NCBI GenBank assembly: GCA_032124015.1 | Contig: JAQBEH010000096.1 | Span: 11,027-75,026, forward strand | Length of the DNA stretch: 64,000 bases | Source: Acidobacteriota bacterium | GTDB lineage: Bacteria; Acidobacteriota; Polarisedimenticolia; Polarisedimenticolales; DASRJG01 | Direction of reading: 5' to 3' | Shown here: positions 1 through 64,000 of the stretch, piece after piece | Numbering within the stretch: position 1 is the stretch's first letter | Layout: every line of letters begins with the position of its first letter | Position numbers and translations under genes: made by a program | Notes under the pieces: model-generated | What the model saw: the letters and a program-made list of their open reading frames with translations, nothing else | Database searches by the model: none | Told to the model about the DNA's origin: nothing

Positions 1-1838
1 CCGCATTGGTGAGCCAGGGACGGATTCGTCCCTTCCCACTTGAACGGGGGCGTATCGAAGATGCCGCGGAGCGAACGGATGTCCACGGGCCGCAGGCCGA
101 TCCCGTCGGCCTCGATGTCGAGCGTCAGACCGTTCAAGTGCCCTTCGGGGTGGCAGCTCCGGCACGAGAACTGCCGGCCGAAAGCAAAAGCCGCGCTGTT
201 GAAGCGCCGCTCGCCGCGGCGGGTTTCGGTGACGACTTCCGTTCCGCCGAGCGGGATCGTCCCCGCGACGGTGAATCCCGAGGTTTCGATGACGGTGATC
301 GCGTCGTCGAGGGTCGCCGCGACGTACGCAAACCGGCCGTCCGGGGAGAACGCGACGCTGCGCGGGTTGCGCCCCACCGGAATCCGTTTCACGAGAAACC
401 GCGCGCTCGTGCCCAGGCGGTACGGGAGGTCGTTGAGGCGGCGCTCGTCAGGGGTGTTCCGGAGGAACGTGAGAAGCGCCGCGACGTCCACGACGGCGAC
501 GCGGTCGGAGCCCGCGCTGGTGACGATCGCAAACTTGCCGTCTCCGGATACGGCGAGGCCGGTCGGGTCGGGGAACGAATCCGCCGGATCGTCGAGCAGC
601 ACTTGGTCCACCCGCCCGTCGGGCCAGAGCACGCCGAGGCCGTTCGTGACCACCCAGCCCTGCTGGAGTCGCGTCATCGGGACGAGATCGTTCGTGCGCA
701 TGAGGGTGAAGAGCACCACGTCGCGCCCGGGCACGAACGCGATCCCCTGGATCGTGTTCGCGTCGGGGACCGGAACGCGCGCCGTGACGCGTCCCTCGCG
801 CGGGTCCACGATCGTGATCTCCGAATGGTGGGGATCCCGGAACGGAGCCGGTTCCGGCATGAGGTTCGTCACGTAGAGCGCCTTGCCATCCGGACGCAGG
901 ACCGCGGCCCAGGGCCCTGTCCCCGCCGCGAGACGGGCAGTTTCCGCGAGCGTATGAGAGTCGAGGACCGAGATCGCGTTCTGACCGGTCTCCAGCACGA
1001 ACAGGCGCTCCCCCGCCGCGTCGGTGCTGACCCCGTGGGGCAAGGCTCCGACCTTGGCGGTTGCCGTCACCTTCCCGGAGGCGACGTCGATCGCGCTCAC
1101 GGTGTTCGATCGGCGGCTCGTCACGTAGAGGGTCCGGCCGTCGGGATGGACGGCGACGTCATGCGGCAGCGGGTCCACGGGAATCTCGGAGAGCACGCGG
1201 CGCCCGGCCGTATCCACGACGGCCACGCTTCCGCTCCGCTCGCACACGACGAACAGCCGGTCCCCCGCCGGGGAGACGGCCAGGCCCACGGGGTTCTTGT
1301 AGCGAGCGTCGTCCTCGGGCCGGCGGTACCCAGAGTCGAGAACCAGGTGGTGCGACGGCCGCGGCACGTGGCACGACTTGCAGAGGTCGACCTTCGGGGA
1401 AATGGCCAGCTTCGACTCGTCGAACGGGGGCGGCTCCCCCTTCCGTCCGGGAGCGGTGCGCATCGCGCGCGCGTGATCGCTGCCGGGTCCGTGGCAGGCC
1501 TCGCACTGCACGCCGTCCTCGATGCGAAACGTCGGATCCCACCAGCGCGGCCCTTCCTCGGCGGCGGTCGCGTGGCAACCGAGGCAGAGTTGGCTCTCGC
1601 GCGGAGGCGTGCCCGTTCCAGTGACGTACGCGATGCTGGCAGCTTCGGGACGGAGGAGCGCCCGGTACGACTTCGCGTGCCCCGTTCCGCCCTCGGCCGT
1701 GCAGACGTGCGCCGCGCGGTCGGCGTCGTGGCAAGAGACGCACACCTGCCGGCCGACGAAAGTCGTCGCCTCGAAGCCGCCCCCGGCCGCGAGCGCCGGG
1801 ACGAGCAGCAGGAAGAACGCGGGCACTTTCCAGCTCAC
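1..1838 (-). CDS. Multihaem c-type cytochrome fused to YVTN-type beta-propeller repeats and a C-terminal di-haem cytochrome c peroxidase (CCP/MauG)-like region; partial, the 3' end runs off the window
   Basis: Absent from the ORF track because the frame has no stop inside the window. My reverse translation from GTG 1838 gives MSWKVPAFFLLLVPALAAGGG (signal peptide). It then shows CVSCH, CLGCH, CEACH and CKSCH, repeated LYVT/..ISV(I)D propeller-like motifs, and near the window edge CRSCHPEGH...FKWEGTNPSLAHQC. The GTG overlaps the upstream stop (GTGA, 1835-1838). Confidence 0.75.
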   Translation of the reverse strand, partial: MSWKVPAFFLLLVPALAAGGGFEATTFVGRQVCVSCHDADRAAHVCTAEGGTGHAKSYRALLRPEAASIAYVTGTGTPPRESQLCLGCHATAAEEGPRWWDPTFRIEDGVQCEACHGPGSDHARAMRTAPGRKGEPPPFDESKLAISPKVDLCKSCHVPRPSHHLVLDSGYRRPEDDARYKNPVGLAVSPAGDRLFVVCERSGSVAVVDTAGRRVLSEIPVDPLPHDVAVHPDGRTLYVTSRRSNTVSAIDVASGKVTATAKVGALPHGVSTDAAGERLFVLETGQNAISVLDSHTLAETARLAAGTGPWAAVLRPDGKALYVTNLMPEPAPFRDPHHSEITIVDPREGRVTARVPVPDANTIQGIAFVPGRDVVLFTLMRTNDLVPMTRLQQGWVVTNGLGVLWPDGRVDQVLLDDPADSFPDPTGLAVSGDGKFAIVTSAGSDRVAVVDVAALLTFLRNTPDERRLNDLPYRLGTSARFLVKRIPVGRNPRSVAFSPDGRFAYVAATLDDAITVIETSGFTVAGTIPLGGTEVVTETRRGERRFNSAAFAFGRQFSCRSCHPEGHLNGLTLDIEADGIGLRPVDIRSLRGIFDTPPFKWEGTNPSLAHQC

Positions 1839-3340
1839 GGGGTCTTACCCGGCGCGGCCTCGGGGACGCCGACGGAACGGGGCGGACGTTGCAGCGCGAA
1901 CACATGACGGTTCCGCGGGGCGAGGTCGCGATCCTCGTGGCAACCGATGCATCCGCGCTTCTCGTTCGGCATCACCCATATCCAGCTCCGCATCGCGCGG
2001 ATCAGGTTCCCCTCGGCGTCGTACGTTTCGAGGCGCAGAGGGGTCCGCGGCGGGATCCGGAGATGAAACGAGCCGTCCGCCTCCACCGGGACCCGGCCGA
2101 GGACCAGCTCCCCCGCCGCTCCGTTTCCGGCCCGCACGACGCTCAGGGACGCGACCGGAGGACCGGAGTCTTCGCCATCTCCGAATTGCTGCGCGTCGAG
2201 GCAATACAACTCGCCGTAAGGGGCGTTGTCCTTGACGACGCTCGAGCGTCCCGCTTGAACGGGGCGCGGCACGACGGCGACCGGGTCGAGGTCCTCGAAT
2301 TCTCCGGCATCGAACACCGGTTCGAGCAGGAAGGCCGTGCGCGGATCGAGACGGTAGACGCCGTAGGACCCCGCGCGTTCCGGGCGCCACGCGACGAGCA
2401 GGCTTCCGTCCGGCAGCGGGGACGGCGAGTGGAAACGGCCGCCGGAAGACGCGCCGACCACGTTCCGTTCCGTCCGGCTCCGCGTGCTCGACACGGAAAC
2501 GAGGGCGCCGCCCAAGAGCGCATCGCGCGGGTCGGATTCCACGAAGAGCACCTCGCCGCCCGCCGACTCGCACGCCATCGTCTGGTTGACTCCAGACGGA
2601 GGTGCGGCGGTGAACGGGAAGACGTCGGCGCCGTCGGTGAAGACGGTGAAGAGGGCGGCTCCCGATCGTTTCTTGTCCCCGGTCCCGCTCGAGTAAACGA
2701 GGCGTCCGTCGCGAAGCAGCAGCGGATGGCTCGCCCCGAGAGGGTTGTAGGAGATTTGGCGAGAGGCCGAACCATCCAAGCGTACGGCGTGAAGGGTCGA
2801 TCTCGACGTGGACACGACGATCGCAGGCAGGGGCTCGTCGAGGTCCATCGTGTAGAGGACCGACGCGTAGATCGCCCGCGTGCAATCGCCGTCGCAACCG
2901 GTGACGAGGCGCTTGGCGCCGGTCGCGAGCTCCATCTCCCAGACCGAGAGCGGCTCGGCTGCCGTCCGACGCGCGACGAAGAGGAACCGAGCTGCATCGG
3001 CGGAGATCGATGGACGCCCGGCCGACACGAACCCGGTCGTGAGAACCGAGACGCGATCCCGCGCCTCCGAGCGATCGACGATGACGACCCTGCTCCCGGG
3101 GGGCAACTCGGCCTCTTCCCTAACCCCCGCGGGCAACCGGTGGGAGCCTGATGCCGGGATCTGCGTGAGGAGGATCGAAGGCGCGGCGCCGGAGCCGGGG
3201 CCGTCCGAAGCGAAGACCGGAAACGCGATCAACAGCGCGAGCAGCACCGCGCGCCTGGCCGGCGTGCTCCCGAGCCCGGATTCTTGTTTTGGCGGTCGCG
3301 TCACTGGCGTCTCGTGAAGTGAGAAGACCGATATATACAT
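1835..3340 (-). CDS. Secreted TolB-like beta-propeller protein with a single C-terminal CxxCH haem-binding motif
   Basis: Track ORF 1835..3679. I moved the start to ATG 3340 (MYISVF...), which precedes the signal-like ARRAVLLALLIAFPVFAS. The part of the ORF upstream of 3340 is Arg/Pro-rich shadow sequence. The C-terminus contains GCIGCHED. The stop overlaps the next start. Confidence 0.6.
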   Translation of the reverse strand: MYISVFSLHETPVTRPPKQESGLGSTPARRAVLLALLIAFPVFASDGPGSGAAPSILLTQIPASGSHRLPAGVREEAELPPGSRVVIVDRSEARDRVSVLTTGFVSAGRPSISADAARFLFVARRTAAEPLSVWEMELATGAKRLVTGCDGDCTRAIYASVLYTMDLDEPLPAIVVSTSRSTLHAVRLDGSASRQISYNPLGASHPLLLRDGRLVYSSGTGDKKRSGAALFTVFTDGADVFPFTAAPPSGVNQTMACESAGGEVLFVESDPRDALLGGALVSVSSTRSRTERNVVGASSGGRFHSPSPLPDGSLLVAWRPERAGSYGVYRLDPRTAFLLEPVFDAGEFEDLDPVAVVPRPVQAGRSSVVKDNAPYGELYCLDAQQFGDGEDSGPPVASLSVVRAGNGAAGELVLGRVPVEADGSFHLRIPPRTPLRLETYDAEGNLIRAMRSWIWVMPNEKRGCIGCHEDRDLAPRNRHVFALQRPPRSVGVPEAAPGKTP

Positions 3341-3467
3341 CGCTCCCGGGCGGAGAAAGCGGCTCCGTCGTGTCCGGAGCAGTCCTGTTTGCCGCACCGG
3401 TTGTGGTCTATCCTCAGCGACCTCGCGGGGCGCAAACGGCGCCAGGGGGAACGGGAGGCTCCGGCAC

Positions 3468-4406
3468 GTGCGTTCCGGGACGCTCGCCGCAACATCATTG
3501 ATCTTGGCGGCAACCTGCTCGCCGGCGATCTTCGCGTCGTCCGCCGCTGCCGAGACCGGGGAGGGACTTGTCCGCGGGGCTCGCATCCACGCCCGGTTCT
3601 GCGCCGCCTGCCACGGGGTAGGAGGGCGGGGCGACGGCCCCGGCGCCCGGGAGTTGAACCCGCGGCCGCGGGATTTCACCGCAGGGAAGTTTCGCTATCG
3701 CTCGACCGAGAGCGGCAGCCCTGCGCGCCGGTCGGACATCGAGCACGTGGTCCAAGTCGGGAGGGCGGGCACCGCGATGCCCGGGTTCGGAGGGTTGCTC
3801 TCAGAGGGCGAGATCGCGGATGTGGTCACCTTCATCCTCTCGCTTCGCACCCGCGTACCCTCCGATCAGGAGCCCGAGGCGTTCTCGCTTCCGCCGTTCC
3901 CGCCGGCAACGGCGGAACAACTCTCAGAGGGGAGGGCGCTGTTTCTAGTCGTCGGATGCTGGAAGTGCCACGGCACGGACGGCTCCGGACGCGGACCCTC
4001 CGCCCATGGGCTCAAAAACTACGAGGGGCGCCCGATCCGGCCCCGGGACTTCCGCTACGACCCGTTTCACGGTGGCCACAACTTCGACAACGTCGCGTTC
4101 GCTGTCCTTTCAGGACTCAGCGGAACGCCCATGCCCTCCAACGCGGAAATGCTGGTCGTGCCCCGCGAATCCATCGACGCGGTGATGGGGAGTCTCCCCG
4201 CTGCGGTCCGCCCGGAGGTCGAGGCGTTCCGGCTGGCCGCGCCGTCCTTGGAGGAAATCGCAGCCAAGGACGACACCGACTGGCTGCGGATCCGCGACCG
4301 GAATCTCGTCGCGCTCGCCCAGTACGTGCTCTCGCTGAGCCGGCGCGATCACTTCTTCTACCGGCTCTTCGGCGAGGATCCGGAGCTGGAAGCTCGCAAA
4401 CCATGA
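3468..4406 (+). CDS. Periplasmic dihaem cytochrome c
   Basis: Track ORF, 312 aa. GTG start preceded by GGGAGG. N-terminal signal peptide. Two CxxCH motifs (CAACH, CWKCH), each in a cytochrome c-like context (...MPGF..., ...GTPMP...). Confidence 0.85.
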   Translation: MRSGTLAATSLILAATCSPAIFASSAAAETGEGLVRGARIHARFCAACHGVGGRGDGPGARELNPRPRDFTAGKFRYRSTESGSPARRSDIEHVVQVGRAGTAMPGFGGLLSEGEIADVVTFILSLRTRVPSDQEPEAFSLPPFPPATAEQLSEGRALFLVVGCWKCHGTDGSGRGPSAHGLKNYEGRPIRPRDFRYDPFHGGHNFDNVAFAVLSGLSGTPMPSNAEMLVVPRESIDAVMGSLPAAVRPEVEAFRLAAPSLEEIAAKDDTDWLRIRDRNLVALAQYVLSLSRRDHFFYRLFGEDPELEARKP

Positions 4407-4921
4407 TGACCACGCGCCGGGCGATCCGGGCGGCGGGCGCTCTCCTCATCGTGGGAGCCGGCGCCGCCGCAGGTGCGCTCCTTCCCGCGGCGTCCCCCGT
4501 ACAGGAACGGCGGATCCGGATGACGGCCCGGCAGTACGCGTACGATCCCCCGGTCCTGCGCGTCAATCTGGGAGACACGGTGCGCCTTCGGATCCGATCC
4601 CTCGACGTGACCCACGGGTTCTATTTGGAGGCGTTCGACATCAGCGCCTCGATCATTCCCGACAGTCCGTATCTCGAGATTTCGCATCCGAGCCGGAAGG
4701 GCGAGCCCGCGGAGAAGGCGGAAGAGCTCGTTTTCGTCGCCGACAAGACCGGCAAGTTCCGTTTCCGCTGCTCCCGCGTTTGCGGAAACATGCACCCGTT
4801 CATGCAGGGAGAGCTCATCGTGGCCCCCAACCGGCTCGCGGGAGCCGGGATCGGCGCGTGCCTCGGGCTCCTTGCGGCGGCCGCATTCGTCGCGCTGCGA
4901 CGGGACTCCGGATCTCCATGA
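4403..4921 (+). CDS. Membrane-anchored CuA-type cupredoxin (cytochrome oxidase subunit II-like domain)
   Basis: In frame inside track ORF 3389..4921. ATG 4403 overlaps the upstream stop (ATGA). Hydrophobic segments at both termini. DVTHGF ... CSRVCGNMHPFM matches the H...C-x3-C-x3-H-x2-M CuA ligand pattern. Confidence 0.75.
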   Translation: MMTTRRAIRAAGALLIVGAGAAAGALLPAASPVQERRIRMTARQYAYDPPVLRVNLGDTVRLRIRSLDVTHGFYLEAFDISASIIPDSPYLEISHPSRKGEPAEKAEELVFVADKTGKFRFRCSRVCGNMHPFMQGELIVAPNRLAGAGIGACLGLLAAAAFVALRRDSGSP

Positions 4922-6333
4922 ACGGGCCGGAACCGTCCGGCCGGATCGACCTGCTGCGGGCCGTTCCGGGCCTCAAGTGGTTGCTCACGCGCCGCTGGTT
5001 CCAGTTCGCGGTGGTGCTGCCGAACCTGGCGTTTTTCTACCTCTTCATGATCGCGGGGGCGTTCGGATCGCCGGTGGGAAGCCGAAACATCATCATCATC
5101 TTCGTCTGGATCCTCTGGTGGTTCCTCCTCATCGCGGTCATGGTCCCTCTCGCCTCGCGGGTTTGGTGCACGGTCTGTCCGATCCCGTTTTTCGGCGAGT
5201 GGTATCAGCGCCGTGCGCTCGTTGGCGTGCGGGTGGGGAAGCCCGGCGTCGGAAGGAACCGGATGTGGGGACTCAACCGGCGTTGGCCCCGCGCCCTGTC
5301 GAACATCTGGCTCCAGAACTTCGGCTTCCTGCTTTTGTGCACCTTCAGCGTTCCCCTGCTCACCCGGCCCATCGTGAGCACGTTCGTCCTGGGCGGGCTC
5401 GTCGTTCTGGCGACGGTGCTGCACGTGATCTACCGGCAGCGGGCATTCTGCCGCTACGTCTGTCCGATCGGCGGCTTCCTGAGCCTCTACTCCATGTGCT
5501 CCATGATTGAGGTGAGATCGCGTGACCGGGAAACCTGCGACCAGTGCACGGACAAGTCCTGCCTGGCCGGCGGCGAGACCGGCTGGGGCTGCCCGTGGTA
5601 CGTCAATCCCTCGCACCTCGAACGGAATAACTACTGCGGTTTGTGCATGGAGTGCCTCAAGAGCTGCTCGCACGACAACATGACGATCCGGGCTCGGGCG
5701 TTCGGCTCCGAAACGGCGCTCAAAGGGTACGACGAGGCGTGGAAGGCCTTCATCATGATCGGGCTCGCCCTAGCGTACTCCGTCGCGCTGCTCGGACCCT
5801 GGGGAGTCGTCAAGGACTGGGCGAACCCCACCGAGAGCGGCAAGTGGGGCGGGTTCGCGCTGTACGCCGGCTCCCTCTGGACGCTGACTCTCGCGATCGT
5901 TCCGGCCGCGTTTTACGCCGCCGCCCGCTTGGGCCGCCGTTTCGCCGGAGTGCCGGGAGTGACGATGAAGGAGGCGTTCCTCGGATTCAGCGGTGTTCTC
6001 GTCCCGCTCGGGCTCGCCGCGTGGATCGCGTTCAGCATCCCGCTGATCCTTGTGAATGGTTCCTACGTTTTGAACGTCGTCTCGGACCCCTTGGGACGGG
6101 GATGGGATCTCTTGGGATCGGCGCACGCGCCCTGGGCGCCCTTCCATCCGGAGTATGCCTCGTACCCTCAGCTCGCCGTTCTGCTCGCAGGCCTGTTCTA
6201 CGCGCTTCGCAGCGGGTGGCGTTTCGCTAGCGAGCGCTTCGGCCACCACCGCGCGGCGGTGCGGGCCGTGGCACCCGTGGCGATCCTCGGCACCGCCGTC
6301 GCCGGCGGTTTTGTCTGGATGTTCCTGGGGTAG
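4918..6333 (+). CDS. Polytopic membrane 4Fe-4S protein (NapH/NosH/CcoG-like polyferredoxin)
   Basis: Track ORF 4780..6333, with the start moved to ATG 4918 (ATGA overlap with the upstream stop). Many TM segments. Cys clusters CTVCPIP, CRYVCPIGG, CDQCTDKSC...GCPW and CGLCMECLKSC. Confidence 0.8.
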   Translation: MNGPEPSGRIDLLRAVPGLKWLLTRRWFQFAVVLPNLAFFYLFMIAGAFGSPVGSRNIIIIFVWILWWFLLIAVMVPLASRVWCTVCPIPFFGEWYQRRALVGVRVGKPGVGRNRMWGLNRRWPRALSNIWLQNFGFLLLCTFSVPLLTRPIVSTFVLGGLVVLATVLHVIYRQRAFCRYVCPIGGFLSLYSMCSMIEVRSRDRETCDQCTDKSCLAGGETGWGCPWYVNPSHLERNNYCGLCMECLKSCSHDNMTIRARAFGSETALKGYDEAWKAFIMIGLALAYSVALLGPWGVVKDWANPTESGKWGGFALYAGSLWTLTLAIVPAAFYAAARLGRRFAGVPGVTMKEAFLGFSGVLVPLGLAAWIAFSIPLILVNGSYVLNVVSDPLGRGWDLLGSAHAPWAPFHPEYASYPQLAVLLAGLFYALRSGWRFASERFGHHRAAVRAVAPVAILGTAVAGGFVWMFLG

Positions 6334-6337
6334 TGCC

Positions 6338-6862
6338 ATGACCTCGTGGCGGATGGAGTCCGCAGCCACTCTCCTCGTTCTGGTGACCCTCATCGGTATT
6401 CCGCTGTGGGTCCGATCAGAAGAAGCCGCAGCCTCCCGTGTCCCCGATGAGCCGGGACTCCACGTGATCGAAATCACGGCGGTCGCCGCCGGCGGGATTT
6501 TCACCTTCGAGGACGTGGTCGGACACAACTACTGGCGCCTCACCCCAGCGGTCGCGCGTCCGGTGGTGCGCGTCGGCGAGAAGGTCCTCTTCCGCCTCCG
6601 GAGCTCCGACGTGATTCACGGCTTCTCCATTCCCGAGCTGCAGGTGGGCCCGATCGTGATCGAACCCGGGTACGTCACCGAGGTGCGATTCGAGCCGACG
6701 GAGGCCGGCGAGTTCCTGATCCAGTGCGTTTTCCGCTGCGGGGGGTGCCACGAGGAAATGTTCGCGGTTCTCGAGGTCCGCGGACCCAACGGAGAACCTC
6801 CTCCCGAGGACATGAAGTTGAAACTGCCCCCCCGGGTCAGGTGTCTCTTGCATCAGACCTGA
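6338..6862 (+). CDS. Membrane-anchored CuA-type cupredoxin, ba3-type CoxB-like
   Basis: In frame inside track ORF 6155..6862. ATG 6338 lies 4 nt after the upstream stop. N-terminal TM segment (SAATLLVLVTLIGIPLWV). SSDVIHGFSIPEL-x-CVFRCGGCHEEM is H-x35-C-x3-C-x3-H-x2-M, very like Thermus ba3 subunit II (DVIHGF...CNQYCGLGHQNM, from memory). Confidence 0.8.
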   Translation: MTSWRMESAATLLVLVTLIGIPLWVRSEEAAASRVPDEPGLHVIEITAVAAGGIFTFEDVVGHNYWRLTPAVARPVVRVGEKVLFRLRSSDVIHGFSIPELQVGPIVIEPGYVTEVRFEPTEAGEFLIQCVFRCGGCHEEMFAVLEVRGPNGEPPPEDMKLKLPPRVRCLLHQT

Positions 6863-6889
6863 GCCCCCCGCGGGGCGCGGAGAAAGAAG

Positions 6890-7600
6890 ATGAAGATCTC
6901 GCAGGTCGCCGGATGCGTCGTTGTCGCAGCTCTCACACTGGGTTCTCCCTCCCGGGCGGCCGGCCCGGACGGGGGGACGGTGCGCGGGACCCTGACGTAC
7001 AAGGGATCCGCTCCCAAGCCGCAGCCGATGGAGGTGGATCACGACCAGTCGTGCTGCGCGAAAGCACCGATCCTCCCCGAGACCCTCCTCGTCTCGGCGA
7101 AGGGCGGCGTGAGAAACGGTGTCGTCTGGCTCGAGGGCGTCAAGGGGGACAAGCCGTGGCCGTCTTTGGCGGGCATCCTCGACCAGCAGGCTTGCGTTTT
7201 CCTGCCCCACGTTCAGGTCGTGGCCAACGGGGCGACCGTGCAGTTCCTAAACGGCGATCCGATCATTCACAACGTCCACACCTGGCCCCGCACGAACGAG
7301 TCGATCAGCGTCTCCCAACTCGCCAAGGGGGCGTCACGGCCGATCAAGCGCACCTTCACCGCCCCCGACGAGATCAAGGTCACCTGCGACGTGCACAAGT
7401 GGATGAGCGCGTGGATCATCGTCCGTGACAACCCCTACTTCGCGGTGACCGGGGAGGACGGCGCCTTCGAGATCTCCGGCGTTCCGCCGGGCTCTTACAC
7501 GATGGTCGTCTGGCACGAGTCGCTCCAACGGGTCGAAAGAACCGTGAAGGTCGAGTCCGGAGCCGTGCGGGTCGAGGACGCAGAGTTGAAGAGCAAGTAG
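6890..7600 (+). CDS. Secreted blue-copper (plastocyanin-like) domain embedded in a carboxypeptidase-regulatory-like beta-sandwich
   Basis: Track ORF, 236 aa. Signal peptide. IIHNVH...CDVHKWM gives a His/Cys/His/Met type-1 Cu ligand pattern. GTVRGTLTYKG... and ...FEISGVPPGSYTMVVWHE are typical CarboxypepD_reg-like ends. Confidence 0.7.
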   Translation: MKISQVAGCVVVAALTLGSPSRAAGPDGGTVRGTLTYKGSAPKPQPMEVDHDQSCCAKAPILPETLLVSAKGGVRNGVVWLEGVKGDKPWPSLAGILDQQACVFLPHVQVVANGATVQFLNGDPIIHNVHTWPRTNESISVSQLAKGASRPIKRTFTAPDEIKVTCDVHKWMSAWIIVRDNPYFAVTGEDGAFEISGVPPGSYTMVVWHESLQRVERTVKVESGAVRVEDAELKSK

Positions 7601-7603
7601 CGG
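7596..7603. repeat. Target-site duplication copy 1 (AGTAGCGG)
   Basis: Identical 8-mer at 8967-8974, directly abutting the right IR. One extra C (7604) lies between this copy and the left IR. This copy contains the TAG stop of the 6890..7600 gene. Confidence 0.7.
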
Positions 7604-7604
7604 C

Positions 7605-7626
7605 CACGGTGGCCGCAAGCTTGTTG
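7605..7626. repeat. IS terminal inverted repeat (left): CACGGTGGCCGCAAGCTTGTTG
   Basis: Exact reverse complement of 8945-8966. Confidence 0.85.
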
Positions 7627-7690
7627 GCCAGCAACGGCGCATAGTTTTCCCGAGCAACGGACCGGTCGATATTTCGAGGTTGGAGTTGAA

Positions 7691-8848
7691 TTAGGCGGCG
7701 TGGCGTCGCACGAACCGGGGGAGAGCGGGCGTCCAGAGCTTCTGATAGACGCGCCGCGCGGACTCCGAAACCGGCTCCCGGCTCGGGAACAGCCGCCGGG
7801 CGAGAACGCGCTCGAATCGCCATCGCTTGTCGGTCAGCCCCAGCCGCATCGCCGGCGTGGTCCGGTCGGGTGCTCGTTCCGATCTCGCCTTGATGACGTT
7901 CTTCCAGACAGCCATCAGGCTCGCCCGGCCGATGATCGACTCGAGCCGCCTCCCGAAGGCGATCGTCTCCCGCTTGTGATCGGAGCACGTGTGGCGTAGC
8001 AGCTGGTGCAACTGGTCGATAGGGAACATCGCGAGGTCTCGTCTGACCGATTCGGGCGACCACGGCGTCCCCTTCGGGCCGCGTACGGGATTCGGATACA
8101 CCTGCAACACGACGTGAGGCGCTATCGTTTCGTCGCGCAGGGCGACCCTGTAGTCGGTCCTCCCGTCGACGCGGAGCACGAGCCGGTCGGACGGCAGAAG
8201 TTGAGGAATCAGGCCGCGAATCGAGCGCCTGATGCTCTCGACGTACGACCGGTTCACTCGTACCGTCGTCCCGTCTTCGGGCTTCCGGTCGGGACGGCGT
8301 CCGCTTCCCCGGTGCGGGGCGGGATCGATGTCGTACACGTACCGCGACTCGGCACCGACCGCGGTCCCGATTCCAAGGGCGCGGTCTTGGCGGCCGATGA
8401 AAGCCTCGAAATGGTCATGGACGACGGGCTCTGCCAGGGCGGGGAGGTCGGCGTTACACCGCGCATGGAAGAGGATCGCGTGCCGGCCGAGGCGCTCGGC
8501 CTGGCGGGTGACGCTCGTTTTCGCGCAGTGGAGCGAGCGGGCGAGCTGCCGGTGACAAGAGCACGCAGCAAGTCCGGACGCGATGGCGACGAGAAGCCCC
8601 GGCCGTTTGAGGTAGTAGGTGGTCGAGAACGTCTGGCGAGAGCAGGTGCGTTCGCAGTCGAGGCATAGGAAGCGCGGAATGCGCTTCGGAGAGCTCAAGG
8701 TGCGATAGGAGCCGCTGCGGTGGAACCCCTTTCCGCGAGATCGGTGGGCGGGGCACTCCGGCCATGGACAGAAGGGCGGCATGAACCGCGAGGGACGCAC
8801 GTTTTGGACGGACTGGTTCGGCCAGCGCATAACCAGCCGGAAGAGCAA
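7691..8848 (-). CDS. Transposase with an N-terminal zinc ribbon
   Basis: Track ORF, 385 aa. CPWPECP...RFLCLDCERTCSRQTFSTTYYLKR resembles the Zn-ribbon of IS1595/IS1-type transposases. It is the only sizeable ORF between the IRs. The exact start is uncertain (alternatives MRWPNQ, MPPFCPW). Confidence 0.75.
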   Translation of the reverse strand: MLFRLVMRWPNQSVQNVRPSRFMPPFCPWPECPAHRSRGKGFHRSGSYRTLSSPKRIPRFLCLDCERTCSRQTFSTTYYLKRPGLLVAIASGLAACSCHRQLARSLHCAKTSVTRQAERLGRHAILFHARCNADLPALAEPVVHDHFEAFIGRQDRALGIGTAVGAESRYVYDIDPAPHRGSGRRPDRKPEDGTTVRVNRSYVESIRRSIRGLIPQLLPSDRLVLRVDGRTDYRVALRDETIAPHVVLQVYPNPVRGPKGTPWSPESVRRDLAMFPIDQLHQLLRHTCSDHKRETIAFGRRLESIIGRASLMAVWKNVIKARSERAPDRTTPAMRLGLTDKRWRFERVLARRLFPSREPVSESARRVYQKLWTPALPRFVRRHAA

Positions 8849-8944
8849 GCGGAGGGCCGAACCGTAACGACGGAATGCCGCGGTTTCGTTGTCCGCCGAT
8901 TGTCCGTACCGTCCAGATGCGGACAGTAGGGACGCTCATTCAAT

Positions 8945-8966
8945 CAACAAGCTTGCGGCCACCGTG
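8945..8966. repeat. IS terminal inverted repeat (right): CAACAAGCTTGCGGCCACCGTG
   Basis: Exact reverse complement of 7605-7626. Confidence 0.85.
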
Positions 8967-8974
8967 AGTAGCGG
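8967..8974. repeat. Target-site duplication copy 2 (AGTAGCGG)
   Basis: Identical to 7596-7603 and immediately outside the right IR. Confidence 0.7.
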
Positions 8975-8981
8975 TAGGGAA

Positions 8982-10142
8982 TCAGAAGAAGAAGTGAGCC
9001 TCGAGTTCCGCCTGGCTGTCCGTCGCGCCGGTGACCTGCGGGGGGCCGTCGCCGCGACGCAGGAAAAACCGCAGCTGAACGAACGGGTAGGGGATGTACT
9101 CGACCCCCAGTGAGTCCCGTTGCTGCTGGTCGGTGAGAACCGACTGGTTCGGATCGATCCAGTCGTGCGTGTACTTGAGGTTCAACCCGCGCTGGATCAA
9201 GACGTCCACCTCGATGAAACCCGCAGCGGCCCGGGGGTCATCGCTGGAGTCGTCCACATTCGTCCTTCGCGCGTCGTACTCGGCGAGAAGCGAGAACCTG
9301 CCGAAGTTCAAGCTGCCCAGGATTCCGCCCCAGGCCGTCGTCGCCCGCTCGGCGTCGTCGTAGGCTGCGGTCAGCCCGATCGTCCCGTGGCGGAAGCGGC
9401 GGGCCGTCAGGAAAGTGAGCATCTTCCCGCTATCGGGGTCTCGCTGCCCCGGGCTTCCGTTGACGAGGGCCAATTGCGTCGACCAGTTACCGGGATCGAA
9501 CCCGATCTCGACACCGACGTCCGAGGCGGTAAAGGCAAAGCCCAGAGACTGCCGAATGAACGAGGCGTCGTCGGGGATCGCCCACCCGTAGGGCGGGAAG
9601 ATCCTTCCGGCCTTGACGTAGCCGCGCTGCCCGCCGAACGAAAAGAGCGCGAACAACTCCCTTGTGGATGAGCCGCCCAATCCGAACCTCTGGTCGATGT
9701 AGAGGCTGATTCGCTCCGGAATGATTCGAAACTGGCCGTACAACTGCGCCTCCGCCACTTCGAACGATGCGGCGTCGCCGGCCTGGTTCGAGCGGAGCGT
9801 GTAGTAACCGATGCGGGCGTCCCCTCCGATCGCGAATCGCGCCTGGGGATCGGCGGGCATCGGATACCCCTTCCCCTTGAAGGTCAGGAGATGCGCGGGG
9901 AGCGTGGCTTGCATGTAGAGGCTCCCGAATGGGGTGCGCAGCCCCCCTCCCACACGGTTGATGTGGCATTGGCCGCAACTGTGCCCGGTGCGGACCGCGA
10001 AAACCGGCTCGGCCCGCGCGACGGTCGTCACGGCCGGCCCGAGCGAGCCGAAGACGGCGATGGCGGTCCCGATCATCCCCTTCCAACCGGCGAGGTTGGC
10101 AACTCGCTCGAGGATCAAGGATTCGCTCCCCGCGTGATCCAC
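8982..10142 (-). CDS. Outer-membrane beta-barrel (porin-like) protein carrying an N-terminal CxxCH haem motif
   Basis: Track ORF, 386 aa. Alternating beta-strand-like pattern ending in ...ELEAHFFF (an aromatic C-terminus typical of OMPs). HSCGQCH lies just after a signal-like MIGTAIAVFGSLGPAVTTVARA. An alternative start at ATG 10076 would remove the overlap with the upstream gene. Confidence 0.7.
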   Translation of the reverse strand: MDHAGSESLILERVANLAGWKGMIGTAIAVFGSLGPAVTTVARAEPVFAVRTGHSCGQCHINRVGGGLRTPFGSLYMQATLPAHLLTFKGKGYPMPADPQARFAIGGDARIGYYTLRSNQAGDAASFEVAEAQLYGQFRIIPERISLYIDQRFGLGGSSTRELFALFSFGGQRGYVKAGRIFPPYGWAIPDDASFIRQSLGFAFTASDVGVEIGFDPGNWSTQLALVNGSPGQRDPDSGKMLTFLTARRFRHGTIGLTAAYDDAERATTAWGGILGSLNFGRFSLLAEYDARRTNVDDSSDDPRAAAGFIEVDVLIQRGLNLKYTHDWIDPNQSVLTDQQQRDSLGVEYIPYPFVQLRFFLRRGDGPPQVTGATDSQAELEAHFFF

Positions 10143-10645
10143 TCCCGGATCGCGTCGATCTCATCCTGGCCCAGCGGACGCATCGGGGAGGGGGGCATGA
10201 ACAGCCCCCCGGCACCTTGGGCTCCTTCGATCATCATGACGAGACAGGAGGCGTCCGGCTGGTACGGCTCAACCCGCGTGGCCCAGCCGCCGACCCCGTC
10301 GGAGCAGAAGAACGACTCGACGTTAACGAGCTCGGCGTAGGAGGTCTCGATCGAGTCGAGGCTCGGAACCGAACCACCGGAGCGGTGGCACGACGAGCAA
10401 ATCGGCCCGAAGACGTACTGTTGGATCGAGGCCAACGTCGGTTGAAGGCCTGTTGCGTTTTCGACCGTGCAGGTCGGGCTGCAGCCGTCCCCCGGCGCGA
10501 GGTTGCCGTCGTCGCACGCCTCCCCGAGGCTCTTGACACCGTCGCCGCAAATGCTCATGAGGGAGCCGTTCTCCGCGCAGCCCCACAAGGTGAGCCCGGC
10601 GGCCGCGGCGATCGCCAGGATCAACGTGCCCCGGAAGCGCGTCAC
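10115..10645 (-). CDS. Lipoprotein with a myxo-type cysteine-rich repeat and a PSCyt1-like cytochrome c domain
   Basis: Track ORF, 176 aa. Lipobox LTLWGC. CGDGVKSLGEACDDGNLAPGDGCSPTC is the Cys-rich repeat. FGPICSSCH...MPP...LGQDEIDAIREWITRGA is a PSCyt1-like haem domain. Confidence 0.75.
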   Translation of the reverse strand: MTRFRGTLILAIAAAAGLTLWGCAENGSLMSICGDGVKSLGEACDDGNLAPGDGCSPTCTVENATGLQPTLASIQQYVFGPICSSCHRSGGSVPSLDSIETSYAELVNVESFFCSDGVGGWATRVEPYQPDASCLVMMIEGAQGAGGLFMPPSPMRPLGQDEIDAIREWITRGANP

Positions 10646-10810
10646 GGTCTCGTCATCCCGATCCTACCCCCCTGCCGAGAAGTGTCTCCCGGGCCGATGA
10701 GAGGGCCATCGATTTCGCAGACAGACAAGCGGATAGGATTGATCACTTGGACGCCGTCTGACAACGCCCCTACGCGGTAGGATGAGTACGCAATTTGCCG
10801 GGGGGGAGCC

Positions 10811-12592
10811 GTGACCGGATTCCGCGGACGTCGTCACTGGATCGCCTTGGTTTCCCCTCTGGCCGGACTCGCAGCACTAATCTGGCTTTTGATCCGATCC
10901 GGAGCGAAGCCTAGCCGTCTCGCCTACCCTTGCCAGCGGGCCGCGCTCTCGGCGGCCTGGCTCGCATTCGCGGCTCCGGTCATCGCCGGCCTCGTCCTGC
11001 TCCGGCGCCGCCTGCGCATCGGCCCGTTCTCAGGAGTGGGATTGGCCTTCGCAGCGGTCGGCGCCGTTTGCAGCTTGGGCCTCTGGGGATACCTCTCATT
11101 CGCGCAAAGCGAAGACCCTCCCCCCGTTTTTGCGGCTCCGCTCGACTACCGTGCCGAGGTCTTCCACAAGGCCGACTGCCCCCGCGATCCGGTGGGCGAC
11201 CGCTTTCCCGGCCTCGACGACCTCGTCGAGATCATGGGCGGCGGTGGGCTGAAGTTTTTCCGCTCGGACACGTCGTCGCTCACCGCGGGCCCCAACGGCA
11301 TCCTCGCCGCGGACGACACCGTCCTCGTCAAGATCAACTACCAGTGGGGTCAACGCGGCGGGACGAACGCCGACCTGCTCTCCGGTCTGATCCGCCGGAT
11401 CGTCGAGCACCCCGACGGCTTCACGGGGGAGGTCGTGGTCTGCGAGAACGCGCAGTTCAACTCGACCGTGGGATTCGACCGCGCGGAGAACAACGCGGAG
11501 GACGTGCTGCTCTCACCGCACGACGTCGTCACCCACTTCAAGACCCTCGGGTACCGCGTGTCGCACCAGGATTGGACGTTGATGCGCTACGCGTCGGTGA
11601 CCGAGTATTCGACCGGTAACGTGAGCGACGGATACGTCCTGCTCCCGTACGATCCCACTCTGGCGGGGCGGCCGTCGTACCCGAAGTTCACGACCGAGTA
11701 CGGCACGCGGATCAGCTTCAAGCTCGGACTCTGGACCGCCTCGGGCGGGTACGATCGCAATCACCTGAAGGTCATCAACGTGCCGGTACTGAAATCGCAC
11801 CACAGCGCCTATGGCGCGACGGCGAGCGTGAAGCACTACATGGGCGTGGTGACGCGCGAGCTTTCCACCAACTCGCACTCGGCGATCGCCAACGGGCTCC
11901 TCGGAGCGGTGATCGGTGCCGTTGGTCCCGCCGACCTCAACATCGTGGACGCGATCTGGATCAACGCGAACCCGTACAGCGGCCCTTCGACGGACTACGC
12001 CGAGGCGACCCGCCGGGACGAGTTGGTGGCGAGCCTCGATCCGGTGGCGGCCGACATCTGGTCGGTGAAAAACATACTGATCCCCGGGTTCGTCTCGAAC
12101 GGGTATTCTCCGCCGTGGCCCGCGCCGAGCGCCGACCCGGACCTTCCCACGAGCGCCTTCAGGCGCTACATCGACGCCTCGATGAACCGGATCCTCGCCG
12201 CGGGATACAAGGTCACGAACAACCCGACGATGATCGATGAGATCGAAACCGCTCCACCCGGAGAGCCCGCAGACCCCGCCGGCGCGAATGAGTCGTTTCT
12301 GATCTCGAAGCAAGAGGGGGGAGCCTACGCGCTGACCTGGTCGCCGCCGATCCGCGGCGGCGCCGCCGACGAGTACGAGCTCTACAGCGCTCCCCTCCCC
12401 GGTCCCCGTCCCGGCGTGCCGCCGCACTGCGAGGCGGCGCTCGGGAGCGGCACTTCGGCGTTCCTTACCTCACTACCCGGCGGGATGGCCTTTTTGGTCG
12501 TCGGCAGGAACGCGGCCGGTGACGGATCCTTCGGCCACAACAGCGCGGGCTACGAGCGCCCGGGACCGGCGGTGGGAAGCCTCTGTCCTTAA
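10811..12592 (+). CDS. DUF362 domain protein with N-terminal TM segments and a C-terminal extension
   Basis: Track ORF, 593 aa, GTG start. VLVKINYQWG, VINVPVLKSHH..GATASVKHYMG and LNIVDAIW are DUF362-type motifs as I recall them. Confidence 0.75.
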   Translation: MTGFRGRRHWIALVSPLAGLAALIWLLIRSGAKPSRLAYPCQRAALSAAWLAFAAPVIAGLVLLRRRLRIGPFSGVGLAFAAVGAVCSLGLWGYLSFAQSEDPPPVFAAPLDYRAEVFHKADCPRDPVGDRFPGLDDLVEIMGGGGLKFFRSDTSSLTAGPNGILAADDTVLVKINYQWGQRGGTNADLLSGLIRRIVEHPDGFTGEVVVCENAQFNSTVGFDRAENNAEDVLLSPHDVVTHFKTLGYRVSHQDWTLMRYASVTEYSTGNVSDGYVLLPYDPTLAGRPSYPKFTTEYGTRISFKLGLWTASGGYDRNHLKVINVPVLKSHHSAYGATASVKHYMGVVTRELSTNSHSAIANGLLGAVIGAVGPADLNIVDAIWINANPYSGPSTDYAEATRRDELVASLDPVAADIWSVKNILIPGFVSNGYSPPWPAPSADPDLPTSAFRRYIDASMNRILAAGYKVTNNPTMIDEIETAPPGEPADPAGANESFLISKQEGGAYALTWSPPIRGGAADEYELYSAPLPGPRPGVPPHCEAALGSGTSAFLTSLPGGMAFLVVGRNAAGDGSFGHNSAGYERPGPAVGSLCP

Positions 12593-12651
12593 GCGCAGAC
12601 GCGTGAACGCCCGGCTTGCGGCGTCTGTCCGTTCCATCCACAATCGCCGCC

Positions 12652-14598
12652 ATGCTGGAAATCGTGCTGCTTGCGCTGGCCGTTTCGGGCGCGCGGACGC
12701 CGCCAAGCCCCGCCGAGCGACCCAACGTCGTGCTCGTCACCCTCGATACGACGCGCGCCGACCGCCTAGGTGCCTACGGCCGCGCCAACGCCGGAACGCC
12801 GAATCTCGACCGGCTCGCAGCCTCGGGCGTTCGGTTCGCCGATGCGTGGTCCGTCGTGCCGATCACCCTACCCGCGCACCTTTCGATGATGACGGGATGC
12901 ACGCCCGTCACGCACGGCGTGCGCGACAACGGCGGCACGAAGTACGACGGCCGGATTCCGACCCTCGCCACCCGATTCGCGGCCAACGGCTATCGGACCG
13001 CGGCCGTCGTGTCCGCCTCGGTGCTCGATTCGGACTGGGGGGTGAACGCGGGCTTCGGCGTCTACGACGATCGTCTCGACGGAAACAGCGAGCGAAGCGC
13101 CGCATCCGCCACGACGCGTGCCCTCGAGATCCTCGGATCGTCGACCGAGCCGCTCTTCCTGTGGGTCCATTATTTCGACCCGCACTGGAACTACGAGCCC
13201 CCGCCTCCGTTCGCCGCGCGTTTCCGGGACGACCCCTACCAGGGCGAGATCGCGTCGGTTGACTTCGAGCTCGGGCGGCTTCTCGCAGGCCTCGACAAGG
13301 CGAAGCCGAAGTCGATCATCATCGTCATCGGCGACCATGGTGAATCGCTCGGCGAACACGGCGAGCGAACACACGGCATCTTCACCTACCGCTCGACCCT
13401 GAGCGTCCCGTTCTTGATCGCCGGAGCTGGAATTCCCGCGGGGCGGGTCGTCTTAGAGCCGGTTTCAATCATCGATCTGGCGCCGACGGTGGCTGAACTG
13501 ACGGGCCTTTCGCCGGCAAAGCTGCAAGACGGGATTTCGCTCGCTCGGGTCGTCCTCCGGAAGGAGGAGGCGCCGCGCTCGCGCCCGATCTACTACGAGT
13601 CGATGCTCCCGTTCAATTCCTACGGCTGGGTTCCCCCGCGCGGAGAAGCCGACGGGCGTTACGCTTTCATCGAGCTTCCGAAGCGCGAGGTGTACGACCT
13701 GAGGGCAGACGCCGGACAGACGAAAAACCTCTACACCGCCACGGACCCTCTGTCGGCGAGCCTCACACGTCGCTTCGAGCGTCTCACCGCCGGCTTGGCC
13801 GAGCACGCGGGCCAAGGCACACCCGCCCAGCTTACGGAAGAGCAGCGTGCGAACCTTTCGTCTCTTGGTTACTTCCCCGGCGTTCCGTCGGGACCGGAAG
13901 CGCCGACGCTCGACCCGAAAGACGTCATCGACCTGGCCGGTCGGGTCTTGGACGCGACGCAACTCCAGCGGAGCGGGCACTTCGACGAAGCGATCGCGAT
14001 GGTCGACCAGATCCTTCTACGAAATCCTGAAAACGTGCGGGCGCGGGCGGTTCGCGGACAGGCGCTGCTGTCGCAGAAGCGTTTCGGCGACGCGGTCGTC
14101 GCGTTCGGGGAGATCGTGGCGTTGGCTCCGGCGGTTGCGACGTACCGGACCGACCTCGGCTCGAGCCTTGCCGGCGCCGGCCAGCTTGCGAAGGCCGAAG
14201 CCGAATGGCGGAAGGCCATCGAACTCGAGCCGCATCTCGCCGATCCGCGCGCCAAGCTGATCGCCGCGCACCTCAAGAAAGGCGAGACGGCGAAAGCGGT
14301 TGCGCTCGCGAAGGAATCGGCGGCCTTAGGTGTCGAAAGCGCGGAACTCGACTTCGAGATCGGCCTTGCGTACGCGGTATCGGGCGACACCGCCACGGCC
14401 GAACGCTTTCTCGAATCCGCGCTGCGCCTTCGGCCGGCCTACGCCAAGGCCCTCGCCACGCTCGGGCGAATCGCAATGGACCAGGGACGCATCGACGATG
14501 CGCTCCTAAGGTACCGTGCCGCGCTTGCGGCCGAGCGCGACCCGAAAGAGCGCGCGAAGCTCACCGCGATCGTCTCGGATCTTTCGGGAGGGAAGTGA
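12652..14598 (+). CDS. Sulfatase-like (alkaline phosphatase superfamily) enzyme fused to TPR repeats
   Basis: Track ORF 12616..14598. I prefer ATG 12652, which gives the signal peptide MLEIVLLALAVSG. NVVLVTLDTTRADRLG and GDHGESLGEHGE are sulfatase-family motifs. The C-terminal half is TPR-like (AEAEWRKAIELEP...). Confidence 0.8.
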   Translation: MLEIVLLALAVSGARTPPSPAERPNVVLVTLDTTRADRLGAYGRANAGTPNLDRLAASGVRFADAWSVVPITLPAHLSMMTGCTPVTHGVRDNGGTKYDGRIPTLATRFAANGYRTAAVVSASVLDSDWGVNAGFGVYDDRLDGNSERSAASATTRALEILGSSTEPLFLWVHYFDPHWNYEPPPPFAARFRDDPYQGEIASVDFELGRLLAGLDKAKPKSIIIVIGDHGESLGEHGERTHGIFTYRSTLSVPFLIAGAGIPAGRVVLEPVSIIDLAPTVAELTGLSPAKLQDGISLARVVLRKEEAPRSRPIYYESMLPFNSYGWVPPRGEADGRYAFIELPKREVYDLRADAGQTKNLYTATDPLSASLTRRFERLTAGLAEHAGQGTPAQLTEEQRANLSSLGYFPGVPSGPEAPTLDPKDVIDLAGRVLDATQLQRSGHFDEAIAMVDQILLRNPENVRARAVRGQALLSQKRFGDAVVAFGEIVALAPAVATYRTDLGSSLAGAGQLAKAEAEWRKAIELEPHLADPRAKLIAAHLKKGETAKAVALAKESAALGVESAELDFEIGLAYAVSGDTATAERFLESALRLRPAYAKALATLGRIAMDQGRIDDALLRYRAALAAERDPKERAKLTAIVSDLSGGK

Positions 14599-14653
14599 CT
14601 TCGGCTACTCCGCACGTGTCATGTCTCACTCCTTGCGGTTGAGATTCCCGGCC

Positions 14654-17365
14654 CTAGCGCGCCCCGGCCTTCTTCAGCTCCTCGCGCCAGTTCTGTACGA
14701 GCACCATGCGCTGGGGTGGCCCACCGGTGCGACCCGCGGCACGGACGAACAGGAAGCGATTGCCGTCTGATGTGACGTCGAATCCACCGGAACGCGAGTA
14801 GTCGAGTTGGCCTCCGTCACTCATGTCGAATAGACGCGCTGATTCGCCAAGCGGCGGGTCCTGCGCGGAATCGACCTTCACCGAGACCATCGCGCGGCGT
14901 GACGGACCGCTTCCCTCGACGAAGAACAGCTCCCCGCTGCCCTTCGCCCAACGCGGCGTGAGCGCTCCGTCGGCGCGGACCTGCCACCGCCCCACGCCCT
15001 CGGGGAAACGGGTGAGGTACAGCTCGGCGGCCCGCCGCGGATCGGTCAACACGTACGCGAGCAGCTTTCCGTCCGGAGCGATCCTCGCGTCCCGGATGTC
15101 GGGCTCGGGCTTCAACTCGAGGAGGGGTCGCAGGTCGCCAAGGCTTCCATTGGGGAGCACAGGACCGACCCTCAGGCGTCCTTCTCCGCGCTCGTCCACG
15201 ATTCGAACCGCCCACTTCCCGTCGGACGCGACGCTGAAGCTGCTCGCCGCCGCCCCCATGCCAGCCGCGGACGCGAACTCCCGCTCCCCTCCCGAACCGT
15301 CGGCATCCACCGCGAAGATCCGGCCCTGGAGATTGCTTACCCGGGTGAACGCGAGGCGCGACGACGACGCGATCCACTCGGGCCTCCCCTCGAAATCGCC
15401 GCTGAACGTGAGCCGGGTCTCGGTCCCCCGAGCCAGGTCGCGAACCCAGACGTCCGAGCTGCCCCCGTCCTGGGCGGTGAACGCCACGCGGCGGCCGTCC
15501 GGGGACAGGGTCACGCCCGTGAGTCCGGCGTGGCCGGACCCTACGGCCTCGATCACCTTGCCCGATCGATCGACCCAGATCAGCTCCCGCCGCTCCTCGC
15601 CCGTCGATCCTTCGACGTAGAGCAGGGAGCCGTCGTCCGAAACGCTCACCGATGCGGCATCGGGCGCCAACAACACGGGCGCGCCGAGGACGCGACGATG
15701 CGTCATGTCGTACGGCGCGGACCAGAGTCCGGGGTTTGTGCTCTGCCGGAGAAACAGGAGCTCGCCGGTGGGCGCCACGATGGCCGACGTCTCATCGTTG
15801 CCGAGGCCGCCGGCCACCGGGATCTGTTGCTTGCCGTCGAAGACGGTGATGAAGACGCGGCGGCTGCCCGAGGCGTCCTTTTCCGAGTTCCAGTGCGTGA
15901 TGTAGAGAAGATCTCCGTTCGCAAGCCACGACGGACCGTGAAAATCGACCGTGGTGGCCGGGTCGATATCGATCAACAACTCGGCGGTTCCCCCACTCGC
16001 GGCCACTTTGTACAGCCCCCCGCGCCAGACGGCTAGGGCGATCACGCCGGAGCGGGACCACGAGGCGCCGATGATGCTCCCCGTGCCGGGGATCTCGCAG
16101 ATCGCGGTCGGCCTTCCTCCGTCGATCGGAACCTTAAAGAGCTTTCTCGCATCGGCGAACACGAGCGAGCGCGAGTCGGGAGACCAGCCGATCGGCGTGG
16201 ACGACGAGACGTCCGCGAGCGCGCGGGGTGCAAGCTCCGTCAGATCGCGCACCCAGATTCGGTTCTTCGAGAGATAGGCGATTCGCCCACCGTCGGGCGA
16301 GAGCACCGGCGCGTGGCTCCAATCGAAGTCCAGGTCGTTTGCGACCAAATCGAACTTGCGTAGCGGTTGAGTCGCGGTGGTCGGGCCGAATTCCTGCGTC
16401 GCGAGCACGGCGATCACCGTCAACGCCAAGGCCCCGGCCACCGCCGCCCACCACGGGAGCCCTCCCCGGCGCGTGGCTGTAGCCGCGGCCGGCGTCGCGT
16501 CCCCGGGGGACGCCAGCGCGATCCGCGCTTCGCCGATGTCGCGCAGCCGTTCTTTCGCATCCTTTTGCAGACAGCGCGCGAGGAGCGCGCGAATGCGCGG
16601 CGGGGTCGCGGTGGGTAGTCCGCTCCAGTCCGGTTCGGTCTGCAAGATCTTGGCGATGAGGTCCGAGACCGTCTCACCCTCGAAGAGTTGCTTCCCGGTG
16701 AGGCACTCGTACAGGACGCAGCCGAACGCCCAGATGTCGGTCCGCTTGTCCACGGGCTTCCCGCGGGCCTGCTCGGGGCTCATGTAGGCCGCCGTGCCGA
16801 GAATGATCCCCGCCACCGTCCCGGCGGAGGTCACCGTCGGCAGCACGGTCGGCGTCGAGCGGCCGTCGCGCGACGCCGTCTCGCCGGCGATGGCCTTGGC
16901 CAGTCCGAAGTCGAGCACCTTGACGCCGCCGTCGGGCGTGACCTTGACGTTGGCCGGCTTCAGGTCGCGATGGACGATCCCTTGATCGTGCGCGTACTCG
17001 AGTGCTTCAGCGATCCGTCGCGCCAGGGGCAACGCCTCGTCCACCGGTATCGCGCCCCGCGAGAGGCGCTGCGACAGGTCTTCCCCCTCGACCATCTCCA
17101 TGGCGAGGAAGCGCACGCCGTTCGCTTCGTGAAAACCGTAGATGGCGGCGATGCCGGGATGGTTGAGAGAGGCCAGCACCTTGGCCTCGCGTTCGAACCG
17201 GGCCATCCGCTCGGGATCGGCCAGGAATGCGGGAGGAAGCAGCTTGATGGCCACGTCCCGCCCGAGCGTCGTATCGGCGGCCCGCCAGACTTCGCCCATC
17301 CCGCCTTCGCCGATCTTCCCGGCGAGGCGATAGTGCAGCAGCGTTTGCCCGGGACTCAGCGACAT
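14654..17365 (-). CDS. Ser/Thr protein kinase with a TM segment and TolB/WD40-like beta-propeller repeats
   Basis: Track ORF, 903 aa. GEGGMGEVWRA, VAIK, HRDLKPANV and DFGLAK kinase motifs. The C-terminal part has repeated SPDG..(L/I)A(F/Y) propeller motifs. Confidence 0.9.
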   Translation of the reverse strand: MSLSPGQTLLHYRLAGKIGEGGMGEVWRAADTTLGRDVAIKLLPPAFLADPERMARFEREAKVLASLNHPGIAAIYGFHEANGVRFLAMEMVEGEDLSQRLSRGAIPVDEALPLARRIAEALEYAHDQGIVHRDLKPANVKVTPDGGVKVLDFGLAKAIAGETASRDGRSTPTVLPTVTSAGTVAGIILGTAAYMSPEQARGKPVDKRTDIWAFGCVLYECLTGKQLFEGETVSDLIAKILQTEPDWSGLPTATPPRIRALLARCLQKDAKERLRDIGEARIALASPGDATPAAATATRRGGLPWWAAVAGALALTVIAVLATQEFGPTTATQPLRKFDLVANDLDFDWSHAPVLSPDGGRIAYLSKNRIWVRDLTELAPRALADVSSSTPIGWSPDSRSLVFADARKLFKVPIDGGRPTAICEIPGTGSIIGASWSRSGVIALAVWRGGLYKVAASGGTAELLIDIDPATTVDFHGPSWLANGDLLYITHWNSEKDASGSRRVFITVFDGKQQIPVAGGLGNDETSAIVAPTGELLFLRQSTNPGLWSAPYDMTHRRVLGAPVLLAPDAASVSVSDDGSLLYVEGSTGEERRELIWVDRSGKVIEAVGSGHAGLTGVTLSPDGRRVAFTAQDGGSSDVWVRDLARGTETRLTFSGDFEGRPEWIASSSRLAFTRVSNLQGRIFAVDADGSGGEREFASAAGMGAAASSFSVASDGKWAVRIVDERGEGRLRVGPVLPNGSLGDLRPLLELKPEPDIRDARIAPDGKLLAYVLTDPRRAAELYLTRFPEGVGRWQVRADGALTPRWAKGSGELFFVEGSGPSRRAMVSVKVDSAQDPPLGESARLFDMSDGGQLDYSRSGGFDVTSDGNRFLFVRAAGRTGGPPQRMVLVQNWREELKKAGAR

Positions 17366-17394
17366 CTCTCCTCCGCCTTACGAACCGGGAGATT

Positions 17395-18453
17395 CTACGG
17401 CGAAGTCGCTCTCGTCACTGAATAACTTCCTCCGCGGGGGGCGAGCTTGCCCATCGTCAGCGCCCGCGCGAAACGGAAAAGGTCTCCTGCCGTGGACATG
17501 CCGCCCCCGGCGGAGGTTCCGCGAGTCCCTTCGGAGCGGACGAACTCGAAGTAGTCGCGCCCCGAAACCGCCTCGATGAGTGCTCCGAGCACCACGTAAC
17601 CGGTGTTGCTGTAGCGCATGCCGTCTTCGGGTTTGCCTTCGATCTTGGACGCGCGCACCAGCTCGCGATAGGCGGACAACGAGCGCGCCGATCGGAGCTT
17701 GGGGTCGGTCTCGATCTGGTCGAGGTAATCCTCCAACCCCGAGGTGTGCGTCAGCAGTTGCTCGACGAGTTTTGCTACCGCCACGGCCGTGAACATCTTG
17801 TTCATCGACGCCAAGCCGAACACGGTGTCGTTCGTGTTCGGTATGTGATTCGCGCGGTCGGCTTCCCCCGCCGTCTTTTGCAAGACCACCTCGTTTCCGC
17901 GCGCGAGCAGGACCACCCCCGAGAATTCGCCGCTGCCCGCGAGTCGGTCGACCTCCTTCCCGTAGGTCTCGATCGCCTCCGCGGGAGTCAGAGTCACGGT
18001 TTCCTTCGGAAGATCCTCGGCCTGAGCGGGGAGGATGAACAACCCAAGGACGAGGTGCGGCGGCGCCTTGTCGACCGTCAGATTGAATCGGAAGATGCGC
18101 GTGGGCTGCGCGACCGACCGGATGACGGCGACCACGCTATCCGGTGCGGGAGCGATCGTGCGGAGCACGTCGAATCCGCGGTGGCGGTGCGCGAGGTCCA
18201 TCAAGAAAGGACGGATCCCCGGATCGCCGGGACCGGCTTTCCGCATGGACTTGGAAAACGACGCGTCGACGTAGGTCCGCAGGCGGGCTTCGTCCCCGCT
18301 TCGGATCAGGGCCATCAACTCGTCGAGCCGGTCGATCGCTGGATGCTCGGCGGCAACCGCGGCCGCTAGTAGGAACGCGACAACCCCGAGGAAATGGCGA
18401 GGGGTTACTTCCGGCCGGTGATCACGAAGTGAGCCCGCCGGTTCCGGCTCCAA
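17395..18453 (-). CDS. Serine hydrolase of the beta-lactamase/transpeptidase-like family, atypically short and possibly degenerate
   Basis: In frame in track ORF 17395..18981, whose first ~176 codons overlap pal in another frame. SMNK (SxxK) and YSNTGY (YxN) are present. The protein ends right after ...STAGDLFRFARALTMGKL, with no KTG/HxG-type third motif. The signal-like HFLGVVAFLLAAAVAAE is reachable only from TTG 18453. The next ATG is 18315. Confidence 0.5.
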   Translation of the reverse strand: MEPEPAGSLRDHRPEVTPRHFLGVVAFLLAAAVAAEHPAIDRLDELMALIRSGDEARLRTYVDASFSKSMRKAGPGDPGIRPFLMDLAHRHRGFDVLRTIAPAPDSVVAVIRSVAQPTRIFRFNLTVDKAPPHLVLGLFILPAQAEDLPKETVTLTPAEAIETYGKEVDRLAGSGEFSGVVLLARGNEVVLQKTAGEADRANHIPNTNDTVFGLASMNKMFTAVAVAKLVEQLLTHTSGLEDYLDQIETDPKLRSARSLSAYRELVRASKIEGKPEDGMRYSNTGYVVLGALIEAVSGRDYFEFVRSEGTRGTSAGGGMSTAGDLFRFARALTMGKLAPRGGSYSVTRATSP

Positions 18454-18965
18454 CAGGATTCGTTCGATTCGCTGCAGACCGGGCGTTCTTTGCCGTACGT
18501 CACGGTCTGCATTCTTCCGTCCGCGACACCGAGGGTCGACACGTAGTTCTTCGCCGACGTCGCCCTGCGATCGCCCAGGGCAAGGTTGTATCCGATCGAA
18601 CCGCGCTCGTCGCAGTGACCTTCGACCGTGAACTCGAACTGCACGTTCGCCTTCATGAACTCCGCATTCCGCTGCAGCCGCGACCGCGCGTCGTCCCTGA
18701 TCTCGTCGCGATCGTAGTCGTAGAAGACGTCCCCGATGAGTCCTTGCTCTTGGACGTAGCGATTGACGGAGTCCAGGTCTCCATCGAGCGGATTGGGCGC
18801 CGGGGCAGGAGGAGGCTCCGGTGCGGGAGGCGGCGGAGGCGCGGGGGCTTCGACCGGAGGCGGAGGCGGCGGAGGCGGCGTCGAAACGGCAGGTTTCTTT
18901 GCACAGCCGGCCAGCACGACGACGATCGAGAGGGTGCAGGCGGCGATGATCGAAGGTGTACGCAT
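18405..18965 (-). CDS. pal: Peptidoglycan-associated lipoprotein (OmpA-family C-terminal domain) with a Pro-rich linker
   Basis: Track ORF, 186 aa. Lipobox VLAGC. Poly-Pro linker. ...VEGHCDERGSIGYNLALGDRRA... is the OmpA/Pal peptidoglycan-binding motif. Confidence 0.9.
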   Translation of the reverse strand: MRTPSIIAACTLSIVVVLAGCAKKPAVSTPPPPPPPPVEAPAPPPPPAPEPPPAPAPNPLDGDLDSVNRYVQEQGLIGDVFYDYDRDEIRDDARSRLQRNAEFMKANVQFEFTVEGHCDERGSIGYNLALGDRRATSAKNYVSTLGVADGRMQTVTYGKERPVCSESNESCWSRNRRAHFVITGRK

Positions 18966-19042
18966 CGTTGATTCTCCTCAAAAGTGGTAGGCATCTGTAT
19001 GCTATCGCCTCGAGGGTGGGCGATCAAGCGTGGGCTGAGGAC

Positions 19043-20821
19043 CTAGAACGGAAAGAACCGAGGGATGAGGACGACGGCGATCACGAGCAGAATCACGTTG
19101 AGAAGGGATCCGACGCGCGCAAAATCCGAGAACTTGTAACCACCCGGCCCCAGCACCATCGCGTTGGTCTGATACCCGATCGGCGTGAGGAACGACGCCG
19201 ACGCGCCGAATATCACGGCGACGAGAAGAGGGCGCGGGTCGGCGCCCATTTGGACCGCGCTCGCAATGGCGAGCGGAGCGAGAAGCGCGGCCGACGCGTT
19301 GTTCGACATGATTTGTGTCAGAACGGTCGTCACCACATAGAAACCCGCGAGGATCGCCGTCGGCCCCCACGCGCCCAACGTACCGACGATGCCCTCCGCC
19401 AGGAGGCTCGCCGCACCGGTTTTCTCGAGCGCCGTACCGAGCGGGATCACGCCCGCGAGCAGGAAGATGACCTTCCAGTCGATCGCGGCGTACGCCTGTT
19501 CCATGGTCACCACGCGTCCCAGGACCAGCGCCGCGCAACCCGCGATCGCGAGGATGAGGATCGGCGCGACTCCGGTCGACGCGCCGACCACGATTCCAGC
19601 CACGATCGCCAGTGTCGCCAAGGCCCGCGGCCAGGCGATCTTCCAGCTGCGCACCTCTTCGAGGAGGATGAGCTCGTCGCTTTTTTCGAGTCGGTCGAGC
19701 GCCGGTCGGGGCCCTTGGAGCAACAGCACGTCACCGACGGCAAGTCGGAGCTTGCCGACCCTCAGAACCTCGAGGCGGTCGTGGTGCCGGATCGCCAACG
19801 CCTGGCAGTCGCGAGCCTGGCGAAACCGCAATTCCTCGAGTGTCCGGCCGACCAAGGGCGACGCCGGCGGGACGATGCATTCGACGAAGCCCAGGCCACC
19901 ACCACTCCGGGCCGCATCGTGGAGACGCATGTCGCGACGGAACCCCAGCCCGTGCGATCGTCCCGCCAACAGCACGTCGTCCTTCGATCCGATGATGAGT
20001 AGCGTGTCTCCTTCCCGCAGCAACTCGCCTGCGCGCGGAAGATGACGTTCGCCGCCCTCACGGATGATCTCGAGCACCGTCACGTCGAAGCGCAGCCGCG
20101 AGGTGAGGTCTCCGAGTTCCCGCCCCACCACGTTCGATCCCGGTTCGACCACCAGCTCGGCTAGATACGTTCCCGTCGAAGATCCGGCGCCGGCTGAGGC
20201 GCGACCCGCCTCGCCCCGGCGGCGCAGGAGGAACGGTCCCACCAGCGTGAGATAGGCGATCGCCACGATCGTGAAGACGATGCCGAGGCGCGTGAACTCG
20301 AACATGCCGAAAGGCCGCAATCCCGCCCTCATCGCGATGTCCGCAACGAGGATGTTGGTCGACGTTCCGATCAGCGTGCACAACCCGCCCGTTTGAGAGG
20401 CGAACGAGAGCGGCATCAGCAGGCGGTGCGGGTCCACGCCCCGGGACCGTTCGAGGCCGAGGACGATGGGGATGAACACGGCGACCGCGGCCGTGTTGTT
20501 CACGAAGGCGGACACCGCCGCCACGAGGACGATGATCGCGAGGTACAAGAGCCACGGCGTGCGACCCAGCGCGCCTCCGAGCACCGCCGTAATCCCCTCA
20601 ACGAGCCCCGTGTGCCGGAATGCGCCCGAGATCACGAACATCGCCGCCACCGTCGCCGTCGCGGGATTCGAGAATCCGGACAGCGCCTCCTCGGGCGTGA
20701 CGATGCCCGAGAGTCCGAGCGCGACGAGCACGATGATGGCCACCACATCGACGCGCACCGCTTCCGTCGCGAAGAGGATCGCGACGGACACCACGAGCAA
20801 CAGTACGGCGATGATCTCCAT
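19043..20821 (-). CDS. SLC13/DASS-family anion permease with two central TrkA-C (RCK_C) domains
   Basis: Track ORF, 592 aa. Hydrophobic N- and C-terminal halves flank two soluble repeats (...VVGRELGDL..., ...LVGRTLEEL...). Confidence 0.85.
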   Translation of the reverse strand: MEIIAVLLLVVSVAILFATEAVRVDVVAIIVLVALGLSGIVTPEEALSGFSNPATATVAAMFVISGAFRHTGLVEGITAVLGGALGRTPWLLYLAIIVLVAAVSAFVNNTAAVAVFIPIVLGLERSRGVDPHRLLMPLSFASQTGGLCTLIGTSTNILVADIAMRAGLRPFGMFEFTRLGIVFTIVAIAYLTLVGPFLLRRRGEAGRASAGAGSSTGTYLAELVVEPGSNVVGRELGDLTSRLRFDVTVLEIIREGGERHLPRAGELLREGDTLLIIGSKDDVLLAGRSHGLGFRRDMRLHDAARSGGGLGFVECIVPPASPLVGRTLEELRFRQARDCQALAIRHHDRLEVLRVGKLRLAVGDVLLLQGPRPALDRLEKSDELILLEEVRSWKIAWPRALATLAIVAGIVVGASTGVAPILILAIAGCAALVLGRVVTMEQAYAAIDWKVIFLLAGVIPLGTALEKTGAASLLAEGIVGTLGAWGPTAILAGFYVVTTVLTQIMSNNASAALLAPLAIASAVQMGADPRPLLVAVIFGASASFLTPIGYQTNAMVLGPGGYKFSDFARVGSLLNVILLVIAVVLIPRFFPF

Positions 20822-20935
20822 TGGGGCGAAGCCTTTCAGGCCCCATCATGCAACAATCCGGTCCCAGGTTGTCCAGGGATCTGTCAAGATCACGACGATG
20901 TCGCGGCCCCAACGGCCGTGCCTGGAGGATGTCCC

Positions 20936-21814
20936 ATGCCGCAGTCCACGCCCGGTCCGCTCAGCCCCGTCCTCGACCACGTTTTGTTCGAACTCGGCGG
21001 CACACCCATCACGGTCGAACGGGCCGTCACCGCGGCCGTTGTCCTCGCGGCCGCGTGGGTGCTGTCGGTCGTCATTCGGCGGGGCCTCGTGCGGGGCCTG
21101 CGCACTCGCGGCGTGACGAACGAGGGAACGCTCGCCGCCACGAACCGGCTCACGCACTACGCGGTCATCGTCGTCGGCCTCGGCCTCGCGATGAAGACCC
21201 TCGGCGTCGACATTTCGACGCTGTTCGCCGCCGGCGCGGTCTTCGCGCTCGGCCTCAGTTTCGCGATGCAAAACATCGCGCAGAATTTCGTCTCCGGGGT
21301 CATTTTGCTCCTCGAGCAATCGATCAAGCCGGGCGACATCCTCGAAGTGGAAGGCCGCGTCGTCAAAGTACGCGAGATGGGCATTCGGGCCACGTACGCG
21401 CGGACGCTCGACGACGAGGTCATCATCGTGCCCAACTCCACGATCGTGCAATCGACCGTCAAGAGCTACACGCTTCGCGATTCTCACTATCGGCTGAGGA
21501 TGCAGGTCGGCGTGGCCTACGAATCCGACATGGTTCTCGTTCGCAAGACCTTGGAGACCACGGCCGCGACATTCCAGGCGCGCATCGCGAGCTTGGAGCC
21601 TCGCGTGATCCTCGTCGAATTCGGGAATTCCTCCGTCGTGTGGGAAGTCTCGGTGTGGATCGACGACCCGTGGCGGATGAGAAGCCTGAAGAGCGGACTT
21701 CAGGAGGCGATCTGGGCGGCGTTTCGCGACAACCACATCACGATCGCGTACCCCCAGCTCGACGTCCATGTCGACGCCCGGCTCCTCGAGGCGATCGCCA
21801 AGCGCGCCGCCTGA
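20936..21814 (+). CDS. Small-conductance mechanosensitive channel (MscS family)
   Basis: In frame in track ORF 20393..21814. I chose ATG 20936 because the upstream part is antisense to the SLC13 gene. AQNFVSGVILLLEQSIKPGDILEV is MscS pore-helix and beta-domain sequence. Confidence 0.85.
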   Translation: MPQSTPGPLSPVLDHVLFELGGTPITVERAVTAAVVLAAAWVLSVVIRRGLVRGLRTRGVTNEGTLAATNRLTHYAVIVVGLGLAMKTLGVDISTLFAAGAVFALGLSFAMQNIAQNFVSGVILLLEQSIKPGDILEVEGRVVKVREMGIRATYARTLDDEVIIVPNSTIVQSTVKSYTLRDSHYRLRMQVGVAYESDMVLVRKTLETTAATFQARIASLEPRVILVEFGNSSVVWEVSVWIDDPWRMRSLKSGLQEAIWAAFRDNHITIAYPQLDVHVDARLLEAIAKRAA

Positions 21815-21819
21815 TCGCG

Positions 21820-24129
21820 TCAGTCGGGACGCGGGGCAACCGAAGCGAGTTCCTTCGCGAACGTCTCCGGGTCGGTCGTCGGGAGCCGGCAGACACCGCG
21901 CTCGCATACGTAGGCGGTCGCCTTCCCCTTCGCCGCGACCTTGCCCTCGAGAAGGGGCATGCGTTTCACTTGGGCGTCAAGATCCGCTCCCTGAACCGCG
22001 ACCGCCAGAATCCGGTTAGGGACGAACGCCTTGCGCAGGCGCGCGAGGAACGGTTCCGCCTCCGCGCGCGACGACGGAGTCACGATCAGAATCTCTTTGG
22101 GAACTCCAACGCGGAAGTCGAGGGCGATCAGCATCTCGGACAGGGACAACGGCTGCCTCTTCAGCGTTCCGCCGAATGCCCGTAAGAGCCGATCGGCCTT
22201 GACGCGATAGCCGTCGTCGGTCGTCATCTCGCCGAGCCGAAGGAGGTTCATCAACGCGACGGAGTTCCCCGAGGGCTCGGCGCCGTCGTAGTCCGGCTTT
22301 TCTCTCGCCAGAAGTGTCTCGTGGCGGCCGCTCGTGGCGAAGTAGCCGCCGCCCTCGGCGTCCGCGAATCCCTCGTCGAGTACCTTTTGCAGGCCGATGG
22401 CGTCACCGAGGCGCTGCACGTTTCCCGTCGCTTCGTAGAGATCGAGCAGGGCCTGGATCATGAAGGCGTAATCGTCGAGGTATCCGTCGAGACGTCCCCG
22501 GCCGTCCTTGTAGCTGCGTAGGAGGCGGCCGTCGACCCGGAGTTTCGCCAGCACAAAATCGGCCGCGCGCGAGGCCCGGTGAATATCGTCCGCATCGTCC
22601 AAGACCATCCCACCCCTGGCGAACGCGGAGATCATCAGGCCGTTCCACGACGTCAGGATCTTGTCGTCCCGCAAGGGATGCGGCCGCTTGTCCCGTACGG
22701 CAAGAAGCGTTGGAGTTGCACCGGAGACGATACGCCGGAGCTGGTCAGGCGCGATCCCGAGCCGCCTTGCGATGTCTTCGGCGGAGCGTTCGAGGTGAAG
22801 AATGTTCCTCCGATCGAAGTTCCCTTCCGTGGTGACGCCGTACCAGGCGGCAACGGCGGGTGCCCGTTTCGGACCCAGTGCGGCCGCGAGCTCGGCCGGC
22901 GTCCACGTGAAGAACCAGCCCTCCTCGATTTCCCCTTCGGACGTCAAACTGTCGGCGTCCGTCGCCGAATAGAAGCCGCCCTCGGGTGCGGTCATCTCCC
23001 GCGCGACGTAGCCCAGGATGTCGCGGGCCACGTCAGCGAATTCCTGCCGGCCGGTCGCCTGATACCCCTCGAGATACACAATCGTAAGCAACGCGTTGTC
23101 GTAGAGCATCTTCTCGAAGTGCGGCACGAGCCAGACGGGGTCGGTCGCGTAGCGGTGAAATCCCCCGCCGATCTGGTCGTGAATCCCGCCTGCGGCCATC
23201 TTCTCGAGGGTGAGCGCGGCCATCCGGAGCGCTTCGGCTTCTCCGGTACGTTTGTACTGACGCAGGAGGAGGCGGATGGGCAGGCTGCTCGGGAACTTGG
23301 GAGCTCCCGCGGTGCCGCCGTTTGTCGCGTCGAAGCGCTGCTTCGAGGCGTTGAATGCCACGGACAGCGTTGCCGCGTTCGGGATGTCACCGGACGCCGA
23401 TCCGGTCAGCCGCCCCCGGATGCTCGTCGCGAGCCGCTCTCCTTCCGATGCGATCTTGTCGGGATCGGCAGCGTACTTGTCGGCGAGGACGCGGATGATC
23501 GTTGCGAACCCGGTGCGCGCGCCCCGATCGCCGTCACGCGCAGGGAAGTACGTTCCCCCGTAGAACGGCTTGCGGTCGGGCGTCAGCCACACCGTCATCG
23601 GCCATCCGCCACGCCCCGTGAGCGCCTGCACCGCGCTCATGTAGACCGCGTCGATGTCCGGCCGTTCTTCCCGATCGACTTTGATCACGATGTAGTGCTC
23701 GTTGAGGTAACGGGCGATCTCTTCATCTTCGAACGACTCGGCCTCCATGACGTGACACCAGTGGCACGTCGAGTAGCCGATGCTCAGCAGAACCGGACGG
23801 CCCAGACGCTTCGCGGTCTCGAACGCCTCGTCACCCCACGGGTACCAGTTGACCGGGTTGTGAGCGTGCTGGTTGAGGTACGGGCTCGACTCCAGGATGA
23901 GTCGATTCGTGTACGTCGGGCTTCCGTCCGGTTGGAGATGGTGGGTGCGAGGCTTGTACGCCGGTCCCTTCGCCGCCACGGCCTGCTTCAACTGCGCCTT
24001 GAGCTCCGGAGAAAACGACGGTGCCCCCGGGGGCCCTTCGACCGGGACCGGGGCCGTGTCCGATCCGGCCGCGCAGGCCGACGAAATCAAGAAGGCGACG
24101 AGACAGGATGCGGCCAGCGGGTGGTTCAC
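21820..24129 (-). CDS. Thioredoxin-fold plus (alpha/alpha)6-barrel protein (DUF255/YyaL-SSP411 family), predicted lipoprotein
   Basis: Track ORF 21820..24336. GTG 24129 overlaps the treY stop (GTGA) and gives [19 protein letters not shown] (lipobox-like). The N-terminal thioredoxin-like region contains [10 protein letters not shown]. Confidence 0.85.
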
Positions 24130-26987
24130 GACATGCTCGTTTCCGCCGCGAGAAGCGCGACCGGGAAGGTCTCGAAGACGTCGCGAAGCGGGAGAATCCG
24201 GCTTCGCCCCGATTTTTCCGCGCGCAGGCGCTCTCCGGTCAGTACGTTCGCATAGGTTTCCGGCGCTCCGGGAGGAAGGACAAGGGAGGCCTCGCCCCAG
24301 ACCACGCCGCCCACGGGTGGACGCCCGTTGACGCAAAACGGCGCGACGAGACGCGGGACGACGGCGAGGGCCCAGTCCGTTCCAAGCCTTCGCGCAAACG
24401 CGAGGACGTGGCGCGCATGGGATGAACTCGCGCGCATCGCGAGATACTCCCCCCGTGAGAAGAGCGGCTCATTGCGGCGGCGGAACGTGAGTCCCTCCGC
24501 GAGGAGAAAGAGCTTGATCCGCCCGTCCTCCCAGTGCCGGACGAGGTCCGACACGACCGAAGTGCGGTCGCGCCGAGCACGGGTCGCCAATTCTTCGAGC
24601 ATCGACCTCCTCCGTTCAAAGTCCACCGGCCTCCGGTTGTCGGGATCCACGAGCCGGAGGTCCCAAAGCTCGGATCCCTGGTAAACGTCCGGCACGCCGG
24701 GGGCCGCGATCTTGAGGAGCGTCTGAGCGAGACCGTTCCACGCGCCGCAACGCGAAAGCCCCGTCTGAAAGCTCTCGAGGTCGCGCAGAAACGGGTTGGC
24801 CCCCGCAGTGCGGAGCGTGCGGTCGACGAAGCGCGCGAGGGCCTCCTCGTGCTCGGCGTTCGGCGTCAGCCAACTCGTTCCCTCCTTCGCCTCCCTCGCC
24901 GCCTTCAAGACGTAGTCGCGGATGCGTTTCCGGAAGACCGGGGTGGCGCCCCCGGAGCTCGGCCACGCGCCGAGCAGCGTTTGGTAGTACAGCGCCTCCT
25001 CCGCGGGCGTCGGGACCTCGACGTTTTCCACTTTCGTCCGGTGGACCTTGTTGAGCCGCATCCACCTGGGGAGAAGGGAATCCCACGCCCTCGCGAGCTC
25101 CGAAAGGACGTAGAGGCGTGCGCGCACGTCTTCGCCCCTTTTCGTGTCGTGCGTTGCGGTCGCGTTGAGCGACAGCGGCATCTCTTTGAGGCGGCGGCGC
25201 ATCGCCGCGTGGAACGCGGCCACGCCGTCTCGCGGCACCGACGCCCCGCCGCCGACCTCGTTCAGCGCCGCCAGCGGAGCGTAGGCGTAGAAGGTCGAAT
25301 CCTCGACCCCCTTCGCGAAGACCGGCGCCGAGAGGGACTGGAATCCCTGCACGAACCTCTCCGCCTCGCGACGCGCCGCGTGGTTCTTCCGCGAAACCCC
25401 CTCGAAGAGCAGGGCCTTCTGGACGAGTCGCAACGCGGGCCGGGACACCGCCGGATCGGCTTTCCGTCCGTCGCGGATCGCGCGCCCCACGATGCTGCGG
25501 TTCGATGCCGCGATCGGCGCTCCGCGCGCGTAGGTCCTGTACACGGGAAAGGCGGCGAGGATCGTGCGGACCGCCCCTTCGAGTTCCTCGAGGGGAGGCG
25601 GATCGTCGCCCTGCGCGGCGGCGAAGTCGCGAAGCCGCAGCGCGAGCGCTCGCGTTTCTCCCGCGAAGTGCATGGCCGCGACCTGGCGCTTCTTGCGGAA
25701 CGTCATCTCTGCGAACCCGGCGGCGTCCCCCGTGACACGCTTCCATGTGCCGCGGAGCGCGCGGAAGCCGACGGGGTCCACGAGGGCCCCGGCCACGGCG
25801 GCCGCGAACTCGTATCCCGTCGTCCCGTCCACCGGCCAGGCCGGCGGGAGCCGTTCCCCTTCCGCCAAGATCTTCTCGACTACGATCGGCCGTCGCGCGC
25901 CGGCGCGACGGCGAAGGCGCACGAGATACTCCTCCGGATCGACGAGTCCATCCACGTGATCGACGCGTAGCCCGTCGATGGCCCCCTCCCGGAGAAGGCG
26001 GGTGAGCATCGCATGACGGGCCGCAAACACCGCCGGCCGCTCGATCCGGAGCGCGACGAGATCGGCCACGTTGAAGAAGCGCCGGTAGTTGATCTCGGCC
26101 GCCGCGCGTTTCCAAAAAACGAGGCGGTAGTGCTGCCGCGCGAGCAGGCGCTCGAACAGGCGCTCGCGGAGCGCTCCCCCTTTTTCCCCCGAAGCCTTGC
26201 GCGCGATACGTTGCAGCGCCGAGCGGATCTCGGGATGCGCGGCCCGCGCGGCGAGGAGGTTCTTCCGGATCGCGCGCTTTTCGGACGCGATCCGGTCCGC
26301 CGCCTTCGGGTCGCGCGCGATCTTCCGCTCACGCTCCGAACGATCGCCCAGGCGCTCGATGCGCGCGATCAGCCGGGACAAATCGATCGCCGCCCGGCTG
26401 GTCCGCTCGCGCTTCGGGAGATAGGACAGGGCCTCCGCGAGGACGATGCCGTAGGAGCCGACCGCGAGGGGTAGCCGCGCCTCGTAGTAGCGGAGGTGGA
26501 TGCCGTCATCGTCTAAGGCGAGGCCGAGTTCGCCGCGCTCGAGCACGGAACGGAGATCGTCCCCCAGGATCGGAAGGAGGAGCCGCTTTCTCGCGCCCCG
26601 GCCCTCGCCTTCCCAGTCGATGTCGAACCAGTCGGCGTAGGGCGAGAATCTTCCGTTCTCCAAGACATCGCGCCACCACGGGTTCTCTCCACTCGCGGCC
26701 ATGTGGTTCGGGACCACATCGAGTAGGAGCTTTAACCCGGCCCGCTTCGAGGATTCGGAAAGCGCCGCAAAACCGCGTTCACCTCCCAGTTCCTCCCGGA
26801 TGCGCGACGCGTCGGTGACGTCGTAGCCGTGGGGGCTCCCCGTCCGCGCGGCGAGGATCGGCGAGAGGTAGATCGTGCCCACGCCGAGTTGCTTCAGGTA
26901 ACCCGTCCATCCCGCGGCCTCGGCGAATCCGAACCCTGGCCGGAGCTGAAACCGGTAGGTCGATGGGAGCGTCCTCACGCCCTTCAT
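24126..26987 (-). CDS. treY: Malto-oligosyltrehalose synthase
   Basis: Track ORF 24126..27107. ATG 26987 ([15 protein letters not shown]...) overlaps the upstream stop (ATGA). [18 protein letters not shown] and DVVPNHMA are motifs typical of TreY. Confidence 0.9.
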
Positions 26988-29410
26988 CGTTCGTCCACCT
27001 TCATCCCGAGCGCGCTTCCGACCTCTCGAAAGGCGTGGAGCCATTCCTCGCGTTCCTCGCCGGCGAGTCCGTTCGGCGCCGCGAGCGTCTTCCGGAGGCG
27101 CCACCACACGTCCTGCGCCCCCGAGAAATCGGAAGGGTCCGGAACGAGCGCGGCCGTCTCGACGAGCGCCGCGAGGTTACGGAGACTGGCGGCTTCTCCC
27201 GGCGCGGTTACGAGCGCGCGGAGGCCGCGTTCGATCGCCTCCGACAGGGCGAGCCCAACCGCGGCGTCCTCGAGGTTGATCCCCTCGGACGCTGCCTTTT
27301 CCAAAAGCTCCCTGATGGACGAGGGGTCGGGGGCCTCGGCCGTCGCCGCCCGCCGGAGATCCGCGTTCAGCACCAGCTCCGCGGCCGTCCTCAAAACCGA
27401 AGGAACCGGTGTTCCGATCCCGGCGAGGAACCGCATCAGCGGCTCGTTGGTCTCGTAGATACGGCGCATGCGTCCTTCGGCCTCCGTGAGCGTCTGCCGA
27501 AGGACGATCTTCATCGTGCGCCGCTGCTCGTCGCGGAACAGCGAGCGGATCGAATAGGTCGTCCCGCCGAACTCGCGGTCGAGCAGGCGGATGCACTGGG
27601 CGAGTTCCCCCTGCTCGAGGGCCGCGCGCGCGTCGGTGGCCAGTGCGTCGTACCGCTGCGAGCCGCCGTAGGCGCGGACGCCCGCCTGAACGTTGTGGTC
27701 GCCGAGGTGGAGCACTCCGTAGCTGAGCGTCTCCGCCTCGCCGGTGATGCGCGAAATGAATCGCGCGCGGCCGACGAGGAGCTTCTGCCGTCCCGAGCGC
27801 GTGCGCTTTTGATCTTCGCGCACGACGTCGTAGCAGTAAATCGTCGATCGCGTCCCGTAGGTTTCGAAGAGCGAATGGACGGCGAAGTGCGCCGCGACCT
27901 TCGCTAGGTCAACGATCGCGGGCTTCACCATCTTCGCCCAGACGACGGCGCCGTCGGCATGCTCGGGGATGTTGCTCTTGGCCTCGCGGAGCCGCTCGAC
28001 GAACTCGGCCTCCGCGTTCCAGCCGAGGGAGTCGACCGCGAGCTGGATGGCCCGGCCCGCGTACTGGATCACCTGAACCGTCTCGATCCCCGACAACTCG
28101 TCGAAGAACCAGCCGCAACTCGTATGCATGAGCATCGCGTAACGCTGGATCTCGAGGAGGCGGAGGGCCTCGACCCGCTCCGGGGGCGACAGCGCGCGCT
28201 TCGCGTGGCGCTCGAACCAAGCGTCGAGGGAGGGCGAGGAGCGGTCGAGGAGCACGTCGATGTAGGCGTCGCGCGCGTCCCAAGGATCCCGGAGCAGAAT
28301 CCCCGCCCGCTCCTCCCACACCGGTGCGAGCGAATCGCGCAACCAGTCGAGCGCGTTCCGGAGCGGCGTGCGCCATTTCTGGTTCCAGCCGGGGTGCCCC
28401 CCCGAGTTGCATCCGCAGTCCTTCCACCAACGGTCCACGCCGTGGACGCAGCTCCAGGAGCTGCGGTCGTGGATCTCGGCTTCGTGGGTCGGAGGATGCA
28501 GATCCAGAAACTCGCCGTAGACCGTGAGACGGACGGCGGGGTCGGAGTCCAAGACACGGACGGCGTAGGCGAGCGCCTTTTCCCCTTGCCGGTGGTGATG
28601 ACCGTAGGTCTCACCGTCGGTCGCGACATGGACGAGCTGCGGATGGTCGCGCCCGTCCGCGAACGCTTCCTTGAGACGCGCCGCGAAGCGCTCCCCGTTT
28701 TCGAGGATCCCTTCGAAGGCGATCCCCTGTGAGATCGGGCCGTCGTAGAAGAACAGGGCGAGCTTCCGGCCGGACGGGAGCTTGGCCTCGTAGGCCATCG
28801 AGGGATCGACGCGTCCCCCCGAAACGTCCTTCCACGCCCGCCCCCCGATGCGCCGGACGCGCCGGGCCTGGCTCGGCGCGAGAATCGTGAAACGGATCCC
28901 CTCCTCCGCGAGCAACTCGAGGCACTCGGTGTCCGCCGCGGTCTCGGCGAGCCACATTCCCTCCGGCTTCCTCCCGAAGCGGCTCTCGAAATCGCGCAGG
29001 CCCCAGCGGACCTGAGTTTTCCGGTCCCGCGCGTTCGCCAGGGGAAGGATCATGTGGTTGTAGACCTGCGCGATCGCCGGTCCGTGTCCGCCGAAGCGCT
29101 CGGCGCCTCGCCGATCGCCTTCGAGCACGGAGTCGTACGCCTCGGGATCGTGCTCGGCCATCCAGGACAGGAGGGTCGGACCGAAGTTGAAACTGATCCG
29201 CTCGTAGTTGTTCGCCAGGTCCACGATGCGGTCCGCCTCGTCGAGGACCCGCGCGGCCGCGTTCGGCGCATAGCACTCCGCCGCGATCCGCTCGTTCCAG
29301 TCGTGGTAGGGGTGCGCGGAGTCCTGCATCTCGATCGCCTCGAGCCAGGGGTTCTCGCGCGGGGGCTGGTAGAAATGGCCGTGGATACACAAATAGTGTG
29401 GGGCGCTCAC
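26984..29410 (-). CDS. Glycoside hydrolase family 57 protein with a long C-terminal (DUF3536-like) domain
   Basis: In frame in track ORF 26984..30493. GTG 29410 is preceded by GGGAGGG and overlaps the treZ stop (GTGA). The product starts [22 protein letters not shown], a typical GH57 N-terminus. Confidence 0.85.
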   Translation of the reverse strand: MSAPHYLCIHGHFYQPPRENPWLEAIEMQDSAHPYHDWNERIAAECYAPNAAARVLDEADRIVDLANNYERISFNFGPTLLSWMAEHDPEAYDSVLEGDRRGAERFGGHGPAIAQVYNHMILPLANARDRKTQVRWGLRDFESRFGRKPEGMWLAETAADTECLELLAEEGIRFTILAPSQARRVRRIGGRAWKDVSGGRVDPSMAYEAKLPSGRKLALFFYDGPISQGIAFEGILENGERFAARLKEAFADGRDHPQLVHVATDGETYGHHHRQGEKALAYAVRVLDSDPAVRLTVYGEFLDLHPPTHEAEIHDRSSWSCVHGVDRWWKDCGCNSGGHPGWNQKWRTPLRNALDWLRDSLAPVWEERAGILLRDPWDARDAYIDVLLDRSSPSLDAWFERHAKRALSPPERVEALRLLEIQRYAMLMHTSCGWFFDELSGIETVQVIQYAGRAIQLAVDSLGWNAEAEFVERLREAKSNIPEHADGAVVWAKMVKPAIVDLAKVAAHFAVHSLFETYGTRSTIYCYDVVREDQKRTRSGRQKLLVGRARFISRITGEAETLSYGVLHLGDHNVQAGVRAYGGSQRYDALATDARAALEQGELAQCIRLLDREFGGTTYSIRSLFRDEQRRTMKIVLRQTLTEAEGRMRRIYETNEPLMRFLAGIGTPVPSVLRTAAELVLNADLRRAATAEAPDPSSIRELLEKAASEGINLEDAAVGLALSEAIERGLRALVTAPGEAASLRNLAALVETAALVPDPSDFSGAQDVWWRLRKTLAAPNGLAGEEREEWLHAFREVGSALGMKVDER

Positions 29411-31230
29411 GAACCCTCCCGGTTCTGGGTGGAAAGAAAGACGGCGCAGGCGCGAGGTCCGACCTCCGCATGGGTGCCGGCGACGCCTAGGCCGCCCTCG
29501 CCGCCCCACCTGGGGTGGGCGGAGTCGAGGACGAGCCGCCAGGTCCCCTTGCCGAGCGGCACGGAGACCGCGGCCGGTCCGAAATTCAAAACGACGACGG
29601 AGCGCTCGGCGTTCCGCTCGCGGCGGAGCGCGATCGCTTCCGCGCCGGAGACGATTTCGGCGTCGAAGCCGAGGCGAGGGCCGGGGCCGAGCGCAGGCTC
29701 CTCCCGGCGGAGCGCGAGCAGGGCCTTGTGCCACTCGAACAGATTCCGCGCGCGCCCTGAGGCTGCCGCCTGCGGAGGGATCCGCGCGCTGTCGAAGGTC
29801 GCCTGGTCCTGGGGGTCGGGGAACGACCCCTCCGAGCCGAAGGCGGCGAATTCCTCGGCGCGCCCCTTCCTCACCGCCTCGACCAGAGCGCGATCGCCGT
29901 GGCTCACGAAGTAAGGAAACGGAGCGCTCTCGCCGTATTCCTCCCCCATGAAAAGGAGCGGCAGATACGGAGAGAGGATCGTCGCGGCCGCGACGACCTT
30001 CAGGATGTCGAAGGAGACGTGCGTCGAGAGCCGGTCCCCGTCCTTGCGGTTCCCCACCTGATCGTGGTTCTGCGCGAAGACGACGAAGCGGCGCGGATCG
30101 ACGTCGCGCGCGGGAGCGCCGTGACGCCTCCCGCGGTAGCCGGAGTGCGCGCCGTCCAGAACGAAGCCTTCGCGATAGGCCTTCTGCAACGGCTCGATCC
30201 CGCCGAAGTCGCGGTAGTACCCGCGCGATTCCCCGGTGACGAGGGCGTGGAGCGCGTGGTGGAAATCGTCGCACCACTGCCCGTCGAGCCCGAGGCCGCC
30301 CGCCCCGGTCGACCGCACGACCCTGGGGTCGTTGAGATCGCTCTCGGCGATGAGCCACACCTCCCGCCCCAGCCGGCCGGCACGTTCGCGCACCGTCTCG
30401 GCGAGCTCTTGGAGGAAGGGACGCGCGGAGGTATCCACGATGCCGTGGATCGCGTCGAGCCTCAGGCCGTCGACTCCGAAGGTCTCGATCCAAAACAACG
30501 CGCTCTCGATGAAGAAGCGGCGGACCTCATCGCTGCCGGCTCCGTCGAAGTTGATCGCTTCGCCCCACGGCGTCTTGTGATGCGCCGAAAAGTAAGGACC
30601 GAACTCCGCGAGGTAGTTCCCCTCCGGACCCAGGTGGTTGTAGACGACGTCGAGGACGACGGCGAGACCGAGCCGGTGGCACGCGGCGACGAACCGCTTC
30701 AAGGCCGCCGGCCCTCCGTAGGTGTTCTGAACGGCGAAGGGAAGAACGCCGTCGTACCCCCAGTTGCGTCCGCCAGGAAACTGCGCGACAGGCATCGGCT
30801 CGACCGCCGTGATGCCGAGCTCGCGAAGGTAAGGAAGGCGCGCGATCGCCGCATCGAGCGTGCCTTCGGGAGTGAACGTCCCGACGTGCAGCTCGTAGAA
30901 GACCGCCGTCTCCAGAGGGATCCCCCTCCAATCGCCCCGATCCGCCTCATGCGCCGAGGGATCGAACACGACCGAGGGCCCGTGGACCGTGTCGCGTTGG
31001 AGGCGCGAGGCCGGGTCGGGACGGAGCGGCCCGCCGTCGAGACGAAAGCCGTAGGCGGTTCCCTGCGGGACCGTATCCGCGACCGCCTCGAAGTGTCCCC
31101 GCGCGTCGCGCTCCATCGCGACGCGGCGCGCGGGCATTTGCAGGACGAGTTCCACGCGCTCGGCGCGCGGCGCCCAGACGAGAAACCGGCAGCGCCCGTC
31201 GGGGAGCGGGGTCGCTCCGAGTCTCGTCAC
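29407..31230 (-). CDS. treZ: Malto-oligosyltrehalose trehalohydrolase
   Basis: In frame in track ORF 29407..31545. GTG 31230 overlaps the glgB stop (GTGA). [21 protein letters not shown] and GLRLDA are GH13 motifs in a TreZ-like arrangement. Confidence 0.9.
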
Positions 31231-33149
31231 CGATCGCCCGCGCGATGCCACTCGAGGAAGAGCGCCGCGAGCGGCGGGAGGGTGAGGATCAGGGAGTAGG
31301 GCCGACCGTGCGCGGGGACCGGCGCGGCTTCGACCGTGCCGAGATTCCCCTGCCCGCTCCCACCGTATTCGACCGAATCGCTGTTCAACACCTCGCTCCA
31401 GAACCCGTCCTCGGGAACGCCGACGCGGTAGTTCGCGCGCGGGACCGGGGTGAAGTTCAAGACGACGAGCATCCACGTATCGGGCGATTTCCCGCGCCTC
31501 AGGAAGGAGATGACACTCTGCTCGGAATCGTCGGCGTCCACCCACTCGAACCCCTCAGGATCGCAGTCCCGCTCGTGGAGCGCTTTCGCGTCCCGGTAAA
31601 GGCGCCCGAGGTCTTCGACGAAGCGGAGCACGCCGGCGTGCTGCGGGAGCTCGAGTTGGTGCCAGTCGAGCGAGCGATCGTGGTTCCACTCCCGGCCCTG
31701 GCCGAACTCTCCGCCCATAAAGAGGAGCTTCTTGCCCGCTTGCGCGAACTGGTAGGCCAGAAGGAGCCTCAGGTTCGCAAACTGCTGCCAGGCGTCGCCC
31801 GGCATCTTCGCGAGGAGGGAGCCCTTGAGATGCACGACCTCGTCGTGAGACAGAGGGAGCGTAAAGCTCTCATGCCAAGCGTAGAGCATCCGGAACGTGA
31901 GCTTCCGATGATGCCACCGGCGATTGACCGGGTCCTCCTTAATGTAGTCCAGGGAGTCGTGCATCCAGCCCATGTCCCACTTGAGGCCGAAACCGAGCCC
32001 GCCAAGGTAGGTCGGGCGCGAGACCATGGGCCACGAAGTGGACTCCTCGGCGGTCGTTTGAACATCGGGGAACTCGGCGTAGATCGACTCGTTCATCTGT
32101 TTCAAGAAGGAGATCGCCTCGAGGTTCTCCCGTCCGCCGAAACGGTTCGGGATCCACTCCCCTTCCTTCCGCGAATAATCGAGGTAGAGCATCGAGGCCA
32201 CCGCATCCACGCGCAGGCCGTCGGCGTGGTAGTGGTCGAGCCAGAAGAACGCGGAGGACAGGAGGAACGAGCGGACCTCGTTGCGACCGTAGTTGAAGAT
32301 GAGGCTTCCCCAGTCGGGATGAACGCCTTGACGCTCGTCGGCGTGCTCGTAGAGATGGGTTCCGTCGAAGTACACGAGGCCGTGCTCGTCCGAGGGGAAG
32401 TGCGACGGGACCCAATCGAGGATCACCCCGATCCCCCGCCGGTGGAGCGTGTCGATCAAGAACATGAAGTCTTGCGGAGTGCCCTGGCGAGAGCTCGGCG
32501 CGAAAAACCCGGTGCACTGGTACCCCCAGGATCCGTAAAACGGGTGTTCCATCACGGGGAGGAACTCCACGTGCGTGAAAGAGAGACGCTCGATGTGGTC
32601 GGCCAGCAGCGGGGCGATCTCTCGGTAGGTAAGCACCTCTCCGTCCGCGCCGCGCTTCCACGATCCCAGGTGGACTTCGTAAACGGACATCGGGGCCGTG
32701 AGGGCGGCACGGGCCCCGCGGGTTTTCATCCAGTCGGCGTCGCTCCACTTGAAGTCGAGGCTCGCGACCACCGACCCCGTCGCTGGAGGAACCTCGGTGC
32801 AGAAGGCGAAGGGATCGGCCTTGTCGACGGTGTACCCGCCGCCGCGGGCAACGATTCGGTACTTGTAGACGGAGCCGATCGACGCTGCGCTTGCCGCGCC
32901 CCGCCAGAGCCCCGACTCCGCGATCGGCTCCATCGGGTTGGCTGACGGATCCCACCCGTTCCAATCGCCGAGGACCGAGACCCGCTCGGCGTTGGGGGCC
33001 CAGACGGTGAACGTCACGCCCTCGGTGCCCTTGCCGTCCATCCCAACACGCGCACCGAGCTTTTCGTAGAGCCGGCTGTGGGTTCCTTCATTGAATAGGT
33101 GCAGGTCTTGATCTCCAAGAACACCGCCCGTTGGTCTCCGTCGGGTCAC
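31227..33149 (-). CDS. glgB: 1,4-alpha-glucan branching enzyme
   Basis: In frame in track ORF 31227..34223. GTG 33149 overlaps the malQ stop (GTGA). [35 protein letters not shown] and [12 protein letters not shown] are present. Confidence 0.9.
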
Positions 33150-35196
33150 GATCGATCCTCCCCTCGCCGCGCGCGATCGAGCGCGGTCATCGTCTCCCGC
33201 ACCGTTTTGCTGCGGGCCAAGTACTCCAGGCTCCAACGCGCCTTCCGGCGCCAATTGGGCCGCTCGTCGGTCGTTCCGGGTACGTTTTGCGGGCGCGTCT
33301 CCCCCCAGAGATCCTCGAGACTGACGACGACCCACTCCGCGCGCGTGCGCCCGAGCGCCGCGAGAGTCTCGCGGATCGGGGCCGTCGCCGATTGCTGCCG
33401 CTTCCCGAGGAGCTTGCGCAGCGCACGGCGCGCGATCGCGCGCCGTTTCGTCTCGCGACGCTCCCCGTTCGCGTCGAGAAACCCCAGTCGCACGCGCTCC
33501 CCGATGTCCGTCCCGGACCACCAGCCGGCAAAGGTCGGATGGTCGTGCGTGTTGAGCGCCGCGGCGGAAGCGGCCGGAACGGCGGTGAAGGCGCCGTCGG
33601 GATCGGAAGCGAGCTCCCGCTGCACCGCCCAGGTCCGCCGAAGTCCGTGCCTTCGCATCGCCGGACGAACGGGCGGCGGCACCGTCCCGAGATCTTCGCC
33701 GACGATCGCGGCTCCGGCCCGAGACGCCTCGAGGCAGAGCGCCGCGTAGAGTTCCTCCGCGGGGTATTCCACGTACGCTCCCGCGGCGGGCGGGAAGCCG
33801 CGAGGCACCCACCACAACCGGTGGAGTGACATCACGTGGTCGATCCTCAGCACGGAAGCATGCCGCAGGAGGTTTCGGAGGCAGAGGCGAAAATACGCGT
33901 GGCCATTGGCCCGCGCGCCCTCGGGATGAAGAGGAGGAAACCCCCAATCCTGGCCAAGCCCCGAGTAGTGATCGGGCGGGGCTCCTCCCGAGACCCCCTC
34001 GGCAAAGCGATCGGGGAACCGCCACGGGTCGAATCCGTCGGCGTGGACACCCAGCGGTAGATCGAGGTAGAGCGCCGTGCCGTCGCCTCGGAGCCGCGCC
34101 GCCAGGGCGGACAGCGCCTCTTCGAAACGGAACTGCGCGTAGAGGTGAACGCGAGCCGCCTTTTCCGGAGCGTCGCGAGCGGCAAGCTCGGCTCGCCGGA
34201 TGCGCTCGGGCCAGAGGCGCCAACCGGTCCCGCGCGCCTCGACGGCCGACCGGAAGCGCGCGTAGGCGAGAAGGTGCGGATCTTGCTCGAGGCGCGCTTC
34301 GAGGCGGCGCCGATCGTCTCCGCCCCGCTCGAAGAATTCGTCCGCGAGCGCATCGAGCACGAGGCGGCGGAGCGCGGCCATGCGCCTCCAGTCCACCAGG
34401 GGTGCGGCGCGCAGGCTCGCGAGCTCACCCGAAGCCGTCGAGGCGATCGCGCGCGCGCGCGCCGAGCGCGCGAACTCGGGGAGGGAGGGAAGATCGAGAA
34501 AGTGCTCGTTCCAGAAGAGGCGGCTGACCGGAGCGTAAGGGCTCGGGTCGAAGGGCGTCGAGAGGTACGTCGCGAACATCGGGAGCGTGGCGACGAGGCT
34601 CCCCCCGCGCTCGCGCGTGAACTCCGCGTGCGCCTCGAGCTCCGTCAGGCTCCCGCATCCCCAGTCCCGATCCGACCGCGCGGCGTAGAGCGGGAGGAAG
34701 GTCCCCCAGGCCCGTCGCCGCGGCTTCCCCCGGACATCGAGACGTCGCGGCGCGGAAAGGACGTGCGCATCCCGGGATTCGCCACCCCACCGCGCGCGAA
34801 GCGTGTGCGCTCCCGGAGGAAGACTCCGCGGAATCCGAACGGTACGCGCGGAACCCGAAACCTCCCAGCGGGAGATCCCGCCGTCTTCGGTTTCCAACAC
34901 GAGTTCGACGCGAGCCCGTCCCGCCGTTTTCGGCAGAGCGACGGGAACCGCGGGCGCGACGCCGTCCCACGCCACGATCGTCTTCGGGAGAACGCGTGCG
35001 GCGCGTTCGGCCGCGACGGCACGAAGGGCACCGTCCGCGTCATTCGCCACAGTCACAGGGGCACCGAGGGCGCGAAGAATCGCAAGCAGGGTCTCTTGCG
35101 ATGCGCGCTCGCGGCGTCCGGTGCGGACGCTCCGGTAGGTGCTCTGCACGCCGTGAAGCGCCGCGAGGCGCTCGATCGCCCGGTCGCGGGAGAGCG

Positions 35197-35200
<4 letters not shown>
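33146..35200 (-). CDS. malQ: 4-alpha-glucanotransferase (amylomaltase, GH77) with an N-terminal extension
   Basis: In frame in track ORF 33146..35419. GTG 35200 overlaps the treS stop (GTGA). [31 protein letters not shown] and [10 protein letters not shown] are present. Confidence 0.85.
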
Positions 35201-38550
<3,350 letters not shown>

Positions 38551-38566
38551 CCCTACCCTTTCCGCG

Positions 38567-40546
38567 TTAGAGCCAATAGTCGAAATCGCGCTCCGTCTTG
38601 AGCTTGCGCCGCACGCGAAACACGTGCGCGGGCGCTACGGCGGGATCGATCTCGACGAAGTTCCGTTCTCCCCGCCACAGGAACCGCGCATCGCCGAGCA
38701 GGTCGTGGACCTGATACGACCCGCTCGTCGGAAGGCCGATATCGGCGAGGTCCACGTACCCGGAGTGACGGTGGTGGGGGTCGAGATTCGCGACGATGAC
38801 GAGGACGTTTTTTGCGCTCGCGTCGCTCCTGCTGAAGGCGAACAGCTCCTCCCGGTCGGTGTCGTGGAATCGCAGCCCTTCCATCGTTTGCAGCGCGGGG
38901 TTGTCTCGACGAATCCGATTCAGCCGGGTCACGAGCGCCCGCATCGGCCGGGCGCGGGCGAGATCCCAGCGCTTCATCTCGAACTTCTCCGAGTCGAGGT
39001 ACTCCTCCCTCCCGGTTGCTAGCGGCTCCGCCTCGCACAGCTCGTACGCCGGGCCGTAGATCCCGTAGGACGAGCAGAGCGTCGCCGCGAGGACGAGCCG
39101 GAGACGGAAGGCCGCGGGGCCTCCCGCCTGAAGAAACTCCGGGAGGATGTCCGGGGTGTTCGGCCAGAAATTGGGCCGCAAGAAAGCAGCGAGGTCCGCG
39201 TCGGTCAGGCTGGTCAGGTACTCGCGGAGCTCGCTCGCGGTGTTGCGCCACGTGAAGTACGTGTAGGACTGGTGGAAGCCGACCTTCGCCAGGCGAGCCA
39301 TCACCTTGGGTCGGGTGAAGGCCTCCGAAAGAAAGACCACGTCGGGGCGCTCCCGGCGAATCTCCGCGAAAAGCCACTCCCAGAATGCGTAGGGCTTGGT
39401 GTGCGGGTTGTCCACGCGGAAGACCCGGACGCCGCGCTCGATCCAGAACGAGACGACGTCGCGAAGCGCCTCCCACAGGGCCTTCCATTCGTCGCACTCG
39501 AAATCGAACGGGTAGATGTCCTGGTACTTCTTCGGGGGGTTCTCCGCGTAGCGGATCGCCCCGTCGGGACTTCGCCGGAACCAGCCCGGATGCTCCGCGA
39601 CCCACGGATGGTCGGGAGCGCATTGAAACGCGAGATCGAGGGCGAGCTCGACCCCTTTCGCCCTCGCCGACACGACGAGGCGGTCCACATCGCCGATCGT
39701 CCCCAGCGCCGGGTGGACGGCGGTGTGGCCGCCCTCGACCGCGCCGATCGCCCACGGGCTTCCCAGGTCCTCGGGACCGGCGACGGTCGCGTTGTTTTTT
39801 CCTTTTCGGTTGGTCCGACCGATCGGGTGGATCGGCGGCAAGTAGAGGACGTCGAACCCCATCGCCGCGATCTCGTCGAGGCGGGCTTCCACATCCCGCA
39901 GGGTCCCGGGGCCCGCATCCGCGCCCCAGACCGATCGAGGGAATATCTCGTACCAGCTCGAGAATCGTGCGAGGACGGGATCGACCTGGACCGGCAGCGG
40001 CTCGCTCCGGGCTGCGGGAGCGCGATCGGCGTAACGGTCCATCCGTTCCAACAGGTCGTCGGCGGTCGCCGCCGCGAAGCGTTCCGACAGCCCCACTTTC
40101 TTGTCGGCGAGCCGATGCGCGGCTTTGCGGAGTGCCTCCACGTCGTCGTCGGTGGCGCGCTTTTGGGCCTGCGACACGAGCCGTGCACCGGCGACGAGGT
40201 CTGAGCGGACGTCGTCGTACTGTTCCGCTGCGAACCACTTTTCAAGGTCGCGGCGCCAGGTCCGAAACCGGTCCACCCACGCCTCGACGCAAAATTCGTG
40301 AAAACCGAGGCACTCGGCCGGAAACGTGGCGCTCCAGACGTCGTTTTGGAGCGGTTCCAACGGCGTCTCGCGCCAGGCGGTTTCCCCTGGCCCTCGCCAT
40401 CGTGTTACGGCCCGGATGACATCGTGTCCGTCGGCGTGGATGTCGGCGGTGACCTCGATCCGATCACCGAGACAACCCTTCGCGGGAAACCGTCCGCCAT
40501 CTACGGACGGTCGGAGATTCTCGACGACGACTCGTGAGGGATGCAC
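38567..40546 (-). CDS. glgE: Alpha-1,4-glucan:maltose-1-phosphate maltosyltransferase
   Basis: Track ORF, 659 aa. VENLRPSVDGGRFPAKG and FSSWYEIFPRS are a typical GlgE N-terminus. GH13 core motifs follow. Confidence 0.9.
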   Translation of the reverse strand: MHPSRVVVENLRPSVDGGRFPAKGCLGDRIEVTADIHADGHDVIRAVTRWRGPGETAWRETPLEPLQNDVWSATFPAECLGFHEFCVEAWVDRFRTWRRDLEKWFAAEQYDDVRSDLVAGARLVSQAQKRATDDDVEALRKAAHRLADKKVGLSERFAAATADDLLERMDRYADRAPAARSEPLPVQVDPVLARFSSWYEIFPRSVWGADAGPGTLRDVEARLDEIAAMGFDVLYLPPIHPIGRTNRKGKNNATVAGPEDLGSPWAIGAVEGGHTAVHPALGTIGDVDRLVVSARAKGVELALDLAFQCAPDHPWVAEHPGWFRRSPDGAIRYAENPPKKYQDIYPFDFECDEWKALWEALRDVVSFWIERGVRVFRVDNPHTKPYAFWEWLFAEIRRERPDVVFLSEAFTRPKVMARLAKVGFHQSYTYFTWRNTASELREYLTSLTDADLAAFLRPNFWPNTPDILPEFLQAGGPAAFRLRLVLAATLCSSYGIYGPAYELCEAEPLATGREEYLDSEKFEMKRWDLARARPMRALVTRLNRIRRDNPALQTMEGLRFHDTDREELFAFSRSDASAKNVLVIVANLDPHHRHSGYVDLADIGLPTSGSYQVHDLLGDARFLWRGERNFVEIDPAVAPAHVFRVRRKLKTERDFDYWL

Positions 40547-40784
40547 CTGGGCGACCTCCTTGCTCCGGTCTGAGGAAGCTCCGCGGAGCGATTTGGTGGC
40601 TGCTCGACGAACCGTGGCTCCGTCGCCGTGGGTACCGGTTCTGGCGTCGCCAGAACGGTGAAGAGCGTGTTACGCCGACCGTTATTGAGCATCCATCATA
40701 CACGCACGCGCCCGGGATGCGTTACGATTCGGCGGTCGGGGGACCTCCGCTTTGAGATTGGCGCCATGCTATGAGGTGACGACG

Positions 40785-42521
40785 ATGAGTGGCACGAGAC
40801 GTTCCTCCGCGCGCGTCGCGGCGATGATGGCTTTTCTCATCGTGCTTACGGCCGGTATCGCCTCCGTGACCTGGGCCGACGATCTCAAGCTCCCCGGCTT
40901 CCCTGGGACGTCCGAGCCGGACGCCGCAGCGACCGCAGAGGAACTGGCTCCGCAGGCGGGGCACGATGGGGTCCCCGTTCTCGTCGCCGGACAGGAGATC
41001 TACCGGATGCGGGCCGCGTTGGGCCCGTTTTCCGTCGAGGAACGGGCCGCGACCGCCGCGAGGCGGATCAAACGCCTCGTCGCCGCGCCGAGCTTCGACC
41101 CCGCAATGCTCGCCGTGCAGGAGCAGGACGGGCTAACGCGCATCGCGTACGGCAATGAGGTGCTCTTCACCGTTCTTCACGAGGATCTGTCGGACCTCGA
41201 GCGCGAAGCGGGCCATCCCGCCGCAGATGATATCGCGGAACGCCTCCGTACAGCCATCCGCATCGACCGCGTTGCGCGCACCCCGAGGCGGCTCGCCATC
41301 TCGTTTGCGCTAACGCTGCTCGTGTTCGGCGTCGCGGTCCTGCTCTTTCGCCTGCTCTCCAAAATGGCACGACGAGCACGCGCCTATATCGCGGCGGCGA
41401 AGGACACCCGGCTTCACGGCGTTCAAATCCGCGGCCTCGAGCTGATCTCGGGCGACACGATGGTTACGATTGTGCAGCGCGCTGCGAGCCTCATCCAGGC
41501 AGCGATCGTGATCTTCCTCGTCTACGTCGCCGCGTCGGTCGTCCTTTCGCTGTTCCCTTGGACCGCGCCCTACGTTCGCTCCTCCGTCGGCTTCGTGCTC
41601 AAGGCGGTGTGGGACGTGGTCGGCGCGATCTTCGGCAGTATCCCGAACCTGTTCATGATCGGGCTCCTGCTCTTCGTGATCCGTTACATCACTCGCTTCG
41701 TGAACTTCCTCTTCGATGCGATCGGACGGGGCGTGCTCGTGCTCCCCGGCTTCCACCCGGAGCTCGCCGCGCCGACGAATCAGATCGTTCGCTGGCTCGT
41801 CTGGGCTCTGGGACTCGTGGTGATTTTTCCGTACCTCCCGGGGAGCGGCTCGCCCGCGTTCCAAGGCGTCAGCGTGTTCATCGGACTCTTGGTGTCGTTC
41901 GGCTCGTCGGGGGCGATCGGCAACGTCGTCTCCGGTTTGGTGCTGACCTTTTCGCGCTCGTTTGCCGTGGGCGACCGCGTCAAGATCGGCGACACCGTCG
42001 GCGACGTGGTCTCCCACACTCTTTTGTCCACCAAGCTCATCACCATCAAGAACGAGGAAGTGACGATTCCGAACTCGTTGATCCTCAACAATCACATCAT
42101 CAACTACTCGGAGCTCTCCGCGGAAAAAGGCCTCATCCTCCACACGACGGTCACGATCGGTTACGACGTGCCGTGGAGACAGGTGCACGAGCTGCTGATT
42201 GCGGCCGCGCGAGCGTCGGACGGCATCATCGCGACACCGGAACCCTTCGTGTTCCAAACGAGCTTGGACGACTTCTACGTGAGCTACCAGATCAACGCCC
42301 ACACGAAAGAGCCCCAGCGTATGGCCGCGATCTACAGCGACCTTCACCAGAACATTCAGGACCGTTTCTTCGACGCGGGGGTCGAGATCATGTCGCCTCA
42401 CTACGGAAGCCTGCGGGACGGGAACGAGGTTGCGATCCCGCCGGACAAGAGACCGGCCTCCTACAGGGCGCCGTCTTTTAGGGTGCGTCGCACCGATGGC
42501 GGCGGTGAAACGGCTCCATGA
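40785..42521 (+). CDS. Mechanosensitive channel family protein (MscS-like core with a large N-terminal periplasmic/TM extension)
   Basis: In frame in track ORF 40752..42521. ATG 40785 is preceded by GAGGTG. Signal peptide. IGNVVSGLVLTFSRSFAVGDRVKIGD is MscS core sequence. Confidence 0.8.
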   Translation: MSGTRRSSARVAAMMAFLIVLTAGIASVTWADDLKLPGFPGTSEPDAAATAEELAPQAGHDGVPVLVAGQEIYRMRAALGPFSVEERAATAARRIKRLVAAPSFDPAMLAVQEQDGLTRIAYGNEVLFTVLHEDLSDLEREAGHPAADDIAERLRTAIRIDRVARTPRRLAISFALTLLVFGVAVLLFRLLSKMARRARAYIAAAKDTRLHGVQIRGLELISGDTMVTIVQRAASLIQAAIVIFLVYVAASVVLSLFPWTAPYVRSSVGFVLKAVWDVVGAIFGSIPNLFMIGLLLFVIRYITRFVNFLFDAIGRGVLVLPGFHPELAAPTNQIVRWLVWALGLVVIFPYLPGSGSPAFQGVSVFIGLLVSFGSSGAIGNVVSGLVLTFSRSFAVGDRVKIGDTVGDVVSHTLLSTKLITIKNEEVTIPNSLILNNHIINYSELSAEKGLILHTTVTIGYDVPWRQVHELLIAAARASDGIIATPEPFVFQTSLDDFYVSYQINAHTKEPQRMAAIYSDLHQNIQDRFFDAGVEIMSPHYGSLRDGNEVAIPPDKRPASYRAPSFRVRRTDGGGETAP

Positions 42522-44767
42522 GCGGCGCCGGGACCGAAATCCGCCTCAGCCGCGAGATGCGGCTTCTCGACGTGACGATGATCGGCGTCGGGGCGATGAT
42601 CGGCGCGGGGATCTTCGTGCTCACCGGGATCGCCGCCGGCGTGGCGGGGCCGGCCCTGATCGTCGCCTTCCTCCTGAACGGTTTCGTCAGCCTCCTGACC
42701 GCGATGGCGTACGCCGAACTCGGCTCGTGCTTCCACGATGCCGGCGGCGGCTATATCTGGGTGAAGAAGGGGCTCCCCGAACCGAACGGCTTTCTCGCGG
42801 GGTGGATGTCGTGGTTCGCGCAGGCGGTCGCGTGCAGTCTCTACTCCCTGGGGTTCGGAGCCTACTTCGGTTTGCTGCTGAGGTTGCTCGGCTTTACGGG
42901 CGGAGAGGATTGGCCGATCTCGATCGAGAAGCTCCTCGCCGTTTGCGCCGTGGTCATCCTCTGTCTCATCAACTACCGGGGCGCGTCCGAGGCCGGGAAG
43001 ACCGGCAACTTCGTGACGGCCGCGAAGATCCTCATCCTTTTTGTGTTCCTCGGCTTCGGCCTGGCCGTGATGTGGCGGAACCCGGACTGGACGACGCACT
43101 TCGACGGTTTCATGGCCAAGGGCTGGGGCGGCGTGTTCATGGCGATGGGGCTGACGTTCATCGCGTTCGAGGGGTACGAGATCATCGCCCAGTGCTCTGA
43201 GGAGGTCGAAAACCCGAAGCGCAACATCCCTAGGGCCATTTTCATCTCCCTCGCCATCGTCGTTCCCATCTATCTCCTCGTCGCTTGGGTGGCGATCGGA
43301 GCGATCGACGGCGCCGGAGTCCCGACGTGGCAGTACCTGGCGGAGAAGAAAGAGACCGCCTTGGTCGAAGCTGCCAAGCAGTTCTTCGTGGGCGGCGGGG
43401 TCATGATCCTCGTCGGCGGGCTGCTGTCGACGGTCAGCGCGCTGAACGCGACCATCTACTCGTCGTCCCGCGTCGCTTTCGCCATGGCCCGTAACCAGAA
43501 TCTGCCGGACGCGTTTGCGAAGGTGTCGCCGAGACACAAGACGCCGCACGTCGCGATCTTCGGCTCGATGCTGATCGTCATCGCGATGCTTTTGTGGTTG
43601 CCGATCGAGGATGTCGCCGCCGCCGCCGACGCGATGTTCTTGCTGTTGTTCATACAGGTGAATCTCGCGGTCATCGCGATCCGGAGGAAGATGCCGGACC
43701 TCGACCGCGGCTTCAAGGTACCGCTCTTCCCCTTGATACCGATCGTGGCGATCGTCGGCAACGTGGGCATCGCGGGGTGGCTGTTCAAGTACAGCCCGAT
43801 GGCTTGGGTTTCAGCAGGCGCGTGGATCGGCGCCGGCTTCGTGCTCCATCGCTTCTACGCGGCACCGAAGGAAGAGGCGGCGATCGAACATGCGGCGCGT
43901 GTCGAAAAGATCGAAAAGAAGGACTACCGCGTCCTCGTGGCCTTGTCCTCTCCGAACACCTCCCGATCGCTGATCGAATTCGGCGTCGCGGTCGCGCGGA
44001 GTCACGGCGGCGAGATCGTTTGTCTCGCGGTCGTCGAAGTGCCCGAGGGCCGGCCGCTCGTCGCCGGCCTCGACGACACGGCCCGGCTCAACACCCTCGT
44101 CGAGGACGGGGTGCGCGTCGCGCGCGACGCGGGGCTGACCGCGCGCGGACTGATCAAGGTGTCGCACCGGATCAGCAGCGGCATCGCGGAGACCGTGCGC
44201 GAGGAGGAGTGCAACTTCCTCGTGCTCGGGCGCCGCCGGCGGCCCTCGGCGCTCCAGTCGCTATTCACGTCGGCGCTCGACGCCATGACGAGGGAGGCGC
44301 CTTGCGACGTCGCCATCGTCGCCGGGACGCTCCGTCACGGAATCGTCCGCCGGGTGCTCGTTCCCGTCGACGATGGGCCCAACGCGCGTCTGGCCTGCGA
44401 GCTGGCTCCGGCCATCGCGCAGTGGTGCGACGCGGACATCCGGCCGATGACCGTGGTTCCCGAGTTCGTAACGCCGGAGGCGGCGCAGAAACGGCGCGCG
44501 GCGGTCGAAGGCATCATCGCGGCCTCGGGGCTCGACCAGAAACCTCTCGTATTGCGCCGCGACGACGTCGTCGAGGCGATCCTGGAATCGGCGGGCACGG
44601 GCGACGTGATCCTTTTGGGGGCCTCGTCGGCCGGTACGGTCGCGGAAGCCTTGGCCGCCTCCACGCCGAGCCGAGTCATCGAACGCGGGGTTGTTCCCGT
44701 CGTCGCGGTGCGCAAGTACGAGCCGGCCCGCGCCGGCTGGCTCGAGCGGTTCTTGAACCCGCGATAA
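42518..44767 (+). CDS. APC-superfamily amino acid/polyamine permease fused to tandem universal stress protein (USP) domains
   Basis: Track ORF, 749 aa. ATG overlaps the upstream stop (ATGA). MIGVGAMIGAGIFVLTG is the permease N-terminus. The C-terminal ~290 aa hold two USP-like repeats (YRVLVALSSPN..., RRVLVPVDDGPN...). Confidence 0.85.
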   Translation: MSGAGTEIRLSREMRLLDVTMIGVGAMIGAGIFVLTGIAAGVAGPALIVAFLLNGFVSLLTAMAYAELGSCFHDAGGGYIWVKKGLPEPNGFLAGWMSWFAQAVACSLYSLGFGAYFGLLLRLLGFTGGEDWPISIEKLLAVCAVVILCLINYRGASEAGKTGNFVTAAKILILFVFLGFGLAVMWRNPDWTTHFDGFMAKGWGGVFMAMGLTFIAFEGYEIIAQCSEEVENPKRNIPRAIFISLAIVVPIYLLVAWVAIGAIDGAGVPTWQYLAEKKETALVEAAKQFFVGGGVMILVGGLLSTVSALNATIYSSSRVAFAMARNQNLPDAFAKVSPRHKTPHVAIFGSMLIVIAMLLWLPIEDVAAAADAMFLLLFIQVNLAVIAIRRKMPDLDRGFKVPLFPLIPIVAIVGNVGIAGWLFKYSPMAWVSAGAWIGAGFVLHRFYAAPKEEAAIEHAARVEKIEKKDYRVLVALSSPNTSRSLIEFGVAVARSHGGEIVCLAVVEVPEGRPLVAGLDDTARLNTLVEDGVRVARDAGLTARGLIKVSHRISSGIAETVREEECNFLVLGRRRRPSALQSLFTSALDAMTREAPCDVAIVAGTLRHGIVRRVLVPVDDGPNARLACELAPAIAQWCDADIRPMTVVPEFVTPEAAQKRRAAVEGIIAASGLDQKPLVLRRDDVVEAILESAGTGDVILLGASSAGTVAEALAASTPSRVIERGVVPVVAVRKYEPARAGWLERFLNPR

Positions 44768-44777
44768 GGAGACAGCC

Positions 44778-45479
44778 ATGGAAGAGCAGCAAGCCGTCGG
44801 TGCGGTCCTCGGACCGTTTCACGAGATGTGGGTCAAGGTCGTGGGTTATCTCCCGAGCCTCGCGGCCGGCCTGCTGATCCTGATCTTCGGGTTCATCGTC
44901 TGCTGGCTCGTCCAGCGACTGACCGCGCGCGTGATGCTCCTGCTACGCCTCGACCGGGCCTTCCGCAACTTCCGTTGGGCGCAGGGCTTGGAGCATGCGG
45001 ACACGAAGTACGCGCTGGCCCGGATGGCGGGCAACCTCGTTGCGGTGCTCCTCTTTTTCGTGTTCCTCGAAAACGCCTTCGTCGTGTGGGGCCTCGACGT
45101 CCTCGGCCAACTGATCGGCCGCCTCGTGTTCTATCTCCCGCACCTCGTCGTCGGCGGCCTCGTCATGGCCATCGGCAGCGTGGTCGTGGCGTTGGTGTCG
45201 GACCGCGTGCGCGCGGGGCTCGCCGTCGAGGGATTCGAGCGTGCGGGCCTGGTCGCGCGCCTGACGCGGTGGGCCCTCATGGTGGTCGTTACCGCTTTCG
45301 CTCTCGAGGAGTTAGGCATCGCGCCGCACACGGTTCAAGCGGCGGTGAAGATCGGCCTCGGAACCCTGGGTATCGTCGCCGCCCTCGCCGTGGGCCTCGG
45401 GAGCAAGGACGCGATTGCGGCGATGTGGGCCTCGATCCTCGACAATCGTAAAACCGACAGCGGGGAGAAGCCAACCTGA
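44778..45479 (+). CDS. Integral membrane protein with repeated conserved TM-helix units (the type often associated with MscS-like channels)
   Basis: Track ORF, 233 aa. Four or five hydrophobic helices in a repeated pattern. No catalytic motif recognised. Confidence 0.6.
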
Positions 45480-45502
45480 AACTCTTCGAGATCTTTGCCG
45501 GT

Positions 45503-46711
45503 GTGACGACGCTGACTGCCCTGTTCGGGTGGTTCAACTATCGCTCCGTGCGCCTCCCGAACACGATCGGCGTGATGGTGATCTCGCTCGCGTTTTCTCT
45601 GGCGCTCGTCGTGTTCGGCCGGTTCGGGAACGGCATCGAGGAGCCGATGCGTCAGCTGCTCGTTGCCGTGGATTTCGACGAGGTGCTGCTGCACGGGATG
45701 CTCGGGGCGCTGCTGTTCGCGGGGGCGCTCCACATCGACCTCGGGGACCTGTCCGAGCAGAAGTGGGTGATCGGGATTCTCGCCACGTGCGGCGTTTTGG
45801 TATCGACCGTGGTCGTGGGCGGGTTGACGTACGTCATTTTCAGGATGCTCTCGACCGAACTCCCGTTCGTCTACTGCCTCCTGTTCGGCGCACTGATCTC
45901 TCCCACGGATCCGATCGCGGTCGGGGCGATCCTGAGGGACGTGGGTCTTCCGAAATCCCTGTTGATCAAGATCTCGGGCGAATCGCTGTTCAACGACGGC
46001 ATCGGCGTCGTGGTTTTCGTATCGGTTTTGGAGCTGGCGCTCCAGGGGCACGACGTCTCCGCAAGCAGCATTGCCGGCCTTTTCGCCATCGAGGTTCTGG
46101 GCGGAATCGCGTACGGCGCGATCCTGGGGTACGCCGTTTACCGGATGCTCAAGAGCGTGAACAACTACCAGGTGGAGATCCTCCTGACCCTCGCGCTGGT
46201 CACCGGCGGTTACGCGGTGGCCAATCGCATCGGGATCTCGGGGCCGCTCGCCATGGTCGTCGCGGGGCTCCTCATCGGAAACCAAGGGCGCGCCTTCGCG
46301 ATGTCCGACCGCACACGCGCGCGGCTGGACGATTTCTGGGAGTTGGTCGACGACTTTATGAACGCGGTGCTGTTCGTCCTGATCGGGGTCGAGATGCTGG
46401 TCGTCGAGTTCTCGGTGCCGGCGTTGGTGGCCGGTCTGGCCGCAATTCCCATCGTGCTGGCCGCGCGCTGGATCAGCGTCGCGATCCCCATCACCGTGAT
46501 GAGACGCTTCCGGAGGTTCAGCCCGGGCGCCGTTCGTATCTTCACGTGGACCGGTCTGCGCGGCGCGATCTCGGTCGCGCTCGCCCTCTCGCTGCCCCCC
46601 GGCCCTTCGCGCGACCCCATCATCACGATGACCTACATCGTCGTCATCTTCTCGATCGCGGTGCAGGGGTTGACCGCTGGACGGGTGGCGCGGTATTTCG
46701 CGCGCGGCTAG
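45503..46711 (+). CDS. Na+/H+ antiporter, CPA1 (NhaP-type)
   Basis: Track ORF, 402 aa, GTG start. [13 protein letters not shown] and [13 protein letters not shown] are CPA1 motifs. The frame is open from 45452, and a CTG at 45476 overlaps the upstream stop (CTGA), so the true N-terminus may be 9 aa longer. Confidence 0.85.
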
Positions 46712-46722
46712 CTCCGTCCGGG

Positions 46723-46755
46723 CAAAAAAAATGGCCGGCGCCTGAGCGCCGGCCG
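46723..46755 (-). terminator. Rho-independent terminator for the minus-strand 46775..47071 gene; its position between convergent genes may also serve the plus-strand antiporter gene
   Basis: GGCCGGCGC-CTGA-GCGCCGGCC hairpin (46732-46753). On the minus strand it is followed by a run of eight T (A8 at 46723-46730 on plus). Confidence 0.65.
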
Positions 46756-46774
46756 GAAAATGATTCGCTGCCGA

Positions 46775-47071
46775 TCAGGCGCGCGGCATGGTGACCACGC
46801 GGTCGTAGATGTCGACTCTCGGCATTCCTTCGAGCATCGGCGTCAGTTTCTTCAGGACCTCGGGGTAGGTCTTGAGGTTGTAGGCGTCCGCCGCCGCCTT
46901 GTCGTTCCACAGAGTGAAGCCCACTCCCTTCCGGTCGTGGAGCATGAGCGTCTGCGAGACGAGTCCTTTTTCCGATTTGAACATCGGGGCGATCTCGGTG
47001 GTGAAAACGCGGTTGAACTCGTCGACTTGTCCGTCTTTGATCGTGAAATGTACGTTGCGGGCGAAACCCAT
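46775..47071 (-). CDS. Small dimeric alpha+beta-barrel (ABM/antibiotic-biosynthesis-monooxygenase-like) protein
   Basis: Track ORF, 98 aa. Size and pattern (...VHFTIKDGQVDEF...GFTLWNDKAAADAY...) fit the ABM fold. A terminator follows. Confidence 0.55.
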   Translation of the reverse strand: MGFARNVHFTIKDGQVDEFNRVFTTEIAPMFKSEKGLVSQTLMLHDRKGVGFTLWNDKAAADAYNLKTYPEVLKKLTPMLEGMPRVDIYDRVVTMPRA

Positions 47072-47243
47072 GGGGTACTCCGTTTCTCCCTCGCTAGGTG
47101 GGACCTTCCGGCCGGCTCGTCTCGAGCAAGGAATCCGAGATCAAAACCTGTACTGCATCGGCCTTCATGGCGATTCAATGACTGATTGACGTAAATATAT
47201 ATCAGTCAAGGAGTTATGTCAAGCCCCCCGGAAGAGCCGAGCG

Positions 47244-48140
47244 CTAATTTGCGTGGAGCCGCACCACCAGAACCGAACATGGAGCGGCTCGCACGACGGC
47301 CTCGGCGACGCTTCCCAAGAGCATGCGGCGCATCCCCGTGCGACCCCGCGTTCCGACGACGATCAGATCGGCACGCATGTGCTCGGCGATACGCACGAGG
47401 TTCGCCGCGGCGGGACCGACGGTGACCTGCGTATCCCCGTCGATCCCGGCGCCGGCCAACGCCGCGTCGAGGCTCTTTTGCGCCGCCTCTTCGTTGGCGC
47501 GCTGGAAGTCGGCCAGTTGTACGGAATAGTCGCCCAGCGCGCCCCCGAACACGTCGGTCGAAATACCCGGCAGCTCCACGCTGTGGACGGCCGTCACGCG
47601 GCCGTGTGTGCGTTTGGCTTCTTCAGCCGCGGCGGCGAGCGCCGGAAGCGCGGGGTCGGAAAAATCGGTGCCCACGACGATTTTGCCCGTCCCCGGCCGC
47701 GCGCGGGCGACGAGGACCGGACAGTGGGCGTAACGCGCGACGCTCATCGCCATGTTGCCGATGAGCATGCGGGCGATCCCCGTGGCGCCAAAGCTTCCCA
47801 CAACGATCCGGTCGGCCTTCCAGTCCTCGGCAACGCGCACGATTCCCGCGGACGGAGACCCCTCTTCGATAAACGTCTCGAACGTTCCGGTTGTCCTGCC
47901 GGTGACCTGGCGCACGCGTTCCGCGACGGCATCGGCCACCCTCTTCCTCGCCTCGGGCACATTGAGGACTTCGTCGCTGCCCCGCTGCGGGAAGAGAGGG
48001 TGGACGAAGACCTCGCGGGGCACGATGTGGCAGACCGCAAGCGCGACCTTGTCGGTGCTCGCCAATTCATGAGCCTGCCTGAGGGCCTCGTCGGCGAATT
48101 CGCTCAGATCCGTTGCCACCAGTACTCGTCGTAGTGTCAT
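47244..48140 (-). CDS. Tandem-domain universal stress protein
   Basis: Track ORF, 298 aa. RRVLVATDLSEFADEAL..., ...IVVGSFGATG... and ...IVVGTRGRTG... are two USP repeats. Confidence 0.85.
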   Translation of the reverse strand: MTLRRVLVATDLSEFADEALRQAHELASTDKVALAVCHIVPREVFVHPLFPQRGSDEVLNVPEARKRVADAVAERVRQVTGRTTGTFETFIEEGSPSAGIVRVAEDWKADRIVVGSFGATGIARMLIGNMAMSVARYAHCPVLVARARPGTGKIVVGTDFSDPALPALAAAAEEAKRTHGRVTAVHSVELPGISTDVFGGALGDYSVQLADFQRANEEAAQKSLDAALAGAGIDGDTQVTVGPAAANLVRIAEHMRADLIVVGTRGRTGMRRMLLGSVAEAVVRAAPCSVLVVRLHAN

Positions 48141-48221
48141 GCTCGCTCCCTTCGCCCGTGGATCGGCATCTTACGCCGCTTGGACGAGCCCGGCGAATCC
48201 GCGGCACCCCAAAAGCGGCGA

Positions 48222-49457
48222 TCACTCCCTGGATCGGCCCAATCGGGCGATCTCGTTCGTCGTGACGTCGACGATCTCCTCGCCAGTTTCGACCGGCGCG
48301 CCCGGACTCAACAGCGGGACGAGACTCGTGGCCGCGCCATAGACGACGAGACCGCCGTACACCCATGGCGCGACGTCAAATCGCTCGCGCAGCACGTCGG
48401 CCACCGCGAACGTGAATACGGTCGTCGGCACGAGGAACAGCCCGACATTGGCGGCCTCCCGCCACGCCTCGCCCAGCCGCATTCTGCGGTGCAACAGCGT
48501 CGGGACGACGCGCAGCGGAACTGCCACGACGAGAAGCGCGGCCGCCAGCAGCGCGGCTTCGGGCGTCAACGCGCCCTTCGGCAGGATCAGACCCACTCGG
48601 AAGAAGAAGCACGGAACAAAGAACGCCGAAAAGAACCGGAAGGCGGTGAGCGCCTCGGAGACCGATCCGGTCTCGTAACGCTTGCGGTCGAGCCAGTCGA
48701 GATATCGGCGCGCCACGAGCCCGACGAGAAATGCGCCCGCGAGATAGTGCACGCCGACGTGATGCGTGGTGTAGGCGGCCAGCAACGCGACGATCAACAG
48801 GAATGGGAACTCCGTGCGCGGCGCCCACGGGAGGATGAGCCGGTGAAAGAAGACGACGAGCAGCGGCACGGCGAGAATCAGACCCGAGACGGCGGCAAGC
48901 CCGATGGCGAGATCGCGCGGCGCCGACGCGTTCGCGAACACGAGGACCATCCCGATCGCCATCAACTCGCCGGCGATCGCCTTGTGCTTGATCCACGCGG
49001 CGAGGTCCGGACGCTGCGGTCGCGCCTCGAGCAGCGACATGATGTACCCGACCGACGGCGACATGATCGCCGCCCCCACGAGCACCGCGACGCCGGTGTC
49101 GAGACCGAGCGCGATGCCGACCGCGGTTGCGATCGCGACCAGGGCCACTTGAAGTCCGAGATGGACCACGAGGGTTGCGCCGCGGCTGCGCAGCTCGTCG
49201 AGCTCGACCTCGAGCCCCGCGAACAGGAACAGGGCCGAGATGCCGAATCCCGACAACCCTTTCAGCATCGCGTTCGGCTCGATCCAACCGAACACGGCGG
49301 GGCCGACGATGATCCCGAGCGCGAACTCGGTCAGAGGCGCGGGGATCCGGAAACGGAGCAGCGCCTTGGGCAGGAAGAACAGCCCCGCGACCAGGGCGAG
49401 CAATTCGAGATAGGGTTCCACCGGACCGGCGATTCTACGCCACCACGCGATGAACAC
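48222..49457 (-). CDS. Cation:proton antiporter (CPA2/Kef-like membrane domain only)
   Basis: Track ORF, 411 aa. Polytopic membrane protein. GIIVGPAVFGW and LFLFAGLEVELDEL are typical of a Na_H_exchanger fold. Confidence 0.8.
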   Translation of the reverse strand: MFIAWWRRIAGPVEPYLELLALVAGLFFLPKALLRFRIPAPLTEFALGIIVGPAVFGWIEPNAMLKGLSGFGISALFLFAGLEVELDELRSRGATLVVHLGLQVALVAIATAVGIALGLDTGVAVLVGAAIMSPSVGYIMSLLEARPQRPDLAAWIKHKAIAGELMAIGMVLVFANASAPRDLAIGLAAVSGLILAVPLLVVFFHRLILPWAPRTEFPFLLIVALLAAYTTHHVGVHYLAGAFLVGLVARRYLDWLDRKRYETGSVSEALTAFRFFSAFFVPCFFFRVGLILPKGALTPEAALLAAALLVVAVPLRVVPTLLHRRMRLGEAWREAANVGLFLVPTTVFTFAVADVLRERFDVAPWVYGGLVVYGAATSLVPLLSPGAPVETGEEIVDVTTNEIARLGRSRE

Positions 49458-49510
49458 TTCCCTAATCCGGAAACGAATTCGAGGTTAGCTCGGGATGGTA
49501 AGCTGAGGGC

Positions 49511-51793
49511 GTGGGTACTCATCCTCGCGTCCTGCTCGTTTCGAACCGGCTTCCGGTGACGGTGGCAATCCGGGACGGCCGGGCGACCGTCAAGCCGTCC
49601 ACGGGCGGCCTCGCGACCGGCCTGACCGGACCCCACCGGGAGTCCGGCGGCCTGTGGTTCGGCTGGCCCGGGGACATCTCCGAAGCCACTCCGGATCAGC
49701 GCACCGAGATCGAAGCTCGATTGGCTTCGGACCGGCTGGTCCCCATCGATCTGGATCGCGAGGATCTCGAGCGCTACTACCACGGGCTCGCGAACGGCGT
49801 CTTGTGGCCGCTCTTCCACTACCACCAAGACTCGATTCCGTTCGACAGGGAAGACTGGAACCGGTACGTCGCCGTGAACGAACGATTCGCGCAGGCGGTG
49901 GCGGCCCATCACCAGCCGGGCGATCTGGTCTGGGTTCACGACTATCACTTGGCGCTCGTCCCCGCGATGCTCCGCGCACGGATTCCCGGCGCGCGCATCG
50001 GATTTTTCCTGCACATTCCGTTTCCCTCCTCCGAGGTGTTCCGCATCTTCCCCTGGCGCAAATCGCTGCTCTGGGGACTGCTCGGGGCCGACCTGATCGG
50101 GTTCCATACGCTCGGCTACATGCGCCATTTCCTCTCGAGTCTCACGCACGTCTTGGGGCTCGACACCGATCTCGACGAGGTGCTTCTCGAAAGTCGCGTG
50201 GTCCGGTGCGGCGCGTTCCCGATGGGGATCGACAACGCCGCCTTCCTCAGGCTTTCCGCCTCCGCACCCGTACGCCGCGAATCCGACAAGCTGCGGCGAG
50301 CGGCGGCGGGCGTTCGCATGGTGCTGGGCGTCGACCGCCTGGACTACACGAAGGGAATCCCCCGCCGCCTCGCGGCCTTCGAGCGTCTGCTCGAATCGTC
50401 GCCGGAGTATCGCGGACACGTCCAATTGCTCCAAATCGCGGCGCCGTCGCGTGAAAAGACTCCGGCCTACGCGTCCTTCAAGCGCCGGCTGGACGAACAG
50501 GTCGGCCGGATCAACGGCCGCTTCGGGACGCCGTCCTGGACACCGATCCGCTACGTGTACCGGGGATACGGCGTCGAGCGCGTGGTGGCGTTCTACCGCG
50601 CCGCGGACGTCATGCTCGTCACGCCGCTGCGTGACGGGATGAACCTCGTCGCGAAAGAATTCGTCGCCAGCCGCGACGACCTCGACGGCGTGCTGGTGAT
50701 TAGCGAGTTCGCGGGGGCGTCCGAGGAACTCGCGGAGGCCATTCAGATCAACCCCTACGATATCGACGGCGCCGCCGCCGCGATCCGCGCGGCGCTCGAG
50801 ATGGACGGGGATGAGCGCTCCCGGCGCATGGGCCAGCTTCGGGACCGAGTCCTCCGCCGGGACGTCCACCAGTGGGTCATGGATTTCCTGGACCGGCTGG
50901 CGGTCGATCGCCGCCGCGTCGCCGAGCGAGAGTTGACGCCGATTCCGTCGGACCTCCTCGCGGCCGCCGAAAGGCTCCTCGTCTTCCTCGACTACGACGG
51001 CACGCTCGTCCCTCTCGTCGACGACCCCGGCGCGGCGGTCCTCGATCCCGTGCTCATCGAGATCCTCGGCCGTCTCGCGCGGCGCCCTGGGGTCGACGTC
51101 GAGATCGTGAGCGGGCGGACCCCGGAATGGCTTGCGCGCATGTTTGCGACCCTGCCGATGGGATTGCACGCGGAGCACGGTGCGTGGAGCCGGAGTCCAG
51201 GCTCGTCCGAGTGGCGGAGGAACGTCCCGGAGTCGGCCGGATTCCAGGGCTTGCTCGACCGCGTGCGCCCCGTCCTCGCCTCGTTCGCCCGCTCGCATCC
51301 CGGGTCGTTCGTCGAGGAAAAAACGACCGGACTCGCGCTGCACTACCGTGCGGCCCATTCCGCGGACGCGGAACCGCAGGCCTGGGAATTGCGGCGCCAA
51401 CTTCTCGACCTGTTGTCAAACGCTCCGGTCTCGGTGCTCGCGGGGAACAACGTCATCGAGATTCGTCCTCAGGGGCTGCACAAGGGAACGATCGTTCCGC
51501 AAGTGCTCGCGCAGGCCGCAGCCGGCGCCAAAATCCTCGCAATCGGCGACGATCGCACCGACGAGGACCTCTTCGCGGCGCTCCCCGAAAACGCGATCAC
51601 GGTTCGGGTCGGCGGCGGTCCGACGCGCGCCGGCTGGAGGCTCAAGGGACCGGACGACGTGAGAGCCTTGCTCGCGGAGTTGGCGGGATGGGGCGAATTC
51701 GGCCGAGTTCGGTCCGACTCCAGGAGGCGTGACGATGAGCTACGACGAAAAGACCGCGGGGCGAATTCGAAAGCTCCTGTCGACGCATCCTGA
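49511..51793 (+). CDS. otsA: Bifunctional trehalose-6-phosphate synthase / trehalose-6-phosphate phosphatase fusion
   Basis: Track ORF, 760 aa, GTG start. [23 protein letters not shown] and [15 protein letters not shown] are OtsA (GT20) motifs. [10 protein letters not shown] and [10 protein letters not shown] are HAD OtsB motifs in the C-terminal third. Confidence 0.9.
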
Positions 51794-52079
51794 CGTCATC
51801 GAGAAGAAGATGTTCGGGGGCTTGTGCTTCATGGTGAACGGCGCCATGTGCTGTGGGCTCACCAGCGCGGCGCTCATGGTCCGGGTGGGACCGGACCAAC
51901 ATGAGGAAGCTCTCGCTCAGCCGCACTCGCGGCCGATGGACTTCACCGGCCGACCGCTCGCCGGCATGGTCTATGTCGACCCGGGAGGTTACAAGACCGA
52001 CGCGGCCCTTGCGCGCTGGGTGGAGCGAGGCGTCTCGTTCGTGTCCAAGCTTCCCGCCAAGAGATCCGCGAAAAGGTGA
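51729..52079 (+). CDS. TfoX/Sxy N-terminal domain family protein
   Basis: Track ORF, 116 aa. ...EKKMFGGLCFMVNGAMCCG... is a TfoX_N pattern. The start is either GTG 51729 or ATG 51735. Both overlap the otsA-otsB 3' end by about 60 nt. Confidence 0.7.
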   Translation: MTMSYDEKTAGRIRKLLSTHPDVIEKKMFGGLCFMVNGAMCCGLTSAALMVRVGPDQHEEALAQPHSRPMDFTGRPLAGMVYVDPGGYKTDAALARWVERGVSFVSKLPAKRSAKR

Positions 52080-52104
52080 GACAGCCTCGCGATCGAGAGC
52101 ACGG

Positions 52105-52725
52105 CTATCTCCGGGCCTCGCGCAACGACCCAACGAGCAACGAAAGGGCGAGTGCTCCCACGACCGCCCCCGCCGCGCGGGCGAGCAGATCGCGGTGCGC
52201 CCCGTAGCCGGCCTGGACCACCTTGCGGGAGAACAAGAACGCCAGCAAGAGATGCCAACAGAGCGAGTTGACAACGACGAGCGCCACTACCGAGGCGAGA
52301 ACCGCGCCGCTTGGATGTACCGGAAGCGCCGCCGCAAAGACGCTGCCGAAAAACAACGCGGACTTCGGGTTCGACAAATTGGTCAGCAAGCCCAGGCGTA
52401 GCGCACGAACCGCCGACAACGAGCCTCGGTCGCCCGCCATCGACCCACGCGACTTCCAGAGGCGAACGGCCACGTAGAGCAGGTATGTCGCGCCGGCCAC
52501 CTGCAGAAGCAAACGTATCGCGGGAAAGGCGGCGAAGAGTGCACTCACGCCGAGGGCCGCCGACGCCGACCAGATGGCGGCACCGAGGGCAACGCCCAGT
52601 GCGGCGTACGAGGCGTTGCGTCGATGGTCACCGGCAGCCAGCTGCGAGACCAGCAACACGTTCGCGCCTGGTGTGAGCATGGCTGCCACGTGTAAGAGCC
52701 AGATGGTGACGAAGGTGGAAAGCAC
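52105..52725 (-). CDS. LysE/RhtB-family amino acid exporter
   Basis: Track ORF, 206 aa, GTG start. PGANVLLV and LLTNLSNPKSALFF are family motifs. Six hydrophobic segments. Confidence 0.85.
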   Translation of the reverse strand: MLSTFVTIWLLHVAAMLTPGANVLLVSQLAAGDHRRNASYAALGVALGAAIWSASAALGVSALFAAFPAIRLLLQVAGATYLLYVAVRLWKSRGSMAGDRGSLSAVRALRLGLLTNLSNPKSALFFGSVFAAALPVHPSGAVLASVVALVVVNSLCWHLLLAFLFSRKVVQAGYGAHRDLLARAAGAVVGALALSLLVGSLREARR

Positions 52726-53120
52726 GTGGGCATGGTAGCTCCCCGGCCACGGCGCGTGGGCGTTTCATTTGCTTTCGGGCTCGGTTGATCCGATGGGGCC
52801 TGTGAGCAACACCTCGCGTTCTGCTGTTCGTCGCGGTGTTCAAACACCACGACGAAATCGTCATGGCGATCGAGGACGTGCCGGGCGGGGTTTTGGTGAG
52901 GGAGACGTCGCAGAAACCTGACGTCGTGAAATTGATCCGCGCCCACGCCAAGACGGTCTCGTAGTTCGCGAAAAGTGGCTTCGAGCGGGCTCACGAGGCT
53001 TCCCCGCTGCCCGAGGGCCGCCCAGCGCCCAAGGTCGATCCGGCGAACTGATCGTTCCAGCGGCGGGAGCCGATCCGCGTAGCCGAACAGGGGCGCCGGA
53101 TCGATCTCGCTACGGCCCGC

Positions 53121-53588
53121 TCAGCCGCCGAAACCGAGGTCGCGGCAGAACGTCTCCTGTATCAAATCCGTCTCCTCGTGCTCGTGTTCCTCGAGGTGCG
53201 ACAGGATCGACAGGGCCCAACGCCGGAGGCGGACATCCTCGAGGGGCTTCGCCTCGCCGTAGACCATCGCCGCGCCGAGCAGCGCCCGGAGGTCCGCGAG
53301 CATCCGATCGTGGTCCCGGCGCAAGCTTTCGAGCGCCGCCGCGGCCGCGGGGTTCGCCCGTTCGATCTCCTCCAGCACTCCGCAGCTCTCCTCGTGACGG
53401 AAGTGCCGGAAGATCTTGTCGTGCAATTTCACGAGCCGCTCGGCGAAATCGGTGGCCCAGGTGTGGGCCCCCGGCGCGCCGATCTCGGGCCGCGCCGCCT
53501 CGAGGAACGTCCTCAGCGCGGCGATCATATTCCGGAGCTCTCGGTGCTCGCTGATGATCGTGTCGATAGTGGTGTCGACTTCCTGCAT
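53121..53588 (-). CDS. Hemerythrin-like (HHE cation-binding) domain protein
   Basis: In frame in track ORF 53121..53669. ATG 53588 is preceded by AGGAGG. His/Glu-rich helices (EHRELRNM, HFRHEE, HLEEHEHEE). Confidence 0.8.
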   Translation of the reverse strand: MQEVDTTIDTIISEHRELRNMIAALRTFLEAARPEIGAPGAHTWATDFAERLVKLHDKIFRHFRHEESCGVLEEIERANPAAAAALESLRRDHDRMLADLRALLGAAMVYGEAKPLEDVRLRRWALSILSHLEEHEHEETDLIQETFCRDLGFGG

Positions 53589-53598
53589 GACCGACCTC

Positions 53599-53790
53599 CT
53601 ATTTTTCCGTGGGAGTCTCTGGGGCGGCGGCACGCTGCACGGGCTCAGGCCGAACGCTGTTGCTCCCACATTGCGGGCACGTCCGTTCGGCTACCCGCTT
53701 CGGATCGTAATCGTCCACCTGGAATCGATGGTCGCCCCGAAGGCACTGGAACCACTTCTTGTCTCCCATCGTTCTCACGTCCCCCTTCAT
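53599..53790 (-). CDS. Small zinc-ribbon protein (56-63 aa)
   Basis: C-terminal part of track ORF 53599..54075. ATG 53790 overlaps the hdrA stop (ATGA). An alternative ATG 53769 is preceded by AAGGGGGA. FQCLRGDH...CPQCGS is a zinc-ribbon-like pattern. Confidence 0.55.
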   Translation of the reverse strand: MKGDVRTMGDKKWFQCLRGDHRFQVDDYDPKRVAERTCPQCGSNSVRPEPVQRAAAPETPTEK

Positions 53791-56249
53791 GCGCTCGGGA
53801 CCGCGGTGGCTGCCACCGTGGCGCGCCCCGGGCCGGATTCCTGCGCTTCGAGCACCCGCATCGTCGATTCCACTTCCTCGCGGGACACCTTGCGCAGCAC
53901 GCCGTCGAGCTCGGTCATCACCCGGACGAACTTCTGCCCCTCCGCGGCGCTGATGTACTCGAGCTGGAGCCGCTGGGGCCGGACGCCGAGCTGATCCATC
54001 CGGCTCCACATCTTCTCCACCCGCCGCTGAGTCCACGTCACCGCCTTGATGTAGTGGCAATCGGAGAAGTGGCACCCCGAAACGAGCACCAGCGGAGCGC
54101 CCTTACGGAAAGCGTGCCAGATGAATTTTTCGTCCACACGCCCGCTGCACATCGTTCGGATCAGGCGGACCGACGCCGGGTACTGCAGCCGGGACGTTCC
54201 CGCATTGTCCCCCCCCGCGTACGAGCACCAGTTGCAAGCGAACGCGACGATCTTGTCCATCGGCTCATCGGCGAGGATGGCGTCGATCTGCGCCAGGATC
54301 TGCTGGTCGGAAAAATGCCGCATCGTGATCGCGTCGACCGAGCACTCGGCCGCGCAGGTCCCGCACCCGGCGCAGGCCGCCTCGACGAATACGGGGTACC
54401 GATGTTCCTTCTTTTTCGGCTCCGAGATCGCGTTGTAGGGGCACACGCGCGCGCATCGCCCGCAGAAGTTGCACAGCGTCTCGTCGAATTGCGCGGTGAT
54501 CGCCTCGACGCGGACTTGGCCGGCGGAGAGCAAGTTGCCCGCGCGGGACGCCGCCGCACCGGCCTGCGTCACGGAATCCTTGATGTCCTTCGGCGCTTCC
54601 ACGCATCCCGAAAAGAACACTCCGCGCGTCGGCGCATCGACGGGGCTCAGCTTCGGATGAGCCTCCATCACGAAACCGTCCGAGGTGTGCGAGAGGGTCA
54701 GGAGCTTCTCGACGTCGGGGCTGCCGTTCGCGGCGACGCGGGGTACGAGACCGACCGCCAGCACGAGCATGTCGAGCCGGTGCTTTTCCATGCGTCCCGT
54801 CGTCGTGTTCTCGACGTGCACCACGAGGTCGTGCGAGGCGGGGTCTTCTTCCACCAGGCCCGGGAGTCCCCGAACGTATCGCGCCCCGGACTCCCGGCTC
54901 CGCCGGTAGAGGTCTTCGAATCCCTTCCCGGATGCCCGAATGTCCGTGTAGAAAACCGTGGAGCTCGCTTCCGGATAGTGCTCGGCGATTTGCAGCGTCT
55001 GTTTGATCGTGTTCATGCAGCAGATGTTCGAGCAGTAGGGCACGCCCTCCGACGCGCACCGCGACCCAACGCATTGCACGAACCCGATCGACCGCGGTTC
55101 GCGCTGATCCGAAAGGCGCAACAGATGACCGCCCGTCGGTCCCCCGGCGCAGATCAACCTCTCGAACTCCATGCTGGTGACGACGTTGGGAAAGCGGGTC
55201 CAACCGTACTCGTCGTTCCGTCGCGGGTCGTACACGTCCATGCCGGTGGCGACGACGATCGCCCCGACCGGAATGTCCAGAATCTCCGGAGTCATGTCGA
55301 AGTCGATGCACTTCTTGTCGCAGACCTCGAGACATCGACCGCAGGTGAGTGGCTTGTTGCCGAGGCAATTCTCCATGTCCAGCGCGTACGCCGAGGGGAC
55401 GGCCTGAGGAAACGGCGAGTAGATCGCCTTGCGGGAAGAAAGGCCCTGCTGGTACTCGTCGGGGACGACGACGGGGCAGACCTTGGCGCATTCTCCGCAC
55501 GAGGTGCAATCCGATTGCGAGACGTAGCGCGGGTTGCGGCGAACGCGCACCCTGAAGTTCCCGACGAAACCGCCGACGTCTTCGACTTCAGAACCGACCA
55601 GGAGCTTGATCCGCGGATGTCGACCGACATCCATCATCTTTGGGCCGAGAATTCATATCGAGCAGTCCATCGTCGGGTAGGTCTTGTCCAACGTGGACAT
55701 GATCCCGCCGATGGACGCCTGCCTCTCCACCAGGTAGACCTGGTGCCTGGCCGCGGCCAGCTCCAGCGCGGCCTCGATCCCGGCGACCCCGCCTCCGATC
55801 ACCATCACCGCATCGGTGACCGGGAACGTCTTTTCGTCCTGCGCCTCCAGGAGCCTCGCGCGCTCGACGGCGCTGTGAACCAGGTCTCTCGCCTTTCGCG
55901 TCGCGGCGGCGCGGTCTCCCATGTGAACCCACGAGCATTGCTCGCGGATGTTCGCCATCTCCATCAGGTAGGGGTTGAGTCCCGCCTGGGCCACGCACCG
56001 GCGAAAGGTCGGCTCGTGGATCTTGGGCGTGCACGACGCCACCACGACCCGGTCGAGGTCGTGCTCGGCAATGGCCTTCTTGATCTCGTTCTGCCCGGGA
56101 TCGGCGCAGGTGTACCGGTTGCGGACGACGACGGCGACGCCCGGCAGCGTTTTCGCGAAGCGGGCCACGTCCTCGGTGTCGACGGTGCCGGCGATGTTCA
56201 GGCCGCAGTCGCAGACGAACACGCCGATGCGTTGGGCTGGTGAGGTCAT
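53787..56249 (-). CDS. hdrA: Heterodisulfide reductase subunit A-like flavoprotein fused to an MvhD-like domain, with an in-frame TGA (55653-55655) read as selenocysteine
   Basis: Track ORFs 55653..56384 and 53787..55637 are in one frame, separated only by TGA. The joined sequence is ...LDKTYPTMDCSI-U-ILGPKMMDVGRHPRIKL. ATG 56249 is preceded by GGGAGGAG and overlaps the upstream stop (ATGA). N-terminal VFVCDCG Fe-S motif, GGGVAGIEAA FAD motif, internal ferredoxin Cys clusters. The C-terminal FACNWCSYAGGD...VSGCHFSDCHY is an MvhD/FlpD-type domain. Confidence 0.85.
55608..55638 (-). other. Candidate bacterial SECIS hairpin downstream of the hdrA UGA
   Basis: In mRNA sense the sequence is GGAUGUC-GGUC-GACAUCC (55632 down to 55615), a perfect 7-bp stem with a 4-nt GGUC loop starting 20 nt after the UGA. 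Flanking GAU/AUC could extend the stem across an internal loop. Confidence 0.5.
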
Positions 56250-57406
56250 CGTGCTCCTCCCGGATCCGCGAGAAGGCTCGCGGCGAGAACCGTGAAGTCC
56301 AAAACCTCGATCGACGGCCCCCCGACCCCTGCGCGCCGGGCTTCGGCTTGTGCGCAGGAGAAATGGATGAGGCACTTGGGGCATGCCGTGACGAGCGTCG
56401 ACGCCCCGGTGGCCGACGCCTCGGCGAGCCGGTCGTACTGGATCGCCCGGCTGGAGGCGTCGCAGTGGATGAAACCGCTCGTCCCGCAGCAGGCCGCGTC
56501 TCGTCCGGTCCGGGGCATCTCGACGAGCGTCGCGTTCGGGAGGGCCTCGAGCACGCGGCGTGGAGCGTCGACGATTCCCATGTGCCGGCTGAGCCGGCAG
56601 GGGTCTTGGTAGGTGAGCGTCCGGTCGCCTCCGGTTCTAAACGTCAAGGCGGAGCGGGCGACCTGCTCCGCGACGAACTCCGAGACGTGCTCCACACGCG
56701 GGGCGTACCCTCCTGCGACTTCCGGATAGTCGAGCTTCCATGTCCGACAGCACTCGGCGCACGCGGTCACGATGCGCTTCACGCCGCGGTCGGCGAACGC
56801 CTTCGCGTTCGCCTGCGCCAGCGCGGTGAACGCTTCGCGTTCGCCGTTCCAGAAGAGGTCGTGCCCGCAGCATCGTTCCTCGGGGACCAGCACGGGACGG
56901 ATCCCCGCGCCGTTGAGCAACCGGATGGCCGACCGCGCGATCTCCAGAGGCCGCACGCCGAGCTCGGGTCCGAAGTACGCGTCGAAGAGCGGAAGGCAGC
57001 CGACGAACAGCCCGACCTCACCTTCCTCGGCGATCTCGAGGCCGTCGCCGAGCGAGGACACGTCCCTCGGAGGCGGCGGCTCCACGGCCATCGAGCGGGC
57101 CGCGTGCTGGAACACGCCTCCGTGCGGCGCCGGCGGATGCGATTCGAGAGGGATCTTCTCGCGCAGGCCCCGAATGAAATCCGTGAAGCGAACGCCCTGG
57201 GGACAACGAACCTCGCAGGAGCCGCAGGTCAAGCACCGCCCGACAGCTTCGCCGTGATCGTGGAACTCGTCCTCGAGTCCTTCGGCCACGATGAGGCGGG
57301 CGGAAAACCGCCCCGGGCTCGCGAGCGGGCACATGCTCGTGCATTTTCCGCAGGCCAGACAGCGCGCGGCACCCGTGGAACGCCTCAGTTCCGCATTACG
57401 GCTCAT
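56246..57406 (-). CDS. HdrC/HdrB fusion-type iron-sulfur protein (two 4Fe-4S motifs plus two CCG domains)
   Basis: In frame in track ORF 56246..58093. ATG 57406 overlaps the upstream stop (ATGA). CLACGKCTSMCP and CLTCGSCEVRCP resemble HdrC. EERCCGHD and DAACCGTSG are CCG domains as in HdrB. Confidence 0.85.
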   Translation of the reverse strand: MSRNAELRRSTGAARCLACGKCTSMCPLASPGRFSARLIVAEGLEDEFHDHGEAVGRCLTCGSCEVRCPQGVRFTDFIRGLREKIPLESHPPAPHGGVFQHAARSMAVEPPPPRDVSSLGDGLEIAEEGEVGLFVGCLPLFDAYFGPELGVRPLEIARSAIRLLNGAGIRPVLVPEERCCGHDLFWNGEREAFTALAQANAKAFADRGVKRIVTACAECCRTWKLDYPEVAGGYAPRVEHVSEFVAEQVARSALTFRTGGDRTLTYQDPCRLSRHMGIVDAPRRVLEALPNATLVEMPRTGRDAACCGTSGFIHCDASSRAIQYDRLAEASATGASTLVTACPKCLIHFSCAQAEARRAGVGGPSIEVLDFTVLAASLLADPGGAR

Positions 57407-59781
57407 GACGCGCCCCCCGTTCCGACGAACGTCGCGACGGGGTCCTCCAACCGGTCGAAAGCCCTTCCGGCGGACCAGTCCGTGACGACGCGGTCGGCGC
57501 CCGATCCCAGCAGCTTCAACAGGGCTTGCGCTCGCGCGACTTCCGCCGCAGCGAGCCTGGCGCCCGGTCCGAACCGACAGCGGTCTTCGGCGCACCCCGC
57601 CACCAGCACGTGCGCGCCGCCTCGCCCGGCCAGGTCGAGCAGCATGCCGGCGTCCACCTGTCCGACGCAGCGCAGTCGGATCACCTCGACGCGGATTCCG
57701 GATCGTTCGAGGGCCGGCTCGAGCGCCCCCGCCCGCCGCTGGCAGGCGAGAACGACGTGTCTCGTCGCGCTCCCGTCGCGCGGGGCCAAGGCATCGGCGA
57801 TCCTGCGTCCCCACCATTCCGGAGACAGAGCGCTCGAACGAGCCGCGTCGGTCGAACAGACCGACGTGCAGAGGCTGCAGCCGCGGCACAGGGCGGGCTC
57901 GATGCGCGCCCGCTTGCGTCCGTCCGCGCCGTCCACCAAGGAGACCGCGTGGAACGGGCAGACCTCGACGCACTTGGCGCAGCCCCGGCACCGATCCTCG
58001 ACGACACGGTTCCGCACCGGGAGGAGCTCGAGCGCGAGCGCCTCGGAGAGATCGACGCTGGAAGCGACCGGGCCGCACTGCGGGAGAAGCCACGCGGGGG
58101 CCGGGCGTTCGACGTCGAGCGACAGCGCCACGGTCGCCGGCACGCGGAGCAACGCGGTCGACGCGTTCCGTTCGCCATTGACGGTGCGGATCATCACGTG
58201 CCGGCGCTCACAGGACGAAGCACAGGTCCGGCACTCGCCGCACGGTCCGCACCGCAGGCAGCGCCGCGCCTCGGCGACGGCCTCGGCGGCGGTGTACGCC
58301 TGCTCGACCTCGGCGAACTTTTTCCCCCGGGACGGTGCGATCGTCGCGGGACGGATCCGCGTCGCCTCGACGGGGGTCGCGTCGGGGATCTCGTACTCTT
58401 CCGCGGCGCGACCCTCCGGCCGTTCCTCGCGGATCGCCGCGCGGCCTTCCGTGAGGAACCGGCGGACCGATTCGGCGGCGCGATGCCCGGCCGCGATCGC
58501 TTCGATGATGGTCGCCGGACCGGTCACCATGTCCCCCGCCGCGAACACGCGGCCGAGACGCGTCAGCGACGTCCGTTCGTCGATCTCGATCCGGTCGTCG
58601 GGGCACGCCTTCGCGCGTACGTTCGACGGGAGGAAGGAGAAGTCGACCCGCTGCCCCACCGCGGCGAGAACGCCGTCGGCTGAGATCTTGAATTCGGTTC
58701 CGGGGATCACGATCGGCTCGCGCCGGCCCTGGGCATCCACCGGGCCGAGGCCGACCTTCTTGCATTCGAGGCCGACCAGCCGGCCGCCGTCGGTGAGCAC
58801 CTGCGACGGTGCGACCAGGTATCGGAAGCGAATCCCCTCCGCCTCGGCGGCTTCGACCTCGTCGGCTCCGGCGAGGAGCTCGTCCTGGGACCGCCTATAG
58901 AGGATCTCCACGCGGGAGGCGCCGAGGCGTCGCGCGGTGCGCGCGGCCTCGATCGCCGTCGAGCCGCCGCCGATGACCAGGACGTGCCGCCCCGCGGTGC
59001 GCAGATCGCCCCCGTTGACCCGACGCAGGAAAGCGAGCGCGTCCTGGACGCCGCGGCATCTCTCTTCACCGGGGACGCCGAGCTTGCGCCCCACCTGCGC
59101 GCCCACGGCGAGAACGACTGCTTCGTATCCGCGACCGCGCAGCGCGTCGAGCTCGACGTCCGTCCCGAGCCGCGTGCCGGTCCGGATCTCCACTCCCGCG
59201 CGCTCGAGCACGCCGATCTCCGCGGCGAGGACTTCGCGCGGGAGGCGGTAGGCCGCGATCCCGTAGCGGAGCATCCCACCCGGTTCCGCCTCCGCCTCGA
59301 ACACGGTGACGGGGAATCCGGCGAGGCGAAGGTCGTACGCCACCGTGAGGCCGGCGGGGCCGGAGCCGATCACCGCTACGGCCGGCCCGCGCGCGTCTCC
59401 CGAAGGCGGCGAGGGACGCGGCAGCTCGCGCTCGAGGTCGGCGACGAACCGCTTGAGGGAACGGATGGACACCGGTTCGTCCACGCGCCCGCGCTTGCAC
59501 GCCAACTCGCAGGGATGGCTGCAAACTCGGCCGCAAATCCCGGGGAGCGGACAGCGCCGCCTCACGACCTCGAGCGCCTCGGCGAAGCGGTGCTCGGCGA
59601 CCAGCGAGACGTACGCCTTGACCTGGACCCCGGCGGGGCAGGCCTGCGTGCACGGGGCCGGGACGATACGGCGGACCGGAATCGCGGAGGGTTGAAGGGA
59701 GGGCGCCCACAAACCCCTTCCGGCCAGGTCTTCGAAGCGGCTCACGGAAGCCGAGAGAGTCGAGGTGGTCTGTGCCTTCAT
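57403..59781 (-). CDS. NfnB/GltD-like NAD(P)H:flavin oxidoreductase fused to a 2x[4Fe-4S] ferredoxin module and a C-terminal MvhD-like domain
   Basis: Track ORF, 792 aa. ATG overlaps the upstream stop (ATGA). N-terminal Cys clusters (CPAGV, CPLPGICGRVCSHPCELAC). VAVIGSGPAGLTVAYDL and VLVIGGGSTAIEAA are dinucleotide folds. CRGCAKCVEVCP and CRGCSLCTSVC are ferredoxin motifs. The tail HVVLACQRRAG...LRCVGQVD...VAGCAEDRCRF is MvhD-like. Confidence 0.85.
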   Translation of the reverse strand: MKAQTTSTLSASVSRFEDLAGRGLWAPSLQPSAIPVRRIVPAPCTQACPAGVQVKAYVSLVAEHRFAEALEVVRRRCPLPGICGRVCSHPCELACKRGRVDEPVSIRSLKRFVADLERELPRPSPPSGDARGPAVAVIGSGPAGLTVAYDLRLAGFPVTVFEAEAEPGGMLRYGIAAYRLPREVLAAEIGVLERAGVEIRTGTRLGTDVELDALRGRGYEAVVLAVGAQVGRKLGVPGEERCRGVQDALAFLRRVNGGDLRTAGRHVLVIGGGSTAIEAARTARRLGASRVEILYRRSQDELLAGADEVEAAEAEGIRFRYLVAPSQVLTDGGRLVGLECKKVGLGPVDAQGRREPIVIPGTEFKISADGVLAAVGQRVDFSFLPSNVRAKACPDDRIEIDERTSLTRLGRVFAAGDMVTGPATIIEAIAAGHRAAESVRRFLTEGRAAIREERPEGRAAEEYEIPDATPVEATRIRPATIAPSRGKKFAEVEQAYTAAEAVAEARRCLRCGPCGECRTCASSCERRHVMIRTVNGERNASTALLRVPATVALSLDVERPAPAWLLPQCGPVASSVDLSEALALELLPVRNRVVEDRCRGCAKCVEVCPFHAVSLVDGADGRKRARIEPALCRGCSLCTSVCSTDAARSSALSPEWWGRRIADALAPRDGSATRHVVLACQRRAGALEPALERSGIRVEVIRLRCVGQVDAGMLLDLAGRGGAHVLVAGCAEDRCRFGPGARLAAAEVARAQALLKLLGSGADRVVTDWSAGRAFDRLEDPVATFVGTGGAS

Positions 59782-60347
59782 GGAGTCGCCTCCACCGCCT
59801 CGCCGGTGCGCGCGATCGACCGGCCGAGCTCGAGTCCCCGCGTGAACGCCGCGAGGTTCAACTCCTCCGTCCCGCTCGGCACCGACTCACGGATCGCTTC
59901 ACGCATCGCGTCCGGCGAGACGACATCCGTGGCCGCGGTGAACACTCCCGCCATGACCATGTTCGCAGCGATCCTCTTACCCAACTTCTCGGCGGCAAGT
60001 GTGGCGGGGACGGAGACGACCCGCACGCGGTCCACGTCGCCGGGAGTGACGAGCGACTCGTCGACGATGACGATTCCGCCGTCCCGCACCTCTCCAACGA
60101 ACGTCTGGTACGCGTCCTGGGACATCGCGACGAGAATGTCGGTGCCGCGGACGTACGGGTACATCACCTGCTCGTCCGAGACGACGAGCTGAGCGCTGCA
60201 CGCGCTCCCCCGCGCCTCGGGACCGAAGGCCTGATTGAGCGTCGCGTGCCGCCCGTCGACGACCGCGGCCGCCCGGCCGACCACGTAGGCGCAGAGGATC
60301 ATCCCCTGACCGCCCAAGCCCGAAAACCGCATCTCGGTGGTCGCCAC
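59778..60347 (-). CDS. 2-oxoacid:ferredoxin oxidoreductase, gamma subunit
   Basis: Track ORF, 189 aa, GTG start (alternative ATG 60333). RFSGLGGQGMIL is a typical gamma-subunit N-terminus. Confidence 0.85.
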   Translation of the reverse strand: MATTEMRFSGLGGQGMILCAYVVGRAAAVVDGRHATLNQAFGPEARGSACSAQLVVSDEQVMYPYVRGTDILVAMSQDAYQTFVGEVRDGGIVIVDESLVTPGDVDRVRVVSVPATLAAEKLGKRIAANMVMAGVFTAATDVVSPDAMREAIRESVPSGTEELNLAAFTRGLELGRSIARTGEAVEATP

Positions 60348-60362
60348 GGCCGTCGCTCCCTT

Positions 60363-61259
60363 CTACCGATCCAGCAGCGCCCGCCGCTCGGAGCGGTCGG
60401 TTCCCGCCGCGTCGATCCGCGTATAGGCCTCGCCCAACGCCGCCTTCATGCTCTCGTCGATCTTGTCCTGGAGGGTCGGCTTCTCGATGTCGACGAAGGT
60501 CCCGATCGTGATCCGCCCTTTGAAGCCGATGTCTACCGTCCCCGGATCGGCGCCGTTGCGCACGTCGGTCATGTCGCGGAGCATCCGCATCCAGTCGAGG
60601 CCGGAACCGAGCTTGTTGCGGCGCGTGTAAAGGGTCGGACAGGGACTGATGACCTCGACGAACGCGAAGCCGCGCTTGGCGAGGGCGGCCTCCATCGAGC
60701 GGATCAGCTGCCGCACGTGGAGGGTCGTCCAGCGGGCGACGTACACGGCGCCGCAACTCGCCGCAAGAGCGGGGAGGCTGAACGGGTGCTCGAAGGTTCC
60801 GTAGGGGGTCGTCGGGCTCACGGCACCCAGCGGCGTCGTCGGGGCGACCTGGCCTCCGGTCATCGCGTAGTTGAAGTTGTTGACGCAGATCACGGTGAGA
60901 TCCACGTTCCGCCGGGCGGCGTGAATGAAATGGTTGCCGCCGATCGAGATGAGGTCGCCGTCTCCGCTGAACACCACGACCTTGAGCCCGGGATTCGCCA
61001 GCTTGAGGCCGGTGGCGAACGGGATGGCGCGGCCGTGGGTCGTGTGGAAGGAATCGAGCCGGACGTAGCCGGCCACGCGACCGGTGCAGCCGATCCCGGA
61101 AACGACCGCGACCTTGTCGAGGTCCAGCTTCGATCGGACGAGCGCCTCGGTGAAGCTCGACAACGCGGTGCCGATCCCGCACTCCGGGCACCAGATGTGC
61201 GGGAGGCGGTCGGAACGGAGGATGGCCTCCCCGGGATGACCGTGCGGCGTTGCGTTCAT
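60363..61259 (-). CDS. 2-oxoacid:ferredoxin oxidoreductase, beta (TPP-binding) subunit
   Basis: In frame in track ORF 60363..61877. ATG 61259 overlaps the alpha-subunit stop (ATGA). WCPECGIG, SGIGCTG and GDGDLISIGGNHFIHAARRN are beta-subunit motifs. Confidence 0.9.
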   Translation of the reverse strand: MNATPHGHPGEAILRSDRLPHIWCPECGIGTALSSFTEALVRSKLDLDKVAVVSGIGCTGRVAGYVRLDSFHTTHGRAIPFATGLKLANPGLKVVVFSGDGDLISIGGNHFIHAARRNVDLTVICVNNFNYAMTGGQVAPTTPLGAVSPTTPYGTFEHPFSLPALAASCGAVYVARWTTLHVRQLIRSMEAALAKRGFAFVEVISPCPTLYTRRNKLGSGLDWMRMLRDMTDVRNGADPGTVDIGFKGRITIGTFVDIEKPTLQDKIDESMKAALGEAYTRIDAAGTDRSERRALLDR

Positions 61260-62413
61260 CCGTTCACCTCGACGATGGCGGCGTAAATACTCCGAGGGTC
61301 GTGCACCCAGCCTCCGGCGTGAGGGACGTGGATCGTCCTCGCCCGCCCGCCGGCGCATCGCTCGACCTCGAGTGCGATCTGGCCGAGATTGATCTCGGGG
61401 ACCACGAAGCCACGGACGGAGCGCGCGAGCTCGGCGATCCGCGCTTCGGGAAACGGCCACAGGGTGATGAGGCGCAACTCTCCGACGGCGCGCCCCTCGG
61501 CTCGCGCCTGCTGAACCGCGGCGCGCGCCACCCGGGAGGTAATCCCGTACGAGACGACCACGACCTCGGCCCCTTCGATGTTCGATTCTTCGACGCGGAA
61601 GATGTCCGGCGCGTTGCGGCGGATCTTTTCGATCAGGCGCGGCACGAGGGCTTGCTGGGCGGCGGCGGTCATCGCCGGGTACCCCCGTTCGTCGTGCGTC
61701 AGCCCGGTGGTGTGGATCCTGTATCCCTGTCCTGCGGCCACCATCTCCGGGACCAGATCCGGCCCCGGACGATAGGGCCTGTACTCCTCCGGCGAAAGCG
61801 CGGTCATGCGGCGCGGAACGAGGTCGATGGCCTCGTACGACGGAACCACGACCTTTTCGGTCATGTGGCCGACGCACTCGTCCATCATCAGTAAGGTCGG
61901 GACGCGGTAGCGCTCGGACAGGTTGAACGCGTCAATCGTCAGGTCGAACGCTTCCTGAGGGGAGTTGGGCGACATCGCGATGATGGCGTAGTCGCCGTGC
62001 GAACCCCACCGCGCTTGCATGACGTCGGCCTGGCCGACCATCGTCGGGAGGCCGGTCGAGGGGCCGCCCCGCTGCACGTTCACGAGCACGCAGGGGACTT
62101 CCATCATGACGCCGAGACCGAGGTTTTCCATCATGAGAGAAAAACCGGGGCCCGACGTGCAGGTCATCGCCTTCGCTCCGCCCCACACGGCGCCGAGGAT
62201 CGCGGCCATGGCGGCCATCTCGTCCTCCATCTGGATGAAGACGCCGCCAACCCGGGGAAACCTCCGCGCGACCCGCTCGGCGATTTCGGTCGAGGGGGTG
62301 ATCGGATACCCGGCGAAGAACCGGCACCCCGCGACGACCGCGCCTTCGGCGCACGCGTGATCGCCGTCGAGGTAGTGGGCGCCCGTGAGCATGACCGACG
62401 GGTCAGGATTCAT
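61256..62413 (-). CDS. 2-oxoacid:ferredoxin oxidoreductase, alpha subunit
   Basis: Track ORF, 385 aa. FFAGYPITPSTEI and TSGPGFSLMMENLG are alpha-subunit motifs. Confidence 0.9.
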   Translation of the reverse strand: MNPDPSVMLTGAHYLDGDHACAEGAVVAGCRFFAGYPITPSTEIAERVARRFPRVGGVFIQMEDEMAAMAAILGAVWGGAKAMTCTSGPGFSLMMENLGLGVMMEVPCVLVNVQRGGPSTGLPTMVGQADVMQARWGSHGDYAIIAMSPNSPQEAFDLTIDAFNLSERYRVPTLLMMDECVGHMTEKVVVPSYEAIDLVPRRMTALSPEEYRPYRPGPDLVPEMVAAGQGYRIHTTGLTHDERGYPAMTAAAQQALVPRLIEKIRRNAPDIFRVEESNIEGAEVVVVSYGITSRVARAAVQQARAEGRAVGELRLITLWPFPEARIAELARSVRGFVVPEINLGQIALEVERCAGGRARTIHVPHAGGWVHDPRSIYAAIVEVNG

Positions 62414-62702
62414 GGTGCGCCTCCGGGCCCGAAGACTCCGTGACGCCGACCGCGAATTCGGGGCAGAGGACCTCGCAGTAGTGGCACGCGGTGCAGCGCT
62501 CTTGCGCGACGATCTCGGGAGGATGGTAGCCCTTGAGGTTGAAACGGTTCGACACCGCGAAGACGTCGCGCGGGCAGAACTCGACGCAGTACGCGCACCC
62601 CTTGCAGCGCTCCTCGAGAATGTGGATCGAACTCCGGACCCGCGGAATGCGATCCGCGTCCAGAGGGACCCGCCAGAACCGTTCCGCCGCGGGTGGTCTC
62701 AC
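62403..62702 (-). CDS. 2-oxoacid:ferredoxin oxidoreductase, delta (2x[4Fe-4S] ferredoxin) subunit
   Basis: Track ORF, 99 aa. GTG 62702 is preceded by AGAGGAGG and overlaps the marR stop (GTGA). CKGCAYCVEFCP and CTACHYCEVLCP are ferredoxin motifs. It overlaps the alpha-subunit start by 11 nt. Confidence 0.8.
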   Translation of the reverse strand: MRPPAAERFWRVPLDADRIPRVRSSIHILEERCKGCAYCVEFCPRDVFAVSNRFNLKGYHPPEIVAQERCTACHYCEVLCPEFAVGVTESSGPEAHHES

Positions 62703-63325
62703 GAGACCTCCTCTTTCACGACCGGTTTCCGGCCTCGGCGTCTCGACCGGATCGTGTCGTAAGGGCAGTGGCCGAAAACGTCACCGATAGGACAACCCAC
62801 CTCGCAATACGCGGCGCAACGGAGGCAGAAACCGCCCTCGCCTTTCTCCTGCTCGAAAAGGAGAACCGAAAATCGCTCCAGAAGATCCGAGAGGCGGTCG
62901 ATCTCGGCCGCTTCGAATTTTGCGAGGACGAGCGCAAGCCGCTCCCTCTTGAGTTGCTCGTAGCGGCGGATGAGGTCCCGCCCCTTGGCGCTCGCCGACA
63001 GGAGCGTGGCCCGGCGATCCTCATCGCAGGAACCGCGTTCGACGAGGCCCAATCGACAGAGGCGGTCGATGTTCTTGCTCGCCGCCGGGGCGCTGACGCC
63101 GAGAAACCCCGCGACTTCTCCAACCTGGTGGTGGCCGTTCAAGCCGATGAGCTTGAGCAGATGGAATTGCGGGATCGAGAGGGAGCGGGCGGACACCTCG
63201 GCCAGGTATCGGCTTTCGAGGATCTCGCGGACCGCTGAGCTGAAGATATGACTACAGCGCAAGAGACGATAAGGCGGACCACCGACCCGGTCCGCGCTGG
63301 GTGTGTGCGCGTCGTGTCGCTGCAT
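62699..63325 (-). CDS. MarR-family transcriptional regulator with a Cys-rich C-terminal extension
   Basis: Track ORF, 208 aa. The winged-helix core is ...LSIPQFHLLKLI...VGEVAGFLGVSAPAASKNIDRLCRLGLVER...DRRATLL. The tail is GGFCLRCAAYCEVGCPIGDVFGHCPYD. Confidence 0.8.
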   Translation of the reverse strand: MQRHDAHTPSADRVGGPPYRLLRCSHIFSSAVREILESRYLAEVSARSLSIPQFHLLKLIGLNGHHQVGEVAGFLGVSAPAASKNIDRLCRLGLVERGSCDEDRRATLLSASAKGRDLIRRYEQLKRERLALVLAKFEAAEIDRLSDLLERFSVLLFEQEKGEGGFCLRCAAYCEVGCPIGDVFGHCPYDTIRSRRRGRKPVVKEEVS

Positions 63326-63364
63326 GATCGTTAACCCGGTTTCTATTTTACGGAGTTAACGATC
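63326..63364. promoter_or_regulatory. Candidate operator/promoter of the marR-led operon: inverted repeat GATCGTTAAC-N19-GTTAACGATC around a TAAAAT box
   Basis: Perfect 10-bp arms at 63326-63335 and 63355-63364. The first arm abuts the marR ATG (63325). On the minus strand TAAAAT (plus 63345-63350) lies between the arms. The region is locally AT-rich in a GC-rich genome. Confidence 0.4.
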
Positions 63365-63536
63365 GTCGGGCAGGTTCTTCGTCCTCGGCTAGTGGACCAC
63401 TATGGTCGCGATGCGCGGCCTACGAGACGACTCTCGTCTTGTTTGGGAGGTCTCTGGAACCGGGGACGCGAGCCCCGGGAAAACAAGTGTAGAATTGTCG
63501 GCACTCGACACGGGTCTTCAAGAAAGGAGAACGAAC

Positions 63537-63962
63537 ATGGCCGACAAGTCGATTCTAGAGGTAGCGAAGTCGCAGATCATCGCCTACAACGACAAAAATT
63601 GGCCCGCTGCGAAGGAGTCGCTCGCGGGAAACGTGGTCTACGACGAGGCCGGAACGCAGCGCACGATCAAGGGCGCCGAGGACGTCATTGCGGCCTGGAA
63701 AGGCTGGGCCACGGCGCTTCCGGACTCCAGGGCGAGCTTCGACAAGGAATTCGTGAGCGGGAACACCGCGGTCATCGAGGTGACCTGGCGCGGCACACAC
63801 TCGGGACCGATGCACCTGCCCGGCAAGGAACTCGCTGCCACCGGGAAGAAGATCGAGATGCGCGCTTGCCAGGTCATCGAGGTATCGGGCGGCAAGGTCC
63901 AGGCCGTCCGGCACTACTTCGACATCGCGACCATGCTGCGGCAACTCGGCGTCATGTCCTGA
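63537..63962 (+). CDS. SnoaL-like/ester cyclase (NTF2-fold) protein
   Basis: In frame in track ORF 63402..63962. ATG 63537 is preceded by AAAGGAGA. ...IIAYNDKNW..., ...VIEVTWRGTHSGPM... and ...KVQAVRHYFD are SnoaL-like patterns. Confidence 0.75.
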   Translation: MADKSILEVAKSQIIAYNDKNWPAAKESLAGNVVYDEAGTQRTIKGAEDVIAAWKGWATALPDSRASFDKEFVSGNTAVIEVTWRGTHSGPMHLPGKELAATGKKIEMRACQVIEVSGGKVQAVRHYFDIATMLRQLGVMS

Positions 63963-64000
63963 CGCTGGCGCGGGGACAACGAGACGCCGTAAGTCGAAGA

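Follow-up and report, generated by a model that had tools for sequence, protein, structure and literature searches.

Two putative CuA cupredoxins and a NapH-like membrane protein in a widespread gene module: a possible oxidase-independent electron route across the cell envelope

What may be the role of two CuA cupredoxins in an operon that encodes neither subunit I of a haem-copper oxidase (HCO) nor the N2O reductase NosZ? The question is raised by five plus-strand genes, here g1 to g5, in a stretch of 64,000 nucleotides from an Acidobacteriota bacterium (GCA_032124015.1 JAQBEH010000096.1:11027-75026), called the window in this work. The start codon of g1 is a GTG at 3468. ATGA overlaps join g1 to g2 (4403-4406) and g2 to g3 (4918-4921); the TAG stop of g3 (6331-6333) is followed after 4 nt by the ATG of g4 (6338), and the TGA stop of g4 (6860-6862) after 27 nt by the ATG of g5 (6890), with a GGAG upstream. 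An independent gene caller gave the same five products (312, 172, 471, 174 and 236 aa) on 99.9%-identical MAG contigs, which together with the sequence confirms the genes and exact junctions of the original prediction. The operon content that it named is also borne out element by element, by ligand sets, Cys clusters and CXXCH motifs.

The g2 gene (4403..4921, plus strand) encodes a 172 amino acid putative membrane-tethered CuA cupredoxin, in which a signal or anchor at the N-terminus is followed by a periplasmic cupredoxin domain and a C-terminal transmembrane (TM) helix. It passes the Pfam Cupredoxin_1 model (27.6, cut-off 27) and is borderline for COX2 (21.9, cut-off 22), and its best PDB relatives are the CuA domains of Thermus ba3 subunit II (E 2e-9). 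Its signature, DVTHGF...CSRVCGNMHPFM, holds the predicted ligands H71, C123, C127, H131 and M134, a set invariant across 65 homologs, and CSxTCGxxHPFM is carried by 74 of the 74 members of the g2 family. The g4 gene (6338..6862, plus strand) encodes a 174 amino acid, N-terminally anchored putative CuA cupredoxin of the COX2/ba3 subunit II type, which clearly passes COX2 (32.3 bits, cut-off 22) and matches CoxB TIGR02866 with 48.7 bits; the best PDB matches are Thermus ba3 subunit II, as had been expected for this second cupredoxin. The signature is DVIHGF...CVFRCGGCHEEM, with H94, C130, C134, H138 and M141 as predicted ligands. The H, C, C and H are invariant across 72 homologs, while the Met is replaced by Leu in a Terriglobia subgroup. 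The CuA loop CVFRCGGCHEEM doubles as a CXXCH motif, and a third Cys making CXXCH is frequent in the g4 homologs.

As judged from sequence, the binuclear set His...Cys-x3-Cys-x3-His-x2-Met is thus complete in both proteins, as first claimed, and conserved in their homologs. Cx3Cx3Hx2M occurs twice in the six frames of the whole window, both times inside g2 or g4, and since the ligands are invariant in so many homologs the motifs are not due to chance. Genes or fused domains for copper-site assembly (Sco1, NosL, a TlpA-like domain) recur with these genes in related loci and therefore argue for genuine CuA sites, which would be occupied by copper. The closest solved relatives, ba3/caa3 subunit II, have identical CuA ligand spacing, and fusions of g4 to cytochrome c, found in 46 of the 75 g4 homologs with a CuA-type loop (Cx3Cx3Hx2[M/L/Q]), mimic subunit IIc of caa3. 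Unlike these subunits, g2 and g4 have no subunit I partner nearby; g2 moreover has the TM helix at its C-terminus and in some lineages forms one chain with g3, and g4 often has the third Cys in its loop. A CuA-type centre outside HCO and NosZ is reportedly also present in the cupredoxin PmoD. However, PmoD, from pmo/amo operons, has its CuA at a homodimer interface and lacks the canonical single-chain H...Cx3Cx3Hx2M, whereas g2 and g4 carry the canonical intramolecular ligand set.

Two further putative electron carriers flank this core. The g1 gene (3468..4406, plus strand) encodes a periplasmic cytochrome c of 312 amino acids whose two CXXCH motifs (CAACH and CWKCH) and match to Pfam Cytochrom_C (67.2 bits, two stretches) agree with the dihaem protein first described. 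A g1-type protein is present in 21 of 84 related sequences, mostly in loci with unfused g4, and g1 stands in for the cytochrome c domain which most relatives carry as a fusion to g4. The g5 gene (6890..7600, plus strand) encodes a secreted 236 amino acid protein with a CarboxypepD_reg-like beta-sandwich (CarboxypepD_reg 32.0 bits, fn3_3 28.2 bits). Pfam cupredoxin models do not match the g5 of the window, and in homologs there is a faint Copper-bind match (L003) and a weak plastocyanin match (L061). The candidate type-1 ligands H127/C166/H169/M172 are invariant in 71 homologs, which is consistent with the blue-copper protein originally claimed. g5 is found in 65 of the 84 related sequences, usually directly upstream of g2.

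Between the two cupredoxin genes, g3 (4918..6333, plus strand) encodes a predicted polytopic membrane protein of NapH/NosR type (471 amino acids; Pfam Fer4_5, 27.3 bits). All four Cys clusters of the polyferredoxin first described are seen (CTVCP, CRYVCP, Cx2Cx4C...CP and Cx2Cx2Cx3C), and the Cys-Pro and [4Fe-4S] motifs are invariant in 27 homologs. The predicted topology has about nine TM helices, with CX2CP and CX3CP where TM2 and TM4 reach the cytoplasm and a cytoplasmic domain predicted to hold two [4Fe-4S] clusters, consistent with the NapH-type plan of four TM helices, two Cys-Pro motifs and two [4Fe-4S] motifs on the cytoplasmic side. In six loci the g2 cupredoxin is naturally fused to the N-terminus of g3, and therefore the g3 N-terminus and FeS domain are cytoplasmic; these fusions, the insertions into g3 described below and the helices of the AF2 model (pLDDT 75) together fix the predicted topology. 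The C-terminal five-TM domain has highly conserved periplasmic loops and is confined to the g3 family, being C-terminal in all of 367 representatives. No PDB match to g3 was found by sequence or by fold. In separate fusions a Fer4_20 plus Pyr_redox_2 module, GltD/NfnB-like and of the NAD(P)H/FAD/2x[4Fe-4S] type, is inserted in the cytoplasmic loop of g3, and in about 8 loci it is a separate gene after g4; the g3 of the window has neither this module nor an erythrin as partner.

The relationship of g3 with known families is one of plan. NapGH and NosGH share with it the four-helix module, in which two Cys-Pro motifs precede two cytoplasmic [4Fe-4S] motifs, and their proposed role of passing quinol electrons to a periplasmic redox partner is that proposed here for g3. 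However, the score against NapH/MauN TIGR02163 is weak (45.6 bits) and far under the cut-off of 213.05, that against PRK09477 NapH is also below cut-off (33.7 vs 234), and g3 has the additional family-specific C-terminal domain; the partner of NapH is the poly-FeS protein NapG, that of g3 a CuA cupredoxin, and nap or nos genes are absent around the module. NosR resembles g3 in its membrane and FeS module and in serving a periplasmic protein with CuA, and NosL, as in NosR systems, is near the module in some loci; but g3 scores 16.6 bits against NosR NF046105 (cut-off 1000), Pfam found in it no FMN_bind domain, the periplasmic domain of NosR, and NosZ is not nearby. Of the earlier NapH/CcoG-type label the NapH-like plan stands, with scores below the family cut-off, and CcoG drops out, as no CcoG model was among the NCBIfam matches of g3 at E<=0.01.

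CcoG does belong with g3 to the superfamily of membrane proteins with Cys-Pro and 2x[4Fe-4S] motifs, which raises the reading of a machine for handling copper, either as a cupric reductase like CcoG or by buffering the redox state of Cu(I)/Cu(II) in the periplasm for copper homeostasis or delivery. Many copper proteins and chaperones (Sco1, NosL) are close by, and one locus has a MerR/MerT neighbour. Nevertheless we regard this reading as very improbable. The C-terminal domain of g3 differs from that of CcoG and its context is one of electron carriers, not of the cbb3 assembly genes ccoGHIS; genes for P-type ATPases, CopC/D and Cus are absent among the recurrent neighbours; full CuA and type-1 ligand sets, cytochrome c fusions and Cyc2 are typical of electron transfer; and the chaperones are accounted for by CuA assembly. 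Copper reduction and handling, the second alternative of the original prediction, thus finds little support, because CcoG is unmatched and the partners are electron carriers and not transporters.

The five genes are not singular: they form the local version of a module with a wide distribution. Homologs of g3 number at least 2,892 (55-92% identical, mean column identity 67%) and are spread over about 15 phyla. Gene order was analysed in 84 related sequences, and the survey shows conserved synteny: the core order g5 blue-copper protein, g2 CuA cupredoxin, optionally a cytoplasmic di-iron erythrin, g3, and g4 usually fused to cytochrome c is kept in about 80 loci of about 15 phyla. The erythrin, with its di-iron ligand set intact, lies between g2 and g3 in 47 of the 84 sequences. 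A haem-porin with the Cyc2 motif accompanies the module in 36 of the 53 well-flanked loci, i.e. those with 5 kb or more of sequence on either side. In 7-8 loci Rieske/cytochrome b genes come after the module, and genes resembling those of the electron-donating arsenite oxidase AioAB are near it in 6-7 loci. The hosts are mostly neutrophilic, uncultured and often anaerobic, with many strict anaerobes such as Desulfoluna limicola. No published description of the module was found in the literature, and it is apparently undescribed.

Neither HCO subunit I nor NosZ was found in the window (Pfam on the main ORFs and a motif scan), in agreement with the original prediction, in the genes of about 6.5 kb to its left, within 10 kb in the 84 related sequences (motif scan and clustering) or in six Pfam-annotated contigs. 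The case that would have spoken against the original prediction, a nearby oxidase or nos cluster beyond the window, was looked for over 6.5 kb to the left and 56 kb to the right, and no such cluster was found. Propeller proteins encoded nearby were considered as NosZ and rejected, the L-NosZ model scoring 70.8 vs 700. This pattern bears on the reading of the genes as an accessory module which supplies electrons to, or matures, a CuA enzyme (HCO or NosZ) encoded elsewhere, as NosR and NosGH do for NosZ, the cupredoxins being spare or regulatory paralogues of subunit II. Despite the NosR precedent, and although the source annotations call both cupredoxins oxidase subunit 2, we think this improbable: besides the lack of catalytic subunits in the regions searched, the core stands without further partners in locus L001, the g2::g3 fusion argues that g3 is the partner of g2, and the conservation of Cyc2 and blue copper along with the core suggests a chain complete in itself.

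In the window, the porin is encoded by a minus-strand gene (8982..10142) convergent with the operon. This Cyc2-like fused cytochrome-porin is 378 aa long from the called start (8982-10118; range 378-386 aa) and is composed of a signal peptide, a AEPVFAVRTGHSCGQCH haem segment and a 16-strand beta-barrel ending in FFF. Aligned by hhalign with the Cyc2-motif family of the related loci, it gives a probability of 99.0% (E 5.7e-18, 360 columns); the AF2 model has 16 strands, and the Foldseek matches are porins, among them OprO 4rjw in second place (E 1.3e-12). Cyc2 has been defined by an N-terminal AxPxFAR[Q/K][T/Y], CXXCH and a downstream PxL (Keffer et al. 2021; PMC8406198). The window protein has AEPVFAVRT...CGQCH and no PxL, a partial motif, while the motif is complete in upstream porins of related loci, e.g. 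AIPAFARKYQTSCVTCHTVYPQL. In size, in its one CXXCH and in modelled fold it agrees with Cyc2 (at least 365 aa, a single haem, a 16-strand OprO/P-like barrel). Porins of the window type adjoin the module also in loci L004, L005 and L016. Translationally coupled to the porin gene is a minus-strand gene (10115..10645) for a putative lipoprotein monohaem cytochrome c of 176 aa with a Cys-rich repeat (myxo_disulf_rpt 49.8 bits, DUF4215 30.5 bits, a weak cytochrome c match), found together with the window-type porin in 4 sequences. Of the neighbours first grouped into one redox locus, the downstream haem-porin is the important one because of the Cyc2-family porins in related loci; the divergent multihaem/propeller pair (hydrazine-synthase-like), present in 3-7 of the 84 sequences, is probably outside the conserved module.

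The direction of electron flow is less easy to assign. Cyc2 is experimentally an Fe(II) oxidase with an Em of about +208 mV (PMC8406198), and the locus resembles rus of Acidithiobacillus ferrooxidans (cyc2-cyc1-cup-coxBACD-rus), which likewise combines an outer-membrane Cyc2 with a dihaem cytochrome c, a small cupredoxin, a CuA subunit II and a blue-copper protein; the module differs in its hosts and in having two CuA proteins and, in place of CoxACD, the NapH-like FeS membrane protein. Electrons may accordingly run inward, from extracellular Fe(II) oxidised by Cyc2 or from another periplasmic oxidase, via blue copper, cytochrome c and CuA to g2/g3, which would replace the oxidase core and deliver to quinone or, via FeS, to a cytoplasmic acceptor, for which the erythrin, reducing O2 or H2O2, would be a candidate. 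The Fe(II) oxidase role of Cyc2, the caa3-like fusion of g4 to cytochrome c (in caa3 electrons move inward) and the AioAB-like genes fit such a flow, as does the intact erythrin. We judge inward flow possible and yet unlikely, since electrons leaving CuA would have to go far uphill, and against the membrane potential, to reach ferredoxin-type [4Fe-4S], NAD(P)+ or menaquinone, and neither pump-like features nor haems are seen in g3. NAD(P)H modules of the GltD type normally serve for electron entry, the erythrin gene is absent from the window, and many hosts are strict anaerobes.

Outward flow is favoured, and we tentatively propose, at somewhat below even confidence, that the operon is an oxidase-independent respiratory module for electron transfer, linking the cell surface with the inner membrane or cytoplasm. 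Outward flow is thermodynamically favourable from NAD(P)H (about -320 mV) or quinol to CuA (about +250 mV), and the Rieske/cytochrome b genes behind the module and the strict anaerobes among its hosts are counted in favour of this reading. The membrane hub would be g3, whose four N-terminal helices with Cys-Pro motifs and [4Fe-4S] clusters are the module common to NapH, NosR and RdhC, and the g2 CuA domain would be tethered directly on it in a physical complex. Electrons would enter g3 from quinol and/or a cytoplasmic donor, in some relatives NAD(P)H via the GltD-like flavoprotein. Their probable means of crossing the membrane is a bound quinone, which would become reduced at the cytoplasmic face and reoxidised at the periplasmic face and so make up a proton-motive redox loop. 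This transmembrane step is a conjecture, because the alignment of 27 homologs shows no conserved His or other obvious intramembrane cofactor site in g3. CuA, once reduced, would feed a periplasmic relay of g4, cytochrome c (in the window g1, in other loci a domain of g4) and the g5 blue copper, from which electrons would flow downhill to a high-potential periplasmic or extracellular acceptor, crossing the outer membrane through the Cyc2-type haem-porin. NapH, NosR and RdhC have all been proposed to pass quinol electrons to periplasmic partners, the proposed target of NosR being the CuA enzyme NosZ (PMC5928378).

On the acceptor side, copper centres of high potential reduce Fe(III) minerals poorly at neutral pH, which speaks against outward flow. 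That g3 of the window lacks a GltD-like module and an erythrin partner also counts against the proposal.

The synteny of about 80 loci, the fusions and the copper-site assembly genes favour the quinol- or cytoplasm-to-periplasm conduit with CuA as a wire that was originally predicted. The module is a probable route of electrons across the cell envelope, and its association with Cyc2 bears on the use of this porin as a marker of iron oxidation.

The operon consists of five genes on the plus strand. The first, g1 (3468-4406, GTG start), encodes a 312 aa protein that contains CXXCH twice and clearly matches a cytochrome c profile; g2 (4403-4921, 172 aa) and g3 (4918-6333, 471 aa) each start within an ATGA overlap, g4 (6338-6862, 174 aa) follows after a gap of 4 nt, and g5 (6890-7600, 236 aa) after 27 nt with a GGAG upstream. 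The originally predicted coordinates and junctions proved exact, and an independent gene caller yields the same five products (312, 172, 471, 174 and 236 aa) on 99.9%-identical metagenome-assembled contigs. The set H...Cx3Cx3Hx2M is present in both g2 and g4, as had been claimed, and a six-frame search of the 64 kb window finds this motif nowhere else. For g2 the scores are 27.6 bits with Cupredoxin_1 and 21.9 with COX2, for g4 they are 32.3 with COX2 and 48.7 with CoxB, and for both the nearest solved structure in a PDB comparison is the CuA domain of Thermus ba3 subunit II. By the criteria that in silico work can check, both would qualify as CuA proteins. The His/Cys/His/Met type-1 copper set of g5 and the two haem motifs of g1 fit the description of g5 as a putative blue-copper protein and of g1 as a dihaem cytochrome c. 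The g3 protein has a Fer4_5 membrane domain, the motifs CTVCP and CRYVCP, and two [4Fe-4S] motifs.

Textbooks describe CuA centres as the entry ports of haem-copper oxidases (HCO) and N2O reductase, and it is the defining partner of these systems which is missing here. The prediction that neither an HCO subunit I nor NosZ is encoded in the operon or the window was borne out by Pfam on the main ORFs and by a six-frame motif scan; neither was found in the related loci by a motif scan of ORFs of at least 350 aa. An oxidase or nos cluster just beyond the window is also absent over the 6.5 kb to the left, which encode a Ser/Thr kinase, two uncharacterised proteins and a solute-binding protein. An accessory module serving a CuA enzyme encoded elsewhere is in our view the less likely reading. 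A lactonase-type propeller of seven loci was considered as a split "L-NosZ" and rejected, as it matches 6-phosphogluconolactonase-like models and gives zero NosZ hits.

At least 2,892 homologues of g3 (E<=1e-3), 55-92% identical over the full length, are found in the databases, annotated as no more than "polyferredoxin" or "4Fe-4S binding protein". The sequences, which number thousands, are metagenomic and come from soils, groundwater, sediments and ferruginous lakes. A scan with one genome per species gave 230 g3 relatives, and the best 80 of these 230 loci belong to Acidobacteriota, Binatia, Planctomycetota, Myxococcota, Gemmatimonadota, FCPU426, Marinimicrobia, Fidelibacterota, Ignavibacteria/Kapabacteria, Armatimonadota, Desulfobacterota, Verrucomicrobiota, Omnitrophota, Lindowbacteria and others, with a single cultured strain among them, Desulfoluna limicola ASN36. 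The module is spread over about 15 phyla. ORF calling, search and clustering were performed on 84 sequences, i.e. the window and 83 loci, one pair of which derives from the same contig. A g2-type cupredoxin was found in 83/84, a g4-type in 82/84 and a g5-type in 65/84, and the usual gene order is g5, g2, an optional gene for a 163 aa cytoplasmic protein, g3 and g4. The operon of the window is the local copy of a widespread module and not singular. The optional protein, which lacks a signal peptide, is a di-iron domain of the erythrin/rubrerythrin type whose E, ExxH, E, ExxH ligands are intact. A histidine kinase and a sigma-54 regulator stand alongside the module in 38-39 of the 84 sequences.

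Metal ligands are conserved without exception as H/C/C/H/M across 65 homologues of g2, as H/C/H/M across 71 of g5 and as H/C/C/H across 72 of g4, where a Terriglobia subgroup has Leu instead of the Met. The g4 of most loci, some 320 aa long, combines the CuA cupredoxin and a cytochrome c domain in one chain; where it is short, as in the window, a separate g1-type dihaem cytochrome is often found alongside. The CuA loop of the window's g4, CVFRCGGCHEEM (6725-6760, residues 130-141), has a third Cys which makes it read as a CXXCH motif, a possible site of haem attachment. This loop, C-T-x-x-C-G-x-C-H-x-x-M, is kept in 46 of the 75 motif-bearing g4 homologues (L002-L083 of the related loci), and the subunit II relatives of solved structure, as aligned from PDB, lack the third Cys in their CuA loops. 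The Leu variant (CWQVCSPEHxxL), a short g4 of about 160 aa with no cytochrome c, forms a Terriglobia/Acidobacteria subgroup (loci L041, L051-L053, L060, L067, L071-L073, L075 and L083). This replacement of the axial Met would be expected to raise the potential of the CuA site.

The g3 protein stays far below the family thresholds of NapH, NosR and CcoG, and membership fails both by score and by domain content; as a CcoG or NosR member it was rejected, the model scores being absent or negligible. Its C-terminal domain is found only in the g3 family and always at the C-terminus (search of 1.84 billion representative proteins). In six loci of Desulfobacterota and Verrucomicrobiota g2 forms the N-terminal part of a fusion with g3, in the order cupredoxin, one TM helix and g3. 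Since the fused CuA domain must be periplasmic, the N-terminus of g3 lies in the cytoplasm together with its FeS domain and the two Cys-Pro motifs; the loops with the strongest conservation (TRP, KDWAN..E and NGSY...SDPxGWGWD) are on the periplasmic side. Several long members have additional domains fused to them: a Fer4_20 and Pyr_redox_2 insertion in the cytoplasmic loop just ahead of the cluster motifs of g3 itself, which corresponds to a GltD/NfnB-like NAD(P)H/FAD/2x[4Fe-4S] module, an N-terminal TlpA-like thioredoxin domain, or extra cupredoxins. In about eight Terriglobia loci the GltD-like protein has a gene of its own behind g4, and genes for a Rieske protein and cytochrome b come next. 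Sco1 and NosL genes (NosL in 7 loci) and the TlpA-like fusions are as expected for CuA assembly. We consider the reading of the module as a copper-handling machine less likely. In Desulfoluna limicola a MacB/FtsX-type permease and a NosL-family copper chaperone lie downstream of the module (L061:12408-15007), and despite the chaperone no nos genes are present at this locus.

A protein of about 450 aa, usually encoded immediately upstream of g5, is found in 50/84 sequences. It carries AxPxFAR[Q/K][T/Y], then CXXCH and then PxL, the defining motif of the Cyc2 iron-oxidase family (PMC8406198), and its C-terminus resembles that of an outer-membrane barrel. The haem-porin gene of the window (8982-10142, minus strand, convergent with the operon) has a degenerate motif, AEPVFAVRT...CGQCH. 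Its product is probably of the Cyc2 family: it matches the motif-bearing proteins with 99% probability over 360 columns in profile-profile comparison, and its AlphaFold model has 16 strands and matches porins in a structure search, among them OprO, named earlier as the nearest fold to Cyc2 (PMC8406198). A gene for a small lipoprotein-like cytochrome precedes it, and the pair also adjoins the module in three other loci (L004, L005 and L016). Next to the cytochrome lipoprotein is a DUF362 protein (10811-12592, 593 aa) with N-terminal TM helices, and synteny is kept here in L004 and the near-identical MAGs. An IS-like element (7605-8966) separates g5 from the haem-porin gene, with perfect 22-nt terminal inverted repeats (7605-7626 and 8945-8966) and an ORF of 385 aa (7691-8848, minus strand) whose N-terminus is rich in Cys and which matches neither Pfam nor NCBIfam. 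The element is also present in the 99.9%-identical MAGs; in locus L004, which is 85% related, its ORF has no detected homologue.

The neighbouring genes had been taken together as one dedicated redox locus. This holds for the haem-porin, since a Cyc2-type porin is present in 36 of the 53 loci having at least 5 kb on both sides, and does not hold for the divergent multihaem/propeller pair (3-3247, minus strand). The latter encodes proteins resembling the alpha (470 aa) and beta-gamma (797 aa; multihaem, beta-propeller and dihaem) subunits of hydrazine synthase (HZS), with scores well below the family cut-offs (193.7 bits versus 1250 for the beta-gamma fusion), and the alpha-like protein differs by one residue from its copy in the near-identical MAGs. 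Found beside the module in no more than 3-7 of the 84 sequences, the pair does not belong to its conserved core, and its candidacy as terminal enzyme was rejected. Genes like hzs outside anammox bacteria have already been noted (PMC10732223).

Elsewhere in the window, a large glycogen/trehalose block (24126-40546 and 49511-51793) includes several alpha-amylase-family genes, a TreS-Mak-like fusion, GlgE and a fused trehalose-6-phosphate synthase/phosphatase. Mechanosensitive channels, Na+/H+ exchangers and universal stress proteins are encoded on its flanks, and the whole looks like an osmotic-stress island. Two HdrA/MvhD-like flavo-iron-sulfur proteins (53787-59781, minus strand; one FlpD with Fer4, the other Pyr_redox_2, Fer4_20 and FlpD) are encoded near a pyruvate:ferredoxin oxidoreductase subunit, which hints at an anaerobic, possibly electron-bifurcating metabolism.

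Taken together, the module probably constitutes a self-contained electron route that lacks an oxidase core and links a NapH/NosR-type membrane hub, via two CuA centres together with cytochrome c and blue copper, to a Cyc2 haem-porin, whichever way the electrons run. Outward flow is favoured because characterised relatives of the membrane module have been proposed to pass electrons from quinol to periplasmic partners, in the case of NosR to the CuA enzyme NosZ (PMC5928378). Further, the fused NAD(P)H module is normally an electron input, the step from NAD(P)H or quinol to CuA is downhill in potential, and carriers of the module include strict anaerobes. As no conserved haem or metal ligands are found within the membrane part of g3, a bound quinone would be the simplest means of crossing; it would be reduced by the FeS clusters at the cytoplasmic face and oxidised beneath CuA at the periplasmic face, a step that would translocate protons. 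Flow in the opposite direction, with Cyc2 oxidising Fe(II) and g2/g3 as the electron sink, agrees with the biochemistry of Cyc2 (PMC8406198), the rus-operon analogy and the caa3-like g4, but would reach an acceptor that is plausible on thermodynamic grounds only if the erythrin reduced O2 or H2O2 and the clusters were of unusually high potential; we judge it the less likely direction.

All parts of the module belong to known superfamilies, while their assembly matches no known system; the rus operon is alike, but has an oxidase core in place of the FeS membrane protein. No earlier description of the gene set was found in open-access full text, including the literature on Cyc2 and iron oxidation; it may be mentioned elsewhere. 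We put forward, tentatively and as somewhat doubtful, that the module is a respiratory complex of a genuinely new class: a CuA-containing, HCO-free inner-membrane enzyme of about 15 phyla linking NAD(P)H or quinol to Cyc2 by a quinone-mediated proton-motive loop, or conversely an inner-membrane sink for Cyc2-dependent Fe(II) oxidation with no linked oxidase. If true, this would be a third biological home for CuA besides oxidases and N2O reductase. The fusions bear on the old puzzle of how the cytoplasmic FeS clusters of NapH/NosR-type proteins are linked to periplasmic partners, and the cultured host Desulfoluna limicola puts the question within experimental reach. Cyc2 is a marker gene for neutrophilic iron oxidation, e.g. 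in FeGenie, and is co-encoded with the module; understanding the module would therefore change the reading of Cyc2 matches in Acidobacteriota, Planctomycetota, Marinimicrobia, Ignavibacteria and Desulfobacterota, and if the above is true Cyc2 alone would not be a sign of aerobic iron oxidation in the lineages that bear it.

Follow-up and report, generated by a model that had tools for sequence, protein, structure and literature searches.

A conserved ten-gene unit joining a probable 2-oxoglutarate oxidoreductase to a selenocysteine-containing Hdr-type module in an Acidobacteriota bacterium

Results

Organization of the gene block

The window, a 64,000-nucleotide stretch of an Acidobacteriota contig, contains ten minus-strand open reading frames between positions 53,121 and 63,325. 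All ten were present as the sequence-only reading had listed them, and the domains assigned there were matched by Pfam and NCBIfam (Table 1). Its list of junctions also agreed with the sequence. The MarR and delta genes share a 4-nt GTGA overlap (62699) and delta and alpha an 11-nt overlap; ATGA overlaps join alpha to beta (61256), gamma to the flavoprotein gene (59778), the latter to the HdrC/HdrB fusion gene (HdrCB; 57403) and HdrCB to HdrA (56246). A 15-nt gap lies between beta and gamma, and one of 10 nt between the zinc-ribbon and hemerythrin genes, since the hemerythrin ATG is at 53588. The ATGA overlap reported at 53787 between the HdrA and zinc-ribbon genes is present if the peptide begins at Met1, but its orthologues begin at the window's Met8 (ATG at 53769, with AAGGGGGA ahead of it), so this junction may instead be a 17-nt gap.

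Table 1 Features of the gene block and its control region
Feature	Position	Strand	Evidence
Candidate MarR operator/control region, inverted repeat GATCGTTAACCCGGT / ACGGAGTTAACGATC	63326..63364	.	abuts MarR start codon
MarR-family regulator, 208 aa	62699..63325	-	Pfam MarR/MarR_2, E about 1e-11
Delta subunit, 99 aa, 2x[4Fe-4S] ferredoxin-like	62403..62702	-	Pfam Fer4/Fer4_7
Alpha subunit, 385 aa	61256..62413	-	Pfam POR_N + PFOR_II
Beta subunit, 298 aa, predicted to bind thiamine diphosphate	60363..61259	-	Pfam TPP_enzyme_C, 3e-33
Gamma subunit, 189 aa	59778..60347	-	Pfam POR, 1.5e-32; NCBIfam PRK08537
NAD(P)H-input flavoprotein, 792 aa	57403..59781	-	Pfam Fer4_20, Pyr_redox_2, Fer4_7, FlpD
HdrC/HdrB fusion (HdrD-like), 386 aa, 2x[4Fe-4S]	56246..57406	-	Pfam Fer4_8 + CCG x2
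HdrA-MvhD fusion, 820 aa	53787..56249	-	Pfam FlpD, 3e-44; PDB matches
Putative Sec codon TGA (55653-55655) and SECIS-like hairpin (55615-55632)	55615..55655	-	comparative alignment
Zinc-ribbon peptide, 63 aa (Met1) or 56 aa (Met8, 53769)	53599..53790	-	weak Pfam Zn_ribbon_8, E 0.002
Hemerythrin (HHE cation-binding) domain protein, 155 aa	53121..53588	-	Pfam Hemerythrin, 1.8e-10

The C-terminal tail of the MarR protein contains four Cys (C167, C170, C178 and C187) that were invariant in a six-sequence alignment. The block opens with MarR in L087 and L089-L092, and by tblastn the gene also precedes delta in L001 and L004-L007. The inverted repeat at its start is a candidate operator, and GTTAAC-containing inverted repeats occupy the equivalent place in the orthologous loci L087, L091 and L092. 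The zinc-ribbon peptide, which has a CPxCGSNSVR knuckle, is kept at the equivalent position in L087-L090 and L092 (51-86% identity); in the window's genome, Gly replaces the second Cys of the first knuckle. A hemerythrin-domain gene closes the block in L081-L092, fused to CBS domains in L088.

The 2-oxoacid:ferredoxin oxidoreductase

The alpha subunit scored 555 bits against NCBIfam PRK08659 (cut-off 411) and matched 1yd7 (5e-113), the 2-oxoglutarate synthase alpha subunit 8ys5 (7e-80) and 6n2n (1e-64) in the PDB, but PFOR alpha at 5e-15 only. The beta translation shows a GDG...NN motif and four Cys, and its best NCBIfam matches were 2-oxoacid/2-oxoglutarate beta families; those of delta were OGOR_delta and OorD, both under their curated cut-offs. 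By these comparisons the four-subunit enzyme, encoded in the order delta-alpha-beta-gamma, appears closest to 2-oxoglutarate enzymes and is most likely that of the citric-acid cycle (CO2-releasing or CO2-fixing); because the subunit scores fall under the 2-oxoglutarate-specific cut-offs of NCBIfam, the substrate is not proven. The assignment is supported by the Acidobacteriota loci, where genes for citrate synthase, class I fumarase, malate dehydrogenase, glutamate dehydrogenase and citrate lyase surround the block. The genes flanking the block in the window's genome have no relation to this cycle.

The flavoprotein and the HdrC/HdrB fusion

In the flavoprotein, a GltD/NfnB-like part (residues about 42-520) contains two [4Fe-4S] clusters together with the Rossmann folds for FAD and NAD(P)H; it is followed by a ferredoxin domain of 2x[4Fe-4S] type at 593-646 and, at 697-786, by an MvhD domain of [2Fe-2S] type. 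It matched NfnB, StnC and GltD relatives in the PDB at 1e-58 to 1e-111, and PRK12771 in NCBIfam. The N-terminal 520 residues have the architecture of the NfnAB/GltD family (PDB 4YLF, 5JCA; StnC 8OH5); unlike those systems, the window's protein has no NfnA partner and carries the additional ferredoxin and MvhD domains.

HdrCB contains two complete CCG motifs (C137-x41-CCG-x35-CxxC and C270-x35-CCG-x34-CxxC), whose Cys were 100% conserved in 119 homologues. Its AlphaFold model (pLDDT 85) has an HdrD/HdrB-like fold, matching EtfD, LutA and HdrB/HdrC, best of all EtfD of M. smegmatis (9OJN; TMq 0.71). The best PDB match of HdrCB by sequence (4e-24) likewise fell among the HdrD-type CCG proteins (EtfD, TfrB, LutA, GlpC); the best NCBIfam match, TfrB (3e-40), was under the cut-off, and HdrCB scores far under the cut-offs of these families. 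Unlike them, it lacks membrane and haem domains as well as an FrdB-like [2Fe-2S] part, and quinone, thiols or lactate, the substrates of those enzymes, cannot be assumed for it. By sequence, true HdrB was only a weak match (6e-4).

In the window the flavoprotein ends with the MvhD domain, whereas in Desulfobacterota HdrCB starts with it, and this shift between the two genes across phyla argues that both proteins belong to one complex. NCBIfam NF045663, a natural fusion of GltD-like and CCG parts, matches both proteins and thus lends support to a flavoprotein-MvhD-HdrCB complex.

Selenocysteine in HdrA-MvhD

HdrA-MvhD matched the solved HdrA 5ODC_A over residues 6-661 (2e-220) and MvhD over residues 665-781 (6e-36). 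The gene forms a single 820-codon frame only if an in-frame TGA at codon 199 is read as selenocysteine (motif MDCSI-U-ILGPK). The window and the 20 related loci checked all keep this TGA (21/21). Located 20 nt downstream is a 7-bp hairpin (stem GGATGTC/GACATCC) whose GGTC loop is invariant; over 16 sequences the hairpin is 97% paired, with one compensatory C:G/U:A pair. Reading of the TGA as selenocysteine is therefore well supported by comparison. An Rfam search returned no family that reached threshold. The residue occupies the CxxU position of Sec197 in Methanococcus maripaludis HdrA, between cluster A3 and the FAD (PMC13518236). Public annotations break the gene at the TGA into ORFs of 198 and 616 aa.

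Conservation of the block

The order delta-alpha-beta-gamma, flavoprotein, HdrCB and Sec-HdrA was kept in 14/14 genome loci with enough flanking DNA to be informative and in five further independent metagenome or MAG loci (19/19 in total). By the titles of the MAG records, these span Acidobacteriota, Thermoanaerobaculia, Krumholzibacteriia, Phycisphaerae, Desulfobacterales and Syntrophobacteraceae, and the start-stop overlap of gamma and flavoprotein genes was kept in L081-L092. The sequence-only reading had named an adjacency confined to this genome as a result that would refute it, and the outcome clearly favours that reading: the ten genes behave as a conserved unit in several phyla, and the recurrence of their order puts the arrangement far beyond chance.

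Other combinations were also found. In Bathyarchaeia, the flavoprotein-Hdr module stands without any oxidoreductase and adjoins a GcvH-like lipoyl protein; in L024, L028 and L033, GltD-like genes adjoin distant oxidoreductase alpha/beta-like genes without Hdr. No locus seen had an oxidoreductase subunit fused to an Hdr or flavoprotein subunit, so contact between the two halves is argued from adjacency alone.

Discussion

Relation to described systems

The sequence-only reading had been aware of no described oxidoreductase-Hdr system, which is contradicted by PMC6315080, PMC11636981 and PMC5947623; as these papers of 2018-2024 describe kindred clusters, the operon is a variant of an already published idea. 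Rubin-Blum et al. 2019 (PMC6315080) found that korDABC of tubeworm symbionts and Thioflavicoccus mobilis is flanked by hdrCB on one side and hdrA-flxDCBA on the other, and hypothesized direct, NADH-driven bifurcation onto the 2-oxoglutarate enzyme, the reading that we also favour for the window. This kor/hdr/flx/tfr cluster, known from Endoriftia and Thioflavicoccus, is co-expressed (Mitchell et al. 2024, PMC11636981), and gammaproteobacterial korDABC-hdrABC, with flxABCD as NADH module, is transcribed as a single unit (PMC6315080, PMC11636981). Compared by published description, the rTCA cluster of these bacteria (Ca. Endoriftia, the Escarpia symbiont and T. mobilis) resembles the window in having korDABC, hdrA and hdrC/B on one strand, an NAD(P)H-input module with an MvhD-type domain and, at the cluster end, a di-iron protein of O2-protection type (rubrerythrin there, a hemerythrin domain here). 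It differs in its FlxABCD input module, for which the window has a single GltD/NfnB-like-ferredoxin-MvhD polypeptide, in its separate hdrC and hdrB genes, in the position of kor, and in including tfrAB (thiol:fumarate reductase) and aclAB, whereas the window and the related-locus flanks (up to 10 kb) are without tfrA/frdA. The window's HdrA, in turn, is MvhD-fused and contains Sec, and MarR and zinc-ribbon genes are added.

Sedano-Nunez et al. 2018 (PMC5947623) listed 'HdrAL/POR (Sfum_0012-0018)' in Syntrophobacter fumaroxidans, an Hdr-like set (HdrA, HdrL) with a pyruvate:ferredoxin-oxidoreductase-type enzyme, whose products were not detected in the proteomes. Two Syntrophobacteraceae MAG loci (L047, L063) have the gene order of the window, and Sfum_0012-0018 is presumably identical with their arrangement. 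The Desulfobacterota version has a flavoprotein of 1120-1150 aa (792 aa in the window) and an MvhD-HdrC-HdrB protein of about 528 aa (386-aa HdrCB in the window), and tblastn found no MarR, zinc-ribbon or hemerythrin genes there. Both kor/hdr/flx/tfr and HdrAL/POR were published as hypotheses.

The methanogen supercomplexes MvhAGD-HdrABC and Hdr-Fwd/Fmd (PDB 5ODC, 7BKB; PMC13518236) share with the window the full-length HdrA, the CxxC/U site, the MvhD entry point, an HdrC-like 2x[4Fe-4S] part and an HdrB-like double CCG part. In methanogens, Hdr is hard-wired to a CO2-reducing enzyme via ferredoxin-like subunits (PMC13518236), a precedent for an Hdr-oxidoreductase link in which low-potential electrons pass directly to a CO2-fixing enzyme. 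The donor is an NAD(P)H flavoprotein in the window but a hydrogenase or formate dehydrogenase in methanogens, the acceptor enzyme a 2-oxoacid oxidoreductase rather than formylmethanofuran dehydrogenase, and the window shows no sign of CoM/CoB chemistry. Desulfovibrio FlxABCD-HdrABC is likewise a bacterial NAD(P)H-dependent Hdr system with an MvhD-type connector; ferredoxin and a protein disulfide (DsrC) are the proposed acceptors of its bifurcation (Ramos et al. 2015, as cited in PMC6315080). It is linked to an alcohol dehydrogenase, in contrast to the oxidoreductase operon here, and the window has no FlxA, FlxB or FlxC homologues and no DsrC nearby.

Alternative explanations

We lean towards a single regulated unit, in which a soluble module of Hdr type for flavin-based electron bifurcation works together with a probable 2-oxoglutarate oxidoreductase. 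The full-length match to bifurcating HdrA, the invariant CCG motifs and the HdrD/HdrB-like fold support this reading. The genes might instead encode two separate, co-regulated enzymes, a ferredoxin-dependent 2-oxoglutarate oxidoreductase and a free-standing NAD(P)H/ferredoxin/X Hdr enzyme, served by a soluble ferredoxin encoded elsewhere and forming no physical supercomplex. Free ferredoxin is the usual partner of four-subunit 2-oxoacid oxidoreductases, and both the Bathyarchaeial module and the lack of fusions would fit. Yet the block contains no ferredoxin gene, the adjacency and the translational coupling of gamma and flavoprotein are strictly kept across distant phyla, and Gammaproteobacteria independently place korDABC within an hdr cluster (PMC6315080); we hold this alternative to be possible but rather unlikely.

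A non-bifurcating 2-oxoglutarate:NAD(P)+ oxidoreductase, in which the GltD-like flavoprotein hands electrons to NAD(P)+ and the Hdr proteins serve for additional wiring, for redox sensing or for repair or activation based on thiols, seems improbable. NAD(P)-dependent members of the class with an extra flavoprotein subunit do exist (Azoarcus KorABC, phenylglyoxylate PadEFGHI), NCBIfam PadE/G/I families were among the weak matches, and GltD-like genes adjoin alpha/beta-like genes in the Hdr-less loci described above; but a conserved full-length HdrA, costly selenocysteine recoding and two invariant CCG catalytic motifs would be left unexplained. That the genes are fortuitous neighbours, or HdrA a stop-broken pseudogene, is suggested by the split annotation and the lack of an Rfam SECIS match. 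The retention of TGA and hairpin with a compensatory change, the conservation of the entire block across phyla and the full similarity of both HdrA halves to 5ODC_A effectively refute it, and its probability is minimal.

Proposed mechanism

No FrdA/TfrA homologue occurs in the window or in the related Hdr-OFOR loci, taken with flanks of up to 10 kb per side, no DsrC, lipoyl protein or hydrogenase among the annotated window genes, and no membrane cytochrome b in the block, which bears out the earlier statement that a terminal substrate is not visible. This missing high-potential acceptor weighs against the reading that we favour, as does the best structural match of HdrCB: EtfD is a quinone-linked enzyme and not a disulfide reductase.

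An HdrA-centred bifurcating or confurcating connection of NAD(P)H with the oxidoreductase/ferredoxin pool and with an acceptor at the CCG sites is still the most reasonable reading of the block. What the sequences show is the gene content, its conservation, the recoding at Sec and the shuffled MvhD domain; the complex, the electron path and its direction we infer. NAD(P)H would be oxidised on the GltD/NfnB-like flavoprotein, and electrons would pass through its Fe-S clusters and MvhD [2Fe-2S] to the FAD of Sec HdrA-MvhD, likely the bifurcating flavin rather than that of the flavoprotein, where the pair would be split. The high-potential electron would exit via the two non-cubane-type CCG sites of HdrCB to an acceptor encoded outside the block. 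The low-potential electron would reach the oxidoreductase by way of the ferredoxin domains of HdrA, directly through delta or via free ferredoxin. MarR, with its four-Cys tail and the GTTAAC inverted repeat, would control the unit, and the hemerythrin-domain protein and zinc-ribbon peptide would be accessory, possibly protecting against O2 or protecting iron centres. Operation in reverse is also to be expected: electrons released by 2-oxoglutarate oxidation would be merged with those of the high-potential donor to form NAD(P)H, but the reductive, bifurcating direction seems only slightly more likely, in which the low-potential electron would power the formation of 2-oxoglutarate from succinyl-CoA and CO2.

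Organisation and conservation of the ten-gene unit

Translations, profile searches and a junction check confirmed the ten-gene block proposed from the sequence: ten minus-strand genes stand in an unbroken row between 53121 and 63325, in surroundings of 64–72% G+C. The junctions were also as previously described: six are 4-nt start/stop overlaps, one is an 11-nt overlap and two are gaps, of 15 and 10 nt, except that the last overlap, between HdrA and the zinc-ribbon gene, may be a 17-nt gap, because zinc-ribbon orthologues begin at the window's Met8 and a purine-rich stretch precedes that codon. A sigma-70 promoter scan returned zero sites, and terminator-like sites were no commoner than shuffled expectation, none of them being convincing within the unit; these scans argue neither for nor against a single transcript.

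Features of the block and of its surroundings in the window
Feature	Position	Strand	Basis
MarR-family regulator	62699-63325	-	translation and profile searches
Oxidoreductase delta, 2x[4Fe-4S]	62403-62702	-	translation and profile searches
Oxidoreductase alpha, POR_N + PFOR_II	61256-62413	-	translation and profile searches
Oxidoreductase beta, TPP-binding	60363-61259	-	translation and profile searches
Oxidoreductase gamma	59778-60347	-	translation and profile searches
Flavoprotein, 792 aa: ~520 residues GltD/NfnB-like, then 2x[4Fe-4S] ferredoxin domain, then MvhD domain	57403-59781	-	
HdrC/HdrB fusion (HdrCB), 386 aa	56246-57406	-	translation and profile searches
HdrA-MvhD fusion, 820 codons, one internal TGA	53787-56249	-	translation and profile searches
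Zinc-ribbon peptide	53599-53790	-	translation and profile searches
Hemerythrin-domain protein	53121-53588	-	translation and profile searches
OtsA-OtsB fusion	49511-51793		
GlgE	38567-40546		
TreS-maltokinase fusion	35197-38550		
Amylase-family genes	24126-27107 and 29407-31545		
DUF255/thioredoxin-like protein, 838 aa	21820-24336		
CitMHS/DASS-type transporter with TrkA-C domains	19043-20821		

When one genome per species was scanned with the 792-aa flavoprotein as query, 80 loci were obtained, which were then searched by tblastn with all ten window proteins. The delta-alpha-beta-gamma genes lie directly upstream of the flavoprotein gene in all 14 loci that contain the HdrCB fusion and enough upstream DNA; one further locus, L032, was left out since its upstream DNA was too short. 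Seven of these loci (L001–L007) are titled Acidobacteriota, Thermoanaerobaculia, Phycisphaerae or uncultured bacterium, and the others (L044, L047, L049, L054, L063, L067 and L072) Desulfobacterales, Desulfobacteraceae, Syntrophobacteraceae or delta proteobacterium. The selenocysteine-containing HdrA gene was also visible, as far as the contigs reach, in 12 of the 14. A search with the HdrCB protein gave 895 relatives at E ≤ 1e-20, and the nearest named relatives of the window proteins were Acidobacteriota and Krumholzibacteriia. Six long contigs with top HdrCB matches, one of them from a Krumholzibacteriia MAG, all carry the block from MarR to the hemerythrin gene, with L088 starting at delta at its contig end, and the gamma/flavoprotein gene overlap is kept in these loci. 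As L004 lies on one of these contigs, they add five new loci, and the order is conserved in 19 of 19 informative loci, so that the adjacency seen in the window is no peculiarity of one genome. The window itself matches MAG GCA_032123015.1 and several others, all of one species.

Identity of the 2-oxoacid oxidoreductase

The delta, alpha, beta and gamma subunits carry ferredoxin, POR_N/PFOR_II, TPP_enzyme_C and POR domains (Pfam), respectively. Among NCBIfam models only the generic alpha family PRK08659 was passed (555 vs a cut-off of 411), and scores fell below the 2-oxoglutarate-specific cut-offs for OorA (366 vs 579), OGOR_delta (65 vs 125), OorC (95 vs 216) and the beta model PRK09628 (222 vs 364). 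The 2-oxoglutarate families ranked above the isovalerate, pyruvate and indolepyruvate families by a wide margin. The nearest structures to alpha were the Pyrococcus 2-keto-acid enzyme 1yd7 (5e-113), the 2-oxoglutarate synthase 8ys5 (7e-80) and the Magnetococcus OGOR 6n2n (1e-64), and the pyruvate enzymes were distant (5e-15).

We regard the enzyme as a probable 2-oxoglutarate oxidoreductase mainly because Acidobacteriota relatives embed the block in citric-acid-cycle genes, a context present in related Acidobacteriota and Krumholzibacteriia loci and absent from the window and the Desulfobacterota loci. In the Acidobacteriota relatives, citrate synthase is divergent from MarR and the class I fumarase alpha/beta genes lie directly 3' of the hemerythrin gene, with malate dehydrogenase, glutamate dehydrogenase, a PEP-utilising enzyme and, in one case, citrate lyase nearby; in the Krumholzibacteriia locus, citrate synthase is found 3' of the block.

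A selenocysteine in HdrA

Residues 6–661 of HdrA aligned with residues 4–652 of the Methanothermococcus thermolithotrophicus HdrA chain 5ODC_A (phmmer, 2e-220), the similarity taking in the N-terminal cluster domain, the FAD domain, which is thioredoxin-reductase-like, and the ferredoxin domains, inserted and C-terminal, and the C-terminal tail matched MvhD (6e-36). On this similarity the protein would be classed with the bifurcating HdrA flavoproteins. The CxxC/CxxU site by the FAD is present: the motif MDCSI-U-ILGPK aligns with MDCSICILAPK of 5ODC_A, and the in-frame TGA (55653-55655) stands at the second Cys of the MDCSIC-ILxPK motif of solved HdrA. The TGA was found in 21 of 21 loci checked (the window and 20 related loci with such a cluster), and a Bathyarchaeia homologue has TGC at this position and lacks the hairpin that, in the other loci, follows the codon. 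This 7-bp hairpin with an invariant GGTC loop starts 20 nt 3' of the TGA; its pairing held in 97% of cells across 16 distinct sequences, compared with 24–58% when the partner strand was slid, and one pair has changed on both sides (C:G vs U:A). Rfam at gathering thresholds matched no family across the whole window, and the SECIS assignment is therefore based on our own comparative analysis. With the two marks of a bacterial selenoprotein gene both present, an in-frame UGA at a Cys/Sec position and, 3' of it, a hairpin whose apical loop contains G/U, the predicted selenocysteine is, on this comparative evidence, real.

In the public annotations of MAGs of the window's species (L081–L086), HdrA is split at the TGA into 198-aa and 616-aa ORFs because the selenocysteine codon was taken for a stop; the same annotations miss the zinc-ribbon gene altogether. 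The window position corresponds to Sec197 of Methanococcus maripaludis HdrA, in which a Cys-Sec pair, recently observed between the FAD and cluster A3, was proposed to act as a relay (PMC13518236).

The flavoprotein, the migrating MvhD domain and the HdrCB fusion

Profile searches revealed two [4Fe-4S], FAD and NAD(P)H sites in the N-terminal ~520 residues of the flavoprotein, a part that matched NfnB, StnC and GltD structures at 1e-58 to 1e-111. In Desulfobacterota (L067:5865-10832, L044:9539-14512 and L047:5783-9232), the flavoprotein has ~1120–1150 aa with the ferredoxin domain at its end and an unassigned middle stretch of ~500 residues. MvhD forms the N-terminus of a ~528-aa MvhD-HdrC-HdrB protein in these loci, whereas it forms the C-terminus of the flavoprotein in the window; the domain order along the DNA is identical and the gene boundary alone shifts. 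Moreover, the single 759-position NCBIfam profile NF045663 (diclust_near_Sec, 'pyridine nucleotide-disulfide oxidoreductase/dicluster-binding protein') matches the flavoprotein with its N-terminal part (4e-50) and HdrCB with its C-terminal part (1e-17). Because of this boundary shift and the profile that spans both proteins, the flavoprotein, MvhD and HdrCB probably belong to one complex, since a fused-here, split-there pattern usually marks physical partners.

HdrCB carries the CxxCxxCxxxC motif twice, along with two CCG motifs, both complete (C137-x41-CCG-x35-CxxC and C270-x35-CCG-x34-CxxC). The CCG motifs fit the form CX(31-41)CCGX(34-36)CXXC expected for non-cubane [4Fe-4S] clusters, and an HdrC-like 2x[4Fe-4S] part is present as well. 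The cysteines of both pairs of motifs are 96–100% conserved in 119 HdrCB homologues, and Pfam assigned two CCG domains and one Fer4_8. The AlphaFold model (pLDDT 85, pTM 0.88) was matched best in Foldseek by Mycobacterium smegmatis EtfD (9OJN; TMq 0.71, 3e-15), next by LutA, and then by HdrB (TMt 0.65–0.68; 3e-8 for the match at TMt 0.67) and HdrC (probability 0.99–1.0). The sequence is nearer to TfrB, LdhH and GlpC than to true HdrB and scored 19 bits against the CoB_CoM_SS_B model of NCBIfam (cut-off 345); CoM/CoB genes were not seen within the window. The protein is therefore of the HdrD type, and its chemistry may be either the reduction of a disulfide or the passing of electrons to some other partner.

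Related flavoproteins also occur in other settings. In Bathyarchaeia (L062:2420-17347; likewise L009, L010, L048, L059, L060, L064 and L066), a flavoprotein-ferredoxin gene lies beside a GcvH-like lipoyl protein, which may be the disulfide substrate there, along with two MvhD genes, a double HdrA-like protein of 1010 aa and two HdrC/HdrB pairs. These loci lack a 2-oxoacid oxidoreductase, and the NAD(P)H-Hdr engine is therefore modular. In Syntrophomonadaceae, Bacillota and Moorellales MAGs (L024:10001-13236, L033:4263-7499 and L028:4338-7768), a short GltD-like gene is directly followed by oxidoreductase-like genes; L024 and L033 have alpha and beta, 28–32% identical to the subunits of the window, and L028 has beta alone. 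No Hdr genes were detected in the three loci, and the sets may be NAD(P)-linked 2-oxoacid oxidoreductases.

Regulator and accessory genes

The C-terminal tail of the MarR protein (62699-62830) carries C167, C170, C178 and C187 in a C-x2-C-x7-C-x8-C arrangement that is invariant in six orthologues otherwise 47–74% identical, and may be a metal or Fe-S redox-sensing element. An inverted repeat containing GTTAAC lies immediately upstream of the MarR start codon (63326-63364), and a repeat of the same type occupies this place in three orthologous loci of different lineages (L087:3984-4018, L092:3079-3135 and L091:3943-3954). The repeat is a plausible candidate for a MarR autoregulatory operator.

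The zinc-ribbon peptide is conserved as CxxC...CPxCGSNSVR, but in the window and L092 the second Cys is replaced by Gly, which leaves three Cys and a nearby His. Since one of the four Cys is lost in the window genome, a role as a rubredoxin-like redox carrier was down-weighted. The hemerythrin-domain gene closes the block in every case, a position comparable to that of the rubrerythrin genes with which the Endoriftia-type symbiont cluster ends. By motif count the assembly would hold roughly twenty Fe-S clusters, and protection of such an Fe-S-rich assembly against O2, or of its iron centres, fits as a putative role of the hemerythrin-domain protein.

Search for the high-potential partner

On one side, the block is flanked in the window by genes for a LysE exporter, the OtsA-OtsB fusion, Na+/H+ exchangers, Usp, an amino-acid permease and MscS channels, as well as the trehalose/alpha-glucan genes GlgE, TreS-Mak and the amylase family, and on the other side by a divergent SnoaL gene. 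These genes, together with those for a protein kinase and a sulfatase, were rejected as partner substrate genes because they are unrelated. The trehalose/alpha-glucan genes form a dense set at 24126-40546 and 49511-51793, interspersed with MscS channels, Na+/H+ exchangers, Usp proteins and an amino-acid permease-Usp fusion, and the whole looks like an osmotic-stress island.

The Desulfobacterota flanks contain a ROK kinase, glycogen debranching enzyme, thiolase, nitroreductase and acetyl-CoA synthetase, with no conserved partner gene. Searches by tblastn with E. coli FrdA and FrdB revealed no FrdA, FrdB or TfrA in the window or in any locus joining Hdr and oxidoreductase genes; the single weak FrdA/TfrA match among the 92 fetched loci lies in the unrelated locus L021. 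In L092, the closest relative with a long contig, genes for the small and large [NiFe] hydrogenase subunits, a cytochrome b subunit and a HycI-type protease directly follow the block (L092:13541-17737), a set absent from the window.

Relation to known systems

The ten-gene block noticed in the sequence-only reading stands and is conserved, and the interpretation placed on it finds partial support; the literature contradicts the reading where it knew of no described system joining a 2-oxoacid oxidoreductase to Hdr (PMC6315080, PMC11636981 and PMC5947623). Rubin-Blum, Dubilier and Kleiner (2019) described an rTCA cluster that is conserved among tubeworm symbionts, Thioflavicoccus mobilis and a MAG from an aquifer, in the order frdB-frdA(tfrAB)-hdrC-hdrB-korD-korA-korB-korC-hdrA-flxD-flxC-flxB-flxA-aclBA (PMC6315080); Mitchell et al. 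(2024) found it operon-like with transcribed intergenic regions (PMC11636981), and a 2026 survey restates the rTCA kor-hdr model (PMC13147460). In Syntrophobacter fumaroxidans, Sedano-Nunez et al. (2018) listed 'HdrAL/POR (Sfum_0012-0018)', which was not detected in their proteomes (PMC5947623). None of these systems has been purified.

The window and the Endoriftia-type cluster have in common a korDABC set contiguous and co-oriented with hdrA and hdrB/C. However, the Endoriftia-type cluster has the soluble fumarate reductase genes tfrAB, and flxABCD, both of which the window lacks, and the window block differs in its NAD(P)H input module, subunit fusions, selenocysteine, absence of a fumarate reductase, and phyla. 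As for other known systems, NfnAB transhydrogenase was rejected since only the NfnB-like part is present and the block has no NfnA-like gene, and FlxABCD-HdrABC since FlxA, an NAD(P)H flavoprotein of FNR type, and the Fe-S proteins FlxB/C are absent and only the FlxD-like MvhD domain occurs, fused to other proteins.

Proposed electron path and alternative explanations

By analogy with solved Hdr complexes, we infer that NAD(P)H would reduce the GltD-like FAD, from which electrons would pass via the flavoprotein clusters and the MvhD [2Fe-2S] cluster to the FAD of HdrA and be split there. The low-potential electron would travel through the HdrA ferredoxin domains, delta and the beta cluster to the TPP of the oxidoreductase, and the high-potential electron through the HdrC-like clusters to the CCG sites; the hardware would equally allow the reverse, confurcating direction. 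Gene content, conservation, selenocysteine recoding, the intact motifs and the migration of the MvhD domain are shown, and the complex, the electron path and its direction are inferred from them and from the analogy. In approximate standard potentials, NAD(P)H lies at about -320 mV, or about -370 mV physiologically for NADPH, and the succinyl-CoA + CO2/2-oxoglutarate couple at about -500 mV. Because of these potentials the second acceptor must be more positive than roughly -140 to -240 mV, which would hold for a protein disulfide, for a quinone-linked partner and for fumarate reached via a thiol couple.

Because two differently built NAD(P)H-Hdr modules are each tied to korDABC, which would otherwise be hard to explain, Hdr and the oxidoreductase probably work together, and an NAD(P)H-linked bifurcating or confurcating Hdr system wired to the oxidoreductase, taken as a whole family of explanations, is the one we lean towards by a little. 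Two co-regulated, physically separate enzymes might share one gene unit and communicate through free ferredoxin, and the Hdr engine occurs without an oxidoreductase in Bathyarchaeia; the order is nevertheless invariant in the informative loci, and we regard this arrangement as possible, though rather unlikely. An oxidoreductase that simply depends on NAD(P), with Hdr in an accessory role, is improbable, as it would leave unexplained why a full-length HdrA, its selenocysteine recoding and two invariant CCG motifs are kept alongside it, and chance or artefact is scarcely credible for a gene order that recurs across loci.

One form of the wired system would be a self-contained 'bifurcating 2-oxoglutarate synthase', in which the low-potential branch of HdrA would be hard-wired via delta, and NAD(P)H together with the second acceptor would drive CO2 fixation onto succinyl-CoA. 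Candidates for its acceptor are a new thiol/disulfide couple, some quinone-linked partner, or an O2-directed sink formed by the adjacent zinc-ribbon and hemerythrin proteins. We put this form forward tentatively and consider it doubtful as it stands.

Implications

Bacteria that run the citric-acid cycle in reverse, or only its reductive branch, need electrons low enough for 2-oxoglutarate synthesis, and a direct link from Hdr to the oxidoreductase was until now only a hypothesis, drawn from genomes and transcripts of tubeworm symbionts that cannot be cultured. The comparison of sequences shows a second, differently built version, with a single GltD-like input, a fused HdrCB and a selenocysteine-containing HdrA-MvhD, that is strictly conserved across several unrelated phyla, and this conservation strengthens the hypothesis considerably. 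A bifurcating 2-oxoglutarate synthase, if true, would be to bacteria what the Hdr-Fwd supercomplex is to methanogens. It would have arisen on two or more occasions, once with a Flx-type and once with a GltD-type NAD(P)H module, and would occur in Desulfobacterota as well as in uncultured Acidobacteriota-like bacteria, for neither of which the rTCA literature examined reports it. The variant offers a candidate cultured host, Syntrophobacter fumaroxidans, and compact seven-protein gene sets for heterologous expression, and the finding narrows the focus to the high-potential partner with which a soluble HdrD-like protein of bacteria would work.

Follow-up and report, generated by a model that had tools for sequence, protein, structure and literature searches.

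The hdrA2-mvhD locus and its neighbours

The minus strand of the window (the whole 64-kb stretch of DNA that was analysed) carries 866 codons from 56384 to 53787, and translation of this run revealed a single internal stop. The sequence around the stop reads ...KTYPTMDCSI*ILGPKMMDVGRHP..., the stop codon is a TGA, and the HdrA-MvhD fusion gene of 820 codons is otherwise uninterrupted (Table 1). A sequence-only reading of this DNA had described two HdrA open reading frames in one frame, parted by TGA alone, and the translation agrees with this. The same reading took ORF 55653..56384 as the N-terminal half; the shared frame stands, while the start at 56384 probably does not, the ATG at 56249 being the likelier one. 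We placed the start there because this ATG overlaps the stop codon of the upstream gene as ATGA and because gene calls in the near-identical contigs L001-L003 and L084 give an N-terminal piece of 198 aa, and it is most likely the true start. From this start, the UGA is codon 199 of the joined product and 621 codons remain after it. Automatic gene calling reported two fragments, as had been anticipated, with lengths of 198 aa and ~616 aa in all six contigs checked.

Table 1. Coordinates of the hdrA2-mvhD gene, its putative recoding elements and the neighbouring genes in the window.
Feature	Position	Strand	Remarks
hdrA2-mvhD fusion gene, complete if UGA is read through	53787..56249	-	820 aa, Sec at residue 199 (predicted); ATG 56249-56247, stop 53789-53787
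UGA codon 199, predicted selenocysteine codon	55653..55655	-	Cys column; TGA kept in related loci
Spacer between UGA and hairpin	55633..55652	-	20 nt, codons Ile-Leu-Gly-Pro-Lys-Met-Met; length fixed in all loci
SECIS hairpin GGAUGUC-GGUC-GACAUCC (predicted)	55615..55632	-	5' arm 55632-55626, loop 55625-55622, 3' arm 55621-55615
HdrD/GlpC-like Fe-S protein gene	56246..57406	-	386 aa, 2x[4Fe-4S] and CCG domains; L001 gene call: Fer4_8, CCG
GltD/NfnB-like NAD(P)H flavoprotein gene, fused to Fer4 and MvhD	57403..59781	-	792 aa; Pfam Fer4_20, Pyr_redox_2, Fer4_7, FlpD
2-oxoacid:ferredoxin oxidoreductase genes	59778..62413	-	alpha 61256-62413, beta 60363-61259, gamma 59778-60347

Pfam analysis of the joined protein identified FAD/Pyr_redox, Fer4 and C-terminal FlpD/MvhD domains, the last of these (PF02662) at residues 667-787 with E=2.8e-44. 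Residues 6-661 matched HdrA of PDB 5ODC (5ODC_A, E=2e-220) and residues 665-781 matched MvhD (5ODC_D, E=6e-36). Similarity to HdrA/HdrA2 thus runs through the N-terminal Fe-S, FAD/thioredoxin-reductase-like, inserted ferredoxin and C-terminal ferredoxin domains, and the fusion of MvhD/FlpD to the C-terminus is the architecture of HdrA2. The joined protein also passes the NCBIfam model for HdrA2 (NF040770) at 1119 bits against a cut-off of 1100. The closest HdrA in GTDB, at 74% identity, belongs to an Acidobacteriota MAG. For the GlgE protein, homologues from named taxa reached no more than 56-60% identity and came from Binatia, Planctomycetes, Vicinamibacterales/Vicinamibacteria, Nitrospirota and Chloroflexota.

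The genes upstream of hdrA2-mvhD were compared with those flanking the 80 loci from GTDB genomes in a set of 83 related loci, with more than 10 phyla represented and locus GC between 36 and 72%. A homologue of the HdrD/GlpC-like protein is found in the flanks of 69 of the 80 GTDB loci, and this protein is a probable partner subunit; its NCBIfam matches to TfrB, GlpC and HdrC are partial and all under the cut-off. The GltD/NfnB-like protein scored 498 bits against PRK12771, slightly under the cut-off of 516. The 2-oxoacid:ferredoxin oxidoreductase was identified by Pfam (POR_N/PFOR_II, POR) and, for the alpha subunit, by NCBIfam PRK08659 (555 bits, cut-off 411), with the beta subunit assigned through synteny with a TPP_enzyme_C gene in L001. 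The three subunits of this enzyme adjoin HdrA in 44-52 of the 80 GTDB loci, and a literature search for such a gene cluster of 2-oxoacid:ferredoxin oxidoreductase and Hdr returned nothing specific.

The UGA codon and the geometry of the downstream hairpin

In the alignment of full-length homologues, the UGA column is occupied by Cys in 116 of 116 proteins and corresponds to Cys197 of HdrA in PDB 5ODC (5ODC_A). In archaeal HdrA this is the canonical site of Sec, at about residue 200 (PMC4989117), and HdrA is an established selenoprotein family in both bacteria and archaea (PMC1794560). The sequence-only reading, which had placed the UGA at a conserved Cys position of a known selenoprotein family, is borne out on both points.

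TGA is present at the same codon at 81 further sites in the related loci, and at no fewer than 118 sites on more than 100 metagenome contigs. It is retained in the closest relatives, which share 88-92% of their amino acids with this protein and show many synonymous differences. The exact C-terminal fragment was found on 42 contigs, three of which were checked and proved identical across the TGA and the hairpin, and exact matches to the locus occur in other assemblies, namely the NCBI MAGs GCA_032127175.1 and GCA_032126555.1 and also Logan runs. Upstream of the TGA, 36-52 synonymous changes stand against 13-16 non-synonymous ones, and downstream the corresponding counts are 69-105 and 24-35; both halves of the gene are under purifying selection. 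No homologue genuinely split at this point was found, and TGA-type and TGY-type genes are co-linear. The locus has two of the marks of a Sec-HdrA gene: an in-frame UGA at a conserved Cys column, and retention of this UGA among orthologues with purifying selection on either side.

A hairpin of seven perfect base pairs and a GGUC loop begins 20 nt 3' of the TGA (Table 1), with the 27-nt distance from UGA to loop that was first read from the sequence; this distance is the same in all aligned loci. The spacer has a fixed length, but its Leu, Gly, Pro and Lys codons vary freely at the third position among loci, so it is constrained in its spacing only and not in its sequence. The consensus model of the bacterial SECIS by Zhang and Gladyshev, for which PMC13188914 gives a summary, describes an apical loop of 3-9 nt on an upper stem of 4-16 bp, G at loop positions 1 and 2 (most often as G[G/U]), 16-37 nt from UGA to the apical loop, and a minimum free energy (MFE) of -7.5 kcal/mol or lower. 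With its 4-nt loop and 7-bp stem, loop start of GG, 27-nt distance and an MFE of -9.4 kcal/mol for the 18 nt, the hairpin falls within all four limits.

Judged on the window sequence by itself, the hairpin exceeds chance expectation only weakly, and the case for it is made by the comparative data. Approximately 1.7% of positions in the window (67% GC) precede a perfect 7-bp hairpin with SECIS-compatible geometry, and the single-sequence RNAfold structure of 71 nt was no more stable than shuffled sequences (z = 0.24), a measure that is uninformative in 67%-GC DNA. The Rfam SECIS families gave no match in the window at the gathering score, nor in 55450-55800 even at E<=10, which places the element outside any Rfam model. 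A lower SECIS stem, formed by CGGCC with GGUCGG in the MFE structure of the window sequence, was rejected; conservation is lacking in its downstream arm, and the RNAalifold consensus retains the apical hairpin only.

No tRNA-Sec, selA, selB or selD was found within the 64-kb window, where Pfam searches of ~37 ORFs returned no sel genes. The relative L044 carries tRNA-Sec (ARAGORN; Rfam RF01852 at 65.8 bits), SelA, SelB and a NifS-SelD fusion 2.5-8 kb from its own TGA-type HdrA gene, and tblastn of its SelA, SelB and SelD against the window and 86 loci matched only L044 itself. When the window was scanned for further selenoprotein candidates, defined by an in-frame TGA between open flanks of high GC3, the other four matches proved to be an ordinary gene end or off-frame artefacts.

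Hairpins 3' of stop codons can promote read-through generally. The hairpin could be a mere stimulator of read-through, with the UGA decoded as near-cognate Trp or Cys, as Cys carried on tRNASec, or through a lineage-specific reassignment of UGA. However, UGA closes 17 of the 27 confident genes in the window and is an ordinary stop codon there, and the carriers in more than 10 phyla use the standard code. The site is also the canonical Sec/Cys position of a known selenoprotein family, the hairpin fits the model of a SelB-type SECIS with the GGUC loop of fdhF, and one carrier, L044, has a full sel set nearby. Read-through by any of these routes is in our judgement very improbable, and insertion of Sec is the reading that we carry forward.

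Conservation and covariation of the hairpin

The hairpin codons of TGA-type loci are frozen across the whole range of locus GC, while the codons neighbouring them vary freely. At codons +8 to +12 after the TGA, we observed GAT in 82/82 sites, GTC or GCC in 75 and 7, GGT in 82/82, CGA or CGG in 63 and 19, and CAT in 82/82. Third-position entropy at codons +8, +9, +10 and +12 is 0 in TGA-type genes versus 1.0-1.8 bits in Cys-type orthologues. The GGUC loop is invariant in all 82 TGA sites of the related-loci set, and GCC always occurs with its partner CGG (7/7). In the alignment of the 82 loci, the hairpin is the sole consensus structure, with 99.5% of cells paired, and no other conserved structure was found within 66 nt downstream. 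The 15 Cys-type sites, nine of which share the peptide MMDVGRH, have mixed codons at these positions. Folding energies of the corresponding 18-mers lie between -0.3 and -6.6 kcal/mol apart from a single one of -8.8, leaving a stable hairpin at only one site.

Evidence for covariation came from the metagenome set, which is unbiased in this respect because the scan pattern placed no constraint on the hairpin. Compensatory changes were observed at three of the seven stem pairs: GC to CG at pair 30-47 (four cases), UA to GC at pair 33-44 (two cases), and a mixture of CG (55), UA (44) and UG (10) at pair 35-42. In this set 91.8% of cells are paired, compared to 25-54% when the partner columns are slid, and the hairpin is missing at ~11 AT-rich TGA-type sites. 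The structure is therefore supported by covariation and specific to UGA-containing genes, as would be expected of a SECIS, and the check for conserved structure at orthologous loci proposed from the sequence is answered by a hairpin that is kept with compensatory changes and mostly absent at TGT/TGC genes.

The same nucleotides, as codons AUG-GAU-GUC-GGU-CGA-CAU-CC, encode the conserved peptide MDVGRHP. Of the seven stem pairs, four set a synonymous third position against a second position that is fixed, and the remaining three link nucleotides that the protein holds constant. The demands of protein and RNA jointly leave almost no room for change, which accounts for the near-invariance of the hairpin. 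The pairs that do change involve Val/Ala (GUC to GCC with CGA to CGG), Asp/Glu with His/Ser (GAU to GAG with CAU to UCU), and an exchange of the outermost G-C for C-G. Sequence identity alone overstates the constraint on the RNA, since much of it is forced by the peptide; it is the synonymous positions and the contrast between TGA and TGY genes that carry the argument.

This overlap bears on whether the hairpin is a by-product of the MDVGRHP peptide or serves a different purpose, for instance in mRNA stability or in pausing the ribosome while a cofactor is inserted, with any recoding signal located elsewhere. First and second codon positions of the peptide fix 12 of the 18 hairpin nt, and such an origin would be consistent with the unremarkable z-score of the local fold and with the AT-rich metagenome sites that have no hairpin. 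Yet the Cys-type orthologues encode the peptide without forming the hairpin, the loop U and the four synonymous positions of the stem do not vary in any of the 82 TGA sites whatever the GC, double changes preserve the pairing, and the downstream 66 nt offer no other conserved structure. We give very little credence to a hairpin of this kind.

The fragments reported by gene callers, the in-frame ATG codons at +6 and +7 after the TGA and the lack of visible Sec machinery in the window would also suit a broken gene, whether a pseudogene or one truly split into a 198-aa polypeptide and a ~616-aa one starting at the ATG ATG six codons on; this is scarcely credible, as the break would hit a Cys that ligates a cluster within the FAD/thioredoxin-reductase-like domain, with loss of the conserved ILGPK, the same-codon TGA recurs in hundreds of loci across phyla with both halves selected, unlike a pseudogene, the ATG ATG is also found in unsplit Cys-type genes as a conserved Met-Met, and a hairpin mostly absent at Cys-type sites would be left unexplained.

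Predicted selenocysteine insertion and comparison with known systems

Taken together, the codon column, the conservation of the TGA, the TGA-specific conservation and covariation of the hairpin, the selection on both gene halves and the Sec machinery of L044 suggest that the TGA at 55655-55653 encodes selenocysteine within a single 820-aa HdrA-MvhD flavo-iron-sulfur protein of the HdrA2 type, a prediction to which we assign a probability of roughly 0.9. On the paradigm of E. coli fdhF, the in-frame mRNA hairpin would serve as a bacterial SECIS whose GGUC apical loop is bound by SelB-GTP-Sec-tRNASec. Sec would then be delivered as UGA199 enters the ribosomal A site, allowing translation of the rest of the gene. 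By homology, Sec199 may take the place of the Cys, Cys197 in the solved archaeal enzyme, that serves as a ligand to the N-terminal [4Fe-4S] cluster in the partner HdrA protomer, a role for this residue carried over from related proteins (PMC9012536).

For this family, the pairing of Sec at the canonical HdrA position with an in-frame bacterial SECIS has been established before. A wider reading is possible, though we consider it unlikely to hold as a whole: the GGUC hairpin of 18 nt may represent a cross-phylum SECIS cassette, almost invariant, missing from Rfam and dual-coded with MDVGRHP, that marks a widespread, systematically mis-annotated HdrA2-MvhD with a selenium-ligated [4Fe-4S] cluster, the gene being clustered with 2-oxoacid:ferredoxin oxidoreductase, HdrD-like and often GltD/NfnB-like-MvhD genes. 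If this joint reading is correct, these genes would form an undescribed electron-bifurcating module in many uncultured phyla, coupling 2-oxoacid oxidation to NAD(P)H and a disulfide or other acceptor.

Gene calling is liable to cut the gene in two, both in this lineage and at well over a hundred related loci in more than 10 phyla. Metabolic reconstructions from genomes then miss an intact HdrA2-MvhD and underestimate selenium dependence. The signature of TGA, 20 nt and GGATGYCGGTCGRCATCC could let annotation pipelines rescue the split genes. The loci also provide a naturally replicated case of dual coding, in which a protein motif and the predicted SECIS share the same 18 nt.

Sec-HdrA is known from Methanococcales and Methanopyrus and from bacteria such as Syntrophobacter fumaroxidans, Syntrophus, Moorella and Carboxydothermus (PMC1794560; PMC4989117; PMC2933860), and its genes are commonly mis-called as fragments (PMC12054007). 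Like the predicted product in the window, these proteins have one Sec near residue 200 (here 199) in place of the conserved Cys and an associated or fused MvhD/VhuD. Archaeal Sec-HdrA genes have their SECIS in the 3'-UTR, whereas the gene described here has an in-frame hairpin of bacterial type. Published bacterial Sec-HdrA genes are described from glpC-hdrA-frhD-frhG-frhA hydrogenase operons, unlike the window gene, which lies beside 2-oxoacid:ferredoxin oxidoreductase, GltD/NfnB-like and HdrD-like genes. The HdrA2 of Methanosarcina acetivorans type (NF040770) shares the HdrA portion with C-terminal MvhD, but is accompanied by separate HdrB2 and HdrC2 where the window has a fused HdrD/GlpC-like protein, and it has Cys where Sec is predicted at 199. 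In comparison to the HdrABC-MvhAGD complex of Methanothermococcus thermolithotrophicus (PDB 5ODC), the window locus has no adjacent hydrogenase or HdrB/C genes, but the cysteines of the N-terminal cluster are conserved.

The prototype bacterial SECIS is that of E. coli fdhF, whose arrangement of TGA, 18 nt and GGTC was verified in 5413 E. coli records annotated as fdhF at >=99% identity. The GGUC loop noted in the sequence-only reading as common to both elements, at 27 versus 18 nt from the UGA, is thereby confirmed. Both hairpins lie inside the ORF just 3' of the UGA and present GGUC as an apical tetraloop, and SelB is the presumed ligand in the window as in fdhF. The window loop is 9 nt farther from the UGA, and the spacer ahead of the hairpin measures 20 nt, against 11 nt ahead of the minimal fdhF hairpin. 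The upper stem of the fdhF SECIS has a bulged U; the window stem is a perfect 7 bp without this bulge and has no conserved lower stem. By analogy, the window hairpin would share the mode of action of the fdhF element as a different structural variant.

The interrupted HdrA gene and its cysteine column

Translated on the minus strand, 56384 to 53787 is a frame of 866 codons interrupted by one internal stop, in the context KTYPTMDCSI-UGA-ILGPKMMDVGRHP. The sequence-only reading had proposed that this in-frame UGA joins two HdrA ORFs as a selenocysteine (Sec) codon followed by a SECIS-like hairpin, and retranslation and repositioning on the minus strand reproduced its coordinates and description of both elements. 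The hairpin begins 20 nt after the TGA, and its loop lies 27 nt from the UGA. The ATG at 56249 is most likely the true start of the gene, because it forms an ATGA overlap with the stop of the upstream gene and because 198-aa N-terminal pieces are called on near-identical contigs. From this start the product would be 820 aa, with the UGA as codon 199. The 198-aa calls bear out the expectation that gene callers would report fragments, and each of the four nearest proteins in the database (88-92% identity) is a C-terminal piece about 615 aa long.

Features of the window and of the Ignavibacteriaceae locus L044
Sequence	Feature	Coordinates	Strand	Remarks
Window	2-oxoacid:ferredoxin oxidoreductase alpha, beta, gamma	62413-59778	minus	
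Window	GltD/NfnB-like flavoprotein fused to Fer4 and MvhD domains	59781-57403	minus	
Window	HdrD/GlpC-like Fer4+CCG protein	57406-56246	minus	
Window	HdrA2-MvhD with predicted Sec	56249-53787	minus	
Window	TGA	55655-55653	minus	sole internal stop of the frame
Window	Hairpin GGAUGUC-GGUC-GACAUCC	arms 55632-55626 and 55621-55615; loop 55625-55622	minus	
Window	Small ORF and hemerythrin gene		minus	same cluster, listed after HdrA2-MvhD
L044	tRNA-Sec	20522-20615	minus	ARAGORN; Rfam RF01852, 65.8 bits
L044	SelA	19119-20607	minus	two overlapping ORFs
L044	SelB	17173-19122	minus	
L044	NifS-SelD fusion	14976-17180	minus	

By Pfam, the joined sequence is HdrA fused to a C-terminal MvhD/FlpD domain. It passes the NCBI curated HdrA2 model (1119 bits, cut-off 1100) and aligns with both HdrA (E=2e-220, residues 6-661) and MvhD (residues 665-781) of the Methanothermococcus thermolithotrophicus HdrABC-MvhAGD structure, PDB 5ODC. 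In the 5ODC alignment the UGA column is Cys197, the ligand that archaeal HdrA gives to the partner protomer's N-terminal [4Fe-4S] cluster (PMC9012536). Cysteine occupies this column in 116/116 full-length homologues from the protein collection, as KTFPTMDCSIC(V/I)LGPK, in agreement with the conserved-Cys position first proposed for the UGA. The standing of HdrA as a known selenoprotein family is likewise supported: the single Sec of archaeal Sec-HdrA lies at the canonical position, around residue 200 (PMC4989117), and bacterial HdrA has also long been known as a selenoprotein family (PMC1794560).

Retention of the TGA among relatives

The same TGA was present, amid many synonymous differences, in all three fetched contigs of the four closest proteins. 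Synonymous changes against close relatives far exceed non-synonymous ones on either side of the TGA (36-52 vs 13-16 upstream, 69-105 vs 24-35 downstream), so that purifying selection acts on both halves. Two NCBI MAGs and several sequencing runs together supply 42 contigs with an exact copy of the C-terminal fragment; TGA and hairpin were identical in the three of these that were checked, which excludes sequencing error as the source of the TGA. One MAG copy (L086:388-1050, GCA_032126555.1) has an apparent indel upstream of an unaltered TGA and hairpin, and the gene caller's product there is therefore a frameshifted 220-aa N-terminal protein overlapping the C-terminal fragment.

In GTDB, scanned at one genome per species, 80 loci were found at 61-76% identity; they belong to Acidobacteriota, Calditrichota, Zixibacteria, Ignavibacteria, KSB1, Eisenbacteria, Chloroflexota, Marinimicrobia, WOR-3, Fidelibacterota, Armatimonadota and Krumholzibacteriota. 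With the window and the three close contigs added, the set holds 82 distinct TGA-type and 15 TGT/TGC sites. A split gene or pseudogene is unlikely, as it conflicts with a TGA kept across phyla under purifying selection.

Eight of the genomes (L009, L011, L012, L032, L033, L040, L042 and L044) have a pair of TGA-type HdrA paralogues, separated by about 5-9 kb and of the types KTYPTMDCSI-UGA and KTFP(S/T)MDC(A/S)I-UGA, each with its own GGUC hairpin. The rare Ile codon ATA precedes the UGA at 78/82 related-loci sites (window 55656-55658; columns 4-6 of the TGA-site alignments A1/A2), the 67%-GC window among them, and is mixed with ATC and ATT in the metagenome set; it may reflect a context effect on Sec insertion.

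A hairpin constrained with the TGA

Judged alone, the hairpin of the window is only mildly unusual: about 1.7% of positions in the window precede a perfect 7-bp hairpin of compatible geometry, and the 71-nt fold around it showed no stability gain over shuffles (z = 0.24). Counted in codons from the UGA, positions +8 to +12 of the TGA sites read GAT (82/82), GTC/GCC (75/7), GGT (82/82), CGA/CGG (63/19) and CAT (82/82), with GCC paired with CGG in 7/7 cases. These codons are kept across locus GC contents of 36%-72%, while free variation is seen from +13 on and in the adjacent codons for Leu, Gly, Pro and Lys; the entropy of the third position is 0 at +8, +9, +10 and +12 vs 1.2-1.9 bits in the flanks. 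Cys-type orthologues encode the same MMDVGRHP peptide with GAC/GAT, GTG/GTA/GTT, GGA/GGG/GGC, CGG/CGC/CGT/AGG and CAT/CAC, and their equivalent 18-mers fold at -0.3 to -6.6 kcal/mol. The one exception, a TGC-type locus (L083:8803-8850), has a stable GGAUGUC-GGGC-GGCAUCC at the SECIS position (-8.8 kcal/mol); it may be a remnant SECIS left when Sec was replaced by Cys, an event that PMC1794560 describes in other families.

Since the hairpin-region peptide KMMDVGRH was among the seeds of the GTDB scan, an independent metagenome scan was made with the pattern DC..I-TGA-ILGPK only, leaving the hairpin unconstrained. The GGUC hairpin or compensated variants occurred at about 107 of 118 distinct sites. 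Both-sided changes were found at 3/7 pairs (G-C>C-G in 4 cases, U-A>G-C in 2, and C-G/U-A/U-G at 55/44/10), and 91.8% of cells were paired vs 25-54% with partner columns slid. The sole consensus structure from RNAalifold was the apical hairpin, so a conserved structure exists in orthologous loci; a lower stem in the window's own MFE fold lacked conservation and was rejected. Within the stem (AUG-GAU-GUC-GGU-CGA-CAU-CC), four of seven pairs set a synonymous third position opposite a protein-fixed second position and the other three join protein-fixed positions. The hairpin is near-invariant for this reason, and the observed changes are almost the only ones permitted.

That the hairpin is a by-product of coding is unlikely given these compensatory changes and the way TGA orthologues differ from TGY ones; the comparative pattern indicates a constraint on the RNA that goes with the TGA. 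With TGA retention and the Cys column, this upholds the original interpretation, and we consider it about 90% probable that the TGA of this HdrA2-MvhD gene truly encodes Sec and is served by a bacterial SECIS within the reading frame. The finding is of use for annotation and is a good example of dual coding, and would hold no surprise for a specialist.

An AT-rich TGA-type HdrA clade (RTFPTDDCSI-UGA-ILGPKMLEANRHPNI; metagenome contigs L088, L124, L133, L137, L143, L157, L161, L189 and L201) lacks the hairpin where it is otherwise conserved; its members may belong to archaea and rely on a 3'-UTR SECIS, or may use a different bacterial SECIS.

Gene context, Sec machinery and known SECIS elements

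The oxidoreductase, GltD/NfnB-like-MvhD, HdrD-like and HdrA2-MvhD cluster (window 56246-62413, minus) is conserved across phyla in the GTDB loci (L004-L083), many on short contigs, so that neighbour counts are lower bounds: oxidoreductase subunits in at least 44-52/80, HdrD-like in at least 69/80 and Nfn-like in at least 22/80. This suggests an uncharacterised bifurcating module, and a non-exhaustive literature search found no publication describing the cluster. The two proteins directly upstream (56246-59781, minus) give partial matches to NCBIfam NF045663, 'diclust_near_Sec' (171 and 64 bits, below the cut-off of 530), whose name suggests a family defined by closeness to selenoprotein genes. 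Elsewhere, genes at 35197-51793 (TreS-Mak fusion, GlgE, trehalose-6-P synthase/phosphatase fusion, mechanosensitive channels, Na+/H+ exchangers) suggest trehalose/alpha-glucan metabolism and osmoadaptation, unrelated to the Sec-HdrA finding; their best named homologues are 56-60% identical, indicating a poorly sampled lineage.

No tRNA genes, Rfam hits or sel genes lie within the 64-kb window. Downstream of one of its two TGA-type HdrA genes, at 2.5-8 kb, an Ignavibacteriaceae MAG with the same TGA and hairpin (L044) encodes tRNA-Sec, SelA, SelB and a NifS-SelD fusion; the split in its SelA probably stems from an assembly frameshift. Read-through with an amino acid other than Sec is unlikely, as it conflicts with the SelB-type element and with UGA as a normal stop, which ends 17/27 confident window genes and so rules out a reassigned code.

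The bacterial SECIS model specifies a loop of 3-9 nt with G at the first two positions, a stem of 4-16 bp, a UGA-to-loop distance of 16-37 nt and an MFE of -7.5 kcal/mol or lower (PMC13188914). The hairpin agrees with it on all four criteria, with a 4-nt loop, 7-bp stem, GG, and 27 nt with an MFE of -9.4 kcal/mol; Rfam searches of the window and TGA region found no family covering it. The E. coli fdhF SECIS has a bulged U, which the window hairpin lacks. Its GGUC loop is the same, whereas its UGA-to-loop distance is 18 nt rather than 27 nt; both points, first made in the sequence-only reading, were confirmed as TGA + 18 nt + GGTC in 5413 E. coli records.
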